Of a stretch of 64,000 bases of DNA, positions 1 through 64,000 are shown piece by piece. Numbering within the stretch: position 1 is the first letter of the stretch; each line of letters opens with the position of its first letter. Both the position numbers and the translations under genes were made by a program. This stretch comes from Anaerolineae bacterium (GTDB lineage: Bacteria > Chloroflexota > Anaerolineae > JAADDB01), in NCBI GenBank assembly GCA_015490995.1, contig WFWT01000112.1:34272-98271 (forward strand), in the 5' to 3' direction. The notes under the pieces were generated by a model, which saw only the letters and a list, made by a program, of their open reading frames with translations, had not been told where the DNA came from and did no database searches.

Positions 1-531
1 TCGGCGGACGAACAGTACATTGAGGCGCTCATTCAGGGGGGATATATTCGAGCGGAGAGTAAACGCGTGTACGCTTTAGGAACACTGGCTCTCGTCACGT
101 CCACCCGTCATACGCCCCCTATAACCGGCATGAGCGACTTGATTCGACCGGAAATTCGCCGGGTGGCCATCGCCAATCCCCAACATGCACCCTACGGCCG
201 GGCCGCTGTGGAGGCACTTCAGCGGACCGGGGTGTGGGAGAGCATAACGCACAAACTGGTCATCGGTGAGAACGTGCGTCAGGCGCTACAATTTGTGCAA
301 ACCGGCAACGCGGACGCGGGCATTGTCGCCCGCAGCCTGCTACCGGTTTCAGGCATTCACGTGCAGCCTGTCCCCACGGCCTGGCACTCTCCCATTGTGC
401 AAACCGCAGGCATCCTTCGCCGCTCTTCTCGCTTAGCAGAAGCCCGCCAATTTTTAGACTTTCTCCTAAGCCCAACGGGACAACGTATTCTCCAAGAGCA
501 CGGATTCACATCGCCGGAGGCCGTCCCGTGA
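1..531 (+). CDS. modA: Molybdate/tungstate ABC transporter substrate-binding protein (5' truncated by window edge)
   Basis: Frame is open from base 1 ([10 protein letters not shown]...). Motifs [36 protein letters not shown] and HSPIVQ. Directly upstream of modB/modC. Confidence 0.92.
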
Positions 532-1196
532 CTTTGGCGCCGTTGTGGCTCTCGCTACAGGTCTCCACCGTAGCTACCGGGCTGACCCTGCTGGTAGGCT
601 TACCTCTAGCCTACTTGCTCGCTCGACGCCATCATCCGCTTATGAACATGTTAGACGCGATCAGTAACCTGCCCTTAGTGCTCCCTCCCACCGTGTTAGG
701 CTACTACTTGCTGGTGGCCTTCGGTCAAAGTTCTCCCTTGGGGCGGTGGTTGGACCAGCTAGGTATTCCTCTGGTGTTTACTTGGCGAGGTGCTGTCCTC
801 GCAGCTTGGACGGTGGCCATGCCTTTATTTTTGCAGGCAGCCGGTGCGGCCTTTGCCACCGTGGATCGGGAGTTAGAAGATGTTGCCCGCACGCTGGGAG
901 AGTCAGAGTGGGGTATTTTCTGGCGTGTCACATTACCACTGGCAGCACGAGGTATCCTCGGCGGCACATTGCTTGCTTTCGCCCGTTCCCTAGGCGATTT
1001 CGGCACTACGTTAATGGTCGCTGGTAACATCCCCGGCCGCACCCAGACCATGGCTATAGCGATTTACGATGCAGTACAGGCCGGTGATCAAGCGCGGGCG
1101 AACCTGTTGGTGGGCATTCTCACCATCACCGCGATAGCACTTCTCTTTGCCATCCGACAAATGAGCCACCGCTGGGCAGGAAGGAGCACTCGATGA
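528..1196 (+). CDS. modB: Molybdate ABC transporter permease
   Basis: [42 protein letters not shown]-like loop LEDVARTLG. 4 bp overlap with modA. Confidence 0.95.
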
Positions 1197-2311
1197 TAGA
1201 GGTGTGCCTGCGTCACCACCTTCCAGGATTTGTGCTGGATGTCGCCTTCCACACTACGGCGGGGGTCACAGTTCTTTTCGGTCCTTCAGGCGCAGGGAAA
1301 TCGCTCACCCTCCGCGCGATTGCCGGTCTATTCCGCCCCCATGCCGGCCGTGTGGTTGTCCAGGGCGACACATGGCTCGATACCCAACAGAATGTCTGGA
1401 TCCCTCCCCAACGCCGGAAGGTCGGTTATGTGCCTCAGCATTATGGCCTTTTCCCTCACCTAACGGTGCGAGAAAACATCGCGTTTGGCCTGCGACGCTG
1501 GCCATCACACCAACGAACCGCACGCGTCGAGGAACTCCTCACCGTAATGCACTTGCGTGAGCTGGCCAACCGTTATCCTCGCGAGCTTTCGGGGGGACAA
1601 CAACAGCGGGTCGCCCTTGCCCGTGCCCTTGCTCCCCGACCCCATGTGCTACTACTGGACGAGGCGCTTGGCGCCCTAGATCCTGTCCTCCGAGAGCAGT
1701 TACGAGAGGAAGTGCGCCAGATTCAACGCCGCTACGCCATCCCGGTCATCCTCATCACCCACGACGTTCACGAAATGGCTGCCATGGCCGACAAAGTGGT
1801 CGCCATGCATCATGGCCGGGTAATCCAGGTAGCTCCCCCGGAGGAAATCTTCCGGCGTCCGGCAACGCCGGCTTTAGCTCGAGCAGTAGGAATGCGCAAC
1901 CTCTTGACAGGGACAATCCGACATCACACAGAAGACATTACAGAAATCGTATGGGCCGGCGGCACCCTTAAGGTCCCTCGGGTCCCTTATCCTCCTCATA
2001 CACCCGTTCAATTCGGCATTCGCCCCGAGGATGTGGTCTTTGTACGAGAAGATCGTCCCCTAAAGGCAGCGCACAATGTGTTAACCACTGTTATCGTTGG
2101 AGTTCATCCTGCAGCCTTTGACTATATTATCACCTTACAACTGGTGAACAACGCTTCAGTACACCTGTACGCTCGACTACCTCACCCTCTGGTACACGAA
2201 CTTCACCTTCGTCCCGGCCAGCAACGGCGAATCCTTCTGCGCCGACGGGCCATTCACATTTTCCCACCTGTCGAAGAAGCGCGCTCCTCTAAAGAAGAGG
2301 GGGCTTCCTGA
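1193..2311 (+). CDS. modC: Molybdate ABC transporter ATP-binding protein
   Basis: Walker A GPSGAGKS, signature LSGGQQQR, Walker B LLLDE, C-terminal TOBE-like region. Confidence 0.92.
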
Positions 2312-4155
2312 GGCAAGCCAAGCTCGGCCAACTTATGCGGTGTGGGAATGCCGGTGGCTGGATCCCACCCTCGAGCTTCGTAATACTCCTTCAAAATGGA
2401 TTCCATATCGGGCAATACCCCTGCCGCGCTTCCGCTGGGGCGAGGCTCATGGGCTAACCGGTAGGGCAATCGATCGTCCTGAGCCCGCACACCCAACCGT
2501 ATGTTGATCATACGTTTAAGGTTAAAAATGCGCTCGCCGGTACGATACACATCCTCCGCAGTCCACGACCATCCCAAAGCCCGGTTGACCAGCTCCGCGA
2601 TCATATCCGGTCCAGCATGACCTTTGACGATAAAACGGCAAAGCCCTAGGGGATTGTACAAACCAAGATAATCCTGATACCGTTTGGCCATACGGCCCGC
2701 TTCCCTGCTGGCGAAACGATCCGCGTGTGGTTCGTAATAGAGTCCGGGTACCTGTACACCATATCCCTGCCAGTAGCCGCACGATTCCATATGGCATGCC
2801 CCCCGGTTAGCCGTCGCGTAGTTGGCTGCCATATCCACAAAAGCGCGAGGGTCATGATAGGGCACTTCTAACCCTTTGACATGCATGGCGAAGGGCTCGC
2901 TCGCCGGTCCTAGGCGTTCGCTCATCCGACGCACCCCTTCCGCCAGAAAATCACCAAATCCTTCCCGAAACGCTATCTTACGCACAAGCACAATGACGGT
3001 CTCCGGATCTCCCCAACGCAGGGTCAGGCCATCGGTATCTTGCTCTGTCAACAGCCCTCGCTCAAAGGCCTCCACCGCGAAGGCAATGGACGCGGATGTG
3101 GAAATCGTATCTAGCCCGTAATCGTTGCACAGAAAGTTGATATAAGCGATGCTCTCTAGATCGTTGTTCAGTAACATGCCGCCGAAGCCGGCGAGCGTCT
3201 CGTATTCAGGGCCATGACCGCGCACGCCCCGGTAAGGTCCTGTCTTGATCTCTACCGCTTTGCCGCAGCCAATAGGACAAGCAAAACAGAATGTATGTTT
3301 GACAAAAATCGTTTCCGCAATGCGCTGTCCGGAAATATCGTACGCTTGGGCCCAAGAGCCATCCCGCCAATTTCGCAGAGGGAGGTCACCATATTCTTCC
3401 GTAGCCGGCACGCCCCCTGCAGTCCCCAGCAAACTGAGTCCCTTGGCATATTCCTTGATCACGGCGTTATCGGCTTTCACAGCATTACGAAACCCCTTCA
3501 GATCCGCGTATTGTGGTCGCTCTTTGCCTCGTACAACAACGGCTTTCAGACGTTTACTCCCCATAACAGCCCCCATGCCGGTTCGACCAGCCATACGAGC
3601 GTGCTCAATACCGCCCTGAGCCACGGCAGCGTAACGCACCAGATGTTCGCCTGCCTGGCCAATACATGCTACCTGGGCCTTTGGGTCCGTCTCAGCTCGC
3701 AACACTTCAAACGTCTCGTAATGTCCTTTCCCCCATAGGTGATGCGCGGGCCGAATTTCTACCTGCCCCGATGTCCCATCGATCCACAGATAAACCGGCT
3801 CATCGGCCTCGCCGTCAATCACAATGCCGTCGTAACCGGCAAAACGTAGCTCTGCACCCCAATGCCCCCCCATGTTGGACTCCCCCCAAATGCCTGTCAG
3901 GGGTGAACGCGCACACCAAGAAGTACGACAGCCTGTAGGCGCGAAGGTGCCTGTCAACAAGCCGTTGAACACGTATAGGCTATTTTGAGGTGCAAGGGGA
4001 GGAAGGTCAGGATCCATTTCCTGCCAGTACAACCAGGCAGCGTATCCACTTCCCAGGGCGAATTGACGCACAACGTGCTCGTCAAGAGGCACGTCCTCCC
4101 AAGTACGGGTGGTCAAATTAACTCGAAGGTACTTGCCTGCGTATACCTTGACCAT
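2254..4155 (-). CDS. Aldehyde:ferredoxin oxidoreductase family (W/Mo-bis-pterin) protein
   Basis: SPLTGIWGESNMGG, AGRTGMGAVMGSKRLKAV, CFACPIGC, GPEYET, DYGLDTIS, RGACH. RBS aaggaggg. Confidence 0.93.
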   Translation of the reverse strand: MVKVYAGKYLRVNLTTRTWEDVPLDEHVVRQFALGSGYAAWLYWQEMDPDLPPLAPQNSLYVFNGLLTGTFAPTGCRTSWCARSPLTGIWGESNMGGHWGAELRFAGYDGIVIDGEADEPVYLWIDGTSGQVEIRPAHHLWGKGHYETFEVLRAETDPKAQVACIGQAGEHLVRYAAVAQGGIEHARMAGRTGMGAVMGSKRLKAVVVRGKERPQYADLKGFRNAVKADNAVIKEYAKGLSLLGTAGGVPATEEYGDLPLRNWRDGSWAQAYDISGQRIAETIFVKHTFCFACPIGCGKAVEIKTGPYRGVRGHGPEYETLAGFGGMLLNNDLESIAYINFLCNDYGLDTISTSASIAFAVEAFERGLLTEQDTDGLTLRWGDPETVIVLVRKIAFREGFGDFLAEGVRRMSERLGPASEPFAMHVKGLEVPYHDPRAFVDMAANYATANRGACHMESCGYWQGYGVQVPGLYYEPHADRFASREAGRMAKRYQDYLGLYNPLGLCRFIVKGHAGPDMIAELVNRALGWSWTAEDVYRTGERIFNLKRMINIRLGVRAQDDRLPYRLAHEPRPSGSAAGVLPDMESILKEYYEARGWDPATGIPTPHKLAELGLPQEAPSSLEERASSTGGKM

Positions 4156-4326
4156 GGGTGACCCTCCTTAGTTGCCTACATCACATGAGGGGAGTGAGGG
4201 GAGCACAACGACCAAGAGCCCCGTATCACCACCTTTCAACGGGACTATACTCATGATACTTCAAAAGGAAAGGACCGCTCAACTTTAAAGTTCCTTCCTG
4301 GAACAATCCCTATGGCATATCCATGT

Positions 4327-5847
4327 TCATGGCTCGTACAGCAAATCCAGATAACGTCGGAGCAAGTCATCTACCATGCTGCGGAAAGGAAGGGATGCTG
4401 CCATCCCATATACCGGGGCCATTCCTCCTTCAGATGCCGGCAGTTTTCGGGCGTCCCTGACCGCGGCCTCCAAATCGGTCAGAAATCGCTCCGCTACTCC
4501 AGGCACGGTGTGCCGAAGGGTCACAGCGATGTGCACCGCGGGGGGAAACTGTAACCCCGTCAGGCGCCATCCCCGACGTTCCATTCCGCCCATTACACGG
4601 TAGATGTTGACCTCATCAGAGGTAAACGCGATGATCCACAGAGGATCGCCCAGAACACGTAACTCCGGGATCGCGCAAATGCCTTCACGAAGGAAGTCAG
4701 CGGTCTCCAGAATGCGCCGCGTGGCCTCGAGGTATCCTCGTTCACCCATGGATATCATGACCGCCCAACAGATAGCCAGCAACGCGCCGGGGCGGCTACC
4801 AGCCACGGTCGGAGCCGCGTACAACCCTCCAGGCCAGTCGGTAGCAGTAAAGTATTGATAACTCCGCCAGTCCGGAGATCGGTACAGAACAACCGATGTG
4901 CCCTTGGCCGCGTACCCATACTTGTGCGTGTCTACCGAGATAGACGTCACACCGGGTAACCGAAAATCATAGGGAGGCACCGGATAGCCTAACTTCTCCG
5001 CCCAGGGCAACACGAATCCCCCCAAGCACGCGTCTACGTGAAAACCGATGCCCTGTTCCATAGCTAAAGTGGACAACTCGGCAATGGGGTCCACCACCCC
5101 GTGGGGAAAAGTAGGTGCAGAGCCTACCAAAACAACGGTGTTCTTCGTGATGGCCCGCGCCGCTGCGTCCACATCTGCCCGATAATCATCCCTCACCGGA
5201 TACCGCACCGTTCGCATACCCAGATAATGCGCGGCTTTGTCGAACGCAGGATGCGCCGTCACGGGTAACACAATTTCAGGTTCAGTCACTCCCCGGGTAG
5301 CTCGTGCCCAATCCCGGTACACCTTCATGGCCAGCAAAATGCTCTCGGTACCCCCCGATGTGACTGTCCCACAGACACGCGCGTCCGGATCCATTGTCTG
5401 GGCTGCCTCCGCGCCCAACATCGCCGCGGTCATGGCCACAATTTCTGCCTCAAATTTGCTCACACTAGGCCACAGGTCCGCGTGCAAGGGATTAGTGTGG
5501 GAAGTCAGTGCGTACACCTGATGAATCAAACTTGCCAACTCATTCCCGCCGTGATAGACCGTTCCCGATACAAATCCTTGTTGCCAACGCCTCTCCTCCC
5601 GCCCCACCATTGCTTGGATCAAGTGCAGCAGGGTCATCCGATCCCAGCCAGTCTCGGGCAACCGGGTGAAAACCGGCATATCATGGTACGGTTTCAACGC
5701 CTGACGCAATTCCTCCAACAAGCGCGTGTACTCTCGCTCCATTTGCCGGCGGACAAAGGGCACACGTCGCAACCCGCGCTCTAGGGGCTGAGCCAGCCAC
5801 GGGGGAATAAAACGGCCAAGTTTCTCCACCCATTGCACCAAATCCAT
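4327..5847 (-). CDS. Sphingosine-1-phosphate lyase-like PLP-dependent enzyme (group II decarboxylase fold)
   Basis: [53 protein letters not shown] (PLP Lys). Start moved from 6015 to ATG 5847 (RBS aggagg) because a terminator and promoter lie inside the longer ORF. Confidence 0.88.
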
Positions 5848-5916
5848 GAAGGCCTCCTCTCGGTCACTGAGGATACCGGATGCCTGAGCGTGAACCCGCG
5901 CGCCAGAGGTGTGGAG

Positions 5917-5945
5917 AATATACCTCAGCCGGGGCAAACCTTCAA
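5917..5945 (-). promoter_or_regulatory. Putative sigma70 promoter for the S1P-lyase gene
   Basis: TTGAAG-N17-TATATT on the minus strand, about 70 nt upstream of ATG 5847. Confidence 0.5.
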
Positions 5946-5984
5946 ATGGGTCCAAAGAAGCGGAATCACTCTGCAGCCCTTCAT

Positions 5985-6041
5985 AAAAAAAGCCGGGAAG
6001 TCCCACGCCCTGCACCCGATACGGGGCAGACTTCCCGGCTT
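5985..6041 (-). terminator. Rho-independent terminator downstream of the MBL/rhodanese gene
   Basis: 13 bp inverted repeat AAGCCGGGAAGTC (5990-6002) / GACTTCCCGGCTT (6029-6041), followed by a U-tract on the minus strand. Confidence 0.85.
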
Positions 6042-6081
6042 CAGTAATTCAGTAACGTGGAGAAGGGCAACCTTTAGACTG

Positions 6082-7539
6082 CTATCGTCCGGAAGTTTGC
6101 AGGCTTTCTACCTGCATCCCATCCCGCCGTAGGGGCAAACCCAGACGATTCCAGTATAAGATACCGCCCGCTAGGTTCTGCACGTTCTTAACCCCCAATG
6201 CCTGAAGCACAGCTGCCGCGATGGCAGAACGGTTGCCGGAACGGCAATACAACAGGATGGGTTTGTCCTGGGGAATGTCCTGCACCCGTTCGGGCAAATA
6301 TCCCAGCATGATGTGCTGGGCGTTGGGAAGATGGCCGGTCATGTGGACCTCTGCCGCACTGCGCACATCGATCACGGTGACCTCGCCGTTCAGAACCTGC
6401 TGGACAACCTCCTGCGGAAACACCGTGGGATATTGTTCCAGGGGATGCCCCGCTGCCTCCCATTCCTGAATCACCGTCGGTGCCGCGTAACCAACTACCC
6501 GGTCCAAGCCGATGCTAATTAACGCGCGCACCGCGTCGGTAACCATGGCAGGACTCACAATGAGGTATATATCCCGATCGTAAGGCAAGAACCAACCCGC
6601 CCAGGTCGTAAAGCCCTCATCCAGAGGGATATTAAGGGTGCCCGGAATATGACCTGCGCCAAAATCCTGGGTAGGACGGGTGTCCACCACCACCGCCCCG
6701 GCTTCCAACGCGGCTTTCAAGGCTGACAGAGAGACAGATGTGGGTTGAGGCAAACTGTGCAACACGGCTCTATCCTCCTTGTTCAAACGTTTCATCATGG
6801 CAAAATATCGTGGGGGTTCAGGTTGATCGGCCAACAACCAGCGCACAAAGGCTTCTTCGTCCTCGAATTGCAAGCCTGGGTTAGTCAACTTTTCGTAGCC
6901 GACGGTGGAAGAGGGCACAGCCCCGAGGCCTTTACCACAGGCGCTGCCCGCGCCGTGAGCAGGCCACACCTGAAGGAAATCGGGAAGCTCCTTAAAGCGT
7001 TGCAAAGACCGGAACATCTGCCGCGCGCCCGCTTCGGCCGTTCCAGAGATACCCGCAGCTTTCTCTAACAGGTCCGGCCGCCCTACCGAGCCCACGAACA
7101 CGAAATCCCCAGTGAAGATACCCATGGGCACATCACTGGCCGCCGTATCCGTAAGGAGCAAGGATATGTGCTCCGGTGTGTGCCCTGGAGTGTGCATAAC
7201 GGTAAATCGCAATCGCCCGATGGAAAAAGTATCCCCATCCTTCAACAAGGTGTGAGGGTACTTGGGAGCAAACGTGTACTTCCAGGCTTCATCCCCCTCA
7301 TCCGAGAGATACAAGTGAGCACCGACCCGTTCCGATAACTCCCTTGACCCCGAAAGAAAATCCGCGTGAATGTGTGTCTCCACCGCGGCCACGATGCGCA
7401 TCCCTTCCGCGCGTGCAGCATCCAAATACACGTCAACATCTCGGCCCGGATCGACCACAATTGCCTCGCCGGTCGCCTGACAACCGACCAGGTACGACGC
7501 GTGGGCCAACCTTCGGTCATAGAAATACCGTAACAACAT
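6082..7539 (-). CDS. MBL-fold persulfide dioxygenase fused to two rhodanese domains (CstB/Blh-like)
   Basis: ETHIHADF, HTPGHTPEH, TGDFVFVGSVGRPDL, HGAGSACGK, C-terminal rhodanese CRSGNRS. Start at ATG 7539 with RBS ggaggt. Confidence 0.88.
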   Translation of the reverse strand: MLLRYFYDRRLAHASYLVGCQATGEAIVVDPGRDVDVYLDAARAEGMRIVAAVETHIHADFLSGSRELSERVGAHLYLSDEGDEAWKYTFAPKYPHTLLKDGDTFSIGRLRFTVMHTPGHTPEHISLLLTDTAASDVPMGIFTGDFVFVGSVGRPDLLEKAAGISGTAEAGARQMFRSLQRFKELPDFLQVWPAHGAGSACGKGLGAVPSSTVGYEKLTNPGLQFEDEEAFVRWLLADQPEPPRYFAMMKRLNKEDRAVLHSLPQPTSVSLSALKAALEAGAVVVDTRPTQDFGAGHIPGTLNIPLDEGFTTWAGWFLPYDRDIYLIVSPAMVTDAVRALISIGLDRVVGYAAPTVIQEWEAAGHPLEQYPTVFPQEVVQQVLNGEVTVIDVRSAAEVHMTGHLPNAQHIMLGYLPERVQDIPQDKPILLYCRSGNRSAIAAAVLQALGVKNVQNLAGGILYWNRLGLPLRRDGMQVESLQTSGR

Positions 7540-7711
7540 GTTCGTCACCTCCCGCGCTAAGTGTCCCTTACTCCCTGCGTTACTCCCTCGCAGGCCCAGT
7601 CCCGGTCCCAAAAGCACGTTGCAAAAGGCACTGTATTGGATGCACTTTATCCGAAAAAGTTTCACCCATCGAGGGGAGAAGGCCCCCGTTTTTCCCTGTT
7701 ACTGCCATCAC

Positions 7712-7740
7712 TTGCCAAACATGGTAGGATGCGACACAAT
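7712..7740 (+). promoter_or_regulatory. Putative sigma70 promoter for lysW-lysX
   Basis: TTGCCA-N17-CACAAT. Confidence 0.4.
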
Positions 7741-7809
7741 CCCCACAGTACGGCACGGTGTTCCAAGCACCGGCCCCATCAACTTTCAAGCACAACAGGA
7801 GGTGGGACA

Positions 7810-7983
7810 ATGGCCACATTTACTGCCGAATGCCCGGAATGCGGGGCGGAGATCACCTTGCAGGACGCGGTCGAAGCGGAATTGGTCGTATGCCCGGAAT
7901 GTGGTGTGGAACTCGAGGTAGTCAGCCTGGATCCTCCACGCCTGGACGTGGCGCCAGAAGAAGAAGAGGACTGGGGAGAATGA
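7810..7983 (+). CDS. lysW: Amino-group carrier protein LysW
   Basis: 57 aa, two CPECG zinc knuckles, C-terminal EDWGE, RBS aggagg. Confidence 0.97.
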
Positions 7984-8095
7984 GCGTCTCTTCAAGCCCA
8001 TGAGGCACGGGCAGCCCTCAGGGGCGTCCTCCCGACCGATAAGTCCGTGAACCACGAACAATCAATCTCTGCACAGAACCGGCGGAGGCTCACCC

Positions 8096-8995
8096 ATGTT
8101 GGTTGGCATTCTACATTCTTTGATTCGCAAAGACGAAAAAATGCTCATGGAAGCCCTGACCCAACGGGGAGTGGCATTCGAGCTGATAGACGACCGCAAG
8201 GTCGTCTTTGACCTCCAAGCTAATGGCTTTGAGCGTTTTGACGTGATCTTAGAACGGTGCATTAATCACAGTCGGGCGTTGTACGCTCTTCACATCCTCA
8301 ACGACTGGGGTATTCCCACGGTTAACACCGCGCAAGTGGCGGAAATATGCGGCAACAAGCTGCTCACCACCAGCGCGCTGGTGCGGCACGGCGTCCCTAC
8401 CCCACGGGTCAAGGTGGCCTTCACGCCGGAGAGTGCGCTGGAAGCTATAGAGGAAATGGGGTATCCGGTGGTTCTTAAACCGGCCATCGGCTCATGGGGC
8501 CGACTGTTAAGCAAGATCAACGACCGAGAAGCGGCTGAAGCTGTCCTAGAACACAAGAAAATCCTGGGCACGTACCATCATTCCATCTTCTACATCCAAG
8601 AGTACATCCACAAACCCGGCCGGGATATCCGGGCCTTTGTGGTCGGAGACGAAACCATTGCGGCGATTTATCGAACGTCCGACCACTGGATTACCAACAC
8701 TGCCCGGGGGGGACGGGCGAGCAATTGCCCGGTTACACCTGAACTCAACGACCTATGTCTGCGGGCTGCTCGTGCGGTGGGAGGAGGCGTGCTCGCCATC
8801 GATATCCTGGAAGACCCAGATCGCGGTTACCTGGTCAACGAGGTCAATTACACAATGGAATTCAAGAACAGCGTGGAACCCACCGGGGTGGACATTCCCG
8901 GCAAAATCGTGGACTTCGTCATTCGAGTCGCAAAAGAGGGTTGGGAGCGAGCCAACGGGTGGGAACCGACAACCGTCACCGCAGAAAGGGTGTAA
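8096..8995 (+). CDS. lysX: Alpha-aminoadipate--LysW ligase (RimK-type ATP-grasp)
   Basis: [42 protein letters not shown] (LysX-type), [12 protein letters not shown]. Follows lysW. Confidence 0.93.
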
Positions 8996-9009
8996 CCTGA
9001 ATCCTTGGC

Positions 9010-9792
9010 ATGCTGACCATGAGCACCCATCACCTTACGTTTGGCCCGGCAACATCTCGCCTCAAATGGCGAGGAACACCTTGGATAATACTCCTGTTTA
9101 TACTCGGTGGCCTGATCTTCCAGGCCCGTGGTGGACGTCCCCTTCTTCAGAAGGACGTTGCGCTTCCGACAAAGGAACCTCCCCATCGGGTGTGGATTAT
9201 CGGGGACAGTATCACGCGTGGGTTACACGCGTCCTCCGACGGAACCACATACCGCACTCGCATCTTTCTGGCTTTAGGGGAACGCTATCCCGCCCAAATT
9301 TACGCCACCTTCTGGCAAGGGGTGTGCACCCTCGGCCGATTAGAACAACGGTGGGGACAATGGCCCGGCCGTCCGGACGTGCTGTTCCTGGAACTGGGCA
9401 TTAACGATGTCTCGCGCAACCCCAACTGCCCTCAAATTCCGGAGGGACAATGGGCGGAACGCTATGGGGCTATGCTTGACCGTATCCGCAGGGACGCGCC
9501 GGGGGTCTTCATCGTGGTCGGCACGTTGCCTTGGCCGGGATGGAAACGGGGAACGTCACGTTACCAAAAAGCACTTCTGTACAATGAATGGATTCGGGAA
9601 GCAGCCCAGGCACGCGACATCCCGGTAGCTGACCTGTGGGAAGCCATGGAAGGCCGCACCGAACTCCTCTCCCGACCGGAAGAGGCCAGCGCGTTTCCCC
9701 CTGCATACCGAGGCGATGGTTTCCACCCGAACGATCAGGGGCATCGGGTCATTGCTGAAACGTTCCTGCAAGCGTACTGGTCCCAACCCTGA
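9010..9792 (+). CDS. SGNH/GDSL hydrolase with N-terminal membrane anchor
   Basis: IIGDSITRG, LELGINDV, DGFHPN. Hydrophobic segment WIILLFILGGLIF. Confidence 0.85.
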   Translation: MLTMSTHHLTFGPATSRLKWRGTPWIILLFILGGLIFQARGGRPLLQKDVALPTKEPPHRVWIIGDSITRGLHASSDGTTYRTRIFLALGERYPAQIYATFWQGVCTLGRLEQRWGQWPGRPDVLFLELGINDVSRNPNCPQIPEGQWAERYGAMLDRIRRDAPGVFIVVGTLPWPGWKRGTSRYQKALLYNEWIREAAQARDIPVADLWEAMEGRTELLSRPEEASAFPPAYRGDGFHPNDQGHRVIAETFLQAYWSQP

Positions 9793-9935
9793 GGTTCCCA
9801 TCGCCAACGCCTTGTGGAGAGCATGCACATTTGCCAACGGAAGGCGACCGCGAGTACAATTGAAGTCAGTCAAGTACGGGCGGTGCGCCCACAGGGGCCC
9901 GACACCGCAGCATAGCGCACCACCGGAAGCCGTTC

Positions 9936-12900
9936 ATGAACGATCACACTGGCATCGTGACATCTGAACGGGAAAGCAACCGACCAACGGACCTCCTTTC
10001 CCCTTCACCCGCGCGGTTGGTCTGTTTGGAATTACATGGATACAAATCCTTTGCCCTCAAGACGGAATTTGTGTTCCCCACGGGCATCACTGCAATTGTA
10101 GGCCCCAACGGTAGCGGCAAGTCCAACATCGCGGACGCGCTGCGCTGGGTCCTCGGGGAGCAAAGCTACAGTGTGCTCCGCGGTAAACGCACCGAAGACA
10201 TGATCTTCTCCGGCAGCGAACAACGGCCGCGCATGGGAATGGCATCGGTCAGTGTGACGTTCAACAACAGCGACGGCTGGCTTCCGGTGGATTACAGCAC
10301 CGTCGTCCTTACCCGGCGGGCTTACCGTTCCGGAGAGAATGAGTACTTTCTCAACGGCACCCGCGTCCGCCTGCGGGATATTCAAGAGCTTCTCGCCGAA
10401 AGTGGCCTCCTGAAACGCAGCTATGCCATCATCGGTCAGGGTCTGGTAGACCAAGCCCTTTCCCTTCGACCTGAAGAGCGCCGTGTCTTGATCGAGGAAG
10501 CAGCCGGTATCACCGCCTACCAACGCAAACGCGATCAGGCACTCACCCGCCTGGCTGAAGTGGAAGCCAACCTCGTACGCGTACAGGACATTATGGCCGA
10601 ACTCTCCCCACAACTACGACGACTCCAAAAACAGGCAGAGAAAGTCGAACAATACACCCTCCTTAAAGACCAGCTCCGTTCCCTGCTTATCACGTGGTAC
10701 GGCTACCGATGGCATCAAGGCGTAGAAGAACTGGCCCGTGCCGAAACAGCCTACCGGGAACAGGAACAGCGCCTCACAGCCCGCCGTCAACGTCTACGCG
10801 AACTAGAACAACAACATCAGACTCTGGAAGAAGAACACGCTCGTTGGCGGACACAATTACAAGAACATCACCGGCAGATAAGCGAACTTCACCAACAACT
10901 GGAAGCGCTCTTGCGAGAGGAAGCCGTTATCGCCGAGCGCAAACGGGGATTGGAAGCCCAACGGAACCGCCTTCAAAACGAGCTTCCTGCCCTCATGACC
11001 CATCGCGAAGCGTTAGAACAGCGCCTGGCAGACGTACGAAACCAACAACAACGTTTGAGCGAAGAAGCAGCAACATTAGCCACAGAACTTGAAGCCGTCC
11101 AGGCGCAGGTTGCCGCCTGGGAAAGGCAATACCAGGAAGCAGAACAGCGGGTACGCGAACTTCAAGAACAGCTATTACACCTTACCGCTCAAATCGCTCA
11201 ACGTCAGGAACAGCAACGGCAGGTTGACGCCCGCCTGCAAACCCTGGAAGAAGAAATAAATCGCCAGCAAGCCCAACTCCAGGAGTTGCAATCCCAGCAC
11301 CACGCCGTCGACACGCGTTGGCAGGCACATCGACAACGCATGTCCCAAAAGGAGCAAGCCCTGGCCGAACTCCGAGCTGCGCTGGAAGCACAGGAACATG
11401 TCATTCAACAACGCCAGGAAGCCTTCCTAGAGGCTCAAGCCCGTCTGCGTCAAGCAGAGGATGCGTTGGCCACCCTGAAAAAACGTCAACAAACCCTTGA
11501 ATGGGAACGTGAAGAGGGCCGTGGCCTTTATGCAGGGGTACGCGCCGTGCTCCAGGCACGGGAACTTTCCGGGATCATCGGCATCGTGGCCGAACTTATC
11601 CAGGTACCTGATCACCTGGAACGGGCCATAGAAGAAGCCCTTGGGCCCTCCCTCCAGGACATCGTTGTTGAACGGTGGCGTGATGCCGAGGCAGCTGTTA
11701 CGTTCCTGAAACAGAAGCAAGCAGGCCGAGCTACCTTCCTTCCCCTGGACAGCATACGCCCACCCCGACGCCTTCCCGTTCCCTCCAGGCCAGGAGTGAT
11801 TGGGTTAGGGGCCGATTTAGTGACAGCGGAGGCGCGCCTACGCCCGGTGGTGGAGCTGCTCTTAAACCGCACCTTGGTTGTGAAGGATCTTGCCACAGCT
11901 CGTCAGGTGTTGTCCCAAGCAGATGGATTGCGCATTGTTACCTTGGATGGGGAACTGGTGCGTACCACCGGCCGTTTAACGGGCGGGACGATCCGACGGC
12001 AGCGGGAGGGCATTCTCGCTCGGGAACGGGAATGGCGGGCATTGCCCCAACGGATAGCCGAAGCCCTCGATATTCTGGAACAAACCCGCGCCAAGGTTAC
12101 GGCAACCGAACAGGCCCTTCAAGCCGCTAAGGGTGAACGACAGGCATTACATCAGCAATATCAAAACCTGACGCGAGAGCTCACCGCGCTCCAAGAAAAG
12201 GAACAACGCCTGGCCCGTGAACGCACCGCTTTAGCCGCCCGCCTGGAGACTGCTCGCCAGGTTCACCAACGCCTGGTGGGCGAACAACAACGCTTGCAAG
12301 AACATCGGCAGCAGCTCGACACCGACCACCAGGAGCTCCAGGCACGACACGCTGAGACTAAAGCTGCCTTAGCAAACGCCCGCCAGGCGCTGGAGAGCCT
12401 TCGCTCAGACGATGTCCACCAGCGCCTGACTCATCTACAGACGCTACAGGCCGCTCTCACCGGCCGTCAACAAACCCTCGCGGAAACGGCACGCACCTTG
12501 GAAGAGGACCTGAACCACCAGAAAGAACGCATTGCCGCTCAGGAAGCCCAGCTTCAGCAGATTACCGCGGACATCGCATCACAAGAAGCCCGGCTGCGTG
12601 ACCTTCAGGAACGCATTAATACCCTTCAGGAACGCGTTGCCGCGTTGCAGGAACCGGTAGCAATCGCCGAGAAGCAATTAACCGCTCTGGAAGAGGAACG
12701 GCAACGTATAGCACAACAGCGAGAACAGGAACAACAACGATTACACCAAGATGAATCCTTTCTCGCCCGCCTTAACCTCGCTTACCAACGGGCCCAAGAT
12801 GTGCTTCGTCGTCTTCAGGAGGACATTACCGCCGACTTGGGCCTGGTTCAACTGGAGGAAACATCGGACCTGTTCCCTGCCCAAGAGCCTCTCCCTCTGG

Positions 12901-13601
12901 AGAACGGTGTCATCACATTGCCTCGAGTTACCCAGCTACAAGCCGACGTGGAAGATGAGATAAAACGACTACGCATTCGCCTCCGGCAACTCGAACCCGT
13001 AAACCCGGACGCCCCCGAGGAATACGCGCGCTTGCAGGAACGGTATACCTTCCTGGAAACTCAAGTCCAAGATCTGATCGAAGCGTCGACCAACCTCAAA
13101 CACGTTATTGCCGAACTGGATCAGACCATGAAGCGGGAGTTTGAACGTACTTTTAAGGCAGTAGCAAAGGAATTCAAAGTGTACTTTGAACGTCTGTTCG
13201 GCGGGGGCACCGCACGCCTCGTTCTCACTCAACCCGATGACCTAACAACGACGGGCATTGACATTATTGCCCGTCCTCCCCGTAAGCGTACGCAGGGCCT
13301 GGCCATGCTCTCGGGGGGGGAACGGGCCCTCACCGCCGCGGCGCTTATCTTTGCTATCTTAAAGGTGAGCCCACCCCCCTTCTGCGTACTGGACGAAGTG
13401 GACGCGGCCCTGGACGAGGCCAACGTGGGGCGATTCCGGCAAGCGCTGCGGGAGCTGGCCCAAGACATTCAGTTCATCGTTATCACCCATAACCGGGGCA
13501 CTATTGAGGCGGCTGATACTATTTATGGTATATCCATGGGCCAGGACGGGGTCTCTCGCGCGCTTTCCCTACGCCTGGAGGAAGTGCCCGCTTCGCGATG
13601 A
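9936..13601 (+). CDS. smc: Chromosome segregation protein SMC
   Basis: GYKSFA, GPNGSGKSN, long coiled coils, hinge GRATFLPLD, LSGGE, LDEVDAALD. Confidence 0.97.
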   Translation: MNDHTGIVTSERESNRPTDLLSPSPARLVCLELHGYKSFALKTEFVFPTGITAIVGPNGSGKSNIADALRWVLGEQSYSVLRGKRTEDMIFSGSEQRPRMGMASVSVTFNNSDGWLPVDYSTVVLTRRAYRSGENEYFLNGTRVRLRDIQELLAESGLLKRSYAIIGQGLVDQALSLRPEERRVLIEEAAGITAYQRKRDQALTRLAEVEANLVRVQDIMAELSPQLRRLQKQAEKVEQYTLLKDQLRSLLITWYGYRWHQGVEELARAETAYREQEQRLTARRQRLRELEQQHQTLEEEHARWRTQLQEHHRQISELHQQLEALLREEAVIAERKRGLEAQRNRLQNELPALMTHREALEQRLADVRNQQQRLSEEAATLATELEAVQAQVAAWERQYQEAEQRVRELQEQLLHLTAQIAQRQEQQRQVDARLQTLEEEINRQQAQLQELQSQHHAVDTRWQAHRQRMSQKEQALAELRAALEAQEHVIQQRQEAFLEAQARLRQAEDALATLKKRQQTLEWEREEGRGLYAGVRAVLQARELSGIIGIVAELIQVPDHLERAIEEALGPSLQDIVVERWRDAEAAVTFLKQKQAGRATFLPLDSIRPPRRLPVPSRPGVIGLGADLVTAEARLRPVVELLLNRTLVVKDLATARQVLSQADGLRIVTLDGELVRTTGRLTGGTIRRQREGILAREREWRALPQRIAEALDILEQTRAKVTATEQALQAAKGERQALHQQYQNLTRELTALQEKEQRLARERTALAARLETARQVHQRLVGEQQRLQEHRQQLDTDHQELQARHAETKAALANARQALESLRSDDVHQRLTHLQTLQAALTGRQQTLAETARTLEEDLNHQKERIAAQEAQLQQITADIASQEARLRDLQERINTLQERVAALQEPVAIAEKQLTALEEERQRIAQQREQEQQRLHQDESFLARLNLAYQRAQDVLRRLQEDITADLGLVQLEETSDLFPAQEPLPLENGVITLPRVTQLQADVEDEIKRLRIRLRQLEPVNPDAPEEYARLQERYTFLETQVQDLIEASTNLKHVIAELDQTMKREFERTFKAVAKEFKVYFERLFGGGTARLVLTQPDDLTTTGIDIIARPPRKRTQGLAMLSGGERALTAAALIFAILKVSPPPFCVLDEVDAALDEANVGRFRQALRELAQDIQFIVITHNRGTIEAADTIYGISMGQDGVSRALSLRLEEVPASR

Positions 13602-13613
13602 GGCCTTCTCCCC

Positions 13614-16600
13614 CTACTGCTCGGGGTGCTCCAGTACTTCATAAATGCGCACGCCTGGATTTTCATACACCACCTTGAGCAAACCTGCATCCACCATCCG
13701 GTCGAAGCGGGCAATAGCTTCCGGTGGATATTGTTGCCGTTCCAGCTGGCCCACGTAAATGTAATGAATGTCAATCTCACGGATGATTTCCAATGTGCGG
13801 CCGATATCCGAAGTGTTCCAGAATTCCAAGGCCAACTGCTGGCGCGGTCCAGTCTGCCACCCGTAGCGCTGCTCTCCCATCTGGTGGAGCCCCATAAAGG
13901 TGGGCAAACCGGTAAAGGAGGCCACGCGCGTGCCGCCCTCTCGATAATAATCCAAACGCGCTTCGGCAATCGGCACAACCCGAGGGACATTGTCCAGCAA
14001 CCAGCGAATGGCTTCGTAGTCCCACACCAACTCAATACGGTGCTGCGGGGTCGGCCAAGTGTACACCCCATACTTCATGTATGCCATTCCATCCAACGTG
14101 CCAAAAGGCGGACGCCCACTGATCTCGCGCGGGAAACGGTCATCCACACGCGCAGCAGTGCCCACTACCACAAAAGTTAACGACGCGGCGACAAGGATGG
14201 CGAAGGCCATCTGCCACAAGTGTCGAATGAGGGGTTGCCAACGAGGAAGTCGAGCCCACAACCGTACCAAGCCCACTGCCGCCGCGCTGGCCAACAACAC
14301 CCAGGCCTGAATGAAGAATTTGAAAAGGGTGTTCATCCGCTTAAAATCACCACCTTGTAGGTGATCCTTTAGATAAACAAATTCCACACCGAGCAACACC
14401 AACAATGCGGTAAAGCTCAGGAGAGAGGCAAAGACCACTCCGGTGGGCACGGTCAGGCGCAAAGTCAACACGCCAAAGGCGATCACCGGTGTGACGAGGA
14501 GGGCCGGCACCCTATACCCGGCCAACCATAATAACACCGCTACCGGCACACTCAAACCAACAAGCCAGCGCCCCAGAGCATACCCGGCCCGTGAAGCCGG
14601 TGTGAGAAGCAGAGGCGAAGGCACCACCACGGAAGAACTGACTACGGCCAAGGGAGAGCGGCTCGCCTGTTCCACAGGCGCCGTAAGCTGACCTGCACCC
14701 TTTTCTTGAGAACCTGACCCTACCAGACGCCCATGCCACCACAGGAAACGGGGCAGCCGATCGTAATATACCACTACACCTCGCATCCACCGGGCCAACC
14801 CCAACCGGTCACGCTGGACCACTTCCACGGCCAGAAAGCTCAGGGCCAGAAACACCCAAAGTGCCCACATGTTCAGCCACACCCCAAGGGAGGTCTTTTG
14901 GGGCTCCCAGCCCACACCGGAGGCCGCGATGGGTGCATAATTCACGAAGAAAGGACGGTATAGCAAAAACGCTCCGCCCAGGATAAGCCCCACTTGGCCA
15001 ATCCAACGCAAGAGGTTCACCCTGCCTTGCCCTCGCCACTGGCGCAGAAAGAGAGCTACGGCCGCAATGCCCAAATACGTGGGCACATCCCACGTATTGA
15101 TAACTGCCAGCGCTCCCAACACTAAGGGTAACGCCACAAACTGGGCCGTCCCATATACAAGCTGACGATCCCCTTCCAGGGGGGAAGGCCAATCTCCTCG
15201 CCCCTCCAACCATGAACGCCCCGCGCCCATCACAACGTTCAGGGCTAACCCCAGAAACAGCAGGGTAAACGGAATTCCCATCATGTGGGGGTGTAAATCC
15301 GCAAAAAGGAACGACCAGAAAGGAAACTCGTTAATGGTGAAGGGAATAACCCGGCTGGGATTCCAGTAATTGTACTTCGGGAGATCCACTTCCCCGTTCC
15401 AAACTCGTCCCAAGCCGTCCAGCGCGCGCACGAGGGTTTCTAACCACGGGAATAAGGTGCTGCGGAAATCCGTTTTGCTTGCCGCCGCCAGGTTGCGGAG
15501 GATCTCCACCGTGCCGTCCGGGTTGCCGAAGAGGGCCACGAAAGCACCGCCCGCCAAACCGGCATAAAGCGCAACCCGCCGGGCCCAACCGGCCACCATG
15601 TTGTACACCAGCCCACATGCAGCCACAACGGTCAGCGCGAACAGCGTCGGTACTGCCAGGTTAAAGGCAACGGCAGGTGTAATGCCTGTCAACTTGATCA
15701 GGACGTTAACAATTTGATATCCCCAGTAGTAGTAATTAATGGTGCCCCCTGCAAAATATGGATCATAGGGAGGGAAGTAAGGGGAACGCACCGTCGCGTG
15801 GAGATAAGCAATCTCCATGAACTTCTCTCCCCCGTTCCAGGGTTGCCAGAGATCCGGATTGAGCAGGCGAATGAACACAAACAAAATGTACGCAACGGCA
15901 AAAAGGCCTTCATACACCAGCATCAACCGCCAGTGATGGCGCATCCAAGTCAGCCAGGGCCTCCAAAAACGCCGCGCGATCCACGCGCTGGCCCCAGCTG
16001 TAGCCACAAGGACCAGAACCACCAGGGGGAGGTCGTTAATCCACACGCGTAGGGAAGGTACAATCCAGGCCAAATAAGCTACCAGGATAAGACCTAAAGC
16101 TTTGCTCAACGCGTATCCCCGATCTTCCAGCCAGGCAAAGGTCACAAAGGAGAAGGGCCACGCGATGAGGCCGATCAGGAGAACGGCCAGCCACCACAGC
16201 ACAACCGCGGGCACGGTGTGCTCACTGGCCCAGCGGTTCCAACGCCAGTACCGCACGACCGGCATCTCGTCAAAGGAGCGATCCAGCAAGAGCGACGGCC
16301 CTTTCCGTTCCTCCGCAGGAGTAGCCGGTGAAGGTGCAGGCCGATTACCGAAGGGCAGACGCCGGAAAAGTTTCTGCAGAAACGTCTCTGGAACATACCA
16401 ATGCCGTGCCCCTTCCCACGTACCTCCCAGCAGAGCGTTCCACTCCTCATCCGTTAGGTCGCGCACCTTGCGGTATACCAGCACTCGGGGATGGTCATAC
16501 ACCCAAAAACTCTCGTCTGCGTCGTCATCGGGAAACACAAAAGGACCTAACCGCGGGTACGAGGTAACATCCAGCACGCGCACGAACCCCAGCTGCTCCG

Positions 16601-18302
16601 CGAAGAAAAGTTCGTAAAAGCGTGTGGTCATGGGATATCGCTCGGGTAACCGGGGGATGGTGCGGTACAATCGTCCGCTGGCAAAGATGTAGTAGTCCGC
16701 TTGGCGCAAGTTGTTCTTGATAATGTCGAATTTCTCAGGCGTATCTTCTTCGTACATCGGCATTGTCACGTACCGGTAACGGCCAGGATTCGCACCAGGT
16801 TCTGGCAATCCTAGGGGAAGACGGTCATCCCAGTGCTCCGTGGCCAAGACAGCGCCATCCGGCACGTTCTCGTAAATCCACCGCGATGCAACAATCCAGG
16901 GATGGGGTTGAGCGTATACGCCGTATAAGAAGGCGGCAGACCAAAACACCGCTTGCACGAGGGCCACGGCACCGACAATTGCCCCCCACCCCCCTCGACG
17001 GGCCAACCAGTCCCCGGCCCGTCGCCACAGACCTCCGGGCAAACGCTCCCTCGGCAAGGGAAGGCGTGAAAGGTCATACAACAGCGCAGTGCCAAAAAGG
17101 ATCAGTGAAGGCACGATAGGCAGGGTGTAACGCATGAATTTAGCCAGAAACAGCCCAGTGGGACCGAAGTAAAACACTACCCACGCCAACAACATCCATT
17201 CGCCAGGCCGCAGACGGCGTCGCACAGCACGCACGAACGCCCACCCCAGGCCCAACCATCCCAGCAATCCCAAGGCCCATCCCATTCCCCAGCGGATCGA
17301 TTGCTCCATGTGGTAAATGTACGGTCGGGTACCGCGATATTGCCGGGTAAAGGGGAAATCCGCGTCTCCCCGCACCATGGCGCCCTGCTCAACCAGAACA
17401 GCTTGTTTAAAGTTAGGCCAATCCAGGATTACGAAAGGCGAGGTCACGGCAAAGATTACCGCCGCAACCACCAAACAGAGCGCCACCAGAAGCGCGGGGT
17501 GGGGGCCGGGCCGATCGGCACGCCGCAACCATAACACCAACAGAGGTGCAATCACGATGGGCAAAGCGCTGAACTTACTGCCCACGGCCAAAGCTATCCC
17601 CACACCTGTGATCACGGCATCCCGAGGACGCCCCGTGTCAACCATGCGCATGGCCCCGTAAATGGCCAGCATCGTGAACGTGGTGGACATAGGATCCACC
17701 GCGAAAAAGTGCGCCAGCTGAATGTGGGTCACGGTGAAGGTGACAAAGGCCATTGCCAACCAGCCCCACCAGGGACCATAGAGGCGCCTGCCGATGAGGT
17801 ACACCAAGAAAACCGTAAACGTGTCTGCCAGCGCCATCAACAAGCGACCTACTACGGCCAGGCCAGGCACGTCATCCAGGCCGGCAATGTACATCACGGT
17901 CTCAGGAGGGGCCCCTAATACTTCCGCTAACGGAGCCAACCGGGCCACTGCCTTGGCGGTGAAGACAAGAAGATAAAGGGGAAAATGACCGTACGTGTAC
18001 GAGCGCCGTTGCTGAGCCACCCGGTCCCAAAGCGGGTTTAAGGGCGAACGCCGCGGATCTAGCGCTTCCTCCCAGGAGCTGGGCCACGCGATGGTAGGCG
18101 CGTAAAACGCAATCGTAGAACGCTCATCCGGGTGAGGGAGCTGACCATCGGCCCAATCCACGTTATACGCACGCAGGAAGAAGGCTACCAGCAACGTGAG
18201 GAGAACCAGCGTCGCGTGCCCCCACCCGTTCGGCAACGCTGTCGAACCCTTCCGTGGTGAATGTGCTGTCGTCCCCGTGTGTGCTCCGTCTCGTGCCATC
18301 AT
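13614..18302 (-). CDS. Large polytopic GT-C membrane protein: PMT/GT39-like N-half fused to DUF2298 (Chlor_Arch_YYY) C-half
   Basis: HPDER, YTYGHFPLYL and FPFTRQY in the N-half. GEKFME, PPYDPYFAGGTINYYYWG, INEFPFWSFLFADLHPH and RMNTLFKF in the C-half. Confidence 0.85.
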   Translation of the reverse strand: MMARDGAHTGTTAHSPRKGSTALPNGWGHATLVLLTLLVAFFLRAYNVDWADGQLPHPDERSTIAFYAPTIAWPSSWEEALDPRRSPLNPLWDRVAQQRRSYTYGHFPLYLLVFTAKAVARLAPLAEVLGAPPETVMYIAGLDDVPGLAVVGRLLMALADTFTVFLVYLIGRRLYGPWWGWLAMAFVTFTVTHIQLAHFFAVDPMSTTFTMLAIYGAMRMVDTGRPRDAVITGVGIALAVGSKFSALPIVIAPLLVLWLRRADRPGPHPALLVALCLVVAAVIFAVTSPFVILDWPNFKQAVLVEQGAMVRGDADFPFTRQYRGTRPYIYHMEQSIRWGMGWALGLLGWLGLGWAFVRAVRRRLRPGEWMLLAWVVFYFGPTGLFLAKFMRYTLPIVPSLILFGTALLYDLSRLPLPRERLPGGLWRRAGDWLARRGGWGAIVGAVALVQAVFWSAAFLYGVYAQPHPWIVASRWIYENVPDGAVLATEHWDDRLPLGLPEPGANPGRYRYVTMPMYEEDTPEKFDIIKNNLRQADYYIFASGRLYRTIPRLPERYPMTTRFYELFFAEQLGFVRVLDVTSYPRLGPFVFPDDDADESFWVYDHPRVLVYRKVRDLTDEEWNALLGGTWEGARHWYVPETFLQKLFRRLPFGNRPAPSPATPAEERKGPSLLLDRSFDEMPVVRYWRWNRWASEHTVPAVVLWWLAVLLIGLIAWPFSFVTFAWLEDRGYALSKALGLILVAYLAWIVPSLRVWINDLPLVVLVLVATAGASAWIARRFWRPWLTWMRHHWRLMLVYEGLFAVAYILFVFIRLLNPDLWQPWNGGEKFMEIAYLHATVRSPYFPPYDPYFAGGTINYYYWGYQIVNVLIKLTGITPAVAFNLAVPTLFALTVVAACGLVYNMVAGWARRVALYAGLAGGAFVALFGNPDGTVEILRNLAAASKTDFRSTLFPWLETLVRALDGLGRVWNGEVDLPKYNYWNPSRVIPFTINEFPFWSFLFADLHPHMMGIPFTLLFLGLALNVVMGAGRSWLEGRGDWPSPLEGDRQLVYGTAQFVALPLVLGALAVINTWDVPTYLGIAAVALFLRQWRGQGRVNLLRWIGQVGLILGGAFLLYRPFFVNYAPIAASGVGWEPQKTSLGVWLNMWALWVFLALSFLAVEVVQRDRLGLARWMRGVVVYYDRLPRFLWWHGRLVGSGSQEKGAGQLTAPVEQASRSPLAVVSSSVVVPSPLLLTPASRAGYALGRWLVGLSVPVAVLLWLAGYRVPALLVTPVIAFGVLTLRLTVPTGVVFASLLSFTALLVLLGVEFVYLKDHLQGGDFKRMNTLFKFFIQAWVLLASAAAVGLVRLWARLPRWQPLIRHLWQMAFAILVAASLTFVVVGTAARVDDRFPREISGRPPFGTLDGMAYMKYGVYTWPTPQHRIELVWDYEAIRWLLDNVPRVVPIAEARLDYYREGGTRVASFTGLPTFMGLHQMGEQRYGWQTGPRQQLALEFWNTSDIGRTLEIIREIDIHYIYVGQLERQQYPPEAIARFDRMVDAGLLKVVYENPGVRIYEVLEHPEQ

Positions 18303-18489
18303 GACCGTCGACCCGACACTCAGATGATAAGGAATGTGTAGGGGTTAACCGGGCTATCCCCTGGCCAACACCCTGCAGCCCGTATGGGAGATTATACGGC
18401 AGCGTTGCCCAGGGCTGAAAACCCAAGTCTGACTTCGCACTCCCGTCCGTCAGGAATATCCCTTTAGATTCTGTCGCCCTGTCGCTGTT

Positions 18490-18519
18490 TTGACGCCTTC
18501 TCCCCAAAGTAGGTAGAAT
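18490..18519 (+). promoter_or_regulatory. Putative sigma70 promoter for the kinase/regulator pair
   Basis: TTGACG-N18-TAGAAT. Confidence 0.55.
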
Positions 18520-18570
18520 CTACCCCACCCCACACACGATTCAGAGCACATATGGGGAGTTGAGACAATT

Positions 18571-19341
18571 ATGAAACCCGTGGCATCTCAACCATCGGTT
18601 GGGCCAGTGTCCAGTTCATCATCTGCTGGCGAAGAAAGTCCGGAGCAGACACTTTACGCCTTTGTGCTGGACATTCATGACGGTCTGGTACAAAACTTGT
18701 TCGCGGCGGCTTCACAAGTACACACTCTCCAGCGGCACCTCACGGGGAACCGGCCTATAGACATGACTACCCTGGAGGAAGGGCTTCAACGCATTGCCGA
18801 CCTGCTGGAAAGCTCCTTGTACGAAATACGCACCTTCGTTCACGCATTTGGCTCTCCGGACATTTACCATCGCGATTTCACTACTTTGGTACATGAACTG
18901 GCCGAACAGCGCCGCTCCATTACCGGTATGCAGGTGCACGTTACCATAACACCCTCCCTGCCCTCCTTGCCCCTCCCCACGCGCGTGGCCCTTTACCGCA
19001 TCCTCCAAGAAGCCCTGGCCAATGCCCACCGCCACGGCCAGGCCACCGACGTATGGGTTAAGCTGGCCTGTCATCCTCCGTTGCTCACCCTGGAGATTAG
19101 GGACAACGGCCAAGGCTTTGACCCAGAGCGTGTGCTCGCCTCTCCTCACATCGGAAAACACCTGGGATTACGAGGCATGCAGGAACGCGTCCAGGCCCTG
19201 GGAGGCACATTGGACATTACCAGTGCTCCCGGTCAGGGGACCACCATTCGTATCACTCTGCCGTGCTCGGAGGCAGAGAGCGCCCATGAGCAGGAAAGCA
19301 CACCCGCACCAAAAGCGCATTCGGGTCGTGCTCGCGGATGA
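18571..19341 (+). CDS. Soluble HisKA_3 + HATPase_c histidine kinase with no sensor domain
   Basis: H-box LDIHDGLVQNL, N-box RILQEALANAHRH, G-boxes IRDNGQGFD, LGLRGMQERV and SAPGQGT. Confidence 0.9.
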   Translation: MKPVASQPSVGPVSSSSSAGEESPEQTLYAFVLDIHDGLVQNLFAAASQVHTLQRHLTGNRPIDMTTLEEGLQRIADLLESSLYEIRTFVHAFGSPDIYHRDFTTLVHELAEQRRSITGMQVHVTITPSLPSLPLPTRVALYRILQEALANAHRHGQATDVWVKLACHPPLLTLEIRDNGQGFDPERVLASPHIGKHLGLRGMQERVQALGGTLDITSAPGQGTTIRITLPCSEAESAHEQESTPAPKAHSGRARG

Positions 19342-19942
19342 CCACGAGCTGGTCTTAGAAGGGCTGCGTTCCATTCTCCAGCACGAGCCCGACATTGAAG
19401 TAGTGGCCGCGGTCACCGACGGCGAGCAACTTTTGCGCGTCCTGCAAACTCATCGCCCGGACATGGTGGTTCTTGACCTTCGCATGCCCAAAATTGACGG
19501 CCTTGCCTGTTTACGCTTTATCCGGGAACACGGCCTGCCCACCCGAGTGCTGGTACTGACCGCCTTTGACGACCGGGAATCGGTACGAGCCGCCTTTGAA
19601 CTGGGCGCCGACGGCTTCGCGTTGAAGACCGATCCCCCTCAGTTAACCGTTGCCGCCATTCGCGAGGTGTACCACGACCGGATAGTCTTTCCCCGTCTCG
19701 CCGCGCGGTGGGTCATCCAGCGTCAAGAGCAAGCCTCCCCCCTCAAAGAACGCCTTTCCCCGCGGGAACAGGAAGTTCTCGCCCTGGTAGCTGAAGGACT
19801 TACCAACGCCCAGATCGCCCAACGACTGATGATCGGTGAGGAAACGGTCAAGTTTCACCTGCGCAACATTTACCAGAAACTAGGTGTCTCCACCCGCACC
19901 GAGGCCGCCGCCTATTACTACCGACATCTGGCCAAATCCTAA
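19286..19942 (+). CDS. NarL/LuxR-family response regulator
   Basis: VVLADDHELV, VLDLRMP, FALKT, HTH LSPREQEVLALVAEGLTNAQIA...TVKFHLRNIYQKL. Start at ATG 19286, overlapping the kinase. Confidence 0.95.
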   Translation: MSRKAHPHQKRIRVVLADDHELVLEGLRSILQHEPDIEVVAAVTDGEQLLRVLQTHRPDMVVLDLRMPKIDGLACLRFIREHGLPTRVLVLTAFDDRESVRAAFELGADGFALKTDPPQLTVAAIREVYHDRIVFPRLAARWVIQRQEQASPLKERLSPREQEVLALVAEGLTNAQIAQRLMIGEETVKFHLRNIYQKLGVSTRTEAAAYYYRHLAKS

Positions 19943-19994
19943 TTGACCCCAAGTCAACCTGTTATCCCCGCTTTTTGTAGTCCCCTGCAACGGA

Positions 19995-20062
19995 ACCCCC
20001 CAAATGGGGGGGCATGATCCCCCGGTATGGGTGTTGTGAAACGCGGCACGATCTGGTATATG
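19995..20062 (+). promoter_or_regulatory. CBB operon promoter with upstream palindromic candidate operators
   Basis: TTGTGA (20034-39)-N17-TATATG (20057-62) with TG extension. Palindrome CCCCCC-AAAT-GGGGGG (19996-20011) and a degenerate copy 22 bp downstream, abutting the -35. Confidence 0.55.
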
Positions 20063-20196
20063 CAAAAGAGCCAGGTGACCACGAACGGTCCCCTCACGAG
20101 GATGTCCGGGCCACCGTTTGTCCACGAGGCCATTCCTCCCTTCGTGTCACGCACGATGGCGCTTTCATCGTGATCTGATTCCACCGGAGGTGACCT

Positions 20197-21351
20197 ATGA
20201 GCCAGGAAATTACGCTTAGTGTCATCAAAGCGGACGTCGGCGGATGGGTCGGTCACTCGGCCATGCACCCGGAACTCGAACGCGCTGCCCGTGAGGTGCT
20301 TAGCGAGGGCAAACAACGTGGCATTCTGGTGGACTACCATGTCACCCACTGTGGGGATGACCTGGAGCTTATCATGACCCACACCCGGGGGGTGGAGCAC
20401 CGGGACGTGCACGAGTTGGCTTGGCGGGCCTTTGAGCGCGCAACGGAAGCAGCCCGCGACTTAAAGCTGTACGGTGCCGGGCAGGATCTGCTCTCTGATG
20501 CATTCAGCGGTAACGTGCGGGGTATGGGACCGGGCGTGGCTGAAATGACATTCGTAGAGCGTAAATCGGAAACCATTGTTATCTTTTTGGCGGACAAGAC
20601 CTCTCCTGGAGCCTGGAACCTGCCCCTATTTCGCATGTTTGCCGATCCTTTCAACACGGCCGGATTGGTTATCTCCCCCACCTTGCACCACGGATTTCGG
20701 TTCGAAGTACACGACGTGCGTGAAAACAAGCGCATCATCCTGGATTGTCCGGAAGAAATGTATGACCTGCTTATCTTCATAGGCGCGCCCAGCCGGTACA
20801 ACATCAAGGCTGTGTACAGTCGGGCCACCGGAGAAATCGCGGCCGTCTCCTCCACCGACCGTCTTTCCCTCATTGCCGGTCGCTATGTCGGAAAGGATGA
20901 CCCGGTCTGTATTGTGCGGTGCCAATCCCAATTTCCCGCGGTAGGCGAAGTACTGGAACCCTTCGCCTTTCCCCATGTAGTGGAGGGGTGGATGCGCGGT
21001 TCCCACCACGGACCGCTTATGCCTGTGTCGCAGCGAGAAGCCCGGCCCAGCCGCTTTGACGGCCCCCCACGGGTAATCGCGCTGGGCTTTCAGCTAGCGG
21101 AAGGTCGCCTTATCGGTCCTGTAGACCTATTTGATGATCCCAGTTTTGATCTGGCTCGCCGGCAAGCGAACCTTATCGCCGGCTATCTGCGACGTCATGG
21201 GCCCTTCGAACCTCATCGGCTCCCCATGGAAGAGATGGAGTACACCACCCTTCCAGACGTCATGTCTCGCTTGGCCGACCGGATGGAACCCCTGGACGGT
21301 CGCCAGCCTCTAACGCAACCCGCGCCGCAGCCGGAAATGGATGTGGACTAA
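20197..21351 (+). CDS. fbp: Bifunctional fructose-1,6-bisphosphate aldolase/phosphatase (class V, archaeal type)
   Basis: [41 protein letters not shown] (Schiff-base Lys), [30 protein letters not shown]. Confidence 0.96.
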
Positions 21352-21365
21352 TTGAGGAGAGCACC

Positions 21366-23396
21366 ATGGATCACTACAGCGTGGAACAGTTGTGCGTCAA
21401 CGCCATTCGAACCCTGACCATGGACGCGGTACAGCGGGCCAATTCGGGACACCCAGGTATGCCGATGGGCATGGCCGACGCGGCGTTTGTGTTGTGGGCC
21501 CACTTTCTAAAACACGACCCCCTACACCCGTCCTGGCCAAATCGGGATCGCCTCATCCTGTCTGCAGGGCACGGCTCCATGCTGCTGTACGCGCTCTTAC
21601 ACCTGAGCGGTGTGCTCACCTTAGAAGAACTGAAACAGTTCCGACAATGGGGCAGCCGCACGCCAGGACACCCCGAATATGGAGTGACACCGGGTGTGGA
21701 AACGACCACTGGCCCCCTGGGACAGGGGTTCGCCAACGGCGTTGGTATGGCCATAGCTGAGAGGTGGCTAGCAGAACACTTCAACCAACCTGGCTTTCCC
21801 GTGGTGGACCACTACACTTACGCAATTGTAAGCGATGGTGATCTCATGGAAGGCATATCCCATGAGGCCGCCTCTCTCGCCGGCCACCTGGGGCTCGGCA
21901 AGCTGATCTACCTCTACGATGCAAACCGCATCTCCATCGACGGTCCCACGGATCTCACCTTCACCGAGGATGTAGCGTCCCGTTTTCGAGCGTATGGGTG
22001 GCAAGTCCTCGAGGTAGACGGCCACGACCGGGAAGCGGTGGCTCAAGCCATCACAACGGCCCAAGCAGACAGGGAGCATCCCAGCCTGATCATCTGTCAC
22101 ACGCATATCGCTTTTGGCAGTCCCAACAAACAGGATACCGCTGCCGCCCACGGCGCTCCCCTGGGCGAGGAAGAGGTTCGACGGACCAAAGAGAACCTAG
22201 GGTGGCCTGTCACTCCACCTTTTTACGTCCCCGAAACGGTGTACGCTTACTTCCGAGAGCGAGCTCACACTTGGAAAGCAGCTCGCACCACATGGGAAGA
22301 ACTCTTCAAGGCTTACACCAAGACACATCCGGAGCTGGCTGCTCAACTTCATGCTGCTTGGACAGGTCAGCTACCTGCCGGTTGGGAGGAAGTACTCCCC
22401 ACCTTTACTCCGGGCACGATGATGGCGACGCGCAGCGCCTCGGGCAACGTTCTGAACGCTATCGCTGCCCGACTTCCTACCCTTATTGGTGGATCGGCGG
22501 ACCTCTCGGGCTCTAACAAGACGTATCTCTCCGCTTATTCTCCTCTACAACGGCACGACTTTCAAGGCCGAAACATACACTTCGGGGTACGGGAGCACGC
22601 GATGGGCGCCATCCTGAACGGTATGGCCCTTCATGGCGGTGTCCGTCCTTACGGAGGGACCTTCCTCGTCTTTTCCGACTACATGCGCCCGGCTATCCGC
22701 ATGGCCGCGTTGATGGCGCTACCGGTAATATTCGTTTTCACCCATGACAGCATCTTTGTAGGCGAGGATGGGCCCACGCACCAACCGGTAGAACATCTGC
22801 TGGCCCTGCGTGCCATTCCCAACCTGGTCGTCATCCGACCGGCTGACGCGATTGAAACGGCGGCTGCCTGGCGCGTGGCTCTGCACCGGCGCACAGGTCC
22901 CACGGCACTGGTGCTAACCCGGCAGAAGGTGCCGGTCATTGACCATCACGCGCTCAAGAGCCCGGTGGCCGTCATGCGGGGAGCATACATCTTGGCACGT
23001 GAACCTGGTAATCACCCTGACCTTATCCTTATTGCCTCCGGTTCAGAAGTAGCCCTTGCCCTAGCAGCCTGGAAACGCTTGATTGCTGACGGCGTTCAAG
23101 CTCGGGTGGTAAGCATGCCTTCATGGGAACTGTTCGCCGAGCAACCACCTGCCTATCAAGCCGAGGTACTACCCTCCACCGTCCGGGCCCGAGTAGCTAT
23201 CGAAGCCGGTCTCTCGCTGGGTTGGGAACGCTATGTGGGACCAGAAGGTACCGTCATCAGTGTGGAACGGTTTGGTGCTTCGGCACCCTATCAGGTCATG
23301 GCAGAAAAGTTCGGCTTTACCGTGGACAACGTGCTCACCCACGCCTATCGTGTGCTGCAGGCCACCCATGCCCCTGCCGTGAAAATTCCCGGATAA
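21366..23396 (+). CDS. tkt: Transketolase
   Basis: [45 protein letters not shown]. Confidence 0.97.
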
Positions 23397-23413
23397 CCGG
23401 AGGGAGGTGAACT

Positions 23414-24091
23414 ATGCGCATCTTTCTTGACACCGCCAACCTGGATGACATTCGTGAAATCGCCCGGTGGGGCATTATCTCAGGCGTCACCACCAACCCC
23501 ACTCTCCTCGCACGGGAAGGGAAAAACGTGCGGGACGTGATTGTGGAGATTTGTGAGATCGTTAACGGACCGGTCAGCATGGAAGTAGTCTCCACCGACG
23601 CTGAAGGTATGGTCCGAGAAGCACGGGAGTACGTCACTTGGCATCCCAACGTGATTATCAAGATTCCCATGATCCCGGAGGGATTGGCAGCAACAGCCAT
23701 CCTGGCCCGGGAAGGTATCCAGGTCAACATGACCCTGATCTTTAACCCCAACCAGGCCCTTTTCGCCGCTTTGGCCGGTGCCGCCTACGTTAGCCCATTC
23801 TTGGGACGCCTAGACGACATATCTACCGAGGGGATGGACCTAATCCGTGAAATTGTGGCCGTGTTCCGCCAGGATGCGCATCTGGACACGCAGATTTTGG
23901 CCGCGTCGCTGCGGCATCCACGGCACCTGGTAGAAGCGGCCAAGGCCGGCGCGGATGTGGCTACCTGTCCACCGGCTGTCATCCGGAAGGCGCTCAAACA
24001 TCCTCTCACCGATATCGGTCTGGAACGCTTCCTGAACGACTGGCGCCAACTTGAGGCTACCCTCACACGGGAAGTAGCCCGTGTGTCGTGA
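23414..24091 (+). CDS. tal: Transaldolase (short FSA/TalC-type fold, transaldolase signature)
   Basis: [18 protein letters not shown] (Schiff-base Lys). Glu in VSMEV and Phe in YVSPFLGR are the residues that distinguish Tal from F6P aldolase (Gln/Tyr). Confidence 0.92.
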
Positions 24092-24164
24092 TACTGAACC
24101 CGACATGTGGTTATCACCCATGATGTTTACAACAAACGCAATGGTTTAACAGGAGGATGGTGAC

Positions 24165-25592
24165 ATGACGCAGAAGTTCGAGCAGCTCTATGATGCCGGG
24201 GTTAAGCCGTACAGCGAGTCGGGCTACCTGGATCTGGACTACACGCCCGGCCCTCATGATGTGCTTGCTGCCTTTCGTATCACACCCCAGCCTAACGTGT
24301 CCTGGGAGGAAGCTGCCGCTGCTGTGGCGGCGGAGTCCTCGTTTGCTACGTGGACCCAAGTGTGGTCCGACTACTTAGTGGACGGCGACCAGTATAAGGC
24401 ACGCGTGTACGAGATTAAGCCCATCCCCGGACGCGATCACCAGTTCATAGCTTACATCGCCTATCCCCTCGACCTGTTCGAGGAAGGATCGCTGCCAAAC
24501 CTTATGTCCTCGCTGGTGGGCAACGTGTTCGGCTTCAAACCGCTACGGGCCCTGCGCTTGGAGGACTTGTACTTCCCTCCTGCGTACTTGAAGACATTCC
24601 AAGGCCCCCCACACGGTATTCAGGTTGAGCGAGACAAGCTAAACAAATACGGCCGTCCCCTCCTCGGAGGAACCATGAAGCCCAAGTTAGGGCTATCAGC
24701 CAAAAATTACGGCCGATTGATATACGAAGCACTTCGAGGGGGACTGGACTTTACAAAAGACGACGAAAACATAACCTCCCAGCCCTTTATGCGATGGCGT
24801 GACCGATACGAGATCGTGATGGAGGCGGTTCACAAGGCCGAAGCAGAGACCGGTGAACGCAAAGGGCATTACTTAAATGTCACAGCCCACACCATGGAGG
24901 AAATTTACAAGCGCGCGGAATTCGCCAAGGAATTGGGGGCCCGCATCATTATGGTGGACTACCTGATTATCGGTTTCACCGCGTTCACCTCCTTGTCCAA
25001 GTGGTGCAGGGAAAACGGTCTACTTCTCCACGCCCACCGAGCCTTCCACTCGGTGATCGACCGCCATCCCGATCACGGCATTCACTGGCGCGTCCTGGCC
25101 AAATGGTGTCGCATCGTAGGGGCAGACCATGTCCACAATGGGACGGTGGTGGGCAAGCTGGAGGCTGATCGTGCGTCCACCATCGCCATCAACAAAATGC
25201 TCCGTGACCCTTACGTGCGCGCGGAGGACGCTCCGGGATTTCACTTCGACCAGCCATGGCTTTCCATGCCCGGCATGTTCCCTGTCGCCTCGGGAGGCAT
25301 TCACGTGTGGCACATGCCCGAACTGGTGCACATCTTTGGGGACGACGTGGTGCTCCAGTTCGGCGGCGGCACTGTGGGGCATCCCTGGGGCAGCGCGGCC
25401 GGCGCTACCGCCAACCGTGTCGCGCTGGAAGCGGTGATTAAAGCCCGTAATGAGGGTCGCGACCTGCTCCGTGAAGGCCGCGATATCCTCCTAGAGGCCG
25501 CACGCCACAGTCCCGAACTGCGAGTAGCCCTGGAAACCTGGAAGGATGTCACTTTCGATTACGAAACCGTGGATAAACTAGTGACTGTGTGA
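24165..25592 (+). CDS. rbcL: Form I Rubisco large subunit
   Basis: [57 protein letters not shown] aggagg. Confidence 0.98.
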
Positions 25593-25606
25593 ACAGGAGG
25601 TGCGCT

Positions 25607-25930
25607 ATGCCACGCCGTGCAGGAACCTTTGCCTATCTTCCCCCGTTGACTCGGGAAGAAATTGCCCGTCAGGTCAAATACATCCTCCAGCAGGGTTGGA
25701 TTCCCGGCGTGGAATTCGCCCGGGAAGAGGAAGTGGATGACGACTTTCGCCATTGGTGGAAACTGCCCCTCTTTAATGCCCGGTCTGTCGAAGAGGTCAT
25801 GGCCGAGGTGGAAGCCTGTCGCGAGGCCCACCCCGACTGTTACATCTTCGTCACCGGGTACAACCCCCATCAACAACACCTTAAACTGGACTTTGTCGCC
25901 TATTACCCCTCAAGTACCTCGCGCGACTGA
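25607..25930 (+). CDS. rbcS: Rubisco small subunit
   Basis: GTFAYLPPLT, QVKYILQQGWIPGVEF, WWKLPLF, EVEACREAHPDCYI. ATG 25607 with RBS aggagg. Confidence 0.95.
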   Translation: MPRRAGTFAYLPPLTREEIARQVKYILQQGWIPGVEFAREEEVDDDFRHWWKLPLFNARSVEEVMAEVEACREAHPDCYIFVTGYNPHQQHLKLDFVAYYPSSTSRD

Positions 25931-25957
25931 GTCCGGAGGAACGAAAGGAGGGCATAC

Positions 25958-26896
25958 ATGGCGCGACGACCGATCATCTTAGGGGTGGTGGGAGACAGCG
26001 CGGCGGGCAAAACCACCCTTTCACGGGGTATTCGCGAGTCCATCGGTGCCGACCGAGTAACTATTATCTGCACCGACGACTATCACAAGTACAACCGCAA
26101 GCAACGTAAGGAACTGGGCATCACCGCGCTCCACCCCGATTGCAACTACATTGATATCATCGAACAACACCTGCGCTTGCTACGGGAGGGTCAGCCCATT
26201 CTCAAGCCGGTGTACAACCACAGCACGGGGGACTTCGATCCCCCAGAATACGTGCAACCTACGGAGTTCATTATCGTGGAAGGGTTACTGGCTTATCACA
26301 CCCGTGCAATGCGCGAATGTTTTGACGTTAAGGTCTATCTTGACCCTCCCGAGGATCTACGGCGCATCTGGAAAATCCGGCGCGACACTGCCAAGCGCGG
26401 TTACACCGTCGAACAAGTACTAGAAGCCCTACGCAAGCGGGAACAGGATTCCGCCCAGTTCATTCGGCCGCAACGCCGGTACGCGGACATCGTGGTGCGA
26501 TTTTACCCACCCGATGGTCTCTCCCCTAAGGAGGCGAACGGCCATTTGAACGTGCGTCTGGTGTTGCGGCCGACCATCCCCCACCCGGACATGACAGACC
26601 TGCTGGCATATGCCGGTTCCCCAAACCAGGGCCCCATCCGCCTGGTGCTGGGTCGGGATGAAGGCCGCCCGGTTGATTTCCTGGAAATTGACGGCAACAT
26701 TGCCCCGCGACAAGCGGAAGAGCTGGAGCACCTGATTTGGGGACACATGCCCCCCGATATTCGCCTCCGCCCCGAGCGGTTGGGTATCTACATGAACGGC
26801 ACACGTGAAGAACGCAGTTATCCCCTTGCTCTGGTGCAACTGTTACTCGCGTACCATATGTTCGTCGCACGGGACATGCCCCACATGGTGCGTTAA
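25958..26896 (+). CDS. prk: Phosphoribulokinase
   Basis: GVVGDSAAGKTT, ICTDDYHKY, ITALHP, KPVYNHSTG, WKIRRDTAKRGY. Located in the rbc operon. Confidence 0.93.
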   Translation: MARRPIILGVVGDSAAGKTTLSRGIRESIGADRVTIICTDDYHKYNRKQRKELGITALHPDCNYIDIIEQHLRLLREGQPILKPVYNHSTGDFDPPEYVQPTEFIIVEGLLAYHTRAMRECFDVKVYLDPPEDLRRIWKIRRDTAKRGYTVEQVLEALRKREQDSAQFIRPQRRYADIVVRFYPPDGLSPKEANGHLNVRLVLRPTIPHPDMTDLLAYAGSPNQGPIRLVLGRDEGRPVDFLEIDGNIAPRQAEELEHLIWGHMPPDIRLRPERLGIYMNGTREERSYPLALVQLLLAYHMFVARDMPHMVR

Positions 26897-26923
26897 GGAG
26901 CCTATCCAACAGGGCGTGAAACG

Positions 26924-27658
26924 ATGAACGCCACAGAACACTTGAAACAACAGGCAGCACAGTATGCCGTACGCCACTACGTCGAGGACCACATGATAGT
27001 GGGCTTGGGCACGGGCTCCACTGCCCGATACGCGCTGGAAGCTATTGCTGCACGGCGGGCCGCAGGGGAACTCCAGCATATTCTCGGTGTGCCCACCTCC
27101 CAAGCGACTGCCCGTCTGGCCCGCAAGCTGGATATCCCGTTGACTACCTTAGAAGCACACCCGGTGATCGATGTAACTATCGACGGGGCAGATGAGGTAG
27201 CTCCTGACCTAAGTCTCATCAAAGGCGGGGGTGGGGCCCTATTATGGGAAAAAATTGTTGCCCTCGCCTCTCATCGGCGGGTCATCGTCGTGGATGAGAG
27301 TAAACGGGTAGACCGCCTGGGCACTCGTATTCCATTGCCTGTAGAAGTGGTGCCTTTTGGATGGCGCACCCTGTGGCCTTTCCTGGAGGGGCTCGGGGCT
27401 ATCCCCCGACTGCGAATGCGTTCACTGGAGGGTAAGGAACTCCCCTTCACCACGGATAGCGGCCATTATATCATCGACTGCGAGTTTCCCGAGGGTATTG
27501 TCGATCCTCAACCACTGGCTGAAACGCTGAAGGCCCAAGTGGGTGTGGTGGAACATGGGCTCTTCCTGAACATTGCTACCGAGGTGATAGTGGCCACATC
27601 TCAAGGGATAGAGGTGATGCGTCATGGTGAAATTAGCGCCCTCCATTCTGTCCGCTGA
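26924..27658 (+). CDS. rpiA: Ribose-5-phosphate isomerase A
   Basis: GLGTGST, IDGADEV, IKGGGGALLWEK, GVVEHGLF. Confidence 0.97.
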   Translation: MNATEHLKQQAAQYAVRHYVEDHMIVGLGTGSTARYALEAIAARRAAGELQHILGVPTSQATARLARKLDIPLTTLEAHPVIDVTIDGADEVAPDLSLIKGGGGALLWEKIVALASHRRVIVVDESKRVDRLGTRIPLPVEVVPFGWRTLWPFLEGLGAIPRLRMRSLEGKELPFTTDSGHYIIDCEFPEGIVDPQPLAETLKAQVGVVEHGLFLNIATEVIVATSQGIEVMRHGEISALHSVR

Positions 27659-28316
27659 CTTTTCCCGACTGGGCGAACAGGTGCAGGAAGCCATTGCTGC
27701 CGGGGCGGACTGGCTCCACGTCGACGTAATGGACGGCCACTTTGTGCCCAACCTGACCATTGGTCCCTTGGTGGTAGAAGCTATCCGCCCCTTGGCCCAG
27801 GCCCACAACGTTCCCCTGGACGTACACCTGATGATCGAAACACCGGAACGATACATTCAAGCCTTCGCACAAGCGGGTGCGAACATTTTGACCGTACAAG
27901 TCGAGGCATGCGTCCACCTGCATCGCACGGTGCAAGCCATCAAAGAGGCCGGCATGCAGGCAGGTGTTGCCCTGAACCCCGCTACCCCCCTGATAGCCGT
28001 GGAGGAGATCCTTCCGTTTATTGACGTCCTCCTCATCATGTCGGTAAATCCGGGATTTGGGGGCCAGACATACATTCCTACCAGTACCGCGAAGATCGCT
28101 CGGGCGCGCGCGATGATCGACCGACAGGGGCTTGCCGTGGAGTTGGAAGTGGATGGCGGAGTAAAAGCACACAACGCTGCTCAGATAGCACGGGCCGGGG
28201 CAACGGTACTGGTGGCAGGCTCGGCCATCTTCAACAAGGAACGCTCCGTTGCCGAGAACATGACAGCAATTCGTCAAGCCCTGGCCGAGGTAGACAGCCG
28301 TATCCTGAACCTCTGA
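27624..28316 (+). CDS. rpe: Ribulose-phosphate 3-epimerase
   Basis: APSILSADF, HVDVMDGHFVPN, DVHLM, MSVNPGFGGQ, EVDGG. Confidence 0.97.
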   Translation: MVKLAPSILSADFSRLGEQVQEAIAAGADWLHVDVMDGHFVPNLTIGPLVVEAIRPLAQAHNVPLDVHLMIETPERYIQAFAQAGANILTVQVEACVHLHRTVQAIKEAGMQAGVALNPATPLIAVEEILPFIDVLLIMSVNPGFGGQTYIPTSTAKIARARAMIDRQGLAVELEVDGGVKAHNAAQIARAGATVLVAGSAIFNKERSVAENMTAIRQALAEVDSRILNL

Positions 28317-28342
28317 TCACCAATACACTCCTCAAATAATGG

Positions 28343-30001
28343 TCATAAAGACCGCACCATGTACAATTCCCTCAACTCAAAGCCTAGGCGCCGGTAATAA
28401 TTGCGCGTCCCAATCGCTGCGATAACGCCTATCTCCCGGTAGCCCGCTTCCCGAGCAATGGCCATGGCCTGTGCGATCAAGCGGCGCCCTAGCCCACTGT
28501 GCTGGGCCTCTCCTTCCCCATCCGTCCCCAGGGGCAAGGCTGGCCCATACACGTGGACCTCACGGATCATAGCCGCGTGACGGATTTCTTCCACAGGCAC
28601 CACGTCTGGCGTCTGGGGAAGGGCCAACCGCAAAAAACCGGCTATTCGATTCTCGGGGGTCACAAAGGAAAGGAAGTATTCTCGCGTCACATCCGTCTCA
28701 TACGTGAGAACATCCAACCGCAACGTCGCGGGATCCACCCGCTGATGACGTATCTCCCGACATCGAATACATTGACACTGCATGCCTCGTTCGGCCATGT
28801 AAGCATGAACCAATTGTCGCAAATTGGTTTTCTTGTTCCCTGCCACAATGTGAGGCGTTGGAATGTCTCGAAATACCCGGTTAATGCGACAATAACGGGG
28901 GACCTGTGTCTTGCACCGCGCGATGAGGTCAACCAAGACCTGTTCCTCATAGGGTTGATACTTGCCCTCCAGCCAATACTGATACAGTTCGGTGTTTTCC
29001 AGCAGCGAAGTGGGATAAATTTTCAACTCGTCCGGACGGATGGCCGGGTCCTTCCAGAGGCGGAGGAAGTCTTCATAGTCGGATGCGGGAGTCGCACCGT
29101 ACAGGTTGGCCATCCAGTGGACCACGATCTTAAACCCTGCAGCTCGCAGAAGCCGAATCGCTCGTCGAGTATCTTCAACCGTGTGCCCTCGCTTGTTCAG
29201 GGCCAATATGCGATCATCCAGGCTCTGCAACCCAAGTTGTACCTTGGTTACTCCCAAACGACGCAACCGTACAATCTCGCGAGGGGAGATAGCATCCGGA
29301 CGGGTTTCAATAACCAGACCCACATTGCGATGGGGTGCTGTCTCGTTTAGGCGTTGGGCTTCCTCGAGGGAAGCCGCTTCCACCCCGTTCATGGCATCAA
29401 AGCACCGCTTGATAAACCATTCCTGATAATCTCGCGGATACGCAGACCACGTCCCCCCGAGGATAAGCAATTCCACCTTGCTGGCATCATGCCCTATCGC
29501 CTCGAAAGCACGAATACGGCTTAGAGTTTGTCGATAGGGGTCGAACTCGTTCTGAAGGGCCCGCTGGGCACCCGGTTCATCAGGGACATAACTCTTGGGC
29601 ATGTTAATAAACGTCGGGCAAAAAATGCACTTGCCCGGACAAGGGTACGGCTTGGTGAGGACGGTCACTGGTGCAACACCTGAGCTGGTACGTACCGGCT
29701 TGCGTTGCAAGCGCCGGAGGAACTCTCGGTCAAAGGGCAAGGCTCCTTCAGCGACCAATGCCCGATATCCACTCACAACCTCCGTTTTACTAGGCACATA
29801 TCCGGTATGTCGAGCATACCGGCGGGCCACGCGAGCATATACATCAGAGCCAGATGCGTCCCCTTCTTCCCAGGCCGCACGCAGTACCTCTAACAAGAGC
29901 GCTTTGTTCAACACTACCGTGCGTTCTACTCGCTCGCGCGAGGACCAGCTCAGCACCTCCATAATATACGTCTCTCCCGTTCTCCCAATCGGTCTCCTCA
30001 A
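28343..30001 (-). CDS. Elp3-family tRNA uridine(34) acetyltransferase (radical SAM + GNAT)
   Basis: PVRTSSGVAPV, CPGKCIFCP, IETRPD, PDELKIYP, CQCIRCRE, IREVHVYG, QHSGLG, RNYYRRLG. True start may be ATG 29962. Confidence 0.93.
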   Translation of the reverse strand: MRRPIGRTGETYIMEVLSWSSRERVERTVVLNKALLLEVLRAAWEEGDASGSDVYARVARRYARHTGYVPSKTEVVSGYRALVAEGALPFDREFLRRLQRKPVRTSSGVAPVTVLTKPYPCPGKCIFCPTFINMPKSYVPDEPGAQRALQNEFDPYRQTLSRIRAFEAIGHDASKVELLILGGTWSAYPRDYQEWFIKRCFDAMNGVEAASLEEAQRLNETAPHRNVGLVIETRPDAISPREIVRLRRLGVTKVQLGLQSLDDRILALNKRGHTVEDTRRAIRLLRAAGFKIVVHWMANLYGATPASDYEDFLRLWKDPAIRPDELKIYPTSLLENTELYQYWLEGKYQPYEEQVLVDLIARCKTQVPRYCRINRVFRDIPTPHIVAGNKKTNLRQLVHAYMAERGMQCQCIRCREIRHQRVDPATLRLDVLTYETDVTREYFLSFVTPENRIAGFLRLALPQTPDVVPVEEIRHAAMIREVHVYGPALPLGTDGEGEAQHSGLGRRLIAQAMAIAREAGYREIGVIAAIGTRNYYRRLGFELRELYMVRSL

Positions 30002-30233
30002 CCCCTCGCTCTGGTCTTCACCTTCCTCCCCTGACTGACAATAAATAATATCCGGGATTCCTCTAAAAGGAAAACGCGGAGAAGGACTAAACTCGGTGCG
30101 TTTTTACCTTTCGTAAAGCTATTCTGTTTGGCTTCTGCTAGGCAGGCCATGTAAACTGTCTTTGGCGGCATTGAAATCGCCGCCCGAGCAAAGGGAACCG
30201 TTCTGGCCTTATCAGCGGACGGAGGAGGCATCA

Positions 30234-31427
30234 ATGTGGCAGGATGACAGCGTGGTCATTGCCGGTGCGGCCCGTACGCCTATTGGCCGCTTTCTGCGCT
30301 CCCTCAGCTCCCTACACGTGACCGATTTGGGGGCTACGGCCATTAGAGCAGCGGTTGAACGGGCGGGCATTGAACCTCACCTCATCGATGAGGTCATTAT
30401 GGGCAACGTGGTCCAGGCTGGCGCGGGCATGGCGCCGGCCCGCAACGCGGCCTTGAAGGCCGGCCTGCCCCCTTCAGTAGGCGCGGTTACCATCAATAAA
30501 GTGTGTGGTTCCGGCCTAAAAGCCGTTATGATGGCCGCGAATGCCATTCGCAGTAGCCAGGGTGATATTTACGTGGTGGGCGGTATGGAGAGCATGAGCC
30601 AGGGGCCGTATCTCATCCCCAAGGCCCGAACAGGATACCGCATGGGCCATGGAGAGCTGCTTGATGCAACGGTCCACGATGGTCTGTGGAGCGCGTGGGA
30701 GAACCTGCACATGGGGCAGGCAGCAGAATGGATTGCGGCCAAGTACGGTATTTCCAGGGAAGAACAAGACGCCTTTGCCCTGGAAAGCCACGCCCGTGCT
30801 GTCGCTGCCCTGCGCGCGTGTCGATTTCAGGAGGAAACGGTGCCCGTGATCATTCCCCAGAAAGAAGGCACGTCCCTCACCGTGGACACTGATGAATGCC
30901 CTCGACCGGACACATCTCTGGCCAAATTGGCCAGTCTTCCCCCGGCATTTCAGGAAGACGGCACCGTTACTGCAGGTAACGCTCCCCCCCTCAGCGACGG
31001 TGCTGCCGCGCTGGTGGTAATGAGTGGCCGCACAGCCCGGGTGTTAGGCGTTACTCCCCTAGCCCGCATTCTCGGTTACACCCAGGCAGCTGTGGAGCCC
31101 ATCGCTCTCTTTACGGCACCGGTTTACGCGATTCGCCGTTTATGGGACCGCCTGGACATGGATCGAGAGGCATTTGACCTCTACGAGATCAACGAAGCTT
31201 TCGCAGCCCAGATGTTGGCAAACCTGCGCGAGCTGGAACTGGACCCCCGTCGAGTTAACGTCAACGGAGGTGCCATCGCCTTAGGCCACCCTATCGGTGC
31301 CAGCGGAGCACGCATCCTGGTAACCCTGGTCCATGCCCTCCGGCAGAGAGGATTACGCCGGGGCATTGCAGCCCTCTGTCTCGGGGAGGGCGAAGCGGTT
31401 GCCCTTGCTATAGAAATCATACATTAA
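30234..31427 (+). CDS. Acetyl-CoA C-acetyltransferase (thiolase)
   Basis: [26 protein letters not shown]. Start at ATG 30234 with RBS ggagga. Confidence 0.95.
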
Positions 31428-31448
31428 GGCCCTTGGGAGGAAAACACC

Positions 31449-32201
31449 ATGGCGCAACCAGGCCGCCTTGAAGGCAAAGTGGCCATCATTACCGGTGCAG
31501 CTCGAGGCATTGGTCTCGCGACAGCCCGCATCTTCGCCCGTGAGGGCGCGCGGGTCGTCCTGGCAGATATCAATGCAGCCGACGGGGAAGCAGCCGCTGC
31601 GGAAATCCGCCAAAACGGCGGAGAAGCCCTTTTCATTCCCGTAGATGTCACCAATCCTACCCTGGTCCAGAAAATGGTCAACCAGGTTATGGAGACTTAT
31701 GGCCGTATCGACATTCTGGTCAACAACGCAGGAGTGTTGCGCGATCGCACTTTACTGAAGATGAGCGACGAGGAATTTGACTTCGTTATCAACGTGAACC
31801 TAAAAGGGGTTTACTACTGTACCCGCGCTGTAGCACCCATTATGGTGGTTCAGCGCAGTGGAGTTATCCTGAACGCTTCTTCCGTGGTGGCCCTGTACGG
31901 TAACTTCGGCCAGACCAACTATGTAGCTGCAAAGGCCGCGGTGCTTGGCATGACTCGCGTGTGGGCCCGTGAACTGGGCCCCAAAGGGGTCCGGGTCAAT
32001 GCGGTCGCTCCTGGATTCATTCGCACAGAGATGACCGCAAACCTTCCTCAGGAAGTTGTCCAAATGGTCATAGAACGTACCCCGCTGCGCACCTGGGGTA
32101 CACCGGAAGATGTGGCTTACGCTTACCTGTACCTCGCCTCTGACGAAGCCCGATTTGTCAACGGCGCCGTGTTAAGCGTGGACGGCGGGGTTGTGGTATG
32201 A
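31449..32201 (+). CDS. 3-oxoacyl-ACP/CoA reductase (FabG/PhaB-like SDR)
   Basis: TGAARGIG, NNAGV, GNFGQTNYVAAKA, VAPGFIRTEM. Confidence 0.9.
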   Translation: MAQPGRLEGKVAIITGAARGIGLATARIFAREGARVVLADINAADGEAAAAEIRQNGGEALFIPVDVTNPTLVQKMVNQVMETYGRIDILVNNAGVLRDRTLLKMSDEEFDFVINVNLKGVYYCTRAVAPIMVVQRSGVILNASSVVALYGNFGQTNYVAAKAAVLGMTRVWARELGPKGVRVNAVAPGFIRTEMTANLPQEVVQMVIERTPLRTWGTPEDVAYAYLYLASDEARFVNGAVLSVDGGVVV

Positions 32202-32228
32202 TGGTTTCGCGATAACACTTGCGGGGGC

Positions 32229-33287
32229 ATGGGAGGCGCTATGCAACGGTTAACGTTTGCAGAAATTGAAGCCATGCGCAAAGGCGCGCGGATGGCGGTC
32301 CAGGTGTGCATGCACGTTCGATCCGATGACCGGGTGGCTATTTTGGCCGACCACGAAGCCGCTCCCATTGCCCGTCTTCTGGAGGAAGAAGCTTCCAACG
32401 CGCACGCTTCCACCCAGGTCTTTTGCCTGGAAACCTATGGCCGACGCCCCATCCGTACCATGCCGAATACCTTACGTCAGGCCCTCCGCACGTTTCGCCC
32501 CACCGTCACCTTCTTTGTGGCCTCTGCCCAAGAGGGAGAAGTACCGTTTCGCATTGAGCTTCTGCGCTTTCTAACCCAGGAGCTGCGCGCGCGCCATGCC
32601 CATATGGTGGGCATCACGCCTGCCATCATGCGCGATGGGATGGCCGTGGATTACCGCAAGGTGGCTCAAGTCACCCACGCGGTGTACGAGTATGTACGCC
32701 GGGCGCAAGAGATCCGCGTGACATCCCCCGATGGCACAGACCTCGTTGCCCGCTTTCACCCCGAGTGGCGGTGGGTTCTATCCCCCGGCATCTATCGCTC
32801 TCCCGGGGAATGGGGCAACCTTCCGGATGGAGAGACCTACACTGCTCCTCTCTCCGTAGATGGGACACTGGTGGCCCGCGTTGTAGGGGACTATTTCAGC
32901 GAGCGCTATGGGTACCTCGAGGATCCTCTGCGGGCTATCGTCCAAGATGGCCGGCTGGTTCGGGTTGAAGGGCCTGCACCTTTGTGTGACGAATTCTTGG
33001 CATATACCCGTAACGCTGAAAATGGAGACCGGGTAGGTGAATTTGCGATTGGAACAAACATCGGCCTAAAACAACTTATAGGCAATCTCCTTCAAGACGA
33101 GAAGTTTCCCGGCGTCCACATCGCCTTCGGGAACCCGTACCCCGAGGCGACAGGGGCAAACTGGTCCTCACCCGTGCATGTGGACCTGGTTAGCCCCCAC
33201 ACCACCATTATGGTGGATGGGGAAATCATCATGGAAAAGGGCGAGTTCAACTTTGACGCGCTCCAGTTGGATCCACACATGGAATAA
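32229..33287 (+). CDS. Aminopeptidase, M29/thermophilic metalloprotease-like
   Basis: GNLPDGE, VGEFAIGTN, LLQDEKFPGVHIAFG, VHVD. Confidence 0.85.
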   Translation: MGGAMQRLTFAEIEAMRKGARMAVQVCMHVRSDDRVAILADHEAAPIARLLEEEASNAHASTQVFCLETYGRRPIRTMPNTLRQALRTFRPTVTFFVASAQEGEVPFRIELLRFLTQELRARHAHMVGITPAIMRDGMAVDYRKVAQVTHAVYEYVRRAQEIRVTSPDGTDLVARFHPEWRWVLSPGIYRSPGEWGNLPDGETYTAPLSVDGTLVARVVGDYFSERYGYLEDPLRAIVQDGRLVRVEGPAPLCDEFLAYTRNAENGDRVGEFAIGTNIGLKQLIGNLLQDEKFPGVHIAFGNPYPEATGANWSSPVHVDLVSPHTTIMVDGEIIMEKGEFNFDALQLDPHME

Positions 33288-33293
33288 GAGCAC

Positions 33294-33995
33294 ATGGTAA
33301 GACACCTGGTACTATTTGACATTGATGGCACATTGCTCCACACCCACGGCGCCGGTCGCCGTGCGATGCGTCGCGCGCTGGTGGCCATTTACGGCACGGC
33401 TGGCCCCATCGATCACTACAATATGGCCGGCAAAACCGATCGCCTCATCATCCACGACTTACTTAGCGTTGAAGGGGTTCCGCTTTCCATCATTGCAGAA
33501 CGTTTTCCCATGTACACAGAAGCTTATACCGAAGCCCTGGAGCAAGAACTCCGGCAGCACCCCCCAGAAATTCTGCCCGGTGTACCCCATTTGCTGAACC
33601 GCTTACGCCAGCGTGCGGATGTGGTGCTCGGCCTGCTCACGGGCAACTTGGTGCCAGGCGCCCGCCTGAAACTGCAATACGCGGGGTTGAACCCGGATAT
33701 CTTTGTCATCGGTGCCTTTGGCAGTGATGCCTTATCGCGGGACGCGTTGCCGCCCATTGCTCTGCACCGGGCTCGTCAACACGTGGGCCACGCGTTTACC
33801 GGCCGCACGGTCGTTATTGTGGGGGATACTCCGCTGGACATTTTGTGTGGGCGCGCTGTGGGGGCCAAAAGTGTGGCCGTAGCTACCGGACCTTACTCCG
33901 GAGATGAACTGCAAGCGTTTACCCCGGATGTGATCCTCCCCAACCTGGCCAACGTAGAACGTGCAGAGCACGCCATTCTGAATGGCCGTCCGTAG
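33294..33995 (+). CDS. HAD-superfamily hydrolase
   Basis: LFDIDGTLL, GLLTGN, IVGDTPLDI. Confidence 0.88.
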   Translation: MVRHLVLFDIDGTLLHTHGAGRRAMRRALVAIYGTAGPIDHYNMAGKTDRLIIHDLLSVEGVPLSIIAERFPMYTEAYTEALEQELRQHPPEILPGVPHLLNRLRQRADVVLGLLTGNLVPGARLKLQYAGLNPDIFVIGAFGSDALSRDALPPIALHRARQHVGHAFTGRTVVIVGDTPLDILCGRAVGAKSVAVATGPYSGDELQAFTPDVILPNLANVERAEHAILNGRP

Positions 33996-34060
33996 CGCTG
34001 GGAGACGGACAGGGAACGGTGAAACTTCGCATGAACCTGTATCGTCGCCAAAAATCGGAT

Positions 34061-34846
34061 ATGAGAGTGGACGAACGTCTGATACACGCTGCTCGCCTGT
34101 TGGCCCATGCCCGTCACGCCATTGCCCTCACCGGTGCGGGCATCAGCACGCCCAGTGGTATCCCGGACTTTCGCTCGCCAGGCAAAGGTTTGTGGGAATT
34201 CACCGACCCTGCCGAAGTGGCCAGCATTTGGGCGTATCGCCGTCAGCCTGAACGCTTTTACCATTGGATTCGCCCTTTAATGAAGGCCCTGCGCGAGGCC
34301 CGGCCTAACCCGGCTCACCACGCGCTCGCCCGACTGGAAGCGATGGGTGTCATTCAATGGGTCATCACCCAGAACATCGACGCCCTTCACCAGAAAGCCG
34401 GCAGTCGTCGTGTCATCGAAGTACACGGTCACACGCGCACAGCCACCTGTCTTGCTTGTGGCCATCAGGAACCCACCGACCCACTGTGGGAACAAGTGCT
34501 GCAAGGAGAACTGCCTCCGCCATGTCCGCGCTGTGGGGGCTTGCTCAAACCGGATGTAGTGCTGTTTGGCGAGATGCTGCCGGCCGAGGCTTTAACACGC
34601 GCCCAAGAGTTGGCCTTGGCGGCAGACGTCATGCTGGTGGTAGGATCCTCCCTGGAAGTGATGCCTGCAGCTGACCTGCCCCGCCTTACACTCCGCAGTG
34701 GGGGAAAGGTCATTATCGTGAACCTGGGAGGGACGACGATCGATCACCTGGCCCACGTGGTCTTGCGGGGAGATGTCGCTACCCTACTGCCTCGCCTGGC
34801 CGATGAAGTGGCCTTGCTGCGTGACCATTCTCCTCCACCTAAATGA
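34061..34846 (+). CDS. NAD-dependent protein deacylase (Sir2 family)
   Basis: TGAGISTPSGIPDFRS, TQNIDALH, VHG, two CxxC, KPDVVLFGE, GSSLEV. Start uncertain (34019-34067). Confidence 0.93.
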   Translation: MRVDERLIHAARLLAHARHAIALTGAGISTPSGIPDFRSPGKGLWEFTDPAEVASIWAYRRQPERFYHWIRPLMKALREARPNPAHHALARLEAMGVIQWVITQNIDALHQKAGSRRVIEVHGHTRTATCLACGHQEPTDPLWEQVLQGELPPPCPRCGGLLKPDVVLFGEMLPAEALTRAQELALAADVMLVVGSSLEVMPAADLPRLTLRSGGKVIIVNLGGTTIDHLAHVVLRGDVATLLPRLADEVALLRDHSPPPK

Positions 34847-34933
34847 AGCAGTAGCGCGTTCCACACGCCAACATTGGTAAAATCCTCCCGGGATGGATAG
34901 AATCGAACGTAATTCCCTATCCGATAACGTGGT

Positions 34934-36004
34934 GTGCGTGCTGAAAACGAGGAAACGGTGGCACAGGATATAACCGTTGAAACCAAAACACCCAGTCTGC
35001 GACGCTGGCAATTCTGGCTAGGACTTGCTATCAGCGTGGCGTTTTTGTATCCGGTCTTACGGGGCCTTCACCTGGACCAGGTGTGGGCATACTTGCAGCG
35101 CGCCACGTACGTGTGGATAGTGCCAGGCGTGCTGGTCTACTTCGTGGGGGTGTGGTTACGCACGTGGCGATGGCATTACATGCTACGTCCGATAAAACAC
35201 GTTTCCTTGCGCGTGTTGTTTCCTGTCGTGTGTATCGGGTATTTTGGCAACAACGTGTACCCGGCCCGAGCCGGAGAAGTGTTGCGGGCTTATGTACTTA
35301 AACGCCGTGCCGATGTTCCCATGAGCGCGTCGTTAGCTACTGTGCTGGTAGAGCGAATTTTCGACGGCCTGGTTATGCTGTTATTCGTGTTCCTAGCGCT
35401 GCCTTTCGCGCCCGCCCTGGCCGGCTACCGCCAATTTGTCACGCTGATCAGCCTGGCGTTTTTTGCCGTGCTGGGGCTTTTCTTCTGGGCTGCTTTTCAA
35501 CCCGATCGGGTGCGCCAACTGTACGCTTTTGGCGCCCAGCGGTTACTCCCGGCCAAGATACGCCCCCGAGTGGATGACATGGTAGAGCGCTTCCTTGACG
35601 GTTTGCGCTTTCTTGCCCGCCCGCAAGATGTGCTAATGACATTTCTCACCTCGGTGCTCATCTGGTTAGCAGAGACGGTAAAGTACTGGTTTGTAATGTA
35701 CGCGTTTCACTTCTGGGTACCTTTTATTGTGCTCATGCTAATGAACGGCATTGTCAACTTGGCAACGACATTACCCGCAGCTCCAGGGTATGTGGGTACC
35801 TTTGACACACCGGGAATTGCCGTGCTGGTTGCATTTGGTGTCGATCCCAACTTAGCCGCCGGATATACCCTGGTGCTCCACGCGGCCCTCTGGCTGCCCA
35901 TCACCCTCTTAGGTGCATTTTACCTGTGGCGCGAACACGCCCGATGGTCAGAGACCTCCACGCCACCAGCACAGCCGGAGGCATCCGCGGTCGAGGGTGG
36001 ATAA
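34934..36004 (+). CDS. Lysylphosphatidylglycerol synthase TM / flippase-like membrane protein (UPF0104)
   Basis: RTWRW, GYFGNNVYPARAGEVLRA, VERIFDG, PAAPGYVGTF. Confidence 0.85.
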   Translation: MRAENEETVAQDITVETKTPSLRRWQFWLGLAISVAFLYPVLRGLHLDQVWAYLQRATYVWIVPGVLVYFVGVWLRTWRWHYMLRPIKHVSLRVLFPVVCIGYFGNNVYPARAGEVLRAYVLKRRADVPMSASLATVLVERIFDGLVMLLFVFLALPFAPALAGYRQFVTLISLAFFAVLGLFFWAAFQPDRVRQLYAFGAQRLLPAKIRPRVDDMVERFLDGLRFLARPQDVLMTFLTSVLIWLAETVKYWFVMYAFHFWVPFIVLMLMNGIVNLATTLPAAPGYVGTFDTPGIAVLVAFGVDPNLAAGYTLVLHAALWLPITLLGAFYLWREHARWSETSTPPAQPEASAVEGG

Positions 36005-36040
36005 GGCCCCACCTTTCACGCAGGGAGGAGGACAGAAACC

Positions 36041-37393
36041 ATGAAAAGCATTGCCGTCATCGGCGCAGGATACGTCGGCCTGGTAACCGGCACCTGTCTG
36101 GCCGATCTGGGGAACCGAGTTATTATCCTGGACATTGATGAGCGCAAAATTACCCTGTTGAAGGAAGGACAGGTGCCTATCTTCGAGCCAGGCCTGGAAG
36201 AGCTGATTCGCCGTAACGTGAACGCGAACCGCCTCGCGTTCACCACCTCATACCCGGACGCACTCCACCAGGTGGACTTTGTGTTCATCGCGGTGGGCAC
36301 ACCGGAAGGGGTCGACGGCGAAGCTGACCTCCGTTACGTGCGCATGGCCGCGCGCAGCATCGCCGAGGCAATGGACCATCCCCTCATTATTGTGAACAAA
36401 AGCACCGTACCTGTAGGCACCGGCGACTTTGTGGCAGACATTGTCCGTAAGTACCAGAAAAAACCCATCCCCTTCGCCGTGGTCAGCAACCCGGAATTTC
36501 TTCGCGAAGGTTCGGCCGTCCAAGATTTCTTCAACCCGGATCGCATCGTACTGGGGAGTACCGATCCGGAAGCGGCGGAAAAGGTGGCTCAGCTCTACTT
36601 GCCCTTGCGAGCCCCAATCATGATCACTGACCTGCGTACTGCTGAGATGATCAAATACGCCTCCAACGCGTTTTTGGCCACCCGCATCTCCTTCATTAAC
36701 GAGATCGCGGCTATCTGTGAACGCGTGGGCGCGGACGTCAAAGAGGTTGCCCGGGGCATGGGATACGACAAACGCATTGGTCACTACTTCTTGGACGCGG
36801 GCATCGGCTTCGGAGGCTCCTGTTTCCCCAAGGACGTGAAAGCTCTGGAGCACATGGCCTTAGTACACGGTGCACATCCTCAACTGCTACGAGCGGTTAT
36901 GGAGATCAATCGAGATCAACGGCGACGGGTAATCGTCAAACTCCGGGAATTGTTGGCCGACAACTTGCGTGATAAAATCATTGGCTTGCTGGGTTTGGCC
37001 TTCAAGCCCAACACAGATGACATGCGTGAGGCCCCATCGGTAGATTTATATCACATGCTAGTAAACGAAGGGGCAATTGTAAGGGGCTATGACCCGGTAG
37101 CGATGCACAACGCCCGTCGTCTGCTACCTGAACTCCAACTGGCCGAAGATCCGTACGACTTAGCTACAGGGGCCGACGCGCTGGTCATCGTGACCGAATG
37201 GAATGAATTCAAACACCTAGACCTGAGGCGCATCAAAACCCTGATGCGGGGAGACGTCATCATTGACGGCCGAAACATCTACGATCCAGAATACGTGCGG
37301 CAATTAGGTTTCCGCTATCGCGGCATGGGGCGCGGATATCCGGTCAGCAATGAAGGTCCTTCCGGCAACGGCCAAGACGAGAACACATCATGA
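36041..37393 (+). CDS. ugd: UDP-glucose 6-dehydrogenase
   Basis: [48 protein letters not shown]. Confidence 0.95.
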
Positions 37394-37436
37394 TGTCATT
37401 GTCAGCCAACACGCAAACATCGATGGGACAGGGCCC

Positions 37437-38804
37437 ATGAACAGGAAACAGCAATCAATTCCCACACAACTCGCACCGGCATTGGCTGAATCCCAAACCG
37501 TGACCCGAGTGCAGCTGGACAATGGGCTGACCGTGGTGTTGCGGGAGATGCACACGGCGCCAGTGGTCAGCGTGTGGATGTGGTACCGGGTCGGCAGCCG
37601 CAATGAACGCCCCGGTTATACCGGTATATCCCATTGGGTGGAACACATGCTCTTTAAGGGCACACCTAAATACCCACCCGGCTCCTACGATCGCCTTATC
37701 TCCCGGGAAGGGGGTGTGTTCAACGCGATGACCTGGCTGGATTATACCGCGTACTTTACCACTCTCCCCGCAGCCAAGGTAGACCTTCCCCTCGACATCG
37801 AGGCGGATCGGATGGTGAATTGCCTCTTTGCGCCGGAAGAAGTGGAACGAGAACGGACCGTTATCCTCTCCGAACGGAGCATGTATGAAAACCGTCCCAC
37901 CTTTGTTCTATCCGAAGAGGTGCAGTCCACGGCCATCAAAGTCCATCCCTATCACCACGAAACCATCGGCTGGCCAACAGACCTTCGCACCATATCTCGC
38001 GATGACCTTTACAACCACTATCGCGCCTACTACAGCCCCAACAATGCCGTGCTCGTTGTGGCGGGCGCGTTCCACACCGAAACGATGCTGGAAAAGGTGA
38101 AAACCTACTTTGCCTCCATCGAACCACGCCAAGTCCCTCAGCAACCGATTCCCGCCGAGCCCCCACAACGGGGTGAACGTCGTGTCATTGTACGAGGCGC
38201 GGGCGACACGGCTTACCTTCAGGTGGCATTCCACGCGGTGGCCGCCACACACCCGGATTTCTTCCCCATGGTGGTGCTGGACGCCGTCCTGGGAGGTGCT
38301 AAATCTTTCGGTGGGGGTGGCGCTTCCAACCGCAGTTCTCGCCTTTACAGGGCCCTCGTGATGAGCGGTGTGGCTGCGGATGCGGATTGCTGGATAGGCC
38401 CTACCATCGACCCTTATCTCTGGTGGTTCGACCTAACCCTCAACGAAGGCCAGCCCTTGGAAAAGGGAGAAGCTATGTTGTGGCAAGAAATCGAACGGCT
38501 GCAGAACGAACCGATCACGCCAGAAGAGCTCACCAAAGCCATCAAACAGGTACGGGCCCACTTCATTTACGGAGCGGAGAGCATCACCAACCAGGCACGC
38601 TGGCTGGGATTTGCCGAAGTGGTGACTTCCCCCAAGTGGTTGGCCGAATACTTGGACCGGGTAGCAGCCGTCACGCGGGAGGAAGTCCAACGCATTGCTC
38701 AGACATACCTGCGAAGAGACCAAGCTACCGTGGGGTGGTACATACCCACCGGTCAGAACACTTCTCCCATCGTGGAGCATAACGGAGGGAAGGACACGCC
38801 ATGA
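37437..38804 (+). CDS. M16 zinc peptidase, catalytic subunit
   Basis: VGSRNE, HWVEH (HxxEH), ERTVILSER. Start uncertain (37350-37437). Confidence 0.92.
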   Translation: MNRKQQSIPTQLAPALAESQTVTRVQLDNGLTVVLREMHTAPVVSVWMWYRVGSRNERPGYTGISHWVEHMLFKGTPKYPPGSYDRLISREGGVFNAMTWLDYTAYFTTLPAAKVDLPLDIEADRMVNCLFAPEEVERERTVILSERSMYENRPTFVLSEEVQSTAIKVHPYHHETIGWPTDLRTISRDDLYNHYRAYYSPNNAVLVVAGAFHTETMLEKVKTYFASIEPRQVPQQPIPAEPPQRGERRVIVRGAGDTAYLQVAFHAVAATHPDFFPMVVLDAVLGGAKSFGGGGASNRSSRLYRALVMSGVAADADCWIGPTIDPYLWWFDLTLNEGQPLEKGEAMLWQEIERLQNEPITPEELTKAIKQVRAHFIYGAESITNQARWLGFAEVVTSPKWLAEYLDRVAAVTREEVQRIAQTYLRRDQATVGWYIPTGQNTSPIVEHNGGKDTP

Positions 38805-40117
38805 CCTCACCCAACACCCCACAACGCCATCCTATGCCCAGTCCAGACACCATCGTCACCCATACGTTGCCCAACGGCCTCCGCATCTACGTGTACGAAA
38901 ATCCCACGGTGCCCGCCGTCGTTGTCGACGGGGCTCTGCCCTTTGGCAGTGTGTATGAGCCACCTGAACTCAACGGCCTGGCGGCACTTACTGCGGCAAT
39001 GCTTCGGCGAGGGACACGCACCCACTCCTTCGACACGTTGAACGAAACGTTGGACGCCTTAGGAGCCTCCATAGAACTCACCGGCGGACGCCACGCCCTG
39101 GACATTTACATCCAATGTCTAAGCGAAGACCTTTCGTACATGTTGGAGTTGACAGCCCAGATGCTGCGTGAGCCGCGCTTCCCCCCAGATGAATTTGAAC
39201 GCCTAAAACAACAAACCCTGACCCGCATTCAGGAACGCTACAATGACACCCGGGCTATGGCATTTCTTGCCTTCCGCCGTCTGTTATACGGTGATCACCC
39301 GTACGGCCGGCCTGTTACCGGCGAAAAGGACACGGTATCACGCGTCACCTTAGAACATGTGCGGGCCTTCTACCGCCAACACCTGACCCCTCAAGGCGGA
39401 CAGCTTGTCATTGTGGGGGATGTCCGAGCCGAGGCCGTTATTCAACGGGTGACGGAGGTGCTCGGTGATTGGCATGGCCCGAATCTGGACACGTCCTTGC
39501 CCCCTGTAGAACGACCAAAAGCCATGCGCGCGGCTCACATCCCCATGGAGGACAAAAGTCAGACAGACATTGTATTAGGCTGGTTGAGCCTGCCCCGCAA
39601 TCATCCCGACTGGACCCCCCTGGTAGTGGCCAATACCCTTTGGGGGCAATTCGGCATGGGAGGACGCATTGGGGACAGAGTCCGTGAAAAGGAGGGCATG
39701 GCCTATTACGCGTATAGCACACTGGAGGGTAACTTTGCCCCAGGGATGTGGGCAGCCGCTGCGGGCGTAGCTCCCGAAAACGTCACCCAGACCATATCTA
39801 TCCTCCTGGAAGAGGCGCGGCGGCTCCGGGAAGAACCGGTCACAGCGGACGAACTAGAGGAAGTACAATCTTTCCTCGTCGGCTCATTACCGGTGCGCCT
39901 GGAGACCAATGAAGGACTGGCCTCGGTGATCGGTGACATGGCGTGGTATAATCTCGGTCTGGATTACCTCCTGACCTACGAGGCGCGAGTACGGAACGTC
40001 ACAGCAGCAGACATTCAACGGGTCGCTCATATGTACATGGATCCCGACAATTATGTGTTGGCTACAGCAGGCCCACAAGCGGAAGTGACACCTGTCCAAG
40101 AAGCGCAGGTTCCCTAG
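38801..40117 (+). CDS. M16 peptidase, non-catalytic partner subunit
   Basis: M16 fold without HxxEH, RVREKEGMAYY. 4 bp overlap with the catalytic subunit. Confidence 0.9.
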   Translation: MTSPNTPQRHPMPSPDTIVTHTLPNGLRIYVYENPTVPAVVVDGALPFGSVYEPPELNGLAALTAAMLRRGTRTHSFDTLNETLDALGASIELTGGRHALDIYIQCLSEDLSYMLELTAQMLREPRFPPDEFERLKQQTLTRIQERYNDTRAMAFLAFRRLLYGDHPYGRPVTGEKDTVSRVTLEHVRAFYRQHLTPQGGQLVIVGDVRAEAVIQRVTEVLGDWHGPNLDTSLPPVERPKAMRAAHIPMEDKSQTDIVLGWLSLPRNHPDWTPLVVANTLWGQFGMGGRIGDRVREKEGMAYYAYSTLEGNFAPGMWAAAAGVAPENVTQTISILLEEARRLREEPVTADELEEVQSFLVGSLPVRLETNEGLASVIGDMAWYNLGLDYLLTYEARVRNVTAADIQRVAHMYMDPDNYVLATAGPQAEVTPVQEAQVP

Positions 40118-40210
40118 CCCGTTCCCTGTCGGCCAAGGTTAACAAGTCCCAATGTGCCCAAAATTCATGCAGTACGTGGTCAAGAGGAGGAGAAGCAAGG
40201 AGCGGGGAAC

Positions 40211-40693
40211 ATGTACATACAGATCGGCGTTGATCTTATCGGTGTCACACGCGTGCAAAAGGCCGTCGATCGTTGGGGAGAGCGTTTCCTTTCACGAGTA
40301 TTCACCGAACGAGAACGTCAAGATTGTAACGACCGTATTCAGTCCTTGGCTGCACGTTTTGCCGCCAAGGAAGCTGTGCTAAAAGTACTGGGCACGGGAC
40401 TGACTAACGGTATATGTTGGCGAGATGTGGAAATTCGCAGCACCCGAAATGGACCGCGGGTTGTCCTTTACGGCAAGGCCCAACACCGGGCTTCCGAACT
40501 CCATTTAACCGGGTGGAGCCTTAGCATTACCCACAGTGATGGGATAGCCGTTGCGATCGCCGTAGGGTATGGAGAGAGCAATGTCTTGCTTCAACCGATC
40601 TACCATGAGAGTAGCCGTAGGGATGGTCATTGGCCTGATGATGGGCAGCTTCCTGCTGGTGCTGACAGCCCATCCCGGGAGCACGCAGGATGA
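40211..40693 (+). CDS. acpS: Holo-ACP synthase with a C-terminal extension
   Basis: IGVDLI, LAARFAAKEAVLK, WRDVEI, SLSITHS. Confidence 0.9.
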   Translation: MYIQIGVDLIGVTRVQKAVDRWGERFLSRVFTERERQDCNDRIQSLAARFAAKEAVLKVLGTGLTNGICWRDVEIRSTRNGPRVVLYGKAQHRASELHLTGWSLSITHSDGIAVAIAVGYGESNVLLQPIYHESSRRDGHWPDDGQLPAGADSPSREHAG

Positions 40694-43451
40694 TGCCCGC
40701 CTCACTTCCACCCCTGCCGTCCTTACTTCGCCCTACCCATCCCTCGGTCTGCCTTACCCGATCCCAACGGCTGGCCCACTATCGGCGGAGACAGACACAT
40801 ACGCCCTGTTCCTGGCCCGTGCCCTCTACGCGCCGGACACGCTGCCACCTGTCGTACGCGCGCAATACTTCCCCCAGAAGGACGCTACCCTCTATGTGCT
40901 CCAACTGCAACGCTTGTGGCCTCTCCTCTCTCCGGAAGTTCGGCAAACCATCAACCGACTAAAAACCCAACAGCAGGATCAAAATGTATGTCGCACCACC
41001 CTTAGCGGTCCCACCGAAGTGTATACTACCCCCCACTTTGTGATTTACTACACCCTTCAGGGCTCAGATCAGGTCCCGTCGCAAGACACCGATGACAACG
41101 GAGTGCCCGATTATGTAGAAAACGTAGGCCGTGCCTTCGAGCGTTCGTGGGAGGTTATCATCGAGACACAAGGTTGGACCCCACCCCCGCTCGAAACGAA
41201 TGCCCAGCAATATCCCGTGTACCTCCTGAATTTTCTCTACTACGGGGTTACCTGTGCTGACCGGGTCATCGGCGATAACCCCAACAGCGTGAACCGAGTA
41301 GAACGATATGCAGCCCTCAGTCACATCGCCCTGGAGAATGACTACATTGGCTTCCAAGGCGTAGCTTCTGATCTTCTGCAGGTTAGTGCAGCCCACGAAT
41401 TCTTGCACGCCGTGCAGTTCGGCTACGACGCCAGTGAGGATCCCTTCGACGCAGCCTGGTTATATGAGGGCACAGCCACCTGGGTAGAAGACGAAGTGTT
41501 CGACGAAATCAACGACAACTGGCGATATCTCAAAACCTTTTTTGAAACCCCCGATCTCTGCCTTTCATATTATAGCTCTTCACTAAACACTCGCATTTAC
41601 GGCACATGGATTTTTTTTAGATATCTTTCAGAACACGCAGGAGGAGCCCAGCAAATACGTGCGATTTGGGAAGCGACCGTTGAAGAGAACAATGTACAGG
41701 CCCTAATCACGGCGTTGCGCGCGAGCGGCCGCTCACTCCCCGACATTTATACAGACTTCGCAACAGCGCTTGCGCTGCAGCAACCATGTACCGGTGGCAA
41801 CACCCCCTATTGCTGGGAAGAAGCGCCATTTCCCGCTACAGTCCGTACCGAGCCCACGCTCATATGGCGCGATCAACCCATGGTCTTGGTGCCGCCCACC
41901 GGCGTGCAGGCTTTGGGTTGGGACGTCTGGCCTCTAGAATGGGATACACAGGCTCCCCTTCGTCTGAGCAGCATCTTTGACCGTCCTGACCTTTACCGCT
42001 TGCGTGTGATCCAGAACACGTCTCCTATCACCTTTACGGACGTGTGGACCAACGGTGTGACCCTCACACAGCTCCTGACACCGACGACCAGCAACGCCAC
42101 CGTGCTTGTGCTTAACTTAGGGATTCCGACCGGAGCCACCTGCTCTTACCGTACCTATGAGTTACAGCTACAAACTCGTGAAAGCACGCCCTCTCCTACG
42201 CCCACGGCCAGCACCTCACCGACGCCCACGCCGTCCCCTACTCCTTCGCCCACACCCACTCCGATGCCCACAGCTACCCCAACGCCAACGCCACCTCCCA
42301 CCCCAACACCGGTTCCGTGGCCTACGCCCATTTGTGAGGAAATCCTGCGTGATGGCGGCTTCGAAGACCCCTCGGCTGATGCGTGGGTCAGCTCACCTGG
42401 AGGGGTCATTTACAGTGACACAAGTGGCGCCCAAGTGCGTTCAGGCACCCGCAGCGCCTGGTTCGGCGGCTACGCACAGGCCCGTGATTGGCTATACCAG
42501 GAGATCACCCTGCCCGAACAGGCCGACAGCCTACGCCTCTCCTTCTGGGTCTTCATCCAGGGCGCCAACACTCCCTCTCCGGCCCACTTCCTTACCGTTC
42601 GATGGCAGCAACCGGACGGCACGTCGGTATTCACCGTGATTACATTGCACAACTTGAGTCAGCCTCAATGGCAATGGCGCCAAGTTCAGGTGGACGTGAC
42701 CGGTCTGAGAGGACGGACACTCCGGCTTTACTTCGAGGGTACCACCACCGACACGTGGAGTAACTTCTTTGTGGACGATGTCTCCCTACAAGCATGTACC
42801 CGTTCGCCGCTGGTGTGGAATGGCGGGTTTGAGCAGGGTACAGAAGGCTGGGAGATAGGTGGCGATCAACCTGTTGCTGTGGTCACAGATACAGTACGTG
42901 CCGGTACAAACGCTCTTCGTCTGGGTGAGCCTGTCTCCGCCACCGTACAGACCTCTCGCGAAGGATGGGCTGCTCAAACGGTGGTGGTACCGGCAGCGAT
43001 GGCATCGCCCCAAGTACAGTACTGGTATCGGTTTTTCACCAACGATGTGGAAGGGTACAACGCGTTTCGAGTTGAAGTGTGGGATGAAACCAACACCCAA
43101 CGGCTTCTAATCCTAAATGAGGTCGGATATCCTGGTCAGTTTGCCCCACCACCCGGCACAGATTTCGGTTGGCAAAAGGCCACACACGACCTTAGCCTGT
43201 TTCAAGGACGCCGCGTTACCCTGCGCTTCCTCAACCTCAACAAGCACCCAGGTATGTCCTGGGGCTCCTGGGTATACATTGACGAGGTGGCTATCGTAGA
43301 TCCTGTGCTACGGGGTGGGCAACGCGCCTGGATGCCGTACTTGGGTTACCGGGGCAAGCTTACCCCTTCCATGTCCCTTGCCCGAGCGTCGGTTTCGCCC
43401 CGGGCGTCAAAATTACGCCCCTCCAAACGAGGGCAACATCACATCCCATGA
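40581..43451 (+). CDS. Secreted zinc metalloprotease (MXAN_6640-like) with PT linker and two CBM-like beta-sandwich domains
   Basis: Signal-like N-terminus, DTDDNGVPDYVE, AAHEFLHAVQFGY (HExxH), WLYEGTATWVED, (PT)n, two xGGFE...DDV/DEV modules. Confidence 0.78.
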   Translation: MSCFNRSTMRVAVGMVIGLMMGSFLLVLTAHPGSTQDDARLTSTPAVLTSPYPSLGLPYPIPTAGPLSAETDTYALFLARALYAPDTLPPVVRAQYFPQKDATLYVLQLQRLWPLLSPEVRQTINRLKTQQQDQNVCRTTLSGPTEVYTTPHFVIYYTLQGSDQVPSQDTDDNGVPDYVENVGRAFERSWEVIIETQGWTPPPLETNAQQYPVYLLNFLYYGVTCADRVIGDNPNSVNRVERYAALSHIALENDYIGFQGVASDLLQVSAAHEFLHAVQFGYDASEDPFDAAWLYEGTATWVEDEVFDEINDNWRYLKTFFETPDLCLSYYSSSLNTRIYGTWIFFRYLSEHAGGAQQIRAIWEATVEENNVQALITALRASGRSLPDIYTDFATALALQQPCTGGNTPYCWEEAPFPATVRTEPTLIWRDQPMVLVPPTGVQALGWDVWPLEWDTQAPLRLSSIFDRPDLYRLRVIQNTSPITFTDVWTNGVTLTQLLTPTTSNATVLVLNLGIPTGATCSYRTYELQLQTRESTPSPTPTASTSPTPTPSPTPSPTPTPMPTATPTPTPPPTPTPVPWPTPICEEILRDGGFEDPSADAWVSSPGGVIYSDTSGAQVRSGTRSAWFGGYAQARDWLYQEITLPEQADSLRLSFWVFIQGANTPSPAHFLTVRWQQPDGTSVFTVITLHNLSQPQWQWRQVQVDVTGLRGRTLRLYFEGTTTDTWSNFFVDDVSLQACTRSPLVWNGGFEQGTEGWEIGGDQPVAVVTDTVRAGTNALRLGEPVSATVQTSREGWAAQTVVVPAAMASPQVQYWYRFFTNDVEGYNAFRVEVWDETNTQRLLILNEVGYPGQFAPPPGTDFGWQKATHDLSLFQGRRVTLRFLNLNKHPGMSWGSWVYIDEVAIVDPVLRGGQRAWMPYLGYRGKLTPSMSLARASVSPRASKLRPSKRGQHHIP
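42184..42331 (+). repeat. Pro/Thr/Ser-rich coding low-complexity repeat
   Basis: [49 protein letters not shown]. Confidence 0.85.
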
Positions 43452-43476
43452 AGCAACGCCAGCGGCTTCGAACAGA

Positions 43477-43530
43477 GGTCAGCCTTGGGGGGTATCCAAG
43501 ACGCTGCGTCAATACCCCCCAAGGCTGACC
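43477..43530. terminator. Perfect 19 bp inverted repeat between convergent genes (bidirectional terminator-like hairpin)
   Basis: GGTCAGCCTTGGGGGGTAT (43477-95) / ATACCCCCCAAGGCTGACC (43512-30). No U-tracts. Confidence 0.7.
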
Positions 43531-43552
43531 GAATCCTCTCCGAAAGGCGCTA

Positions 43553-46500
43553 TTAACGCCGAATGACCTCCACAAAATGGATCCACTCATTTCCATCGTT
43601 GTTACTGCTAATGTAGAAGTCCGCGCCACCGGTACCGTCCGGCAAACTGTTATCAAAGCGAGCATTGGTGAGGGTAACGGTCACCGTCTTCCACTGTCGC
43701 GTATTCTGTTTACGCACCTGTATCGCTTCCACCACCTGCCCATTGGCATTACGGTAGTACAGGCTCCAGGTATCCGTACCATAATCCCAGTACGTGACCT
43801 TCACAGTCGCAGAGCGCACTCCACTCAGGTAGCGGCTACTCACGTCAAAGAACATGTAGGGATTGCCCGTTGCTTCGTCTGTGCGGCGTACAGTCCATCC
43901 TTCCTTGCCCTTGGGTAATGCCGGATTATAGGGCCGTGTGTTGTTCCCCATCCGTTGCACCGAGGGGTCATTGGTTTCAGGTACTGTGCGCCCACCGGGC
44001 AAGTCGTTACGTTGATCCATGAAGAACCCGTAATTTCCCCACTGAGGATTCTGGTGTGGGGGTGCGTTGTTCATGCCCACACACCGCAGCGGGTAGAAGG
44101 GGTCGCGGTGCTCCCGTAGCGCCACCCACGCGCTGGGAGTGGTCTCTTCCGTCACCCCCATGTACTGTGCTGCCCATTTGAAGGGGGCAATCAAGTTCTC
44201 TCGTGGGGCTCCCGAGGAAGTCCGCATGAGCTGGGCGACCACCCGTAGGTATACCGGGTGCTTGTTTAAGGTGTTATATACACCCCACCAAATCAGCTCA
44301 GGCGTGCACGTTTGGTGCTCATAAGCTTCCCAAGCTGTGGGGATAACTCGCCAGTATACCAGTGGGAAGTCATACCACGAACACATAGGGCATGCCCCCG
44401 AGTTAATGTACAAGACGCCTTCGCCATCGGGATACATGAGGTTCAACGATAACCCTACCCCGCGGGCAATGGCGTAATTGCTGATCTCACGACGCTCCCA
44501 CGCGTTGAAGGTGACAGGTCCTGTCTGTTGTAGCAAAGGTTTAAGCAGACGCCCTCTGTTATCTGAGAAGGCCTCTACATACCAGTCGGTCACCTTGTTA
44601 ACGAACTCCACCCAGCGAACACTGGTCAACCCTGCTTGTTTCAGCACGTTCAGGTCACCCGGATCGGCAGCTGCCCGGGTTTCACCGTAAATACCGGTGC
44701 CGATAGCGATGTATTCCAGTCGGGGGTCGTTCTTATAGCGGGCGCCCAGCGCGTAGATGAGGGCGCGATATCGTTCTTGCAGCCGTGGGCTTAAGTAGTT
44801 AGGCACGGCCTTCCAGGTACGGCCGGTTTGCGGACAGGTGTACCCCAAATTGCGCTTGATAACAGCCTGTGGATCGTTGACGATGTAATCTGGCAACGCC
44901 CGATCTCCGTTGCACCCTCCGTCCAACAGGACTATAAAGAGTGCCCCCTTCAGCCCCCGCGCAGCCAGTCGGTTCAACCACCGGTCAATCACTTCAAAAG
45001 TGTACCGTCCTTCCTCATTTTCCAGCTGTTTCCAGTGGAAGGAGGCGAGGGTTCCCACGGTGCCAAAGGTTTTAGGATCGTGCCCTACATAATCGTAAGC
45101 CATGTAGATGCCCGGTGCACGTACCGCCTCCCAACCATCAGCCCCTGGTGTGATGGCCGGTGTAGGCACGGGAGTGGGCGAAGGTGGTGGCGGCAACGGC
45201 GTAGGTGTAGGCGGGAGTGTTCCTCCGCCAGCCCGTGTAGGCGTCGGAGTGGGCGTCGGCAGTGGAGGCTGGCCGGGAGGAGGCGTAGGTGGTGGCCCAC
45301 TCCCTTCCGGCGCACGGTACGTGATATCTAATGCCGGCCGCAGGCTTACTGCCGGATACTCACTGCTCAAAAAGTTGTGTTGCACTTGTGGCCCATTGTT
45401 GTACCGGAACCCCTGAATCACCAGTCCGTAATTCTCATCCGGGTTCGCCAACCAATAAGCAACCGCGCTCGTCACATCCAACGTCACCCACGTGTACGTG
45501 CGATCAAAGACCACCTCTCCTACGGGTACCGGATCCCTGTCCTTGGAACCAAACGCGCCCGGCTGTTCCCACGGCTCTCCAACCGCTGCTTGCTTCCATG
45601 TGGCCTGATCCTCACGCCAAGGCCGCCGCAACAAGTACGCCCGCAACACAATCGGCGCGCTCCGATTTCGGGCCCCAGAATACAAACGCAACTCCGCTTT
45701 CTCCAGACGACTCAACGGCGGCAACACCCCACGCACCGAGAAGTACAGAAGCGCCTGATACGTCGGCCCACGACTGTCCTCCGTCCGCACCGTCAACAAC
45801 ACACTTCCACCCTCATTCCGATCCGGGTACCACCGGCTAATGTGGGTGTCCTCCATGGCTGTATATCCATTGCGCCCAGCTTGCAGACGCAACGTCTGGG
45901 GCGGACCGTAACGAATTGGCGTTGGTGTCGGTGTAGGTGTAGGCGTCGGTGTAGGCGTTGGTGTCGGTGTTGGTGTCGGCGTAGGCGTTGGTGTTGGTAT
46001 TGGTGTCGGCGTAGCCGTCGGTGGACGCCCAGGCGTCGGGGTAGGGGTCGGCAACGGGGAAATGGGCATGCTCGTAGTCGGTGTGGACGTCGGTGTCGGG
46101 ACAACTTCGCCAATCCGCTCACGGTACACAACCTCCAGTGCAGGGCGGAAGGGTACAGCGGGATATTCGCTGCTCAGGAAGTTGTGTTCCACCTGTGGCC
46201 CGTTGTTGTACCGAAAAGCCTGGAGGAGAAGCCCCAGATTCTGATCAGGTGCAGCCACCCATCGACGAACCGCCTCTGTGACGTCCAAGGTGATCCATGT
46301 GTAAGTCGCAGTGACTACCGTCTCTCCAACCGGTTCCGGATCGCGATCTTGCTCACCAAACGCGCCCGGGGTCTGCCATGGCTCTCCCGATGCAGCCTGA
46401 AGCCAGGTAGCCTCTTGTTCCTGCCAATTACGTCGCAACACGTAGGCCCGGAGGAGCATGGGAGCATTTCGATTGCGGGCACCGGAGTATAGGCGCAATG

Positions 46501-48766
46501 TCGCTCGTTCAATCTGTGCCCCCTCCGGAATAACCGTCTGCAACGGGAAGTGGAACAACGCCTGATATGTGGGACCAAACCTGTCTTCGGTCCGCACCGT
46601 GAGGATGACACTGCCGCCGAAGTTAGTGGTACGATACCAGCGGCTGATGGCCGTATCCTTCATGCCAAGATATCCATTAGTCCCTTCCTGAAGACGTACA
46701 GTACGTGGCGGGCCGTATATCGGCACAGGCGTCGGCGTAACGCCTGGCTGCTCACGACTAGGGGTAGGCGTAGGGGTCGGCAACGGGGAAATAGGCATGC
46801 TCGTGGTCGGTGTGGACGTCGGTGTCGGTGTACGGGTAGGCAACCGCGTGAAAGTAGCCGTGGGAGTAAAAGTAGGCGAGGGGGTCGGGGTAGGCGTTGG
46901 AGTAAAGGTGGGCGTGAACGTTGGCGTGGGCGTAGGGGTGGGGGTAGCCAACGTGTATTCAATAACCAGCCGCGGTCTCAGAGTAATGTGCGAATCCTCG
47001 CTGCTCAGGAAATTGTGCTGAACCGGGGGCTGGTTGGGAGCGGCAAACCCCTGAACAATGAGCCCATAATTGGGGCGCCGGCCCGTCACCCAATCAACTA
47101 CCGCGCGCGTGATGTCCATACGCATCCAGCGATAAACCGCGTCAAAGGTCACTTCCGCCACCGGTGTGGGATCGCGATCCTCCGGGCCTATGGCGCCCGG
47201 TTCTTGCCAGGGTGTTTGTGCATCCGCGCGCGTAAACGTTGCCTCATGTTCCTTCCAGGGCCGTTTTAGCACGTACGCTCGAAAAACGCCGGGCACGTCG
47301 CGGTTGCGGGCACCGGAGTACAGTTCCAGCCACGCAGAGCGAACGATCGCGTTGGACGGCAACACACTCAGGTCAAATCGGAACAGGCCTTGCAAAGTTA
47401 TCCCGTATCTGTCCTCGCCTCGTATACTGATGTAGTGTAATCCCCCAAAGTTTCGGTAGCGCTCCCACCGACTGATGAAGGTATCTGCCACGCCCTGATA
47501 TCCCTCAACGCCCTCTTGAAGCACCAACCGGTAAGTGTTCTGCGCAGGCCAGGGGGTAGGAGTCGGTGTAGGCGTAGCTGTAGGTGCAGCAGGAGGGGGT
47601 AAAGGCGTATATGTGGGCAGATCGGCTGTACCTCGATAACGAAGCACCATACCGTTCTCGCCCACGATCCAGATGCGCGCCGGGTTCAACACAAATATGC
47701 TGATGGGCACACTATCCCCCGGCAAATCTTGCAATTCCCAGCTCAGGCCCCCGTCCACCGTTGTCAGGAACACAACCCCGGCCTTTACTCGTCGACCGTC
47801 AGGAGTGCGACAGCGATACCAGTAATCGGGTGGGGAAGGACAACGGGCTGCCACCGCATATCCACGATACCGGTCAAGAAACACAACGTCCATCACGTGT
47901 AAGTTTGTATCCAACTGAACATAATCCCAGCTGGTACCGCCATCCCGGGTATAGTAGATACGCCCATAATGTGCGGCGACCCATCCATAGTACGGGTCCA
48001 CAAAGTCGACTGCCCGCACGTGTACCGGTGCCAATTGAGGCACCGGACGCTCCCACGTCCGCCCACCATCTCGCGACCGCACGAACAGCCCCCCGGTGCT
48101 CACCGAGCCGATGGCATATCCGTACCACGTGTTCCCCACAGGAATCCAATCCATGTCCTCAACAGCGGCTCCCCAAGGGGCCGGATTTCCCATGCCGGCA
48201 ATCCACGTGCGACCGCCGTCAGTCGTGCGCAACAGATGACCGGCATTCTGGCTCACACCGACCCACCCGTACCGGCCATCAGGGGAAAAGAACACATCGA
48301 ACTGAGGTTTATCATGTCCTGAGCGCTGGACTTCCCACGTTTGCCAGCCGTCGGTAGTGTGAAGAATACGGCCTAACCGACCAACGGCCCATCCCTCGTA
48401 CGGGGAAATCATGAACAAGCCGCGCATTTCGCGCAGCTCAAAAGTATCGGCCGGCTGAGTATAGAGCTGTTCCCAGGTCTTACCCCCATCCGTGGTGCGC
48501 AGGATGGAGCCTCGATAAAACTGGGTTCCATACCAGAGGGGCACACTGCTTTCACCCACCGCATAACCCAACTCAGGGCTGACGAAGACCGCTTCTTTGA
48601 TGTAATTGTGCCTGGGCACGTACAGCAACTCCCAGCCATCGGTGGCCATAAGGCCTGCCTGGGGTTCCGCGGCAGTGACTCCCCACGAGAGCACCCAAAT
48701 TACGAACAATAACGTACCTATACCGACGAACCGTCCCATGGATTGCATCATCTTCCCGCGCGTCAT
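43553..48766 (-). CDS. Giant secreted modular protein: YCF48/BNR beta-propeller + 3 DNRLRE-like domains + PT linkers + GH-like TIM barrel + C-terminal beta-sandwich
   Basis: Signal peptide. Asp-boxes [16 protein letters not shown] and TRDGGTSW. Three repeats DTxISRW...LYSGARNR...HNFLSSE...[19 protein letters not shown] resembles a GH42/beta-galactosidase-like N-terminus. Confidence 0.75.
45915..46025 (-). repeat. (Pro-Thr)n hexanucleotide coding tandem repeat
   Basis: GGYGTN units on the + strand, encoding TPTPTPTP. Confidence 0.9.
46041..46828. repeat. 59 bp direct repeat pair (46041-46099 and 46770-46828), 729 bp apart
   Basis: Two mismatches. Both copies encode [20 protein letters not shown]. 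Confidence 0.85.
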
Positions 48767-49117
48767 GGCTACCGTGCACCCTCAATGGAATAATGGATTT
48801 CCGGTGGAACAACGCTGCAAAACCCCGCTACTCCAACGCTTTGCCCCTGTTCCAGGTTACGCCCTTTCTGTACCGTTGACCACGCCAACTCTGCCACCTT
48901 AACCTTCTTAACCAGTTCTCTGTTCACGTGACCTTCCGTCCTCAATGTCCAAATGTGTGCGCACGAATGCCCACCGCGCCTTAGAATTACGGAGAGATTC
49001 CCCGCTCCCACCCAATAGCAGGGTAACAGGTCAACAGCACGGTGACCATCCCCCAGAAGTCCTAGGGTTAACACGAGGTCAACTGATGGTTTGGGCACCT
49101 AACCTGTCCAAGGCGCG

Positions 49118-49169
49118 ACGAGAGGGCCTGACAACCACCAACATCAACACTGTTGCCAGGCCCTCTCGT
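49118..49169. terminator. 18 bp hairpin downstream of the SWIM gene
   Basis: ACGAGAGGGCCTGACAAC / GTTGCCAGGCCCTCTCGT, one mismatch that is a G-U pair on the minus strand. No U-tract. Confidence 0.6.
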
Positions 49170-49253
49170 GCGTTCTACGCGCTCGACCTTATGTGACTCG
49201 TACGTTCTTCACGTTACATCATCACCGTGACCGGGAGGTGATATCCTTTCAGC

Positions 49254-49511
49254 TCAGGCGGTGGGCAGTTGTTCCTGGACCACAGGGGACACCATGCCTT
49301 CCAAGATGCGCTCCAAGGCCATGGTATGACTGCACACCCCGCGCTGGGCGAAGAAGTGGCACGTACAATGCCACACACCGCCATTATATGTCACCACATG
49401 TGTGCCGTGATTTCCGCGAAAGGATACCTGAAAGGCTTCAAAGGTTACCCGCTCTCGTTCCTGTGCATACTGCTTTGCCTTCAGGATCTTGCCGATCATC
49501 GCTGAGTCCAT
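49254..49511 (-). CDS. Small SWIM-type zinc finger protein
   Basis: WHCTCHFFAQRGVCSH (CxC...CxH). ATG 49511 with RBS aaggagg. Confidence 0.85.
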   Translation of the reverse strand: MDSAMIGKILKAKQYAQERERVTFEAFQVSFRGNHGTHVVTYNGGVWHCTCHFFAQRGVCSHTMALERILEGMVSPVVQEQLPTA

Positions 49512-49582
49512 AAGGCATCCTCCTTTCGTCACCCTGTGTGGACTACCCTTCAGGCAGAAACTCCGAGGTACACCATATAGCC

Positions 49583-49618
49583 AAATAAAAAGGGCACCAC
49601 GCGTCGCGCGGTGCCCTT
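49583..49618 (-). terminator. Rho-independent terminator in the 5' region of the SWIM gene
   Basis: AAGGGCACC-GCGCGACGCGT-GGTGCCCTT followed by TTTATTT on the minus strand. Confidence 0.85.
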
Positions 49619-49705
49619 CAACTCGAACCTACAGGGTTCAGAATCACCAAGTGCTTGCGTTTTTCCTCGTATCAGGCACATCCCTCTTTGTCTCTCCTCG
49701 GGCTG
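49583..49705 (-). ncRNA. Candidate sRNA or attenuator leader of about 120 nt
   Basis: Bounded by a near-consensus promoter and an intrinsic terminator. No known family recognised. Confidence 0.45.
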
Positions 49706-49710
49706 CAAAG

Positions 49711-49740
49711 AGTATATCCAAGCTCCCTGGTCTGTGTCAA
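49711..49740 (-). promoter_or_regulatory. Near-consensus sigma70 promoter
   Basis: TTGACA-N18-TATACT on the minus strand. Confidence 0.7.
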
Positions 49741-49847
49741 ATGCTCATCCGATAGCGCGAGCGGTTCATGAATCCCCCCTCGACTGTAAAATGTGATATG
49801 ATCCCGCCGTCGGGATAAAGGTCTAATCCTTGGGGAGGCGAAGGTCC

Positions 49848-50681
49848 ATGGGTAGTGCACAAGGGCTTGGAGTCTTTGATATTCGCGAGAAGGTCGTAGT
49901 AGTAACCGGGGGCAGCGGCGTGTTGGGCAGCGCGGTGTGCCAGGGCCTGGGAAGGGCTGGCGCCCGGGTTGCGGTGATGGGCCGGCATCAACAGCGGGTG
50001 GAACAAACCGTACAACGTGTACAGGAGGCCGGCGGTGAAGCACTTCCTCTCATTGGAGACGTCCTCCGACGGGAAGACGTGGAAGCAGCCTGTGAAGCCG
50101 TGCTGGATTGCTGGGGCCAAGTGGACGCACTCTTGAACTTTGCCGGTGGTAACCGCCCAGACGCTACAGTCACTCCCGAACGCCCGTTCTTCGACCTACC
50201 GGAAGAAGCGTTACGGGCAACGCTGGACCTCAACTTAATGGGCACGATCATCCCAGTCCAGGTCTTCGGCAAGGTGATGACCGACCAAGGGGAAGGTGTT
50301 ATCATCAACATCTCCTCGATGGCTGCCATGCGCCCCCTGACACGGGTAGTAGCATACGGCGCAGCCAAGGCAGCCCTGAACAACTTTACCCAATGGTTAG
50401 CCGTGTACATGGCTCGGGAATATTCTCCCCGGATCCGGGTCAACGCCATAGCACCGGGATTCTTCCTCACCCGCCAGAATCAATACCTCTTGATCGACGA
50501 ACAGACGGGTGAATTAACACCGCGCGGCCAAGCCATTATTGACCACACCCCTATGGGACGATTTGGCGATCCGGAGGACCTGATCGGCACCATCATCTGG
50601 CTGGTGTCGGACGCGTCGGCTTTCGTCACCGGGGTGGTCATTCCGGTCGATGGTGGGTTCTCCGCTTTCAGCGGAGTGTAA
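49848..50681 (+). CDS. SDR oxidoreductase, D-mannonate oxidoreductase (B. subtilis UxuB-like) type
   Basis: TGGSGVLG, AGGNRPDAT, PLTRVVAYGAAKAA, IAPGFFLTRQN, PVDGGFSAFSGV. Confidence 0.85.
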   Translation: MGSAQGLGVFDIREKVVVVTGGSGVLGSAVCQGLGRAGARVAVMGRHQQRVEQTVQRVQEAGGEALPLIGDVLRREDVEAACEAVLDCWGQVDALLNFAGGNRPDATVTPERPFFDLPEEALRATLDLNLMGTIIPVQVFGKVMTDQGEGVIINISSMAAMRPLTRVVAYGAAKAALNNFTQWLAVYMAREYSPRIRVNAIAPGFFLTRQNQYLLIDEQTGELTPRGQAIIDHTPMGRFGDPEDLIGTIIWLVSDASAFVTGVVIPVDGGFSAFSGV

Positions 50682-50831
50682 TGCGCTTGCGAGATCGCAT
50701 AATGGCCTGGCGCCCACGACCCGAGTATAATGGGGCCAATGATACCCGACAGCTGTGAGGCTCAAGCAGGCAGCATAGTCTGTAACGCTACATTATCAAA
50801 TTGCCCGATCACGTCTATGGGGAAAGGTGTT

Positions 50832-51062
50832 ATGAATTCCCTCAAACATCTGTGGCACCAACACCCAAATCTGGTTTCCTGGTGTGTTTTATCCATTGGT
50901 ATGATAATAATTCTGATATGGTCAGCACGAGATGTGGGGTTCACACCTGGTCAGTGGGCTGCCCTGATCGCAGCCACCATCCTTCTGGCCGGGTTAAGCG
51001 TGTGGATCATTAGTTGGGAAGAGGACGACGAAACGGCGGGGAACGATGGCCGTGAAGCGTGA
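50832..51062 (+). CDS. Small two-TM membrane protein, function unknown
   Basis: 76 aa, RBS aaaggtg, two hydrophobic helices, acidic tail, overlaps the dnaJ start. Confidence 0.7.
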
Positions 51063-52203
51063 TTACTACGACGTGCTGGGAGTACCACGCAACGCCTCGC
51101 AAGAGGAGATCAAACGGGCGTATAAGCGACTGGCGCGGCAATACCACCCGGACATCAACAAAAGTCCGGACGCCGAAGAAAAGTTTAAGGAAATCAACGA
51201 AGCCTATCAGGTCCTCAGCGACCCGGAGAAACGCCGCCAATATGACCTCTTTGGCCACGCGGGGGTGAGCGGCGTGGCCGGTGGTGCTCCAGGAGGCGTG
51301 CGAGTCGATGTGGATTTCAGCGGTTTTCCCGATCTCACCGAGATCTTCGAGGAATTCTTTGGCTTCGGCCCTAAGGGACGCACACGGCGTCGTCGAGCCG
51401 AACGTGGCAGCGACGTCCAGGTAGAAGTCACCTTGGACTTCGAAGAAGCCATCTTCGGCACGGAAAAGACCATTGAAGTGGCCCGATGGGAACCCTGCCC
51501 CCGCTGTCACGGTACCGGCGCGGAACCCGGCACCCACCCGATGCGGTGTCCCCAATGCGGAGGGCGTGGTGAAGTACAACATGTACAGGACTCTTTCTTC
51601 GGACGGTTTGTGCGGGTAGCCGTATGTCCCCGCTGTAACGGGGAAGGCATGCTCATCACCACTCCCTGTCAGGAATGCCGCGGGCGTGGAGTCACCCGAC
51701 GAACGCGCCGGGTTGCGGTAAGTATACCGCCGGGCGTCGATGATGGAACCTTGGTCCGGTTGACCGGCGAGGGAGAGTTAGGGCGCAACGGCGGGCCTCC
51801 CGGCGACCTGTATGTGCGAGTTCAGGTGCGACCTCACCCCCTCTTCAAACGGGAGGGCAAAAACATTCTCCTTGACTTACCCATCAACGTGGCACAAGCT
51901 GCCCTGGGCGATGAAGTGGAAATCCCCACCATTGACGGGGGAACCGTCAAGCTCACCATTCCACCGGGCACACAGTACGGTAAAACATTCCGCTTACGGG
52001 GCAAGGGCGCGCCCGATGTGCGACATCCCAACCGACGGGGTGATATGCTCGTGACCGTTCGTGTGGTCGTGCCCAAAGAACTCACACCGGAACAGCGTGA
52101 ACTCTTTAAGGCTCTGGGGAAGACTTTCGAGCGCACTCCTTCCCCCCAGGATAAGAACTTTTGGGACAAGTTACTGGATGCTCTAGCCGACGTGCTCGGG
52201 TAA
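51046..52203 (+). CDS. dnaJ: Molecular chaperone DnaJ
   Basis: [11 protein letters not shown], four CxxCxGxG repeats. Confidence 0.97.
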
Positions 52204-52258
52204 CCGCGGCCCACGGCTCCCGGTGTGCATTCCCTTTCCGGTAAAAATGACTTCGGGT

Positions 52259-52288
52259 TTGGTCACTGGGCGTAGGGATGAGTATAAT
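52259..52288 (+). promoter_or_regulatory. Putative promoter for the leader ORF and leuS
   Basis: TTGGTC-N18-TATAAT. Confidence 0.5.
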
Positions 52289-52364
52289 GTGTTGGGTTAA
52301 TGGCTCTTCTGTGCCATCCAGGAAGGATAATTGGGGACCACATCCATCCAAAGAGGTGAGGTCA

Positions 52365-52469
52365 GTGGTCTACAGGATAGCGAACACGGCAGTCTATCAA
52401 TCGACAACGCATTTGCCCTACCATCCTCATGTTCCTCTGAACCCCTTGTTGCCCCCGCGGGGGGCATGA
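52365..52469 (+). CDS. Candidate 34 aa leader peptide upstream of leuS
   Basis: RBS AAGAGGTGA before GTG. Sequence MVYRIANTAVYQSTTHLPYHPHVPLNPLLPPRGA. GC hairpin 52450-52466 overlaps the 3' end. Confidence 0.4.
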   Translation: MVYRIANTAVYQSTTHLPYHPHVPLNPLLPPRGA

Positions 52470-52592
52470 GACGCGTACGTGTACCTACCCGTGTTCACCC
52501 GCGTGCTTTCTATCCCTAACCTGCCGAACGAATGTGACCACCGAGTTGACACCCAGTCCATCCTTGGAACACCCGTGGAGGAGAGAGCGGCC

Positions 52593-55358
52593 ATGGCCGA
52601 TAAGTATGTACCCCAGGAGATCGAACCCAAGTGGCAACAACGCTGGGAACAGGACAAGCTATATCGAGCGGTACGTGCGCCTGACAAGAAAAAGTGGTAC
52701 TACCTGACCATGTTTCCCTATCCCAGCGGGGATCTGCACATCGGTCACTGGTACGCAATGGCTCCCTCCGATGCCCACGCGCGCTTCTTCCGCATGCGGG
52801 GTTACAATGTGCTTTTCCCTATCGGATTTGACGCGTTTGGCCTTCCTGCGGAAAACGCCGCCATCCGCCACCGCATTCACCCTAAGGAATGGACGTACAG
52901 CAACATCCAGCGGATGCGGCAACAACTGCGCTCCATGGGGGCCATGTTCGATTGGGATCGAGAGGTCATCACCTGCGATCCAGAGTATTACCGATGGAAT
53001 CAGTGGTTTTTCCTGAAGTTTTACGAAAAAGGTCTTGCCTACCGCAAATTGAGTCCGGTGGACTGGTGCCCCAACTGCAACACAACCCTGGCCCGAGAAC
53101 AGGTCATCGGCGAGGAGCGGCGGTGTGAACGGTGTAACACACCCGTGGTAAAGAAAAACCTTGAACAGTGGTTCTTCAAGATCACGGCGTACGCGGAGGA
53201 GTTGAAGGACTTTTCCAAGCTGGACTGGCCGGAACGCATCAAGACCGCGCAATTGAACTGGATCGGCGACCGATCAGAGGGGGCCACAGTGATATTCCGC
53301 ACCGAAAATGGACACCCTCTGGAAATTTTCACCACCCGACCGGACACCCTGTGGGGTGCTACATTTATGGTACTTTCACCCGAACACCCCCTGCTGGACG
53401 AGATCGTCCCCCCGACTTACCGAGAACAAGTGGACGCATACCGCGAACAAGCCGCGCGCCTCTCGGATATCGAGCGCACGGCCGAAGAGCGTCCTAAGAC
53501 GGGCGTCTTCACAGGCGCGTACGCCATTAACCCTGTCAACGGAGAACGCATCCCTATCTGGATCGCAGACTATGTGCTTATGAGCTACGGCACCGGTGCT
53601 ATCATGGCCGTACCCGCGCACGACCAGCGAGACTTCGAATTCGCCCGCAAATATGGTCTTGAGATCCGACCCGTTATTTACCCCCTTAACGAGGAGGGAG
53701 AGCCCATTCCCCTGAATGCGGATAGCATGACAGAGGCCTACGAAGGGCCTGGTATCATGGTCAACAGCGGCCCCCTCACGGGCACACGCATCGTCAAGGC
53801 TAAGGGATGGGACGATCCAGGAATAATGAAGGTCATCGAGTGGCTGGAGGCTCAGGGCATAGGTAAACGGGACTACCAATACCGCTTGCGAGACTGGCTG
53901 ATCTCTCGCCAACGTTACTGGGGCACCCCTATTCCCATCATTTACTGCGACCAATGTGGCATTGTCCCGGTGCCCGAAGACGATCTCCCGGTAATTTTGC
54001 CCGACGATGTCGAATTTATGCCCACAGGGGTTAGCCCCCTCACGTACCACGAAGATTTCCTCAACACCACCTGCCCTCGCTGTGGGGGACCGGCCAAGCG
54101 GGAAACCGATACCATGGATACGTTTGTCGACTCATCCTGGTATCAATATCGGTATCTCAGTCCTCACTATGACCAGGGGCCATGGGATCCGGAAGAAGCC
54201 CGGTACTGGTTACCGGTAGACCAGTATACTGGCGGGGCAGAACACGCCACCATGCACCTGCTGTACACCCGCTTCTTCACTAAGGTCTTACGGGATCTGG
54301 GCTTGGTGGACTTCGACGAACCGATGATCCGACTTTATAACCAGGGGGTCATTCTGGGTGAGCCCCGGGACGGAGATTTCGTGATCGTAGATGGGGAGTG
54401 GGAAGACCAAGAAACCGGCATCTTCCGCGCGCGGGCTCTTCGGGCCGTGCGAGGTGAAGACCGCCCCCAACCGCAAGTGACAGACACGCGCATCCAAGGA
54501 GAAGTATATGCCCGTGACGAGAAAACGGTGCGCGTCCACGTGGGTGAAGGCCGTATGGTTCTCGTACACGTAGATGAACAGACTCGCCTAGAGATTCCCG
54601 GCATCGCGAACCCCCGTGTGGCCGACCTCGTCTTTCACCTCGACGCGGAGAAAATGTCCAAGTCCAAAGGCAACGTGGTCGCCCCTGATGAACTCGTGGC
54701 CCGTTACGGCGCAGACAGCGTGCGGGCTTACTTGATGTTCGCGTTCCGTTGGGACCAGGGAGGGCCCTGGAGCTCCACCGGAATCGAAGGTGTACACCGG
54801 TGGCTCCACCGCGTGTGGCACCTGATCCTAGACACACCCCGCGTGCAGCGGGATGCCCGCCCAGATGAGGTGAAAGCCCTGCGACGCAAGACCCATCAAA
54901 CCATCAAGCGAGTAACCCAGGACATGGAAGAGTTCGCCTTCAACACCGCCATCGCGGCCCTGATGGAACTCACCAACCTCATGCAAAAGCTCAAGGAAAC
55001 ATCGGTGGTTGACACCGAGGCATGGACTGAGGCACGGGATACACTGCTGCTTCTCCTGGCCCCCTTTACGCCCCACATCGCCGAGGAGCTATGGGTGCGG
55101 ACAGGCCACCCGTACAGCATTCACCAGCAATCCTGGCCCGAATGGGATGAGAAATTGGTCAAAGAGGACACCATCACGCTGGTAGTGCAGATAAACGGCA
55201 AAGTGCGGGATAAGATCCCTGCACCCGCCGGACTTTCCGAGGAGGAAGCCAAAAAGCTGGCTCTTGCCAGTCCCAAGGTCCGACGTCACCTGGACGGTAA
55301 AGAAATCCGCCGGATCATCTTTGCCCAAGGACGTATACTTAACATCGTTACCCGTTAA
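52593..55358 (+). CDS. leuS: Leucine--tRNA ligase
   Basis: MFPYPSGDLHIGH, CP1 FTTRPDT and YGTGAIMAVPAHDQRD, SRQRYWG, EKMSKSKGN. ATG 52593 with RBS ggagga. Confidence 0.98.
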   Translation: MADKYVPQEIEPKWQQRWEQDKLYRAVRAPDKKKWYYLTMFPYPSGDLHIGHWYAMAPSDAHARFFRMRGYNVLFPIGFDAFGLPAENAAIRHRIHPKEWTYSNIQRMRQQLRSMGAMFDWDREVITCDPEYYRWNQWFFLKFYEKGLAYRKLSPVDWCPNCNTTLAREQVIGEERRCERCNTPVVKKNLEQWFFKITAYAEELKDFSKLDWPERIKTAQLNWIGDRSEGATVIFRTENGHPLEIFTTRPDTLWGATFMVLSPEHPLLDEIVPPTYREQVDAYREQAARLSDIERTAEERPKTGVFTGAYAINPVNGERIPIWIADYVLMSYGTGAIMAVPAHDQRDFEFARKYGLEIRPVIYPLNEEGEPIPLNADSMTEAYEGPGIMVNSGPLTGTRIVKAKGWDDPGIMKVIEWLEAQGIGKRDYQYRLRDWLISRQRYWGTPIPIIYCDQCGIVPVPEDDLPVILPDDVEFMPTGVSPLTYHEDFLNTTCPRCGGPAKRETDTMDTFVDSSWYQYRYLSPHYDQGPWDPEEARYWLPVDQYTGGAEHATMHLLYTRFFTKVLRDLGLVDFDEPMIRLYNQGVILGEPRDGDFVIVDGEWEDQETGIFRARALRAVRGEDRPQPQVTDTRIQGEVYARDEKTVRVHVGEGRMVLVHVDEQTRLEIPGIANPRVADLVFHLDAEKMSKSKGNVVAPDELVARYGADSVRAYLMFAFRWDQGGPWSSTGIEGVHRWLHRVWHLILDTPRVQRDARPDEVKALRRKTHQTIKRVTQDMEEFAFNTAIAALMELTNLMQKLKETSVVDTEAWTEARDTLLLLLAPFTPHIAEELWVRTGHPYSIHQQSWPEWDEKLVKEDTITLVVQINGKVRDKIPAPAGLSEEEAKKLALASPKVRRHLDGKEIRRIIFAQGRILNIVTR

Positions 55359-55474
55359 CCGGTGCTATCCCAGTGACCCGGCCAGGAAACGCGCCGAACC
55401 GTCATCGGTGGGAGCTTCCTGCGCTGGGTCATTTTTATGAACAACGGACACCTTCAGAGGGTGAGGGACCCTAC

Positions 55475-56182
55475 ATGGCCATTAGGTACAAAGCAATTAT
55501 CTTCGACCTGGACGACACGCTGCGATTATCCACCCCACCATTTCTGGACCGCTTGCGCATGTGTTTAGAAACTGCCGGCGTCCCCGTACGCACGGAAACA
55601 TGGCACGGGGTGGAACGCTGGATCCACTGGTATTGGGCCCAAAGCCCAGAGATTCAGGAAGATGTAAAACGGTACGGACAAGACGGCGTGTGGACGGCCT
55701 TTTGGCAACGGCTGATGGGGAAAGTAGGTTATCACGGCGATCGAGAGGAGGCGTTACACCTATCGGAGCGCTTTCTGACCGAATATCGCCCTCGTTCCAT
55801 TCCCCGGCCGGGCGCTCACGAGATCCTATTTCAGTTACGATGGGAAGGCGTGACCCTCGGAGTGCTTTCCAACCGCAGTCAACCCTTTGATGACGAACTA
55901 CACGCGCTGGGATTAAGCGCTTATTTTGATTTCACCCTGCATGCACTGGCCGTCGGAACCTTTAAACCAGACCCACGGGTGTTCCATGCAGCCCTTGAGC
56001 GTAGTGGAGCGGTGGCCCCAAGCGAAGCCCTTTACGTGGGCGACAACTACTATGCAGATGTGCTCGGGGCCCAGGCCGCAGGCATGGACGCCGTCCTTAT
56101 TGACGAACGGGGCATCTACGGGGACGTTGAATGTCCGGTCGTCCGTTCCTTAAACGACCTGATGGCACTTCTCAGCCGCTGA
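55475..56182 (+). CDS. HAD-superfamily hydrolase (subfamily IA)
   Basis: IFDLDDT, VLSN, FKPDP, YVGDNYYADVLGA. Confidence 0.88.
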   Translation: MAIRYKAIIFDLDDTLRLSTPPFLDRLRMCLETAGVPVRTETWHGVERWIHWYWAQSPEIQEDVKRYGQDGVWTAFWQRLMGKVGYHGDREEALHLSERFLTEYRPRSIPRPGAHEILFQLRWEGVTLGVLSNRSQPFDDELHALGLSAYFDFTLHALAVGTFKPDPRVFHAALERSGAVAPSEALYVGDNYYADVLGAQAAGMDAVLIDERGIYGDVECPVVRSLNDLMALLSR

Positions 56183-56254
56183 GCAGGCCAGGGCTTTCAT
56201 CAAACCGGTTTGAATAAAGGCTGTAGATTCACGCGTGGTGGGAGGTAACAAACA

Positions 56255-56605
56255 GTGGCGGAGGAAAAACCCACAATTACCTGGGAGGACTTCACCAAAG
56301 TGTCCATGCGGGTAGGCCAAATTGTGCGCGTCGAACCCTTCCCAGAAGCGCGCAAGCCGGCCTACAAACTGTGGATTGATTTTGGCCCCTACGGAGTGAA
56401 AAAGAGCTCTGCCCAGCTCCCTCGGTGGTATCCGAACCCGGAAGCTCTCATCGGACGGTTGGTGATCGCGGTCACCAACTTGCCGCCTAAACAAATTGGC
56501 CCCTTTCGTTCCGAAGTGCTGGTCTTAGGCGCAATCCAAGCAGATGGTCGAGTTATGCTGCTGCAGCCGGACGCACCCTCTGAGCTGGGAGCACCCATCG
56601 CTTGA
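56255..56605 (+). CDS. csaA: tRNA-binding / export chaperone CsaA
   Basis: EPFPEARKPAYKLWIDFG, SSAQL, NLPPKQIGPFRSEVLVLG. Confidence 0.9.
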   Translation: MAEEKPTITWEDFTKVSMRVGQIVRVEPFPEARKPAYKLWIDFGPYGVKKSSAQLPRWYPNPEALIGRLVIAVTNLPPKQIGPFRSEVLVLGAIQADGRVMLLQPDAPSELGAPIA

Positions 56606-56661
56606 AGGTCCCATCACTCCCAAGACCACACCCTCCACGGCAGGGAAGGGGGAAGGACAAA

Positions 56662-57597
56662 ATGACTGTACGGGTGGTGTTTATGGGCACGCCCGAATTT
56701 GCCGTGCCCACCTTGCGCCAATTGCTACACACCTACAACGTAGTGGGCGTAGTGACCCGACCGGACAAACCCAAAGGACGCTCCAAAGCACCGGTCCCTT
56801 CACCGGTAAAGGTGGTGGCTCAGGAAGCGGGAATCCCCGTCTTTCAACCGCGCACCTTGCGCACTACAGAGAGCCAGGAGATCATCCGGCGCTGGCAGCC
56901 CGATGTTATCGTCGTCGCCGCGTTTGGTCTCCTTCTCCCTCCTGAGGTGTTGCACATTCCTCCCCACGGATGCCTTAATGTTCACGCTTCTCTCCTCCCC
57001 CGCTGGCGTGGTGCAGCCCCTGTACCGGCGGCCATTATCGCAGGTGATGAGAAGACCGGTGTCACCATCATGCTCATGGATGAAGGTATGGACACAGGGC
57101 CTATCCTCACCCAAGAACCGGAGCCTATCCTGCCCGAGGACACCACCGCAACCCTCACACAACGCCTTGCAGAACGGGGTGCCCGGCTGTTGGGAGCCAC
57201 CCTGCCCCTCTGGCTGGAAGGCAAAATCACTCCCCGCCCCCAAAACGAACATGAAGCGACCTATGCCCCTATGTTGCGCAAGGAGGACGGGTGGATTCGT
57301 TGGGAGGAACCGGCCGAGCTCATTGCTCGTAAAGTACGCGCATATCAGCCCTGGCCGACCGCTATGACCCGCTGGCAGGGCCGACTCCTAAAGATCCTGC
57401 GCGCCCACGCCACCTCTGAGGACGTACAGGACGTCCCCCCTGGGACCGTGATTGCGTGGCACGAGGGCACGGCCGTGACCACCGGCGACGGGCTGTTGGT
57501 ACTGGAAGAAGTTCAATTGGAAGGTAAACGTCCAGTGGCCATCGACGCGTTTCTGCGCGGTGCACGGGGGTTTATCGGAGCTCAACTAGGAGGGTAA
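56662..57597 (+). CDS. fmt: Methionyl-tRNA formyltransferase
   Basis: FMGTPEFA, NVHASLLPRWRGAAP, MDEGMDTG. Confidence 0.97.
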   Translation: MTVRVVFMGTPEFAVPTLRQLLHTYNVVGVVTRPDKPKGRSKAPVPSPVKVVAQEAGIPVFQPRTLRTTESQEIIRRWQPDVIVVAAFGLLLPPEVLHIPPHGCLNVHASLLPRWRGAAPVPAAIIAGDEKTGVTIMLMDEGMDTGPILTQEPEPILPEDTTATLTQRLAERGARLLGATLPLWLEGKITPRPQNEHEATYAPMLRKEDGWIRWEEPAELIARKVRAYQPWPTAMTRWQGRLLKILRAHATSEDVQDVPPGTVIAWHEGTAVTTGDGLLVLEEVQLEGKRPVAIDAFLRGARGFIGAQLGG

Positions 57598-57605
57598 GTG
57601 TCTCC

Positions 57606-59849
57606 TCAGGACACAGGAAGGGTAAAAATGACGGTTGTGCCTCGCCCTTCTCCAGGGCTTTCGGCCCAAATACGCCCGCCGTGCAGGGTGACAATTTCCT
57701 TTGCCAACGCCAGACCTAACCCCATGCCCCCAAAACGCCGGGTAGGGCTAGAATCCACCTGATAAAACCGTTCAAAGATGTGCTCCAGCTTGTCGGGTGG
57801 AATGCCCACGCCTTGGTCCTTCACGGCAATGTACACCCAGGAGCTTTCCCTCCAGGCACGCACCGTGACCACACCTCCCTGGGGGCTAAACTTACGTGCG
57901 TTGTCCAGCAGGTTGTCCATCACCTGGCGTAAATAATCAGGGTGGGCCTGTACTAACGGTAAAGGTTCCTTCACTTCAAGGCGGAGCTCTAACCCCGTTT
58001 CCTGCATAGGATACTGCCAATCACTCACCACTTCTTCGAGCCAGCGGGTCAAGTCCAGGGTTATCACGGGCAAGGGTTCCCCCTGGCGTATGCGCTGGAA
58101 GAGCAACATCTGATTGATGAGATGCTCCAAGTGCCGAGCGTTGCGCAGGATCGTACGAGCGTGTTCCTGTATCTCCGCCGGCGTGCTGACAAGGCCCATT
58201 TCCATAAGCTCCGCATATCCTCGAATCATGGTCAACGGCGTGCGCAACTCGTGCGTTACGTTGCGCAACATATCCTCGCGCGCCTGCAGGGCATCGCGAA
58301 GCTGGGCGTTGGTTTGTTCTAAGTCAGCCAACAGCTGGGCGTTACGCAGTGCAATGGCTGCCTGCCGGGCAAACGTGTCGATGACCTCTTGGTCCAAAGG
58401 TCCCCAGGTACGTTGCCGGCGGTAGTAACAACCGAGGACGGCAATGGTTTTCCCCTCGTACACGAGAGGCCACACCGCCTGGCTTACTAACCCCTCCTCA
58501 TCGGCCAGCCGGCGCAGGGGATTCTCCGCGGGCAACGTGTGGAAGTTAGTGATAAGTACAGGCTGGGGCGTGTGGGCCAGGTTGCCCCCAGGCAACTCCT
58601 CCGGCGGAATTGCCTCCAGCCGAGTGACAAAGGTAGACGATAAACCTTCGTGTCGGGCCGTGCGAAAGCGACCTTCTGAACGCTGCCACACGTAAAGAGC
58701 AACGCCATCCGCATGGGTCAACTCCCGCGCACCCGCCACGATCAGCCCTATTACCTCATCCAGGGAGTGGGCCTGGTTCAAAGACTGCGAGAGGGCTGCC
58801 AGCTGCGTAATACGCCGGGCTCGCTCCTGGGCCTCTTCAAAGAGGTGTAATCGCTCTATCGCCGCGCCAACCTCATAAGCTACCGCAGACAGCAACGCTT
58901 GTTCCTCAGGCGACCAGTCACGCGGGGTCTCAGAAGCCACACTGAGCCCCCCCACCCGCAGTTCGGCCACTTGGATAGGCACCGTGATAGAGGCCCGGAT
59001 ACCGTGTCGCTCCATGATGGTCCGGAGCGGGTACCAAGACACCTCGGGGGACACCTCTTGCCAGTCACTTACCACAATAGGATAGGTGATATCGAGCTGT
59101 GTCTCCTGGGCAACCTGGCGTATAGCCCAGCCAAATTCCGGAGGCAAGCGCCGCAAGGCTGCTTGCTGGTAGGTCCAGATTCCGCCGATGGACAGATTCA
59201 GCGCACATAGCAGGTGGTCCAGTACCTCCACCAGAAGCTTTTGCACATCTGTGGTACTGACCGCAGCATGAATGATGCGGTTCAGAACTTCCAGGTACCA
59301 AGCCCGCAGCTGAACTTCCTGAAGGCGGTACACCGCCGCCCCTAGGATATCCCCCACCAAGGTGAGCAATTGTTGCGTCTCCTCGGCGAAGGGACGTTCC
59401 CCCTCAGGGGCAACGTTCAAGATGCCCATCACACGTCCGCTGCTGCGCAAGGGGACACTGGCATGTAGGACCAAGTTGCCTGTCAGCTGCTGCATCTCCT
59501 CAGAGTTGTCGATGGCCAACTTTGCCCGCAGAACGCGTAGACGCTCACACTGCAGGACGCTGACGGTCTCCTTAAGGCGTCCATCGAGTAACAGCTGTTC
59601 ACAGTAACAGGGGCTCCAGCGCAATGTGGCTTGGCTGTCCCTCTTCAACGAAGGGGGGAGGTTGTACGCGCCTGCGAGAATAAACGACTTGTCGGGCGCC
59701 TGTAAGAGCACCCAAGCGGTTACCGCATCGCAAAGTTCAACAACAAGGGGCAACGTCTCCTCAAAGAGGGTATCTATATCCCGTGCCTGATTGGCACGCG
59801 CGGCGATTGTGTGGACAAGGGTAATCCATCGCTGATCCTGATCCGGCAT
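57606..59849 (-). CDS. Cytoplasmic histidine kinase with three GAF domains
   Basis: Three GAF-like repeats, H-box VTHELRTPLT, NLLDNARKF, DQGVGI, GMGLGLA. Confidence 0.92.
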   Translation of the reverse strand: MPDQDQRWITLVHTIAARANQARDIDTLFEETLPLVVELCDAVTAWVLLQAPDKSFILAGAYNLPPSLKRDSQATLRWSPCYCEQLLLDGRLKETVSVLQCERLRVLRAKLAIDNSEEMQQLTGNLVLHASVPLRSSGRVMGILNVAPEGERPFAEETQQLLTLVGDILGAAVYRLQEVQLRAWYLEVLNRIIHAAVSTTDVQKLLVEVLDHLLCALNLSIGGIWTYQQAALRRLPPEFGWAIRQVAQETQLDITYPIVVSDWQEVSPEVSWYPLRTIMERHGIRASITVPIQVAELRVGGLSVASETPRDWSPEEQALLSAVAYEVGAAIERLHLFEEAQERARRITQLAALSQSLNQAHSLDEVIGLIVAGARELTHADGVALYVWQRSEGRFRTARHEGLSSTFVTRLEAIPPEELPGGNLAHTPQPVLITNFHTLPAENPLRRLADEEGLVSQAVWPLVYEGKTIAVLGCYYRRQRTWGPLDQEVIDTFARQAAIALRNAQLLADLEQTNAQLRDALQAREDMLRNVTHELRTPLTMIRGYAELMEMGLVSTPAEIQEHARTILRNARHLEHLINQMLLFQRIRQGEPLPVITLDLTRWLEEVVSDWQYPMQETGLELRLEVKEPLPLVQAHPDYLRQVMDNLLDNARKFSPQGGVVTVRAWRESSWVYIAVKDQGVGIPPDKLEHIFERFYQVDSSPTRRFGGMGLGLALAKEIVTLHGGRIWAESPGEGRGTTVIFTLPVS

Positions 59850-60008
59850 ATGTGATAACTCCCCTGGTGTGGTGTACGCGAGTGTTCATGCTCGGCCTCG
59901 TGCAGTAAGTTACTCCTGATGCCATGGCGCGCAACAAGGATGCCCCCTTCTGTGGGAACAAGGGCACCGGGAGAGATGTACATCGTTATAACGTATCACA
60001 TTAAAGAT

Positions 60009-60174
60009 GAGAGCATTCGAGAACTCACCATGTGGGCCTTTCGGCCCTCACCCTCCCTCGCAGATGGCCAGAATAAGGAGACAGGCCCGTCTCCCCTCTC
60101 CTAGAAATTTGGGAAGAGGGAGAAGGGATAGGAGGGGCTGAGGGCGTGAAGAAGACAAATTTCCGAACGCTCTC
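60009..60174. mobile_element. 166 bp MITE-like element with internal REP-like palindrome
   Basis: TIRs GAGAGCATTCG (60009-19) / CGAACGCTCTC (60164-74). 5 bp direct repeat AAGAT on both flanks (60004-08, 60175-79). Confidence 0.7.
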
Positions 60175-60304
60175 AAGATGTTATAGGGCTCCCTTCCCAA
60201 ATTTTCCTACAATGTTATCCATGCTGGGGGCTGCGGTCAATAGTACTACAGGAAGAGAAAACAACCTACCGGAATAAACGCCAGAGGAGGGGTGGTGGGA
60301 CGCG

Positions 60305-60324
60305 CCACGGGGAAAATTCCCGTG
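60305..60324 (-). terminator. Small hairpin immediately downstream of gmk
   Basis: CACGGG...CCCGTG stem, no clear U-tract. Confidence 0.35.
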
Positions 60325-60332
60325 CGAAACCG

Positions 60333-61016
60333 TCACTCTTGACCGGCTACTGAGGCCAGCATGTTCGACGCGTGTTCGGCCAGCACGGGGTGCCGACGCA
60401 AATAACGCCATGGCCGGTGCAGCTCGGCAGTGAGAATGGCCTCCAGCGCGGCCAGGGCCTTTTCCATCTCACCGGCCGGATTCTCAACGATGTAATCGAA
60501 GGTTGGTGCTGCCTTTAACCATTCCAGGGCGCTATCCAGACGACGGCGGTATTCCTCATCGCTGATGGTCGGGTCCCGCTTGAGCAACCGTTCTTCCAGG
60601 TCTTTAATGGGCGCGACGATAAGCACGGTGACGCAATCCGCATAGCGTTGTTTGAGAAACTCCTTGCCTCGGATGTCCACCTCTATCAAGGCAATGTCTT
60701 TCTCGGGGGGAACTTGGTTCAAAATGTTCGCGGGCATGCCGTACAAGTTGCCGTCCCGGTAAACGGGACTGCTTTCCATCAATTCTCCCCGTTCCAGCAT
60801 GCGGAGAAACGTGTCCCGGTCTACAAAGATATACTGGTCCCCCGGCACCTCCCCGGGACGGGGTGGACGGGTAGTCACCGTGTGCAGGCGATGGATCTCC
60901 GGATGCCGCTCCAACAGGGCCTTGGTCAACGTGGCCTTACCCACTCCAGAAGGCCCGGCCAACACGAGAAACAAGGACACACTTCTCTCTTCCGCCTGCC
61001 CGGCCGATTGATTCAT
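60333..61016 (-). CDS. gmk: Guanylate kinase(-like)
   Basis: GPSGVGKAT, TTRPPRPGE, EVDIRG, FDYIVEN. Confidence 0.8.
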   Translation of the reverse strand: MNQSAGQAEERSVSLFLVLAGPSGVGKATLTKALLERHPEIHRLHTVTTRPPRPGEVPGDQYIFVDRDTFLRMLERGELMESSPVYRDGNLYGMPANILNQVPPEKDIALIEVDIRGKEFLKQRYADCVTVLIVAPIKDLEERLLKRDPTISDEEYRRRLDSALEWLKAAPTFDYIVENPAGEMEKALAALEAILTAELHRPWRYLRRHPVLAEHASNMLASVAGQE

Positions 61017-61194
61017 CGGTCACTCCTACCCCCTACCGGTATTCGCATTTCCCTGCGCCTCACACACCCTCAAAAGTCACCGGAACACCATCCACACGGG
61101 TTTGCACAATGAACCCAACCTGGGGTACTTTTAGTGGGGATTATAACCAGCCGTCCCAGAACACCCAATTCCAACCATCGCGATGGAGGCGCTC

Positions 61195-62196
61195 ATGAAG
61201 CTTGTGGTTCCACTGGCCGGGTATGGTACGCGCATGCGTCCTCATACTTTTGTACGCCCCAAACCCCTGATCAACGTGGCCGGCAAACCGGTGCTGGGCC
61301 ACATCCTCGATCGATTCCTTCCCTACAACATTGAAGAGGCCATCTTTATTGTCGGTCACTTGGGCGAACAGGTGGCCGACTACGTGGACACTCACTACCA
61401 ATTTCCGGTCACCCGATACGTGGAGCAACACGAATTGAAAGGTCAAGCCCACGCGTTGTGGCTGGCCCGAGATTACCTCTCCGGCCCCCTGTTCATCATT
61501 TTTGTGGACACGATCTTCGACGGCAATCTGGACATCATCCACACGACCTCCGCGGACGGCGTCGCGTTTGTGAAGGAAGTGGATGACCCCCGCCGTTTTG
61601 GCGTCGCCGTCACCGACGCCCAAGGACGCATTGTTCGATTCGTAGAAAAACCGGACACCTGCGAACACCGCTTGGCCCTGATCGGCTTATATTGGCTACG
61701 CGAAGGGGGCGCGCTGGTTCAAGCTATTGAGGAGTTGCTCGCCCGCAACATCCAAACTAAGGGCGAATATTACCTGGCCGACGCGCTACAACTCATGATA
61801 GACCAAGGCCTGCACCTAATCCCCCATCCGGTCGATGTCTGGGAAGACTGTGGGACCATCGAGGCCACCCTGCAGACCAACCGATACTTGCTCGCACGCG
61901 GCGCTGCAAATGACCAGGGGCGCACTTTCCCAAATAGCGTCATCATCCCCCCGTGTTATATCGGCGAAAACGTAACCATCGAGCGTTCCGTTGTAGGCCC
62001 CTACGCGACCGTGCTGGATAACGCCATCATTCGCGATGCCATCGTGCGGGACGCAATCGTTGGCCAGGGGTGTCACATCGAATCCACGTTGGTGCGCGAT
62101 TCCTTGATCGGCGACAGAGCACGCGTGCGCGGTCAGTTCCGGCGCTATAACGTAGCCGATACATCCTGGGTAGACGCCCTGGATTCCTCCCCCTGA
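61195..62196 (+). CDS. Sugar-phosphate nucleotidyltransferase with C-terminal left-handed beta-helix
   Basis: AGYGTRMRPHT..PKPL, DPRRFGVA, FVEKP, WEDCG. Confidence 0.9.
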   Translation: MKLVVPLAGYGTRMRPHTFVRPKPLINVAGKPVLGHILDRFLPYNIEEAIFIVGHLGEQVADYVDTHYQFPVTRYVEQHELKGQAHALWLARDYLSGPLFIIFVDTIFDGNLDIIHTTSADGVAFVKEVDDPRRFGVAVTDAQGRIVRFVEKPDTCEHRLALIGLYWLREGGALVQAIEELLARNIQTKGEYYLADALQLMIDQGLHLIPHPVDVWEDCGTIEATLQTNRYLLARGAANDQGRTFPNSVIIPPCYIGENVTIERSVVGPYATVLDNAIIRDAIVRDAIVGQGCHIESTLVRDSLIGDRARVRGQFRRYNVADTSWVDALDSSP

Positions 62197-62279
62197 TCCA
62201 CGGGGAGGAAAGCGTTATCCGGCAGGCCCCATACCGATGTGGCGTAGGGCAAAGGAGCCCATGGCAAGGAGGTAAGGTC

Positions 62280-63422
62280 ATGATGATCATCGGCATTCCC
62301 AAGGAGATCAAAGACCAGGAATATCGCGTCTCCATGCCTCCGGGGGCAGTACGCGCGTTGGTGGAGGCAGGCCATCACGTTATCGTAGAACGTCAGGCCG
62401 GAGCGGGAAGTGGATTTAGTGACGCGGAATATGAACAGGTCGGGGCAGAAGTCGTGGACACTGCTGAGGAGGTGTGGCGTCGGGCCCAGCTGGTAGTCAA
62501 GGTGAAAGAACCCCTTCCCCCTGAATTCCCTTACCTGCGGGAAGATCTGATTCTGTTCACCTACTTGCACCTTGCAGCGGCAGAAGAGGTGACTCGTGCC
62601 TTGCTGGACAGTGGCACAACGGCCATCGCCTATGAAACGGTGGAAGATAGCGCAGGACGGTTACCCCTGCTTATCCCCATGAGCGAAGTCGCCGGACGAA
62701 TGGCTGTACAAATCGCGGCTCACTACTTACAACGCACCCAGGGCGGACGGGGCAAGCTGTTCGCTGGTGTGCCCGGCGTGCGCCCCGCAGATGTGGTCAT
62801 CATAGGCGGAGGCACCGTGGGCACCAACGCGGCTCAGATTGCCCTCGGTATGGGCGCCCATGTCACTATTATCGAAAAACGCCTAGAGCGCCTTCGCTAC
62901 TTGGATCACATCCTGCACGGCAGCTTAACCACCCTAGCATCCCACGTACATAACATTGCGGAAACCGTCCGATACGCGGATGTGGTCATCGGTGCCGTAC
63001 TGGTGAAAGGTGCCCGCGCGCCTAAACTGGTCACTCGGGAAATGATTGCTGCTATGAAGGAAGGCAGTGTAATTGTTGACGTCGATGTGGACCAGGGAGG
63101 CTGCGTAGAAACGATACGCCCCACCACACACAGCGAACCGGTGTATTACGTCGACGGTGTGCTCCACTACGGTGTGCCCAACATGCCGGGGGCCGTACCC
63201 CGCACGTCTACCTTTGCCCTCTCCAATGCTACGTTGCCCTATGTGCTGCTGTTGGCCAACAAGGGCTTTGTGGAGGCTGTGCGCAGTGACCCCGGCTTTG
63301 CCAAGGGGGTTAACACGTACCGGGGGCATGTGACTTATCCGGCGGTGGCCGATACCTTCAACCTGCCATACACCCCTTTGAATGCCCTCTTATCCCGGAC
63401 AAGTCTGTCTCAATCCGCGTAA
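62280..63422 (+). CDS. ald: Alanine dehydrogenase
   Basis: [54 protein letters not shown]. Confidence 0.96.
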
Positions 63423-63430
63423 GGAGGTGT

Positions 63431-64000
63431 ATGTCTACAATGGGCCAGAGGGAGTATGAAGTGATCATCGGCATGGAAGTCCATGCTCAACTGTTAACAC
63501 GGTCCAAGATGTTCTGTGGGTGCAGCGCGGACTACGTGGACGCTCCTCCCAACACCCACGTGTGTCCGGTGTGTATGGCCTTACCCGGCGCGTTACCGGT
63601 GATCAACCGCGCCGCGGTGGAAGCTACCATTCGTGTGGGCCTCGCGCTGAACTGTGAAATCGCCCCCTTTTCCGTGTTCGCGCGCAAAAATTACTTCTAT
63701 CCTGACCTCCCCAAGGGGTACCAGATCTCCCAGTACGAGCTGCCACTGACCTACAACGGCTGGGTAGAAATCGAGGGAAACGACGGACAGCCTAAACGGG
63801 TGCGTATCCGGCGGGCTCACCTGGAGGAGGACACGGGTAAGTTAGTACACGTGAACGGGTATAGTCTGGTCGACCTTAACCGGGCAGGCGTACCGTTGCT
63901 GGAGATCGTCAGCGAAGCGGACATGCGCAGCGCAGAGGAAGCCCACCGCTATCTCCTGAAATTGCGCACCATCCTCCGCTATTTAGGCGTCAGCACCGCG
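63431..64000 (+). CDS. gatB: Asp/Glu-tRNA amidotransferase subunit B (3' truncated by window edge; absent from the ORF track)
   Basis: My own translation: [64 protein letters not shown] aaggagg. Confidence 0.96.

Follow-up and report, generated by a model that had tools for sequence, protein, structure and literature searches.

A predicted self-contained Calvin-Benson-Bassham operon with transaldolase-type regeneration in a probably thermophilic Anaerolineae bacterium

The 64-kb stretch of Anaerolineae DNA analysed here, referred to as the window, contains an eight-gene operon at positions 20197-28316 of the + strand, in which the co-directional genes are arranged as fbpA/P-tkt-tal-rbcL-rbcS-prk-rpiA-rpe. 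Its products are predicted to comprise an RbcL8S8-type form I Rubisco for carboxylation, phosphoribulokinase (PRK) and a dedicated set of enzymes for the entire regeneration branch. On balance, it is probable that the operon is self-contained and serves the Calvin-Benson-Bassham cycle of a thermophilic member of the Anaerolineae, with regeneration of the transaldolase type; the genes themselves are present, and the fluxes are those that their products would be expected to support.

In the proposed cycle, triose phosphates would be supplied through the only gap-pgk-tpi cluster of the genome. The FBP aldolase/phosphatase (FBP A/P) would condense GAP with DHAP and dephosphorylate the product, both within a single enzyme, irreversibly generating F6P twice for every three CO2. 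Transketolase would convert F6P and GAP to E4P and Xu5P, following which the operon transaldolase (Tal) would combine the second F6P with E4P to form S7P and GAP, replacing SBP aldolase and SBPase. A further transketolase reaction would then convert S7P and GAP to R5P and Xu5P, leaving RuBP to be regenerated by RpiA, Rpe and PRK.

Organisation of the operon and its host

The first gene encodes the FBP A/P, a class V FBPase of the archaeal type (20197..21351; PF01950, 618 bits; NF041126, 604.5 bits), and is followed by those for transketolase (21366..23396; TIGR00232, 912 bits) and a short, 225 aa transaldolase (23414..24091; PF00923; TIGR00875, 299.8 bits). The form I RbcL (24165..25592; NF003252, 745 bits; cut-off 438) is succeeded by the 113 aa RbcS (25589..25930; PF00101, E 1.8e-30), the gene for which has a GTG start and a 4 nt overlap with the rbcL stop. 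PRK, starting 27 nt past rbcS (25958..26896; NF005655, 423 bits; cut-off 236), RpiA (26924..27658; NF001924, 255.9 bits) and Rpe (27624..28316; TIGR01163, 293.5 bits) are encoded by the remaining genes; the successive intergenic distances are 14, 17, 73, -4, 27, 27 and -35 nt. These eight reading frames and their profile matches bear out the proposal of an earlier note on this DNA that a complete fixation and regeneration operon combines large and small subunits of a form I Rubisco with a true transaldolase and an FBP A/P. No genes for SBPase, GlpX or a class I or II aldolase lie within the operon.

Directly upstream, also on the + strand, are genes for a short histidine kinase (18571..19341; Pfam HisKA_3 and HATPase_c) and a response regulator of the NarL/LuxR family (19286..19942; Pfam Response_reg and GerE, and NCBIfam NarL-like families), the latter with a predicted start at 19286 within a longest ORF from 19022. 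The kinase has an ortholog of 54% identity likewise found upstream of a Rubisco cluster in G003, a genome of another genus, its best paralog within the host genome being 33% identical; similarly, the response regulator is 71% identical to the gene at the equivalent G003 site and 43% identical to its best paralog. The kinase is the probable sensor partner of the response regulator, which its conserved position makes a candidate regulator of the operon, and the pair would probably exert the control usually associated with a LysR-type CbbR.

The operon lies on a 113.9 kb contig that also bears the housekeeping genes for SMC and LeuRS, and the names on the SMC homologs point to a host in the class Anaerolineae of the Chloroflexota. 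The host is probably thermophilic, as the earlier note had suggested: the IVYWREL fraction of 0.4405 corresponds to approximately 78 C by a rough formula, and the window DNA is present in the hydrothermal-vent metagenomes of one study. A search of sequencing runs found the window in no RNA run.

The host genome (G000), assembled in the manner of a metagenome, comprises 150 contigs and is estimated as 99.02% complete with 1.82% contamination, which means that a gene may lie on an unbinned contig, and which would be the grounds for suspecting that assembly or binning had joined the genes of different organisms. However, the operon region is tiled by Logan contigs from a single study (four DNA runs), with individual contigs bridging fbpA/P-tkt (X1 record 2 and X2 record 11), tkt-tal (X3 record 21), tkt-tal-rbcL (X1 record 6) and the region from rbcL to past rpe (X1 record 8, X2 records 15 and 16); X1 is possibly the source sample, and contigs from other runs also span junctions. 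Furthermore, the pairing of tal with rbcL recurs independently in G003 and in L182, a separate metagenome contig on which tal (92% identity) precedes rbcL (98%). Given also the uniform GC content across the window, and the Anaerolineae-named relatives of the housekeeping genes on the same contig, an artefactual gene order is extremely improbable.

Identity of the operon enzymes

RbcL has the catalytic lysine motif DFTKDDEN and aligns over its full length with solved form I enzymes, the best PDB match being 7qsw (844 bits). It scores approximately 726-752 bits against cyanobacterial and form IA enzymes and 620-630 bits against red-type enzymes. In a quick tree, it groups with sequences from Anaerolineales and Saprospiraceae MAGs as a distinct clade (SH-aLRT 100); assignment to form IA or IB was rejected, as in this tree the clade is outside both the IA+IB and the main Chloroflexota clades, with no firm branching order among the three. 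Form I Rubisco is patchily distributed in the host's family, being found in three of nine genomes, G000 included.

The FBP A/P exceeds the equivalog cut-off of NF041126 (604.5 versus 520 bits, covering residues 5-359) and aligns end to end with Sulfolobus tokodaii ST0318 (3r1m; 532 bits). Its RYVGKDDP segment is aligned to KYVGKDDP of ST0318, retaining the Y-x-x-K-D-D motif; structure papers of 2011 reportedly place the conserved Tyr and the Schiff-base Lys in the KYVGKDD segment. The protein is 75-78% identical to the housekeeping copies of the host's family, which share 79-95% identity among themselves, and it sits just outside their clade, leaving room for an altered specificity.

The transaldolase has Glu57, Lys83 and Phe129 aligned to the Gln, Lys and Tyr positions of Escherichia coli FsaA. 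Both Glu and Phe are thus found where FSA has Gln and Tyr, the combination that distinguishes a transaldolase, in agreement with the residues attributed to it previously. Likewise, among solved structures it matches transaldolases best (1vpx, 262.8 bits; 1wx0, 3s0c and 3r8r), scoring just 116 bits against the FSA structure 1l6w. The name 'fructose-6-phosphate aldolase', carried by TIGR00875 and by close homologs of this protein, is therefore probably wrong for it, judging by these residues.

Five of the genes have diverged second copies elsewhere in G000: fbpA/P (contig C19, 78% identity), tkt (C30, 67%), rpiA and rpe (both C56, 54% and 69% respectively) and tal, the housekeeping copy of which (C40, 52%) is the other of the genome's two short transaldolases. 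By contrast, rbcL, rbcS and prk are single-copy, the sole other match to prk being a uridine-kinase-like gene of 35% identity. The gap, pgk and tpi genes, which had been expected outside the window, form one cluster on contig C69, such that GAPDH, PGK and TPI are all encoded by the genome.

Loss of glpX and comparison with related genomes

The genome-wide search proposed in the earlier note for glpX, fbp and fba returned a stronger result than anticipated: no matches to GlpX (class II FBPase), class I FBPase, class III FBPase or class II aldolase were found in the 99%-complete host genome. When the GlpX of G003 was used as a tblastn query against G000, only chance matches resulted (best E 0.39), and blastn for G003 glpX found nothing. 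At the syntenic site on contig C99, the two genes that would flank glpX abut in unbroken sequence free of N, a configuration indicating that glpX has been lost from this position. Among 27 Rubisco-bearing Chloroflexota genomes examined, G000 is the sole one lacking GlpX; four of the 27 have FBP A/P, with two copies in G000 alone. With the loss of glpX, the usual bifunctional F/SBPase, no FBPase other than FBP A/P would remain recognisable, and S7P would have no dedicated source but Tal.

In G003, a tal of 89% identity to that of the operon adjoins rbcL; fbpA/P has been lost and tkt is reduced to a C-terminal domain, yet tal has been kept. G003 also has GlpX, and hence an operon-type Tal does not alone imply a cycle free of SBPase. 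In G001, of the same genus as G000, the arrangement is rbcL-rbcS-prk-rpiA-rpe-gap with an amidase gene upstream, and searches of this 92%-complete assembly detected neither an operon-type Tal nor a second FBP A/P. Outside the family, glpX is found within the Rubisco cluster at three of five loci of the same Rubisco clade: L010 (an Anaerolineales MAG), L012 (a Saprospiraceae MAG) and G231. These clusters resemble that of G000 in their RbcL (77-81% identity) and in the order rbcL-rbcS-prk...rpe, but differ in harbouring glpX, absent from the whole of G000, and in having neither tal nor FBP A/P, both present in G000, in the flanks covered. In L010 and G231, glpX is directly upstream of rbcL, the position taken by tal in G000 and G003.

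It is possible, at a little short of an even chance, that G000 has an obligately SBP-free, heat-adapted Calvin cycle hard-wired in one operon, with the operon FBP A/P as the sole phosphatase of the regeneration phase and the dedicated Tal making all S7P, and that three sister genomes record the stepwise replacement of a GlpX-type F/SBPase. If so, the stages would be represented by G001, with glpX only, by G003, with Tal and glpX, and by G000, with the operon FBP A/P and Tal and no glpX.

Alternative interpretations

The gene content of G000 does not amount to proof of an SBP-free cycle. The regeneration without SBP that had been proposed for this operon agrees with the lack of GlpX and of class I and III FBPases, whereas the accompanying claim that class I and II aldolases are missing stands within the operon but fails for the genome, which encodes a class I aldolase resembling LacD (NF009498, 317.5 bits; cut-off 184), its gene being flanked by groEL and that of an M24 peptidase. 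The LacD-like gene is found in eight of the nine genomes of the host's family and none of four from other families, the converse of class II aldolase (none of nine, and three of four), a distribution suggesting that the LacD-like enzyme is probably the family's working FBP aldolase. There is also a single PFK, which would be of the PPi type by its GGDDT and PKTMDND motifs and which NCBIfam assigns to a mixed/ATP-PFK subfamily, as well as four IMPase-family proteins, all under the FBPase/IMPase cut-off. As these enzymes are retained, a route through SBP may persist, with Tal merely balancing pools. One possibility is that the operon FBP A/P also condenses E4P with DHAP and dephosphorylates SBP, as its divergence from the housekeeping copies would allow; it would then stand in for FBA, SBA, FBPase and SBPase together. 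Alternatively, SBP might be made by the LacD-like aldolase and lose its 1-phosphate to PFK running backwards, to a phosphatase of the IMPase family or to FBP A/P. Both FBP and SBP are in general substrates of the classical FBP aldolases and of FBPases of the GlpX type. A review (PMC12203962) describes reversible conversion between S7P and SBP by PPi-dependent PFKs in several organisms. Nevertheless, the candidate SBP enzymes are neither in the operon nor duplicated, the operon's own diverged Tal would be superfluous, and G003 retains tal beside rbcL despite the decay of tkt. We know of no FBP A/P activity on SBP, and a literature search found no paper on FBP A/P acting on either E4P and DHAP or SBP. 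A cycle still running through SBP is rather improbable.

A somewhat unlikely alternative is that the operon, although genuine, sustains no growth by autotrophy, acting as a redox sink or for re-assimilation of CO2 during mixotrophy or heterotrophy, with tal a passenger of a recruited tkt-tal block. Such blocks exist without Rubisco, tal and tkt being adjacent at 7 of 80 metagenome Tal loci, and the patchiness of form I Rubisco in the family would fit this interpretation. So would the outcome of a search for three gene families, which revealed no clear means of gaining energy for lithoautotrophic or phototrophic growth: G000 has no reaction-centre L/M, its one match to NiFe-hydrogenase is a 461-aa reading frame matching the model at its two ends, and no CoxL exceeds the form I cut-off (best 779 versus 991 bits). 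As it concerns three families, this absence is weak evidence. By contrast, facultative autotrophs typically have cbb operons in which a complete private regeneration set accompanies PRK and form I Rubisco. With glpX lost, moreover, FBPase function depends on the two FBP A/P copies, and this operon carries one of them, while the retention of tal but not tkt in G003 counts against a mere passenger.

Relation to published cycles

The earlier description of this operon as an undescribed system was too strong, since a transaldolase-type Calvin cycle with a form I Rubisco is an already published idea, appearing in PMC5248467 and PMC13374853. G000 instead provides a clear genetic case of a variant that others have proposed; a literature search found no paper in which tal and FBP A/P are embedded in a Rubisco operon.

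In a 2019 PNAS study, the thermophilic bacterium Thermodesulfobium acidiphilum was reportedly found by experiment to use a transaldolase variant with a form III Rubisco. This cycle, described in PMC13374853 and PMC12999727, likewise pairs Rubisco and PRK in the absence of SBPase and forms S7P from F6P and E4P by transaldolase. It differs in having a form III enzyme without a small subunit, rather than form I with RbcS, and in its experimental support, the present system being known from a genome alone, in which tal and an FBP A/P paralog are part of the Rubisco operon.

Similarly, a transaldolase variant was concluded for Thiobacillus thioparus DSM 505, which also has a form I Rubisco, because it has tal but no gene for SBPase (2017, PMC5248467). 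The organism, a betaproteobacterium, is mesophilic and has carboxysomes together with CbbO/Q; its tal is not described as belonging to the Rubisco cluster, and an FBP A/P is absent. The form I' Rubisco of Anaerolineales (Banda et al. 2020, via PMC9802188), from the same class as G000, is found together with PRK, GAPDH, transaldolase and FBPase, which was taken as a sign of autotrophy; unlike the G000 enzyme it lacks a small subunit, and the accessible portion of that source describes co-occurrence in genomes, with no operon and no mention of FBP A/P.

The Ktedonobacteria with a form I ('IG') Rubisco are also Chloroflexota with RbcL and RbcS, and a transaldolase bypass was inferred for them, no SBPase or GlpX-SEBP having been detected (ISME Commun 2026, PMC13374853). 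Their cluster is given there as cbbR(x2)-rbcLS-activase-gapA-prk, with LysR regulators and tal not co-localised, whereas G000, of the class Anaerolineae, has tal, tkt, rpiA, rpe and FBP A/P in the operon and a NarL-type pair upstream. The same text associates the Ktedonobacteria Rubisco with a red-type activase, while the RbcL of G000 scores higher against green-type than against red-type enzymes.

An eight-gene operon surrounding a form I Rubisco

The tight operon described in the earlier note, fbpA/P-tkt-tal-rbcL-rbcS-prk-rpiA-rpe, was borne out: eight co-directional open reading frames (ORFs) occupy positions 20197-28316 (+) exactly, with successive genes spaced by 14, 17, 73, -4, 27, 27 and -35 nt. 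The first encodes an FBP aldolase/phosphatase (FBP A/P; PF01950, 618 bits; equivalog NF041126, 604.5 bits against a cut-off of 520), while the Rubisco subunits match NF003252 (RbcL, 745 bits) and PF00101 (RbcS), and the PRK matches NF005655 (423 bits). Pfam and NCBIfam models identify the remaining products as a transketolase, a short protein of the Tal/FSA (transaldolase/fructose-6-phosphate aldolase) family, RpiA and Rpe. A scan of positions 18300-30200 was uninformative for both promoter-like sites (8, against 4.5 +/- 2.2 expected) and terminator-like sites (15, against 10.1 +/- 3.2), and none of the promoter-like sites lies in the 254 nt that precede fbpA/P.

An assembly artefact does not account for the gene order. 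The assembly comprises 3.04 Mb in 150 contigs at 99.02% completeness and 1.82% contamination, the window being C112:34272-98271. Four DNA runs of a single study yielded contigs that tile the region and span its junctions; one of these runs, X1, may represent the source sample of the genome. An independent metagenome contig (L182) carries tal (92%) followed by rbcL (98%), and tal also adjoins rbcL in G003, a genome from another genus of the same family.

Identity of the operon enzymes

The solved structures nearest to the operon Tal are all transaldolases, those of T. maritima (1vpx, 262.8 bits), Thermus (1wx0), Thermoplasma (3s0c) and B. subtilis (3r8r), as against 116 bits for the E. coli FSA (1l6w). 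True transaldolase residues, as previously proposed, were found on alignment with E. coli FsaA taken from NC_000913.3: the operon protein has Glu57, Lys83 and Phe129 where FsaA has Gln, Lys and Tyr, and the Glu/Lys/Phe combination is common to the second Tal of the same genome and the operon Tal of G003. The Glu/Gln and Phe/Tyr positions presumably distinguish Tal from FSA chemistry. The NCBIfam model matching this protein is labelled 'fructose-6-phosphate aldolase', and close homologues are so named in public records; the Glu and Phe residues suggest that this label is wrong for the operon Tal. About 30 public Tal proteins share 71-99% identity with it (P0002-P0030), and a cluster look-up of ten close relatives yielded no names.

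The operon FBP A/P aligns over its full length with S. tokodaii ST0318 (3r1m, 532 bits), with the YVGKDD segment kept. The top structural match of RbcL (844 bits) is 7qsw, which we take to be a reconstructed ancestral form I enzyme bearing a small subunit; scores of ~726-752 bits were obtained against cyanobacterial and form IA enzymes, compared with ~620-630 bits against red-type enzymes. A quick tree, from which RbcL fragments of < 400 aa (G148) were excluded, placed the operon RbcL in a well-supported clade with metagenome-assembled genomes (MAGs) of Anaerolineales and Saprospiraceae, apart from both forms IA+IB and the main Chloroflexota Rubisco clade.

Private paralogues of the regeneration enzymes

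Five of the eight operon genes have second, diverged copies elsewhere in the genome, as judged by whole-genome tblastn: fbpA/P on contig C19 (78% identity), tkt on C30 (67%), tal on C40 (52%), and rpiA and rpe both on C56 (54% and 69%, respectively). By the same search rbcL, rbcS and prk are single copy. Matches in the tblastn surveys were counted only at or above a minimum query coverage, set at 40% for this search and for the Chloroflexota form I loci, 50% for the RbcL-anchored genome loci and 30% for the Tal-anchored metagenome loci described below. The genes gap, pgk and tpi, which had been expected to lie elsewhere, sit together in a single cluster on C69. Another TIM-family gene, more diverged, is present at C96:11445-12170 (L121), scoring 191 bits to the cluster copy's 319.

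Identity between the operon FBP A/P and each of the family's housekeeping copies is 75-78%, as against 79-95% among the housekeeping copies themselves. The operon-type Tal, found within the family only in this genome and G003, shares 51-55% identity with the family's short housekeeping Tals. Relatives without Rubisco were observed to carry a Tal domain within a single reading frame of ~950 aa (loci L168 and L169-L173; genomes G002, G006, G007, G008, G003 and G011), probably a Tal-phosphoglucose isomerase fusion; the Tals of the operon-bearing genome and its congener G001 are short ones only.

Deletion of glpX and the remaining aldolases and phosphatases

The genome-wide search for glpX and fbp proposed in the earlier note detected no GlpX (the class II FBPase, usually a bifunctional F/SBPase), class I FBPase or class III FBPase in this genome. 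GlpX was present in 26 of the 27 Rubisco-bearing Chloroflexota genomes examined, including G001 and G003, making the present genome the sole exception. When the GlpX of G003 was used as a query against it, nothing was found by tblastn (best E 0.39) or blastn, and the genes flanking glpX in G003 adjoin each other in unbroken sequence on contig C99. The absence of glpX is therefore well supported, and the gene has demonstrably been deleted from its syntenic site. Among the same 27 genomes FBP A/P occurs in four, with two copies in this one only, and class I FBPase in none.

As for aldolases, both classes of which the earlier note described as missing from the operon, class II is absent from the whole genome, but a LacD-like class I enzyme has been kept (NF009498, 317.5 bits against a cut-off of 184). 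Its gene is flanked by groEL and an M24 peptidase gene (C130:33724-34716; L001:1429-2418), and among solved structures its product comes closest to a DUF2090 protein and tagatose-1,6-bisphosphate aldolases. The search for class I aldolase with PF00274 gave no match but carries no weight, as its control matched 0 of 14 genomes. The LacD-like gene occurs in eight of nine family genomes and in none of four from other families, and class II aldolase shows the opposite distribution (0/9 and 3/4); hence the LacD-like enzyme probably serves the family as its glycolytic FBP aldolase, although its label of 'tagatose-1,6-diphosphate aldolase' does not suggest as much. The genome also encodes a single PFK, on contig C113, with the motifs GGDDT and PKTMDND, which we assume to denote the PPi type, and four IMPase-family proteins, all scoring under the FBPase/IMPase cut-off.

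Comparative gene neighbourhoods

Immediately 5' of the operon are genes for a short histidine kinase and a NarL-type response regulator, the orthologues of which occupy the same position in G003 with 54% and 71% identity, compared with 33% and 43% for the best paralogues within the genome. In G003 this pair is followed by a C-terminal remnant of tkt (213 aa), tal, rbcL, rbcS and prk. The remnant (L101:10302-10943) retains the C-terminal domain only, with 69% identity to residues 552-657 of the window's transketolase, and looks like a decayed vestige of the operon tkt, fbpA/P having gone entirely. The order in the congener G001 is amidase-rbcL-rbcS-prk-rpiA-rpe-gap.

Form I-like RbcL was found in 26 of 401 genomes of the phylum, a tally that takes in the unpublished G310. 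Outside the family, neither tal nor fbpA/P was found beside rbcL in 80 genome loci anchored on relatives of RbcL, nor in 21 other Chloroflexota form I loci. Of 80 Tal-anchored metagenome loci, L182 alone had rbcL. Among members of the clade to which the operon RbcL belongs, glpX forms part of the canonical Rubisco clusters of an Anaerolineales MAG (L010), a Saprospiraceae MAG (L012) and G231; in L010 and G231 it is directly upstream of rbcL, the place occupied by tal in the present genome and G003.

In 14 of the 80 Tal-anchored metagenome loci (L186, L187, L188, L191, L193-L196, L201-L203, L207, L213 and L234; Tal identity 59-62%), a PRK-like gene lies 12-740 nt after tal. When three of these genes were scanned with NF005655, they scored 195.8, 190.2 and 234.9 bits against a cut-off of 236, far exceeding their own uridine kinase scores. 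The fetched flanks of the 14 loci contained no Rubisco match.

A probable transaldolase route for regeneration

The most likely reading, favoured with moderate confidence, is a Calvin cycle in which the regeneration phase amounts to the non-oxidative pentose-phosphate pathway operating in reverse. FBP A/P would pull triose phosphates irreversibly to F6P and Tal would make S7P, such that GlpX would have become dispensable and then been lost. The main rival, which appears rather unlikely, keeps SBP as an intermediate: its formation and hydrolysis would fall to FBP A/P itself, or to the LacD-like aldolase working with the PFK or an IMPase. Activity of the aldolase, the PFK and the four IMPase-family proteins on SBP is possible, and their retention counts against a clean 'SBP-free' claim. 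Interconversion of S7P and SBP by PPi-PFKs has been described (PMC12203962). A literature search of incomplete coverage returned no paper that reports activity of FBP A/P on SBP or places the enzyme in a Rubisco operon. Whether the host is an autotroph or assimilates CO2 mixotrophically is a separate question from the SBP route.

Transaldolase-type Calvin cycles are already known. One reportedly operates in T. acidiphilum, with a form III Rubisco, as demonstrated experimentally; to our knowledge, this is the only such demonstration. For form I Rubisco, the proposal rests on arguments that an SBPase gene was not found. Such a cycle was inferred for T. thioparus in 2017 (PMC5248467) and for Ktedonobacteria in 2026 (PMC13374853), and Anaerolineales with form I' were described as having PRK, TAL and FBPase (PMC9802188). 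The Ktedonobacteria clusters have LysR-type regulators and a tal that is not co-localised, whereas here tal lies inside the operon and the upstream pair points to a two-component regulator instead of a LysR-type one. The search, again of incomplete coverage, returned no paper in which a Rubisco operon contains both tal and FBP A/P, and no documented loss of glpX.

The present locus is a sharper genetic case in that Tal and the sole recognisable type of FBPase are encoded by private paralogues within the form I Rubisco operon, and in that glpX has been deleted whereas 26 of 27 related Rubisco-bearing genomes retain the gene. What matters most about the locus is that it offers an eight-gene module that can be put to the test directly (with GAPDH, PGK and TPI added), raising the biochemical question of whether FBP aldolase/phosphatase acts on SBP. 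This compact regeneration module, probably heat-stable, might also be of use in synthetic CO2-fixation designs.

Host, habitat and other genes in the window

All named homologues of the SMC protein are from Anaerolineae, Anaerolineales or Chloroflexota. The IVYWREL fraction of 0.4405 over 1858 long ORFs corresponds to ~78 C by a rough formula, and the runs that contain half or more of the words sampled from the operon are hydrothermal-vent metagenomes from one study, with no RNA run listed for the operon. No reaction-centre genes and no full-length match to an uptake-type NiFe hydrogenase were found in the genome. Form I CO dehydrogenase was rejected, the best CoxL-like match scoring 779 bits against a cut-off of 991. 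A genome from another family of the class, G011, has reaction-centre L/M genes and a form I Rubisco 64-65% identical to the window's (L264/L265, C17:147456-149096; L103), and is likely to represent a phototrophic autotroph of the Anaerolineae class.

Elsewhere in the window, an aldehyde:ferredoxin oxidoreductase, typical of anaerobic thermophiles, is encoded at 2254-4155 (-) (AFOR_N and AFOR_C, 445 bits). A metallo-beta-lactamase-fold protein fused to a rhodanese domain (6082-7665, (-); weak Blh model match) has an architecture like that of persulfide dioxygenase/sulfurtransferase fusions and may be connected with sulfur metabolism. The gene that converges on the end of the operon encodes an Elp3-type radical SAM/GNAT tRNA-modification enzyme (28343-30001, (-); TIGR01211, 527 bits), of a family that is mainly archaeal and eukaryotic. 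The adjacent thiolase and short-chain dehydrogenase (SDR) genes at 30162-32201 (+) resemble acetoacetyl-CoA/PHB-type pathways; in G001, an SDR gene directly follows gap, 3' of the Rubisco cluster. The HAD hydrolase at 33294-33995, considered as a phosphoglycolate phosphatase, had no such NCBIfam match at E 1e-10. Two very large proteins are also encoded: one of 1737 aa with BNR/YCF48-like, CBM96 and glycoside-hydrolase-like parts (43553-48766, (-)), and a 1562-aa membrane protein with DUF2298 and PMT_2 domains (13614-18302, (-)).

Follow-up and report, generated by a model that had tools for sequence, protein, structure and literature searches.

The large subunit of Rubisco encoded on the plus strand at positions 24165..25592 of the window (the whole 64,000-nucleotide stretch of Anaerolineae DNA analyzed here) carries motifs that, read by eye, seem to belong partly to the red type and partly to the green type of form I. 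This raises the question of whether rbcL is a patchwork of two genes, an odd member of a classical subform, or a lineage that kept states lost elsewhere. The explanation that we favor, and regard as highly probable, is that rbcL-rbcS encodes a predicted working L8S8 form I Rubisco of Form IF, set in an eight-gene Calvin block, and that its motif mix is a mix of ancestral states.

The Rubisco genes and their operon

The rbcL open reading frame encodes 475 aa from an ATG start without internal stops, and its product scored 745 bits against the NCBIfam model of form I RbcL (NF003252; cut-off 438), with every score against form III, form II and RLP models under its cut-off. The ORF, the NF003252 match, the best PDB match and tree placement together mark it as a form I large subunit of the Form IF type. 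All 21 catalytic or active-site positions that were checked are conserved. This check took in the carbamylated lysine, the metal ligands, the loop-6 lysine and the phosphate-binding glycines, and followed a residue list that we take to be that of spinach RbcL, whose numbering is presumably that of the window RbcL plus 3. In window numbering, the residues kept are K172, K174, K198, D200, E201, H291, R292, H295, H324, K331 and S376, together with G377, G378, G400, G401, E57, T62, W63, N120, T170 and L332. The 99%-complete host genome contains one PF00016 match, which is the window RbcL. We conclude that rbcL is an intact gene for a CO2-fixing Rubisco, its activity being predicted from sequence.

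The gene for the small subunit (SSU), rbcS (25607..25930, plus strand), encodes 107 aa and matched PF00101 at 105.5 bits (cut-off 27). Its ATG at 25607 lies 14 bases past the rbcL stop codon, and an alternative GTG start at 25589 would overlap that stop. The alignment of the product with RbcS from G001, G003 and G192 (72, 72 and 67% identity) begins at its first residues, and the product lacks the C-terminal extension of ∼30 aa present in all five red-type RbcS aligned. Downstream on the same strand are prk for phosphoribulokinase (25958..26896; NF005655, 423 bits, cut-off 236), rpiA for ribose-5-phosphate isomerase A (26924..27658; NF001924, 256 bits, cut-off 192) and rpe for ribulose-phosphate 3-epimerase (27624..28316; TIGR01163, 293.5 bits, cut-off 212.6), whose start overlaps rpiA by 35 bases. 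Upstream, also on the plus strand, a gene of the fructose-6-phosphate aldolase/transaldolase family (23414..24091; TIGR00875, 299.8 bits, cut-off 245.95) lies 73 bases before rbcL, the same location as in G192 and G003. It is preceded by tkt for transketolase (21366..23396; TIGR00232, 912 bits, cut-off 682) and by the gene for a bifunctional fructose-1,6-bisphosphate aldolase/phosphatase (20197..21351; NF041126, 604.5 bits, cut-off 520), which opens the co-directional cbb block. The eight genes (FBP aldolase/phosphatase, tkt, fsa/tal, rbcL, rbcS, prk, rpiA and rpe) all point the same way and either overlap or lie 14-73 bases apart; G192 has an identical gene order, and G003, G073, G250 and L008 match it in part. 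In the pathway that we propose, PRK would supply ribulose-1,5-bisphosphate, Rubisco would then carboxylate it, and the products of the flanking genes would regenerate the pentose phosphates.

Two further plus-strand genes precede the block, one for a small soluble sensor histidine kinase with a NarX/LiaS-like transmitter (18571..19341; all NCBIfam matches below the curated cut-offs) and one for a NarL/LuxR-type response regulator paired with it (19286..19942; MctR/NarL-type NCBIfam matches below cut-off). A kinase homologue stands upstream of rbcLS in four of six related loci, and the pair is conserved at this position in G003, G073, G250 and L008. A promoter and terminator scan of 18300-28600 found 7 promoter-like sites where 4.0 ± 1.8 were expected, none of them in the gap at 19943-20196. 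We infer a role for the kinase in cbb regulation, and the conserved kinase/NarL-type pair, not a LysR-type CbbR, may control the window operon.

Placement of the large subunit within form I

Among PDB entries, the window RbcL scored best against the reconstructed AncLS (7qsw_A, 844.5 bits), with IB/IA structures at 738-752 bits and red-type structures at 578-630 bits. Relatives bearing names come from Chloroflexi, Anaerolineae and Caldilineae bacteria, Limnochorda pilosa and Carboxydochorda; a synthetic construct (P0020) is 78% identical, and a contig scan gave one close relative among the best 80 of 601 stretches (L008, 81%). We built a main maximum likelihood (ML) tree of 103 rows (LG+C20+F+G4) and a second of 61 rows with 200 bootstrap trees, taking far outgroups from a representative-library search. 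The red clade was sampled with named IC sequences, one ID-like fragment (residues 1-322 of P0201, the only ID-like row) and red-type sequences of Actinomycetota, Chloroflexota and Thermales, and held no sequence named IE. P0201 and P0268, considered as candidates for form I′, are both red-type ID-like partials (best PDB match 25hn_A, then 1bwv_A).

In the 103-row tree, the window RbcL fell outside IA, IB and IA+IB (100/99 each) and outside the red clade (100/100), and the 61-row tree agreed in placing it outside IA, IB and red, each again at 100% bootstrap. The 103-row tree also split SSU-bearing form I at 99/98 from form I′, which is said to be the SSU-less octameric Rubisco of Chloroflexota (attributed to Banda et al. 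2020). Form I′ occurs in the host's taxonomic class and has several ancestral states in common with the window RbcL, and four of 401 genomes held such a locus, with an RbcL 55-56% identical and no RbcS. The window, however, has RbcS and lies on the opposite side of that branch; its locus sits within SSU-bearing form I rather than bracketing the point at which the small subunit arose, the place that the initial annotation gave to the basal clades. Because the IA, IB and red clades each exclude the window RbcL, we consider its lineage to be early-diverging and SSU-bearing. The deep branching that had been proposed for it is borne out to this extent, and no strongly supported nesting within IA, IB, IC, ID or IE was found among the sequences sampled; the lineage is not new, being that already published as Form IF or 'form I Anaero'.

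It is very improbable that the window RbcL belongs to a classical subform (IA, IB, IC, ID or IE) and is odd only by eye. It does share L8S8 genes, a short RbcS and the motifs VWHMP and GHPWG with IA and IB (cyanobacterial and Halothiobacillus enzymes), and its identity to them, 66-67%, is little below the between-subform level. Moreover, one source notes that some authors use 'IE' for a broad paraphyletic, mostly actinobacterial set (PMC13454268), which might cover part of the IF-like set. However, the IA, IB, IA+IB and red clades exclude it with 100% bootstrap each, and outside the IA+IB crown it retains W314, A79 and R38, which changed in IA, IB or both. It shares AKW, A61, A79 and G20 with red-type enzymes (IC/ID and actinobacterial IE-like, for example Cupriavidus necator CbbLS), but is 58-61% identical to them, and the red clade stands on a stem of 0.48. 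Red RbcS have 139-141 aa including the C-terminal extension that the window RbcS lacks, and cbbX follows rbcS in four of five annotated red-type plasmid loci, whereas searches of the 99%-complete host genome found no CbbX (TIGR02880). CbbQ_C (PF08406) and RbcX (PF02341) gave no match either in these searches, which covered the three families, and no carboxysome, CbbQ/O or RbcX genes stand beside rbcL.

Within the 103-row tree, the window RbcL belongs to a 5-row clade (100/100) and then to an 8-row clade (100/94), whose sister is a 9-row clade of IF-4-like proteins (P0011, P0014, P0015 and others); the two form a 17-row clade at 100/100, which makes IF-4 the nearest characterized relative. The 61-row tree contained a 35-row IF core at 90/96 with the window RbcL, IF-3 (P0074) and the IF-5-like P0051. 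The published IF-1 to IF-5 were not tree rows themselves, and these anchors were set from an N-terminal comparison by eye and a search with motifs of 12-14 residues: over the first 75 residues as translated, IF-3 and P0074 do not differ, IF-5 and P0051 differ once, and IF-4 is nearest to P0011, P0012, P0014 and P0015. Form IF as a whole was less stable. In the 103-row analysis, just 13% of the bootstrap trees set the IF anchors apart from all other rows by a single branch, and the 'green side' received 82/40; a 36-row IF set was monophyletic in none of 200 bootstrap trees of the careful 61-row analysis because the IF-1/2-like P0106 joins IA/IB; a quick 61-row tree had IF monophyletic with an SH-aLRT of 91. 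The placements nevertheless lead us to assign the window RbcL, by sequence, to the published Form IF/'form I Anaero' group, outside IA, IB and red.

According to a preprint (Otto et al., bioRxiv 10.64898/2026.03.18.712719), IF-4 is the Rubisco of an Anaerolineales bacterium, five IF enzymes have already been expressed with and without RbcS and their kcat and Sc/o measured, IF-4 has a kcat of 0.7 s-1 and a Km(CO2) of 237 µM with a large subunit that is insoluble alone, and IF hosts have neither chaperones nor activases dedicated to Rubisco. The absence of CbbX, CbbQ and RbcX from the host genome agrees with the last of these statements. The IF-4 and window systems are alike in their short RbcS, in the presence of prk and in a host without Rubisco chaperone genes, for the window host among the families searched. 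Their large subunits share signature stretches, among them ones of 34 and 10 protein letters (compared by eye and by alignment), the IF-4-like proteins are about 78-80% identical to the window RbcL, and they differ from the window's clade by two extra residues before Y21. By analogy, we expect the window enzyme to need RbcS for solubility, to do without a dedicated assembly chaperone or activase, and to be slow at 25°C and faster with heat.

A second point of reference is AncLS/AncSSU (PDB 7QSW), described in two sources as the reconstruction, by Schulz et al. 2022, of the first form I Rubisco to depend on an SSU (PMC11696622, PMC12216891). AncLS is 76-78% identical to the window RbcL, aligns with it over residues 7-472 without large gaps, and shares W314, A79, Y97, R38, VWHMP and GHPWG; it differs in having C in place of G169 and N in place of S410. 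AncLS is an inferred, synthetic sequence rather than a protein found in nature, and in the trees it joined the base of IA+IB (100/98) by a branch of zero length, away from the window RbcL.

One reading that goes further has the IF core, including the window RbcL, branch off before every other SSU-bearing lineage, as the sister of all remaining form I. We think this unlikely, although it has a real chance of being correct. It was not rejected in an AU test (delta lnL 3.59, p = 0.259), and the window RbcL has G169 and S410 in common with form I′ (4 of 4 each), two positions at which IA/IB and red carry different residues. A published L8S8 series likewise leads from I′ through SSU-containing Chloroflexi and IE to IC and IA (PMC13454268), which counts in the same direction. 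In the ML trees, however, two metagenome proteins (P0071 and P0085) branched first and not the IF core, and a grouping of the IF core with IA/IB was equally unrejected (delta lnL 2.68, p = 0.283) in tests whose groups were chosen after the tree was seen. In addition, W382 and W408, common to IF, IA and IB, are absent from I′, which favors a link to IA/B. If the earliest-branching position were true, few living proteins would stand in for the first L8S8 enzyme as closely as the window RbcL, given its short branch and its identity to AncLS.

Red and green states in the window RbcL

All motifs that the initial annotation had quoted could be read in the ORF translation. Their proposed arrangement, red at the N-terminus and green in the barrel, did not hold, because red-like and green-like sites are spread across both domains (Fisher p 0.11-0.67). 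AKW, listed as N-terminal, sits in the barrel (W314); the residue after EAAAAVA is A56, the green state (A in 12 of 12 IA and 7 of 7 IB, G in 12 of 12 red); and YDAGV occurs in IA and red references alike in the alignment. We defined a site as diagnostic if the IA+IB and red consensus each reached at least 85% with different states. Of the 23 such sites, 12 have the green state in the window RbcL, 2 the red state and 9 neither, with green/red/neither counts of 3/2/3 in the N-domain and 9/0/6 in the barrel (p = 0.11). With a 70% consensus (49 sites), 25 were green and 8 red, divided 7/3 in the N-domain and 18/5 in the barrel (p = 0.67), and a 60% consensus (71 sites) gave 36 green and 14 red (p = 0.33). 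The mixed character states are real, and a domain-wise mosaic is not borne out.

Most of the "red" states (AKW, A79, Y97 and R38) also occur in the SSU-less form I′ and are therefore ancestral. W314 of AKW was found in all 12 red, all 4 I′ and 54 of 60 IF-like sequences, and A79 in 12 of 12 red, 3 of 4 I′ and 4 of 4 far outgroup sequences. A61 (ATWT) is instead a parallel change, because G occupies this position in all 4 I′ and all 4 far outgroup sequences. The one-residue insertion G20 is present in 12 of 12 red but only 32 of 60 IF-like sequences. Among the green states, V381 and P385 are found in 4 of 4 and H383 in 3 of 4 I′ sequences, and red differs at all three (12 of 12). These distributions suggest that the lineage diverged within SSU-bearing form I, close to its base, and changed little afterwards. 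It would thus have kept W314, A79, Y97 and R38, which were lost in IA/IB, as well as V381, H383 and P385 (VWHMP), which were replaced on the long red-type stem. The short branch near the base would explain the red/green mix, which we interpret as retained ancestral features and not as a patchwork gene.

A true mosaic, formed by recombination of a red-type N-terminal domain with a green-type barrel, seems to us scarcely credible. Domain identities appear at first to point to it: the N-domain is as close to red as to IA (57.9% each), the barrel is closer to IA (69.7%) and IB (68.4%) than to red (62.6%), and the two strict red-like sites, 61 and 79, are both in the N-domain. However, the N-domain is nearer still to IB (63.9%), which is itself 61.2% identical to red there, and the site counts given above differ between the domains at none of the three thresholds. 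In trees of the N-domain only and of the barrel only, the window's 28-row clade stayed intact (98 and 95) with red apart (98 and 100), and in the former it paired with Limnochordia IF sequences (96). Since the mixed states occur in most of the 60 IF-like rows and in AncLS, any recombination would predate the whole group. A red/green mix seen by eye is what is expected of a short-branch early lineage, and is no evidence of a chimeric gene.

Host physiology and significance of the locus

DNA matching the host was found in hydrothermal-vent metagenomes. Alongside prk in the operon, the 99%-complete genome gave no match to the L/M-D1/D2 reaction-center family (Photo_RC, PF00124), the one phototrophy family covered by the search. 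Both results fit the Form IF profile of a non-phototrophic host that carries prk. In all probability the bacterium is Chloroflexota-like, anaerobic or thermophilic, and has neither a type II reaction center nor photosystem II. We also considered and rejected a carboxysome: there are no carboxysome genes beside rbcL, and the BMC genes of the genome are on another contig. The enzyme might be functional and yet serve a heterotroph as a redox (electron) sink or in the recycling of pentose or nucleotide carbon, rather than autotrophic growth. No clear lithotrophic energy module was found in the genome, in which a [NiFe]-hydrogenase-like match was weak (49 bits) and CoxL-like genes fell under the form I CODH cut-off, and one source describes the autotrophic or heterotrophic status of 'form I Anaero' hosts as not clear (PMC12663927). 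In contrast, a complete dedicated block of prk, rpiA, rpe, tkt, aldolase/phosphatase and rbcLS, conserved in relatives, is what usually marks a full CBB cycle, and we consider the heterotrophic role unlikely, although it has a real chance of being correct.

Because the IF clade, its intermediate green-red position and its biochemistry are already published, the locus opens no new question. It adds a natural, intact, thermophile-associated gene close to IF-4, together with its complete operon and genome context. Form IF enzymes serve studies of how the small subunit became essential and, as chaperone-independent and fairly specific Rubiscos, are of interest for engineering.

An intact form I Rubisco gene in a cbb operon

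The ORF at 24165..25592 (+) is complete and real, encodes a 475-aa large subunit (RbcL), and contains every motif quoted for it in the initial annotation. The product scored 745 bits against the form I RbcL model NF003252 (cut-off 438), and the form III, form II and Rubisco-like protein models all fell under their cut-offs. All 21 active-site positions checked were conserved, taking spinach numbering as window numbering + 3. Besides RbcL, the host assembly (3.04 Mb, 150 contigs, 99.0% complete, 1.8% contaminated) gave no PF00016 match.

The gene lies in a cbb block of eight co-directional genes that overlap or are separated by 14-73 bases: a bifunctional FBP aldolase/phosphatase (20197-21351), transketolase (21366-23396), a member of the fructose-6-phosphate aldolase/transaldolase family (23414-24091), rbcL, rbcS (25607-25930; PF00101, 105.5 bits), phosphoribulokinase (25958-26896), rpiA (26924-27658) and rpe (27624-28316). 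The small subunit (SSU, RbcS) gene begins 14 bases past the rbcL stop codon and encodes 107 aa; its ATG at 25607 agrees with the starts of relatives' RbcS, and an alternative GTG at 25589 overlaps the rbcL stop. We infer that these genes encode a working Calvin cycle, and the in-operon transaldolase-family gene together with the bifunctional FBP aldolase/phosphatase suggests a possible transaldolase-type variant of regeneration. The order tkt-fsa/tal-rbcL-rbcS-prk-rpiA-rpe is repeated in G192, a surveyed genome of the host's class placed in another family, and the fructose-6-phosphate aldolase/transaldolase-family gene is directly upstream of rbcL both there and in the surveyed genome G003. 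Convergent with the end of the block is a bacterial Elp3-like radical SAM/GNAT protein (28343-30001, -; TIGR01211, 527 bits).

No LysR-type gene or CbbR was seen beside the block among the neighbouring window ORFs. Upstream on the same strand, a small soluble histidine kinase is paired with a NarL-type response regulator (18571-19942), and this pair also precedes rbcLS in four of six related IF-type loci (G003, G073, G250 and L008, a Chloroflexota MAG), the contigs of the remaining two stopping short of that position. The pair may be a different regulator of these cbb operons. Besides the window, the loci showing it are L132, L133, L134 and L008.

Phylogenetic position of the large subunit

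A search of a 5.8-billion-protein collection gave E <= 1e-100 for 7957 of 8000 scored candidates. From the 120 matches listed we dropped P0002 (the query's own cluster), the 680-aa P0098 and five fused Musa ORFs (P0001, P0003, P0005, P0023, P0038); loci L092-L100 (Rubisco-like, 28-31% identity) were also left out. Named IA, IC and one Thermales red-type reference came from plasmid records, named IA, IB and some Actinomycetota references from a genome-contig scan (best 80 of at least 601 stretches), far outgroups from a representative library, and SSU-less form I'-like and red-type Chloroflexota rows from 401 surveyed genomes belonging to the host's class. Hand-thinning to 103 rows for the careful tree (481 columns, LG+C20+F+G4) relied on a 220-row FastTree as a guide; a 61-row set excluded far outgroups, the synthetic row, the fragment and suspect rows.

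In the 103-row tree, four SSU-less sequences (100/93) were sister to SSU-bearing form I (99/98), within which the red clade (100/100, stem length 0.48), IA (100/99), IB (100/99) and IA+IB (100/99) were each recovered. The window's RbcL fell in a five-row clade (100/100) with G192, G001, G003 and an 'Anaerolineae bacterium' protein, enclosed by an eight-row clade (100/94) that was sister to nine IF-4-like rows; these 17 rows (100/100) lay within a 29-row clade (98/94). This maximum-likelihood phylogeny, a check of the kind proposed in the initial annotation, did not nest RbcL inside IA, IB or red, in a set where ID is represented by one ID-like fragment (P0201 residues 1-322, labelled from its best PDB matches, 25hn_A and 1bwv_A) and IE, with no named row, by Actinomycetota rows with red-type RbcS whose IE label is inferred.

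Support was weak (82/40) for the backbone that unites IA+IB with the window's clade and several further IF-like lineages. With 61 rows, 36 IF rows were monophyletic (91) and sister to IA+IB (80) in a quick tree, and the careful tree set a 35-row IF core (90/96) beside red and P0102 (69/68), with the IF-1/2-like P0106 grouping with IA+IB (80/51). In both careful trees the NCBI-only large subunits P0071 and P0085 split off before all other form I sequences taken as SSU-bearing (support for the rest, 97/90 with 103 rows and 93/98 with 61). AU tests on 61 rows, with groups named after the tree was seen, rejected neither an earliest-branching IF core (delta lnL 3.59, p 0.259) nor an IF core with IA/IB (delta lnL 2.68, p 0.283), and trees and tests together fit more than one branching order of IF, IA/IB and red. 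Given these supports, the exclusion of RbcL from IA, IB and red and its link to IF-4-like sequences are robust.

Among solved structures, the top match to RbcL was 7qsw_A (844.5 bits), followed by IB and IA structures (738-752 bits) and red-type structures (578-630 bits). According to PMC12216891, the 7QSW structure pairs the reconstructed ancestor AncLS with AncSSU, and PMC11696622 describes AncLS as the ancestor immediately after the small subunit arose; in the 103-row tree AncLS joined the base of IA+IB (100/98).

Origin of the mixed red and green motifs

The initial annotation described RbcL as a mosaic of a red-type N-terminus and a green-type barrel and C-terminus. Mean identities were 66.0% to IA, 67.0% to IB, 61.1% to red and 54.3% to I' over the whole protein; 57.9%, 63.9% and 57.9% to IA, IB and red in the N-domain (1-150); and 69.7%, 68.4% and 62.6% in the barrel (151-475). 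In the N-domain, IB too shares 61.2% identity with red, so the window's pattern there reflects divergence of IA in this domain and not a red origin. Across three thresholds (p 0.11, 0.67, 0.33), red/green diagnostic sites were not biased towards either domain, and trees of the N-domain or barrel alone kept the window's 28-row clade intact (98 and 95) and the red clade separate (98 and 100), so that a domain-wise mosaic is not supported. With states polarised by I' and far outgroups, W314 (AKW), A79, Y97 and R38 are ancestral states no longer kept by IA, IB or both; V381, H383 and P385 (VWHMP) are likewise ancestral and were replaced on the stem leading to red; W382 and W408 are confined to IF, IA and IB; A61 arose in parallel; and the polarity of G20 is ambiguous. 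We conclude that the motif mix is the pattern expected of a short-branch lineage near the base.

The metagenome protein P0070, from a 1660-base contig, has an IF-4-like N-terminus yet is sister of IA in the careful tree (100/97; long branch of 0.39). It is probably a chimeric assembly, which would make it, unlike the window's gene, an artefactual mosaic.

Distribution, host and relation to published Form IF

Among the 120 matches listed, the nearest proteins were 89% and 84% identical to RbcL; relatives with names were 'Chloroflexi bacterium' (80%), the synthetic construct AncLS (78%), Calditrichaeota MAGs (74-76%), 'Anaerolineae bacterium' (75%), Limnochorda pilosa (74%) and Carboxydochorda subterranea (72%); member names in the closest clusters were Caldilineae, Anaerolineae, Chloroflexota and Bacteroidota MAGs. 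Of 401 genomes surveyed in the host's class, 18 had a form I-type match: six IF-like with short RbcS (G000, G001, G003, G192, G073, G250; 83-100% identity to the window's), eight red-type with red-type RbcS ORFs of 136-153 aa (62-66%) and four form I'-like with no RbcS in the locus (55-56%). Within this one class, form I-type Rubisco comes in three kinds (loci L091, L104-L117). Two of eight other genomes in the host's own family carry the gene. RbcL from G192 (L104/L131), placed in family f47, shares 91% identity with the window's, slightly above the 89% for same-genus G001 (L090). This uneven distribution points to transfer of the operon or to repeated losses within the class.

In the host genome (99.0% complete assembly), there was no match to the reaction-centre family PF00124 or to CbbX, CbbQ_C or RbcX. 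BMC shell genes lie on a different contig from the cbb block, a [NiFe]-hydrogenase-like ORF matched weakly, and CoxL-like genes scored under the form I CODH cut-off. The window encodes an aldehyde:ferredoxin oxidoreductase (2254-4155, -), normally an oxygen-sensitive tungsten enzyme, in keeping with a host that is anaerobic or microaerobic. Four sequencing runs from one hydrothermal-vent metagenome study contain DNA almost identical to the window, and one of these runs may be its source. The Calvin cycle may support autotrophy or act as a redox sink. Elsewhere in the window, a 960-aa ORF with no Pfam match (40569-43451, +) adjoins a 1737-aa protein (43553-48766, -) that matches CBM96, BNR/YCF48-like and disaggregatase-repeat families.

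PMC12663927 names 'Form I Anaero' as a subgroup discovered recently, giving it a median rate of 3.7 s-1 and calling the trophic mode of its hosts unclear, and PMC13454268 gives a monophyletic form IF formal classification. The preprint by Otto et al. (bioRxiv 10.64898/2026.03.18.712719) places IF, with ~20 representatives, between IA/B and IC/D; describes its hosts (Gaiellales, Chloroflexota, Limnochordia) as having prk, lacking Rubisco chaperones and photosystems, and being partly thermophilic; and reports that IF-3, IF-4 and IF-5 large subunits alone are insoluble and that IF-4 has a kcat of 0.7 s-1 and a Km(CO2) of 237 uM. In our trees IF-1 to IF-5 are represented by stand-in proteins matched by eye to the published constructs: the IF-3 N-terminus equals P0074, that of IF-5 equals P0051 except for one residue, IF-4 is nearest P0011, P0012, P0014 and P0015, and IF-1/2 are nearest P0106. 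We conclude that this gene is intact and encodes a genuine Form IF Rubisco near IF-4. The earlier proposal of a deep-branching lineage stands in direction, with RbcL outside IA, IB and red in the trees, but the clade of this Rubisco is already published and biochemically characterised.
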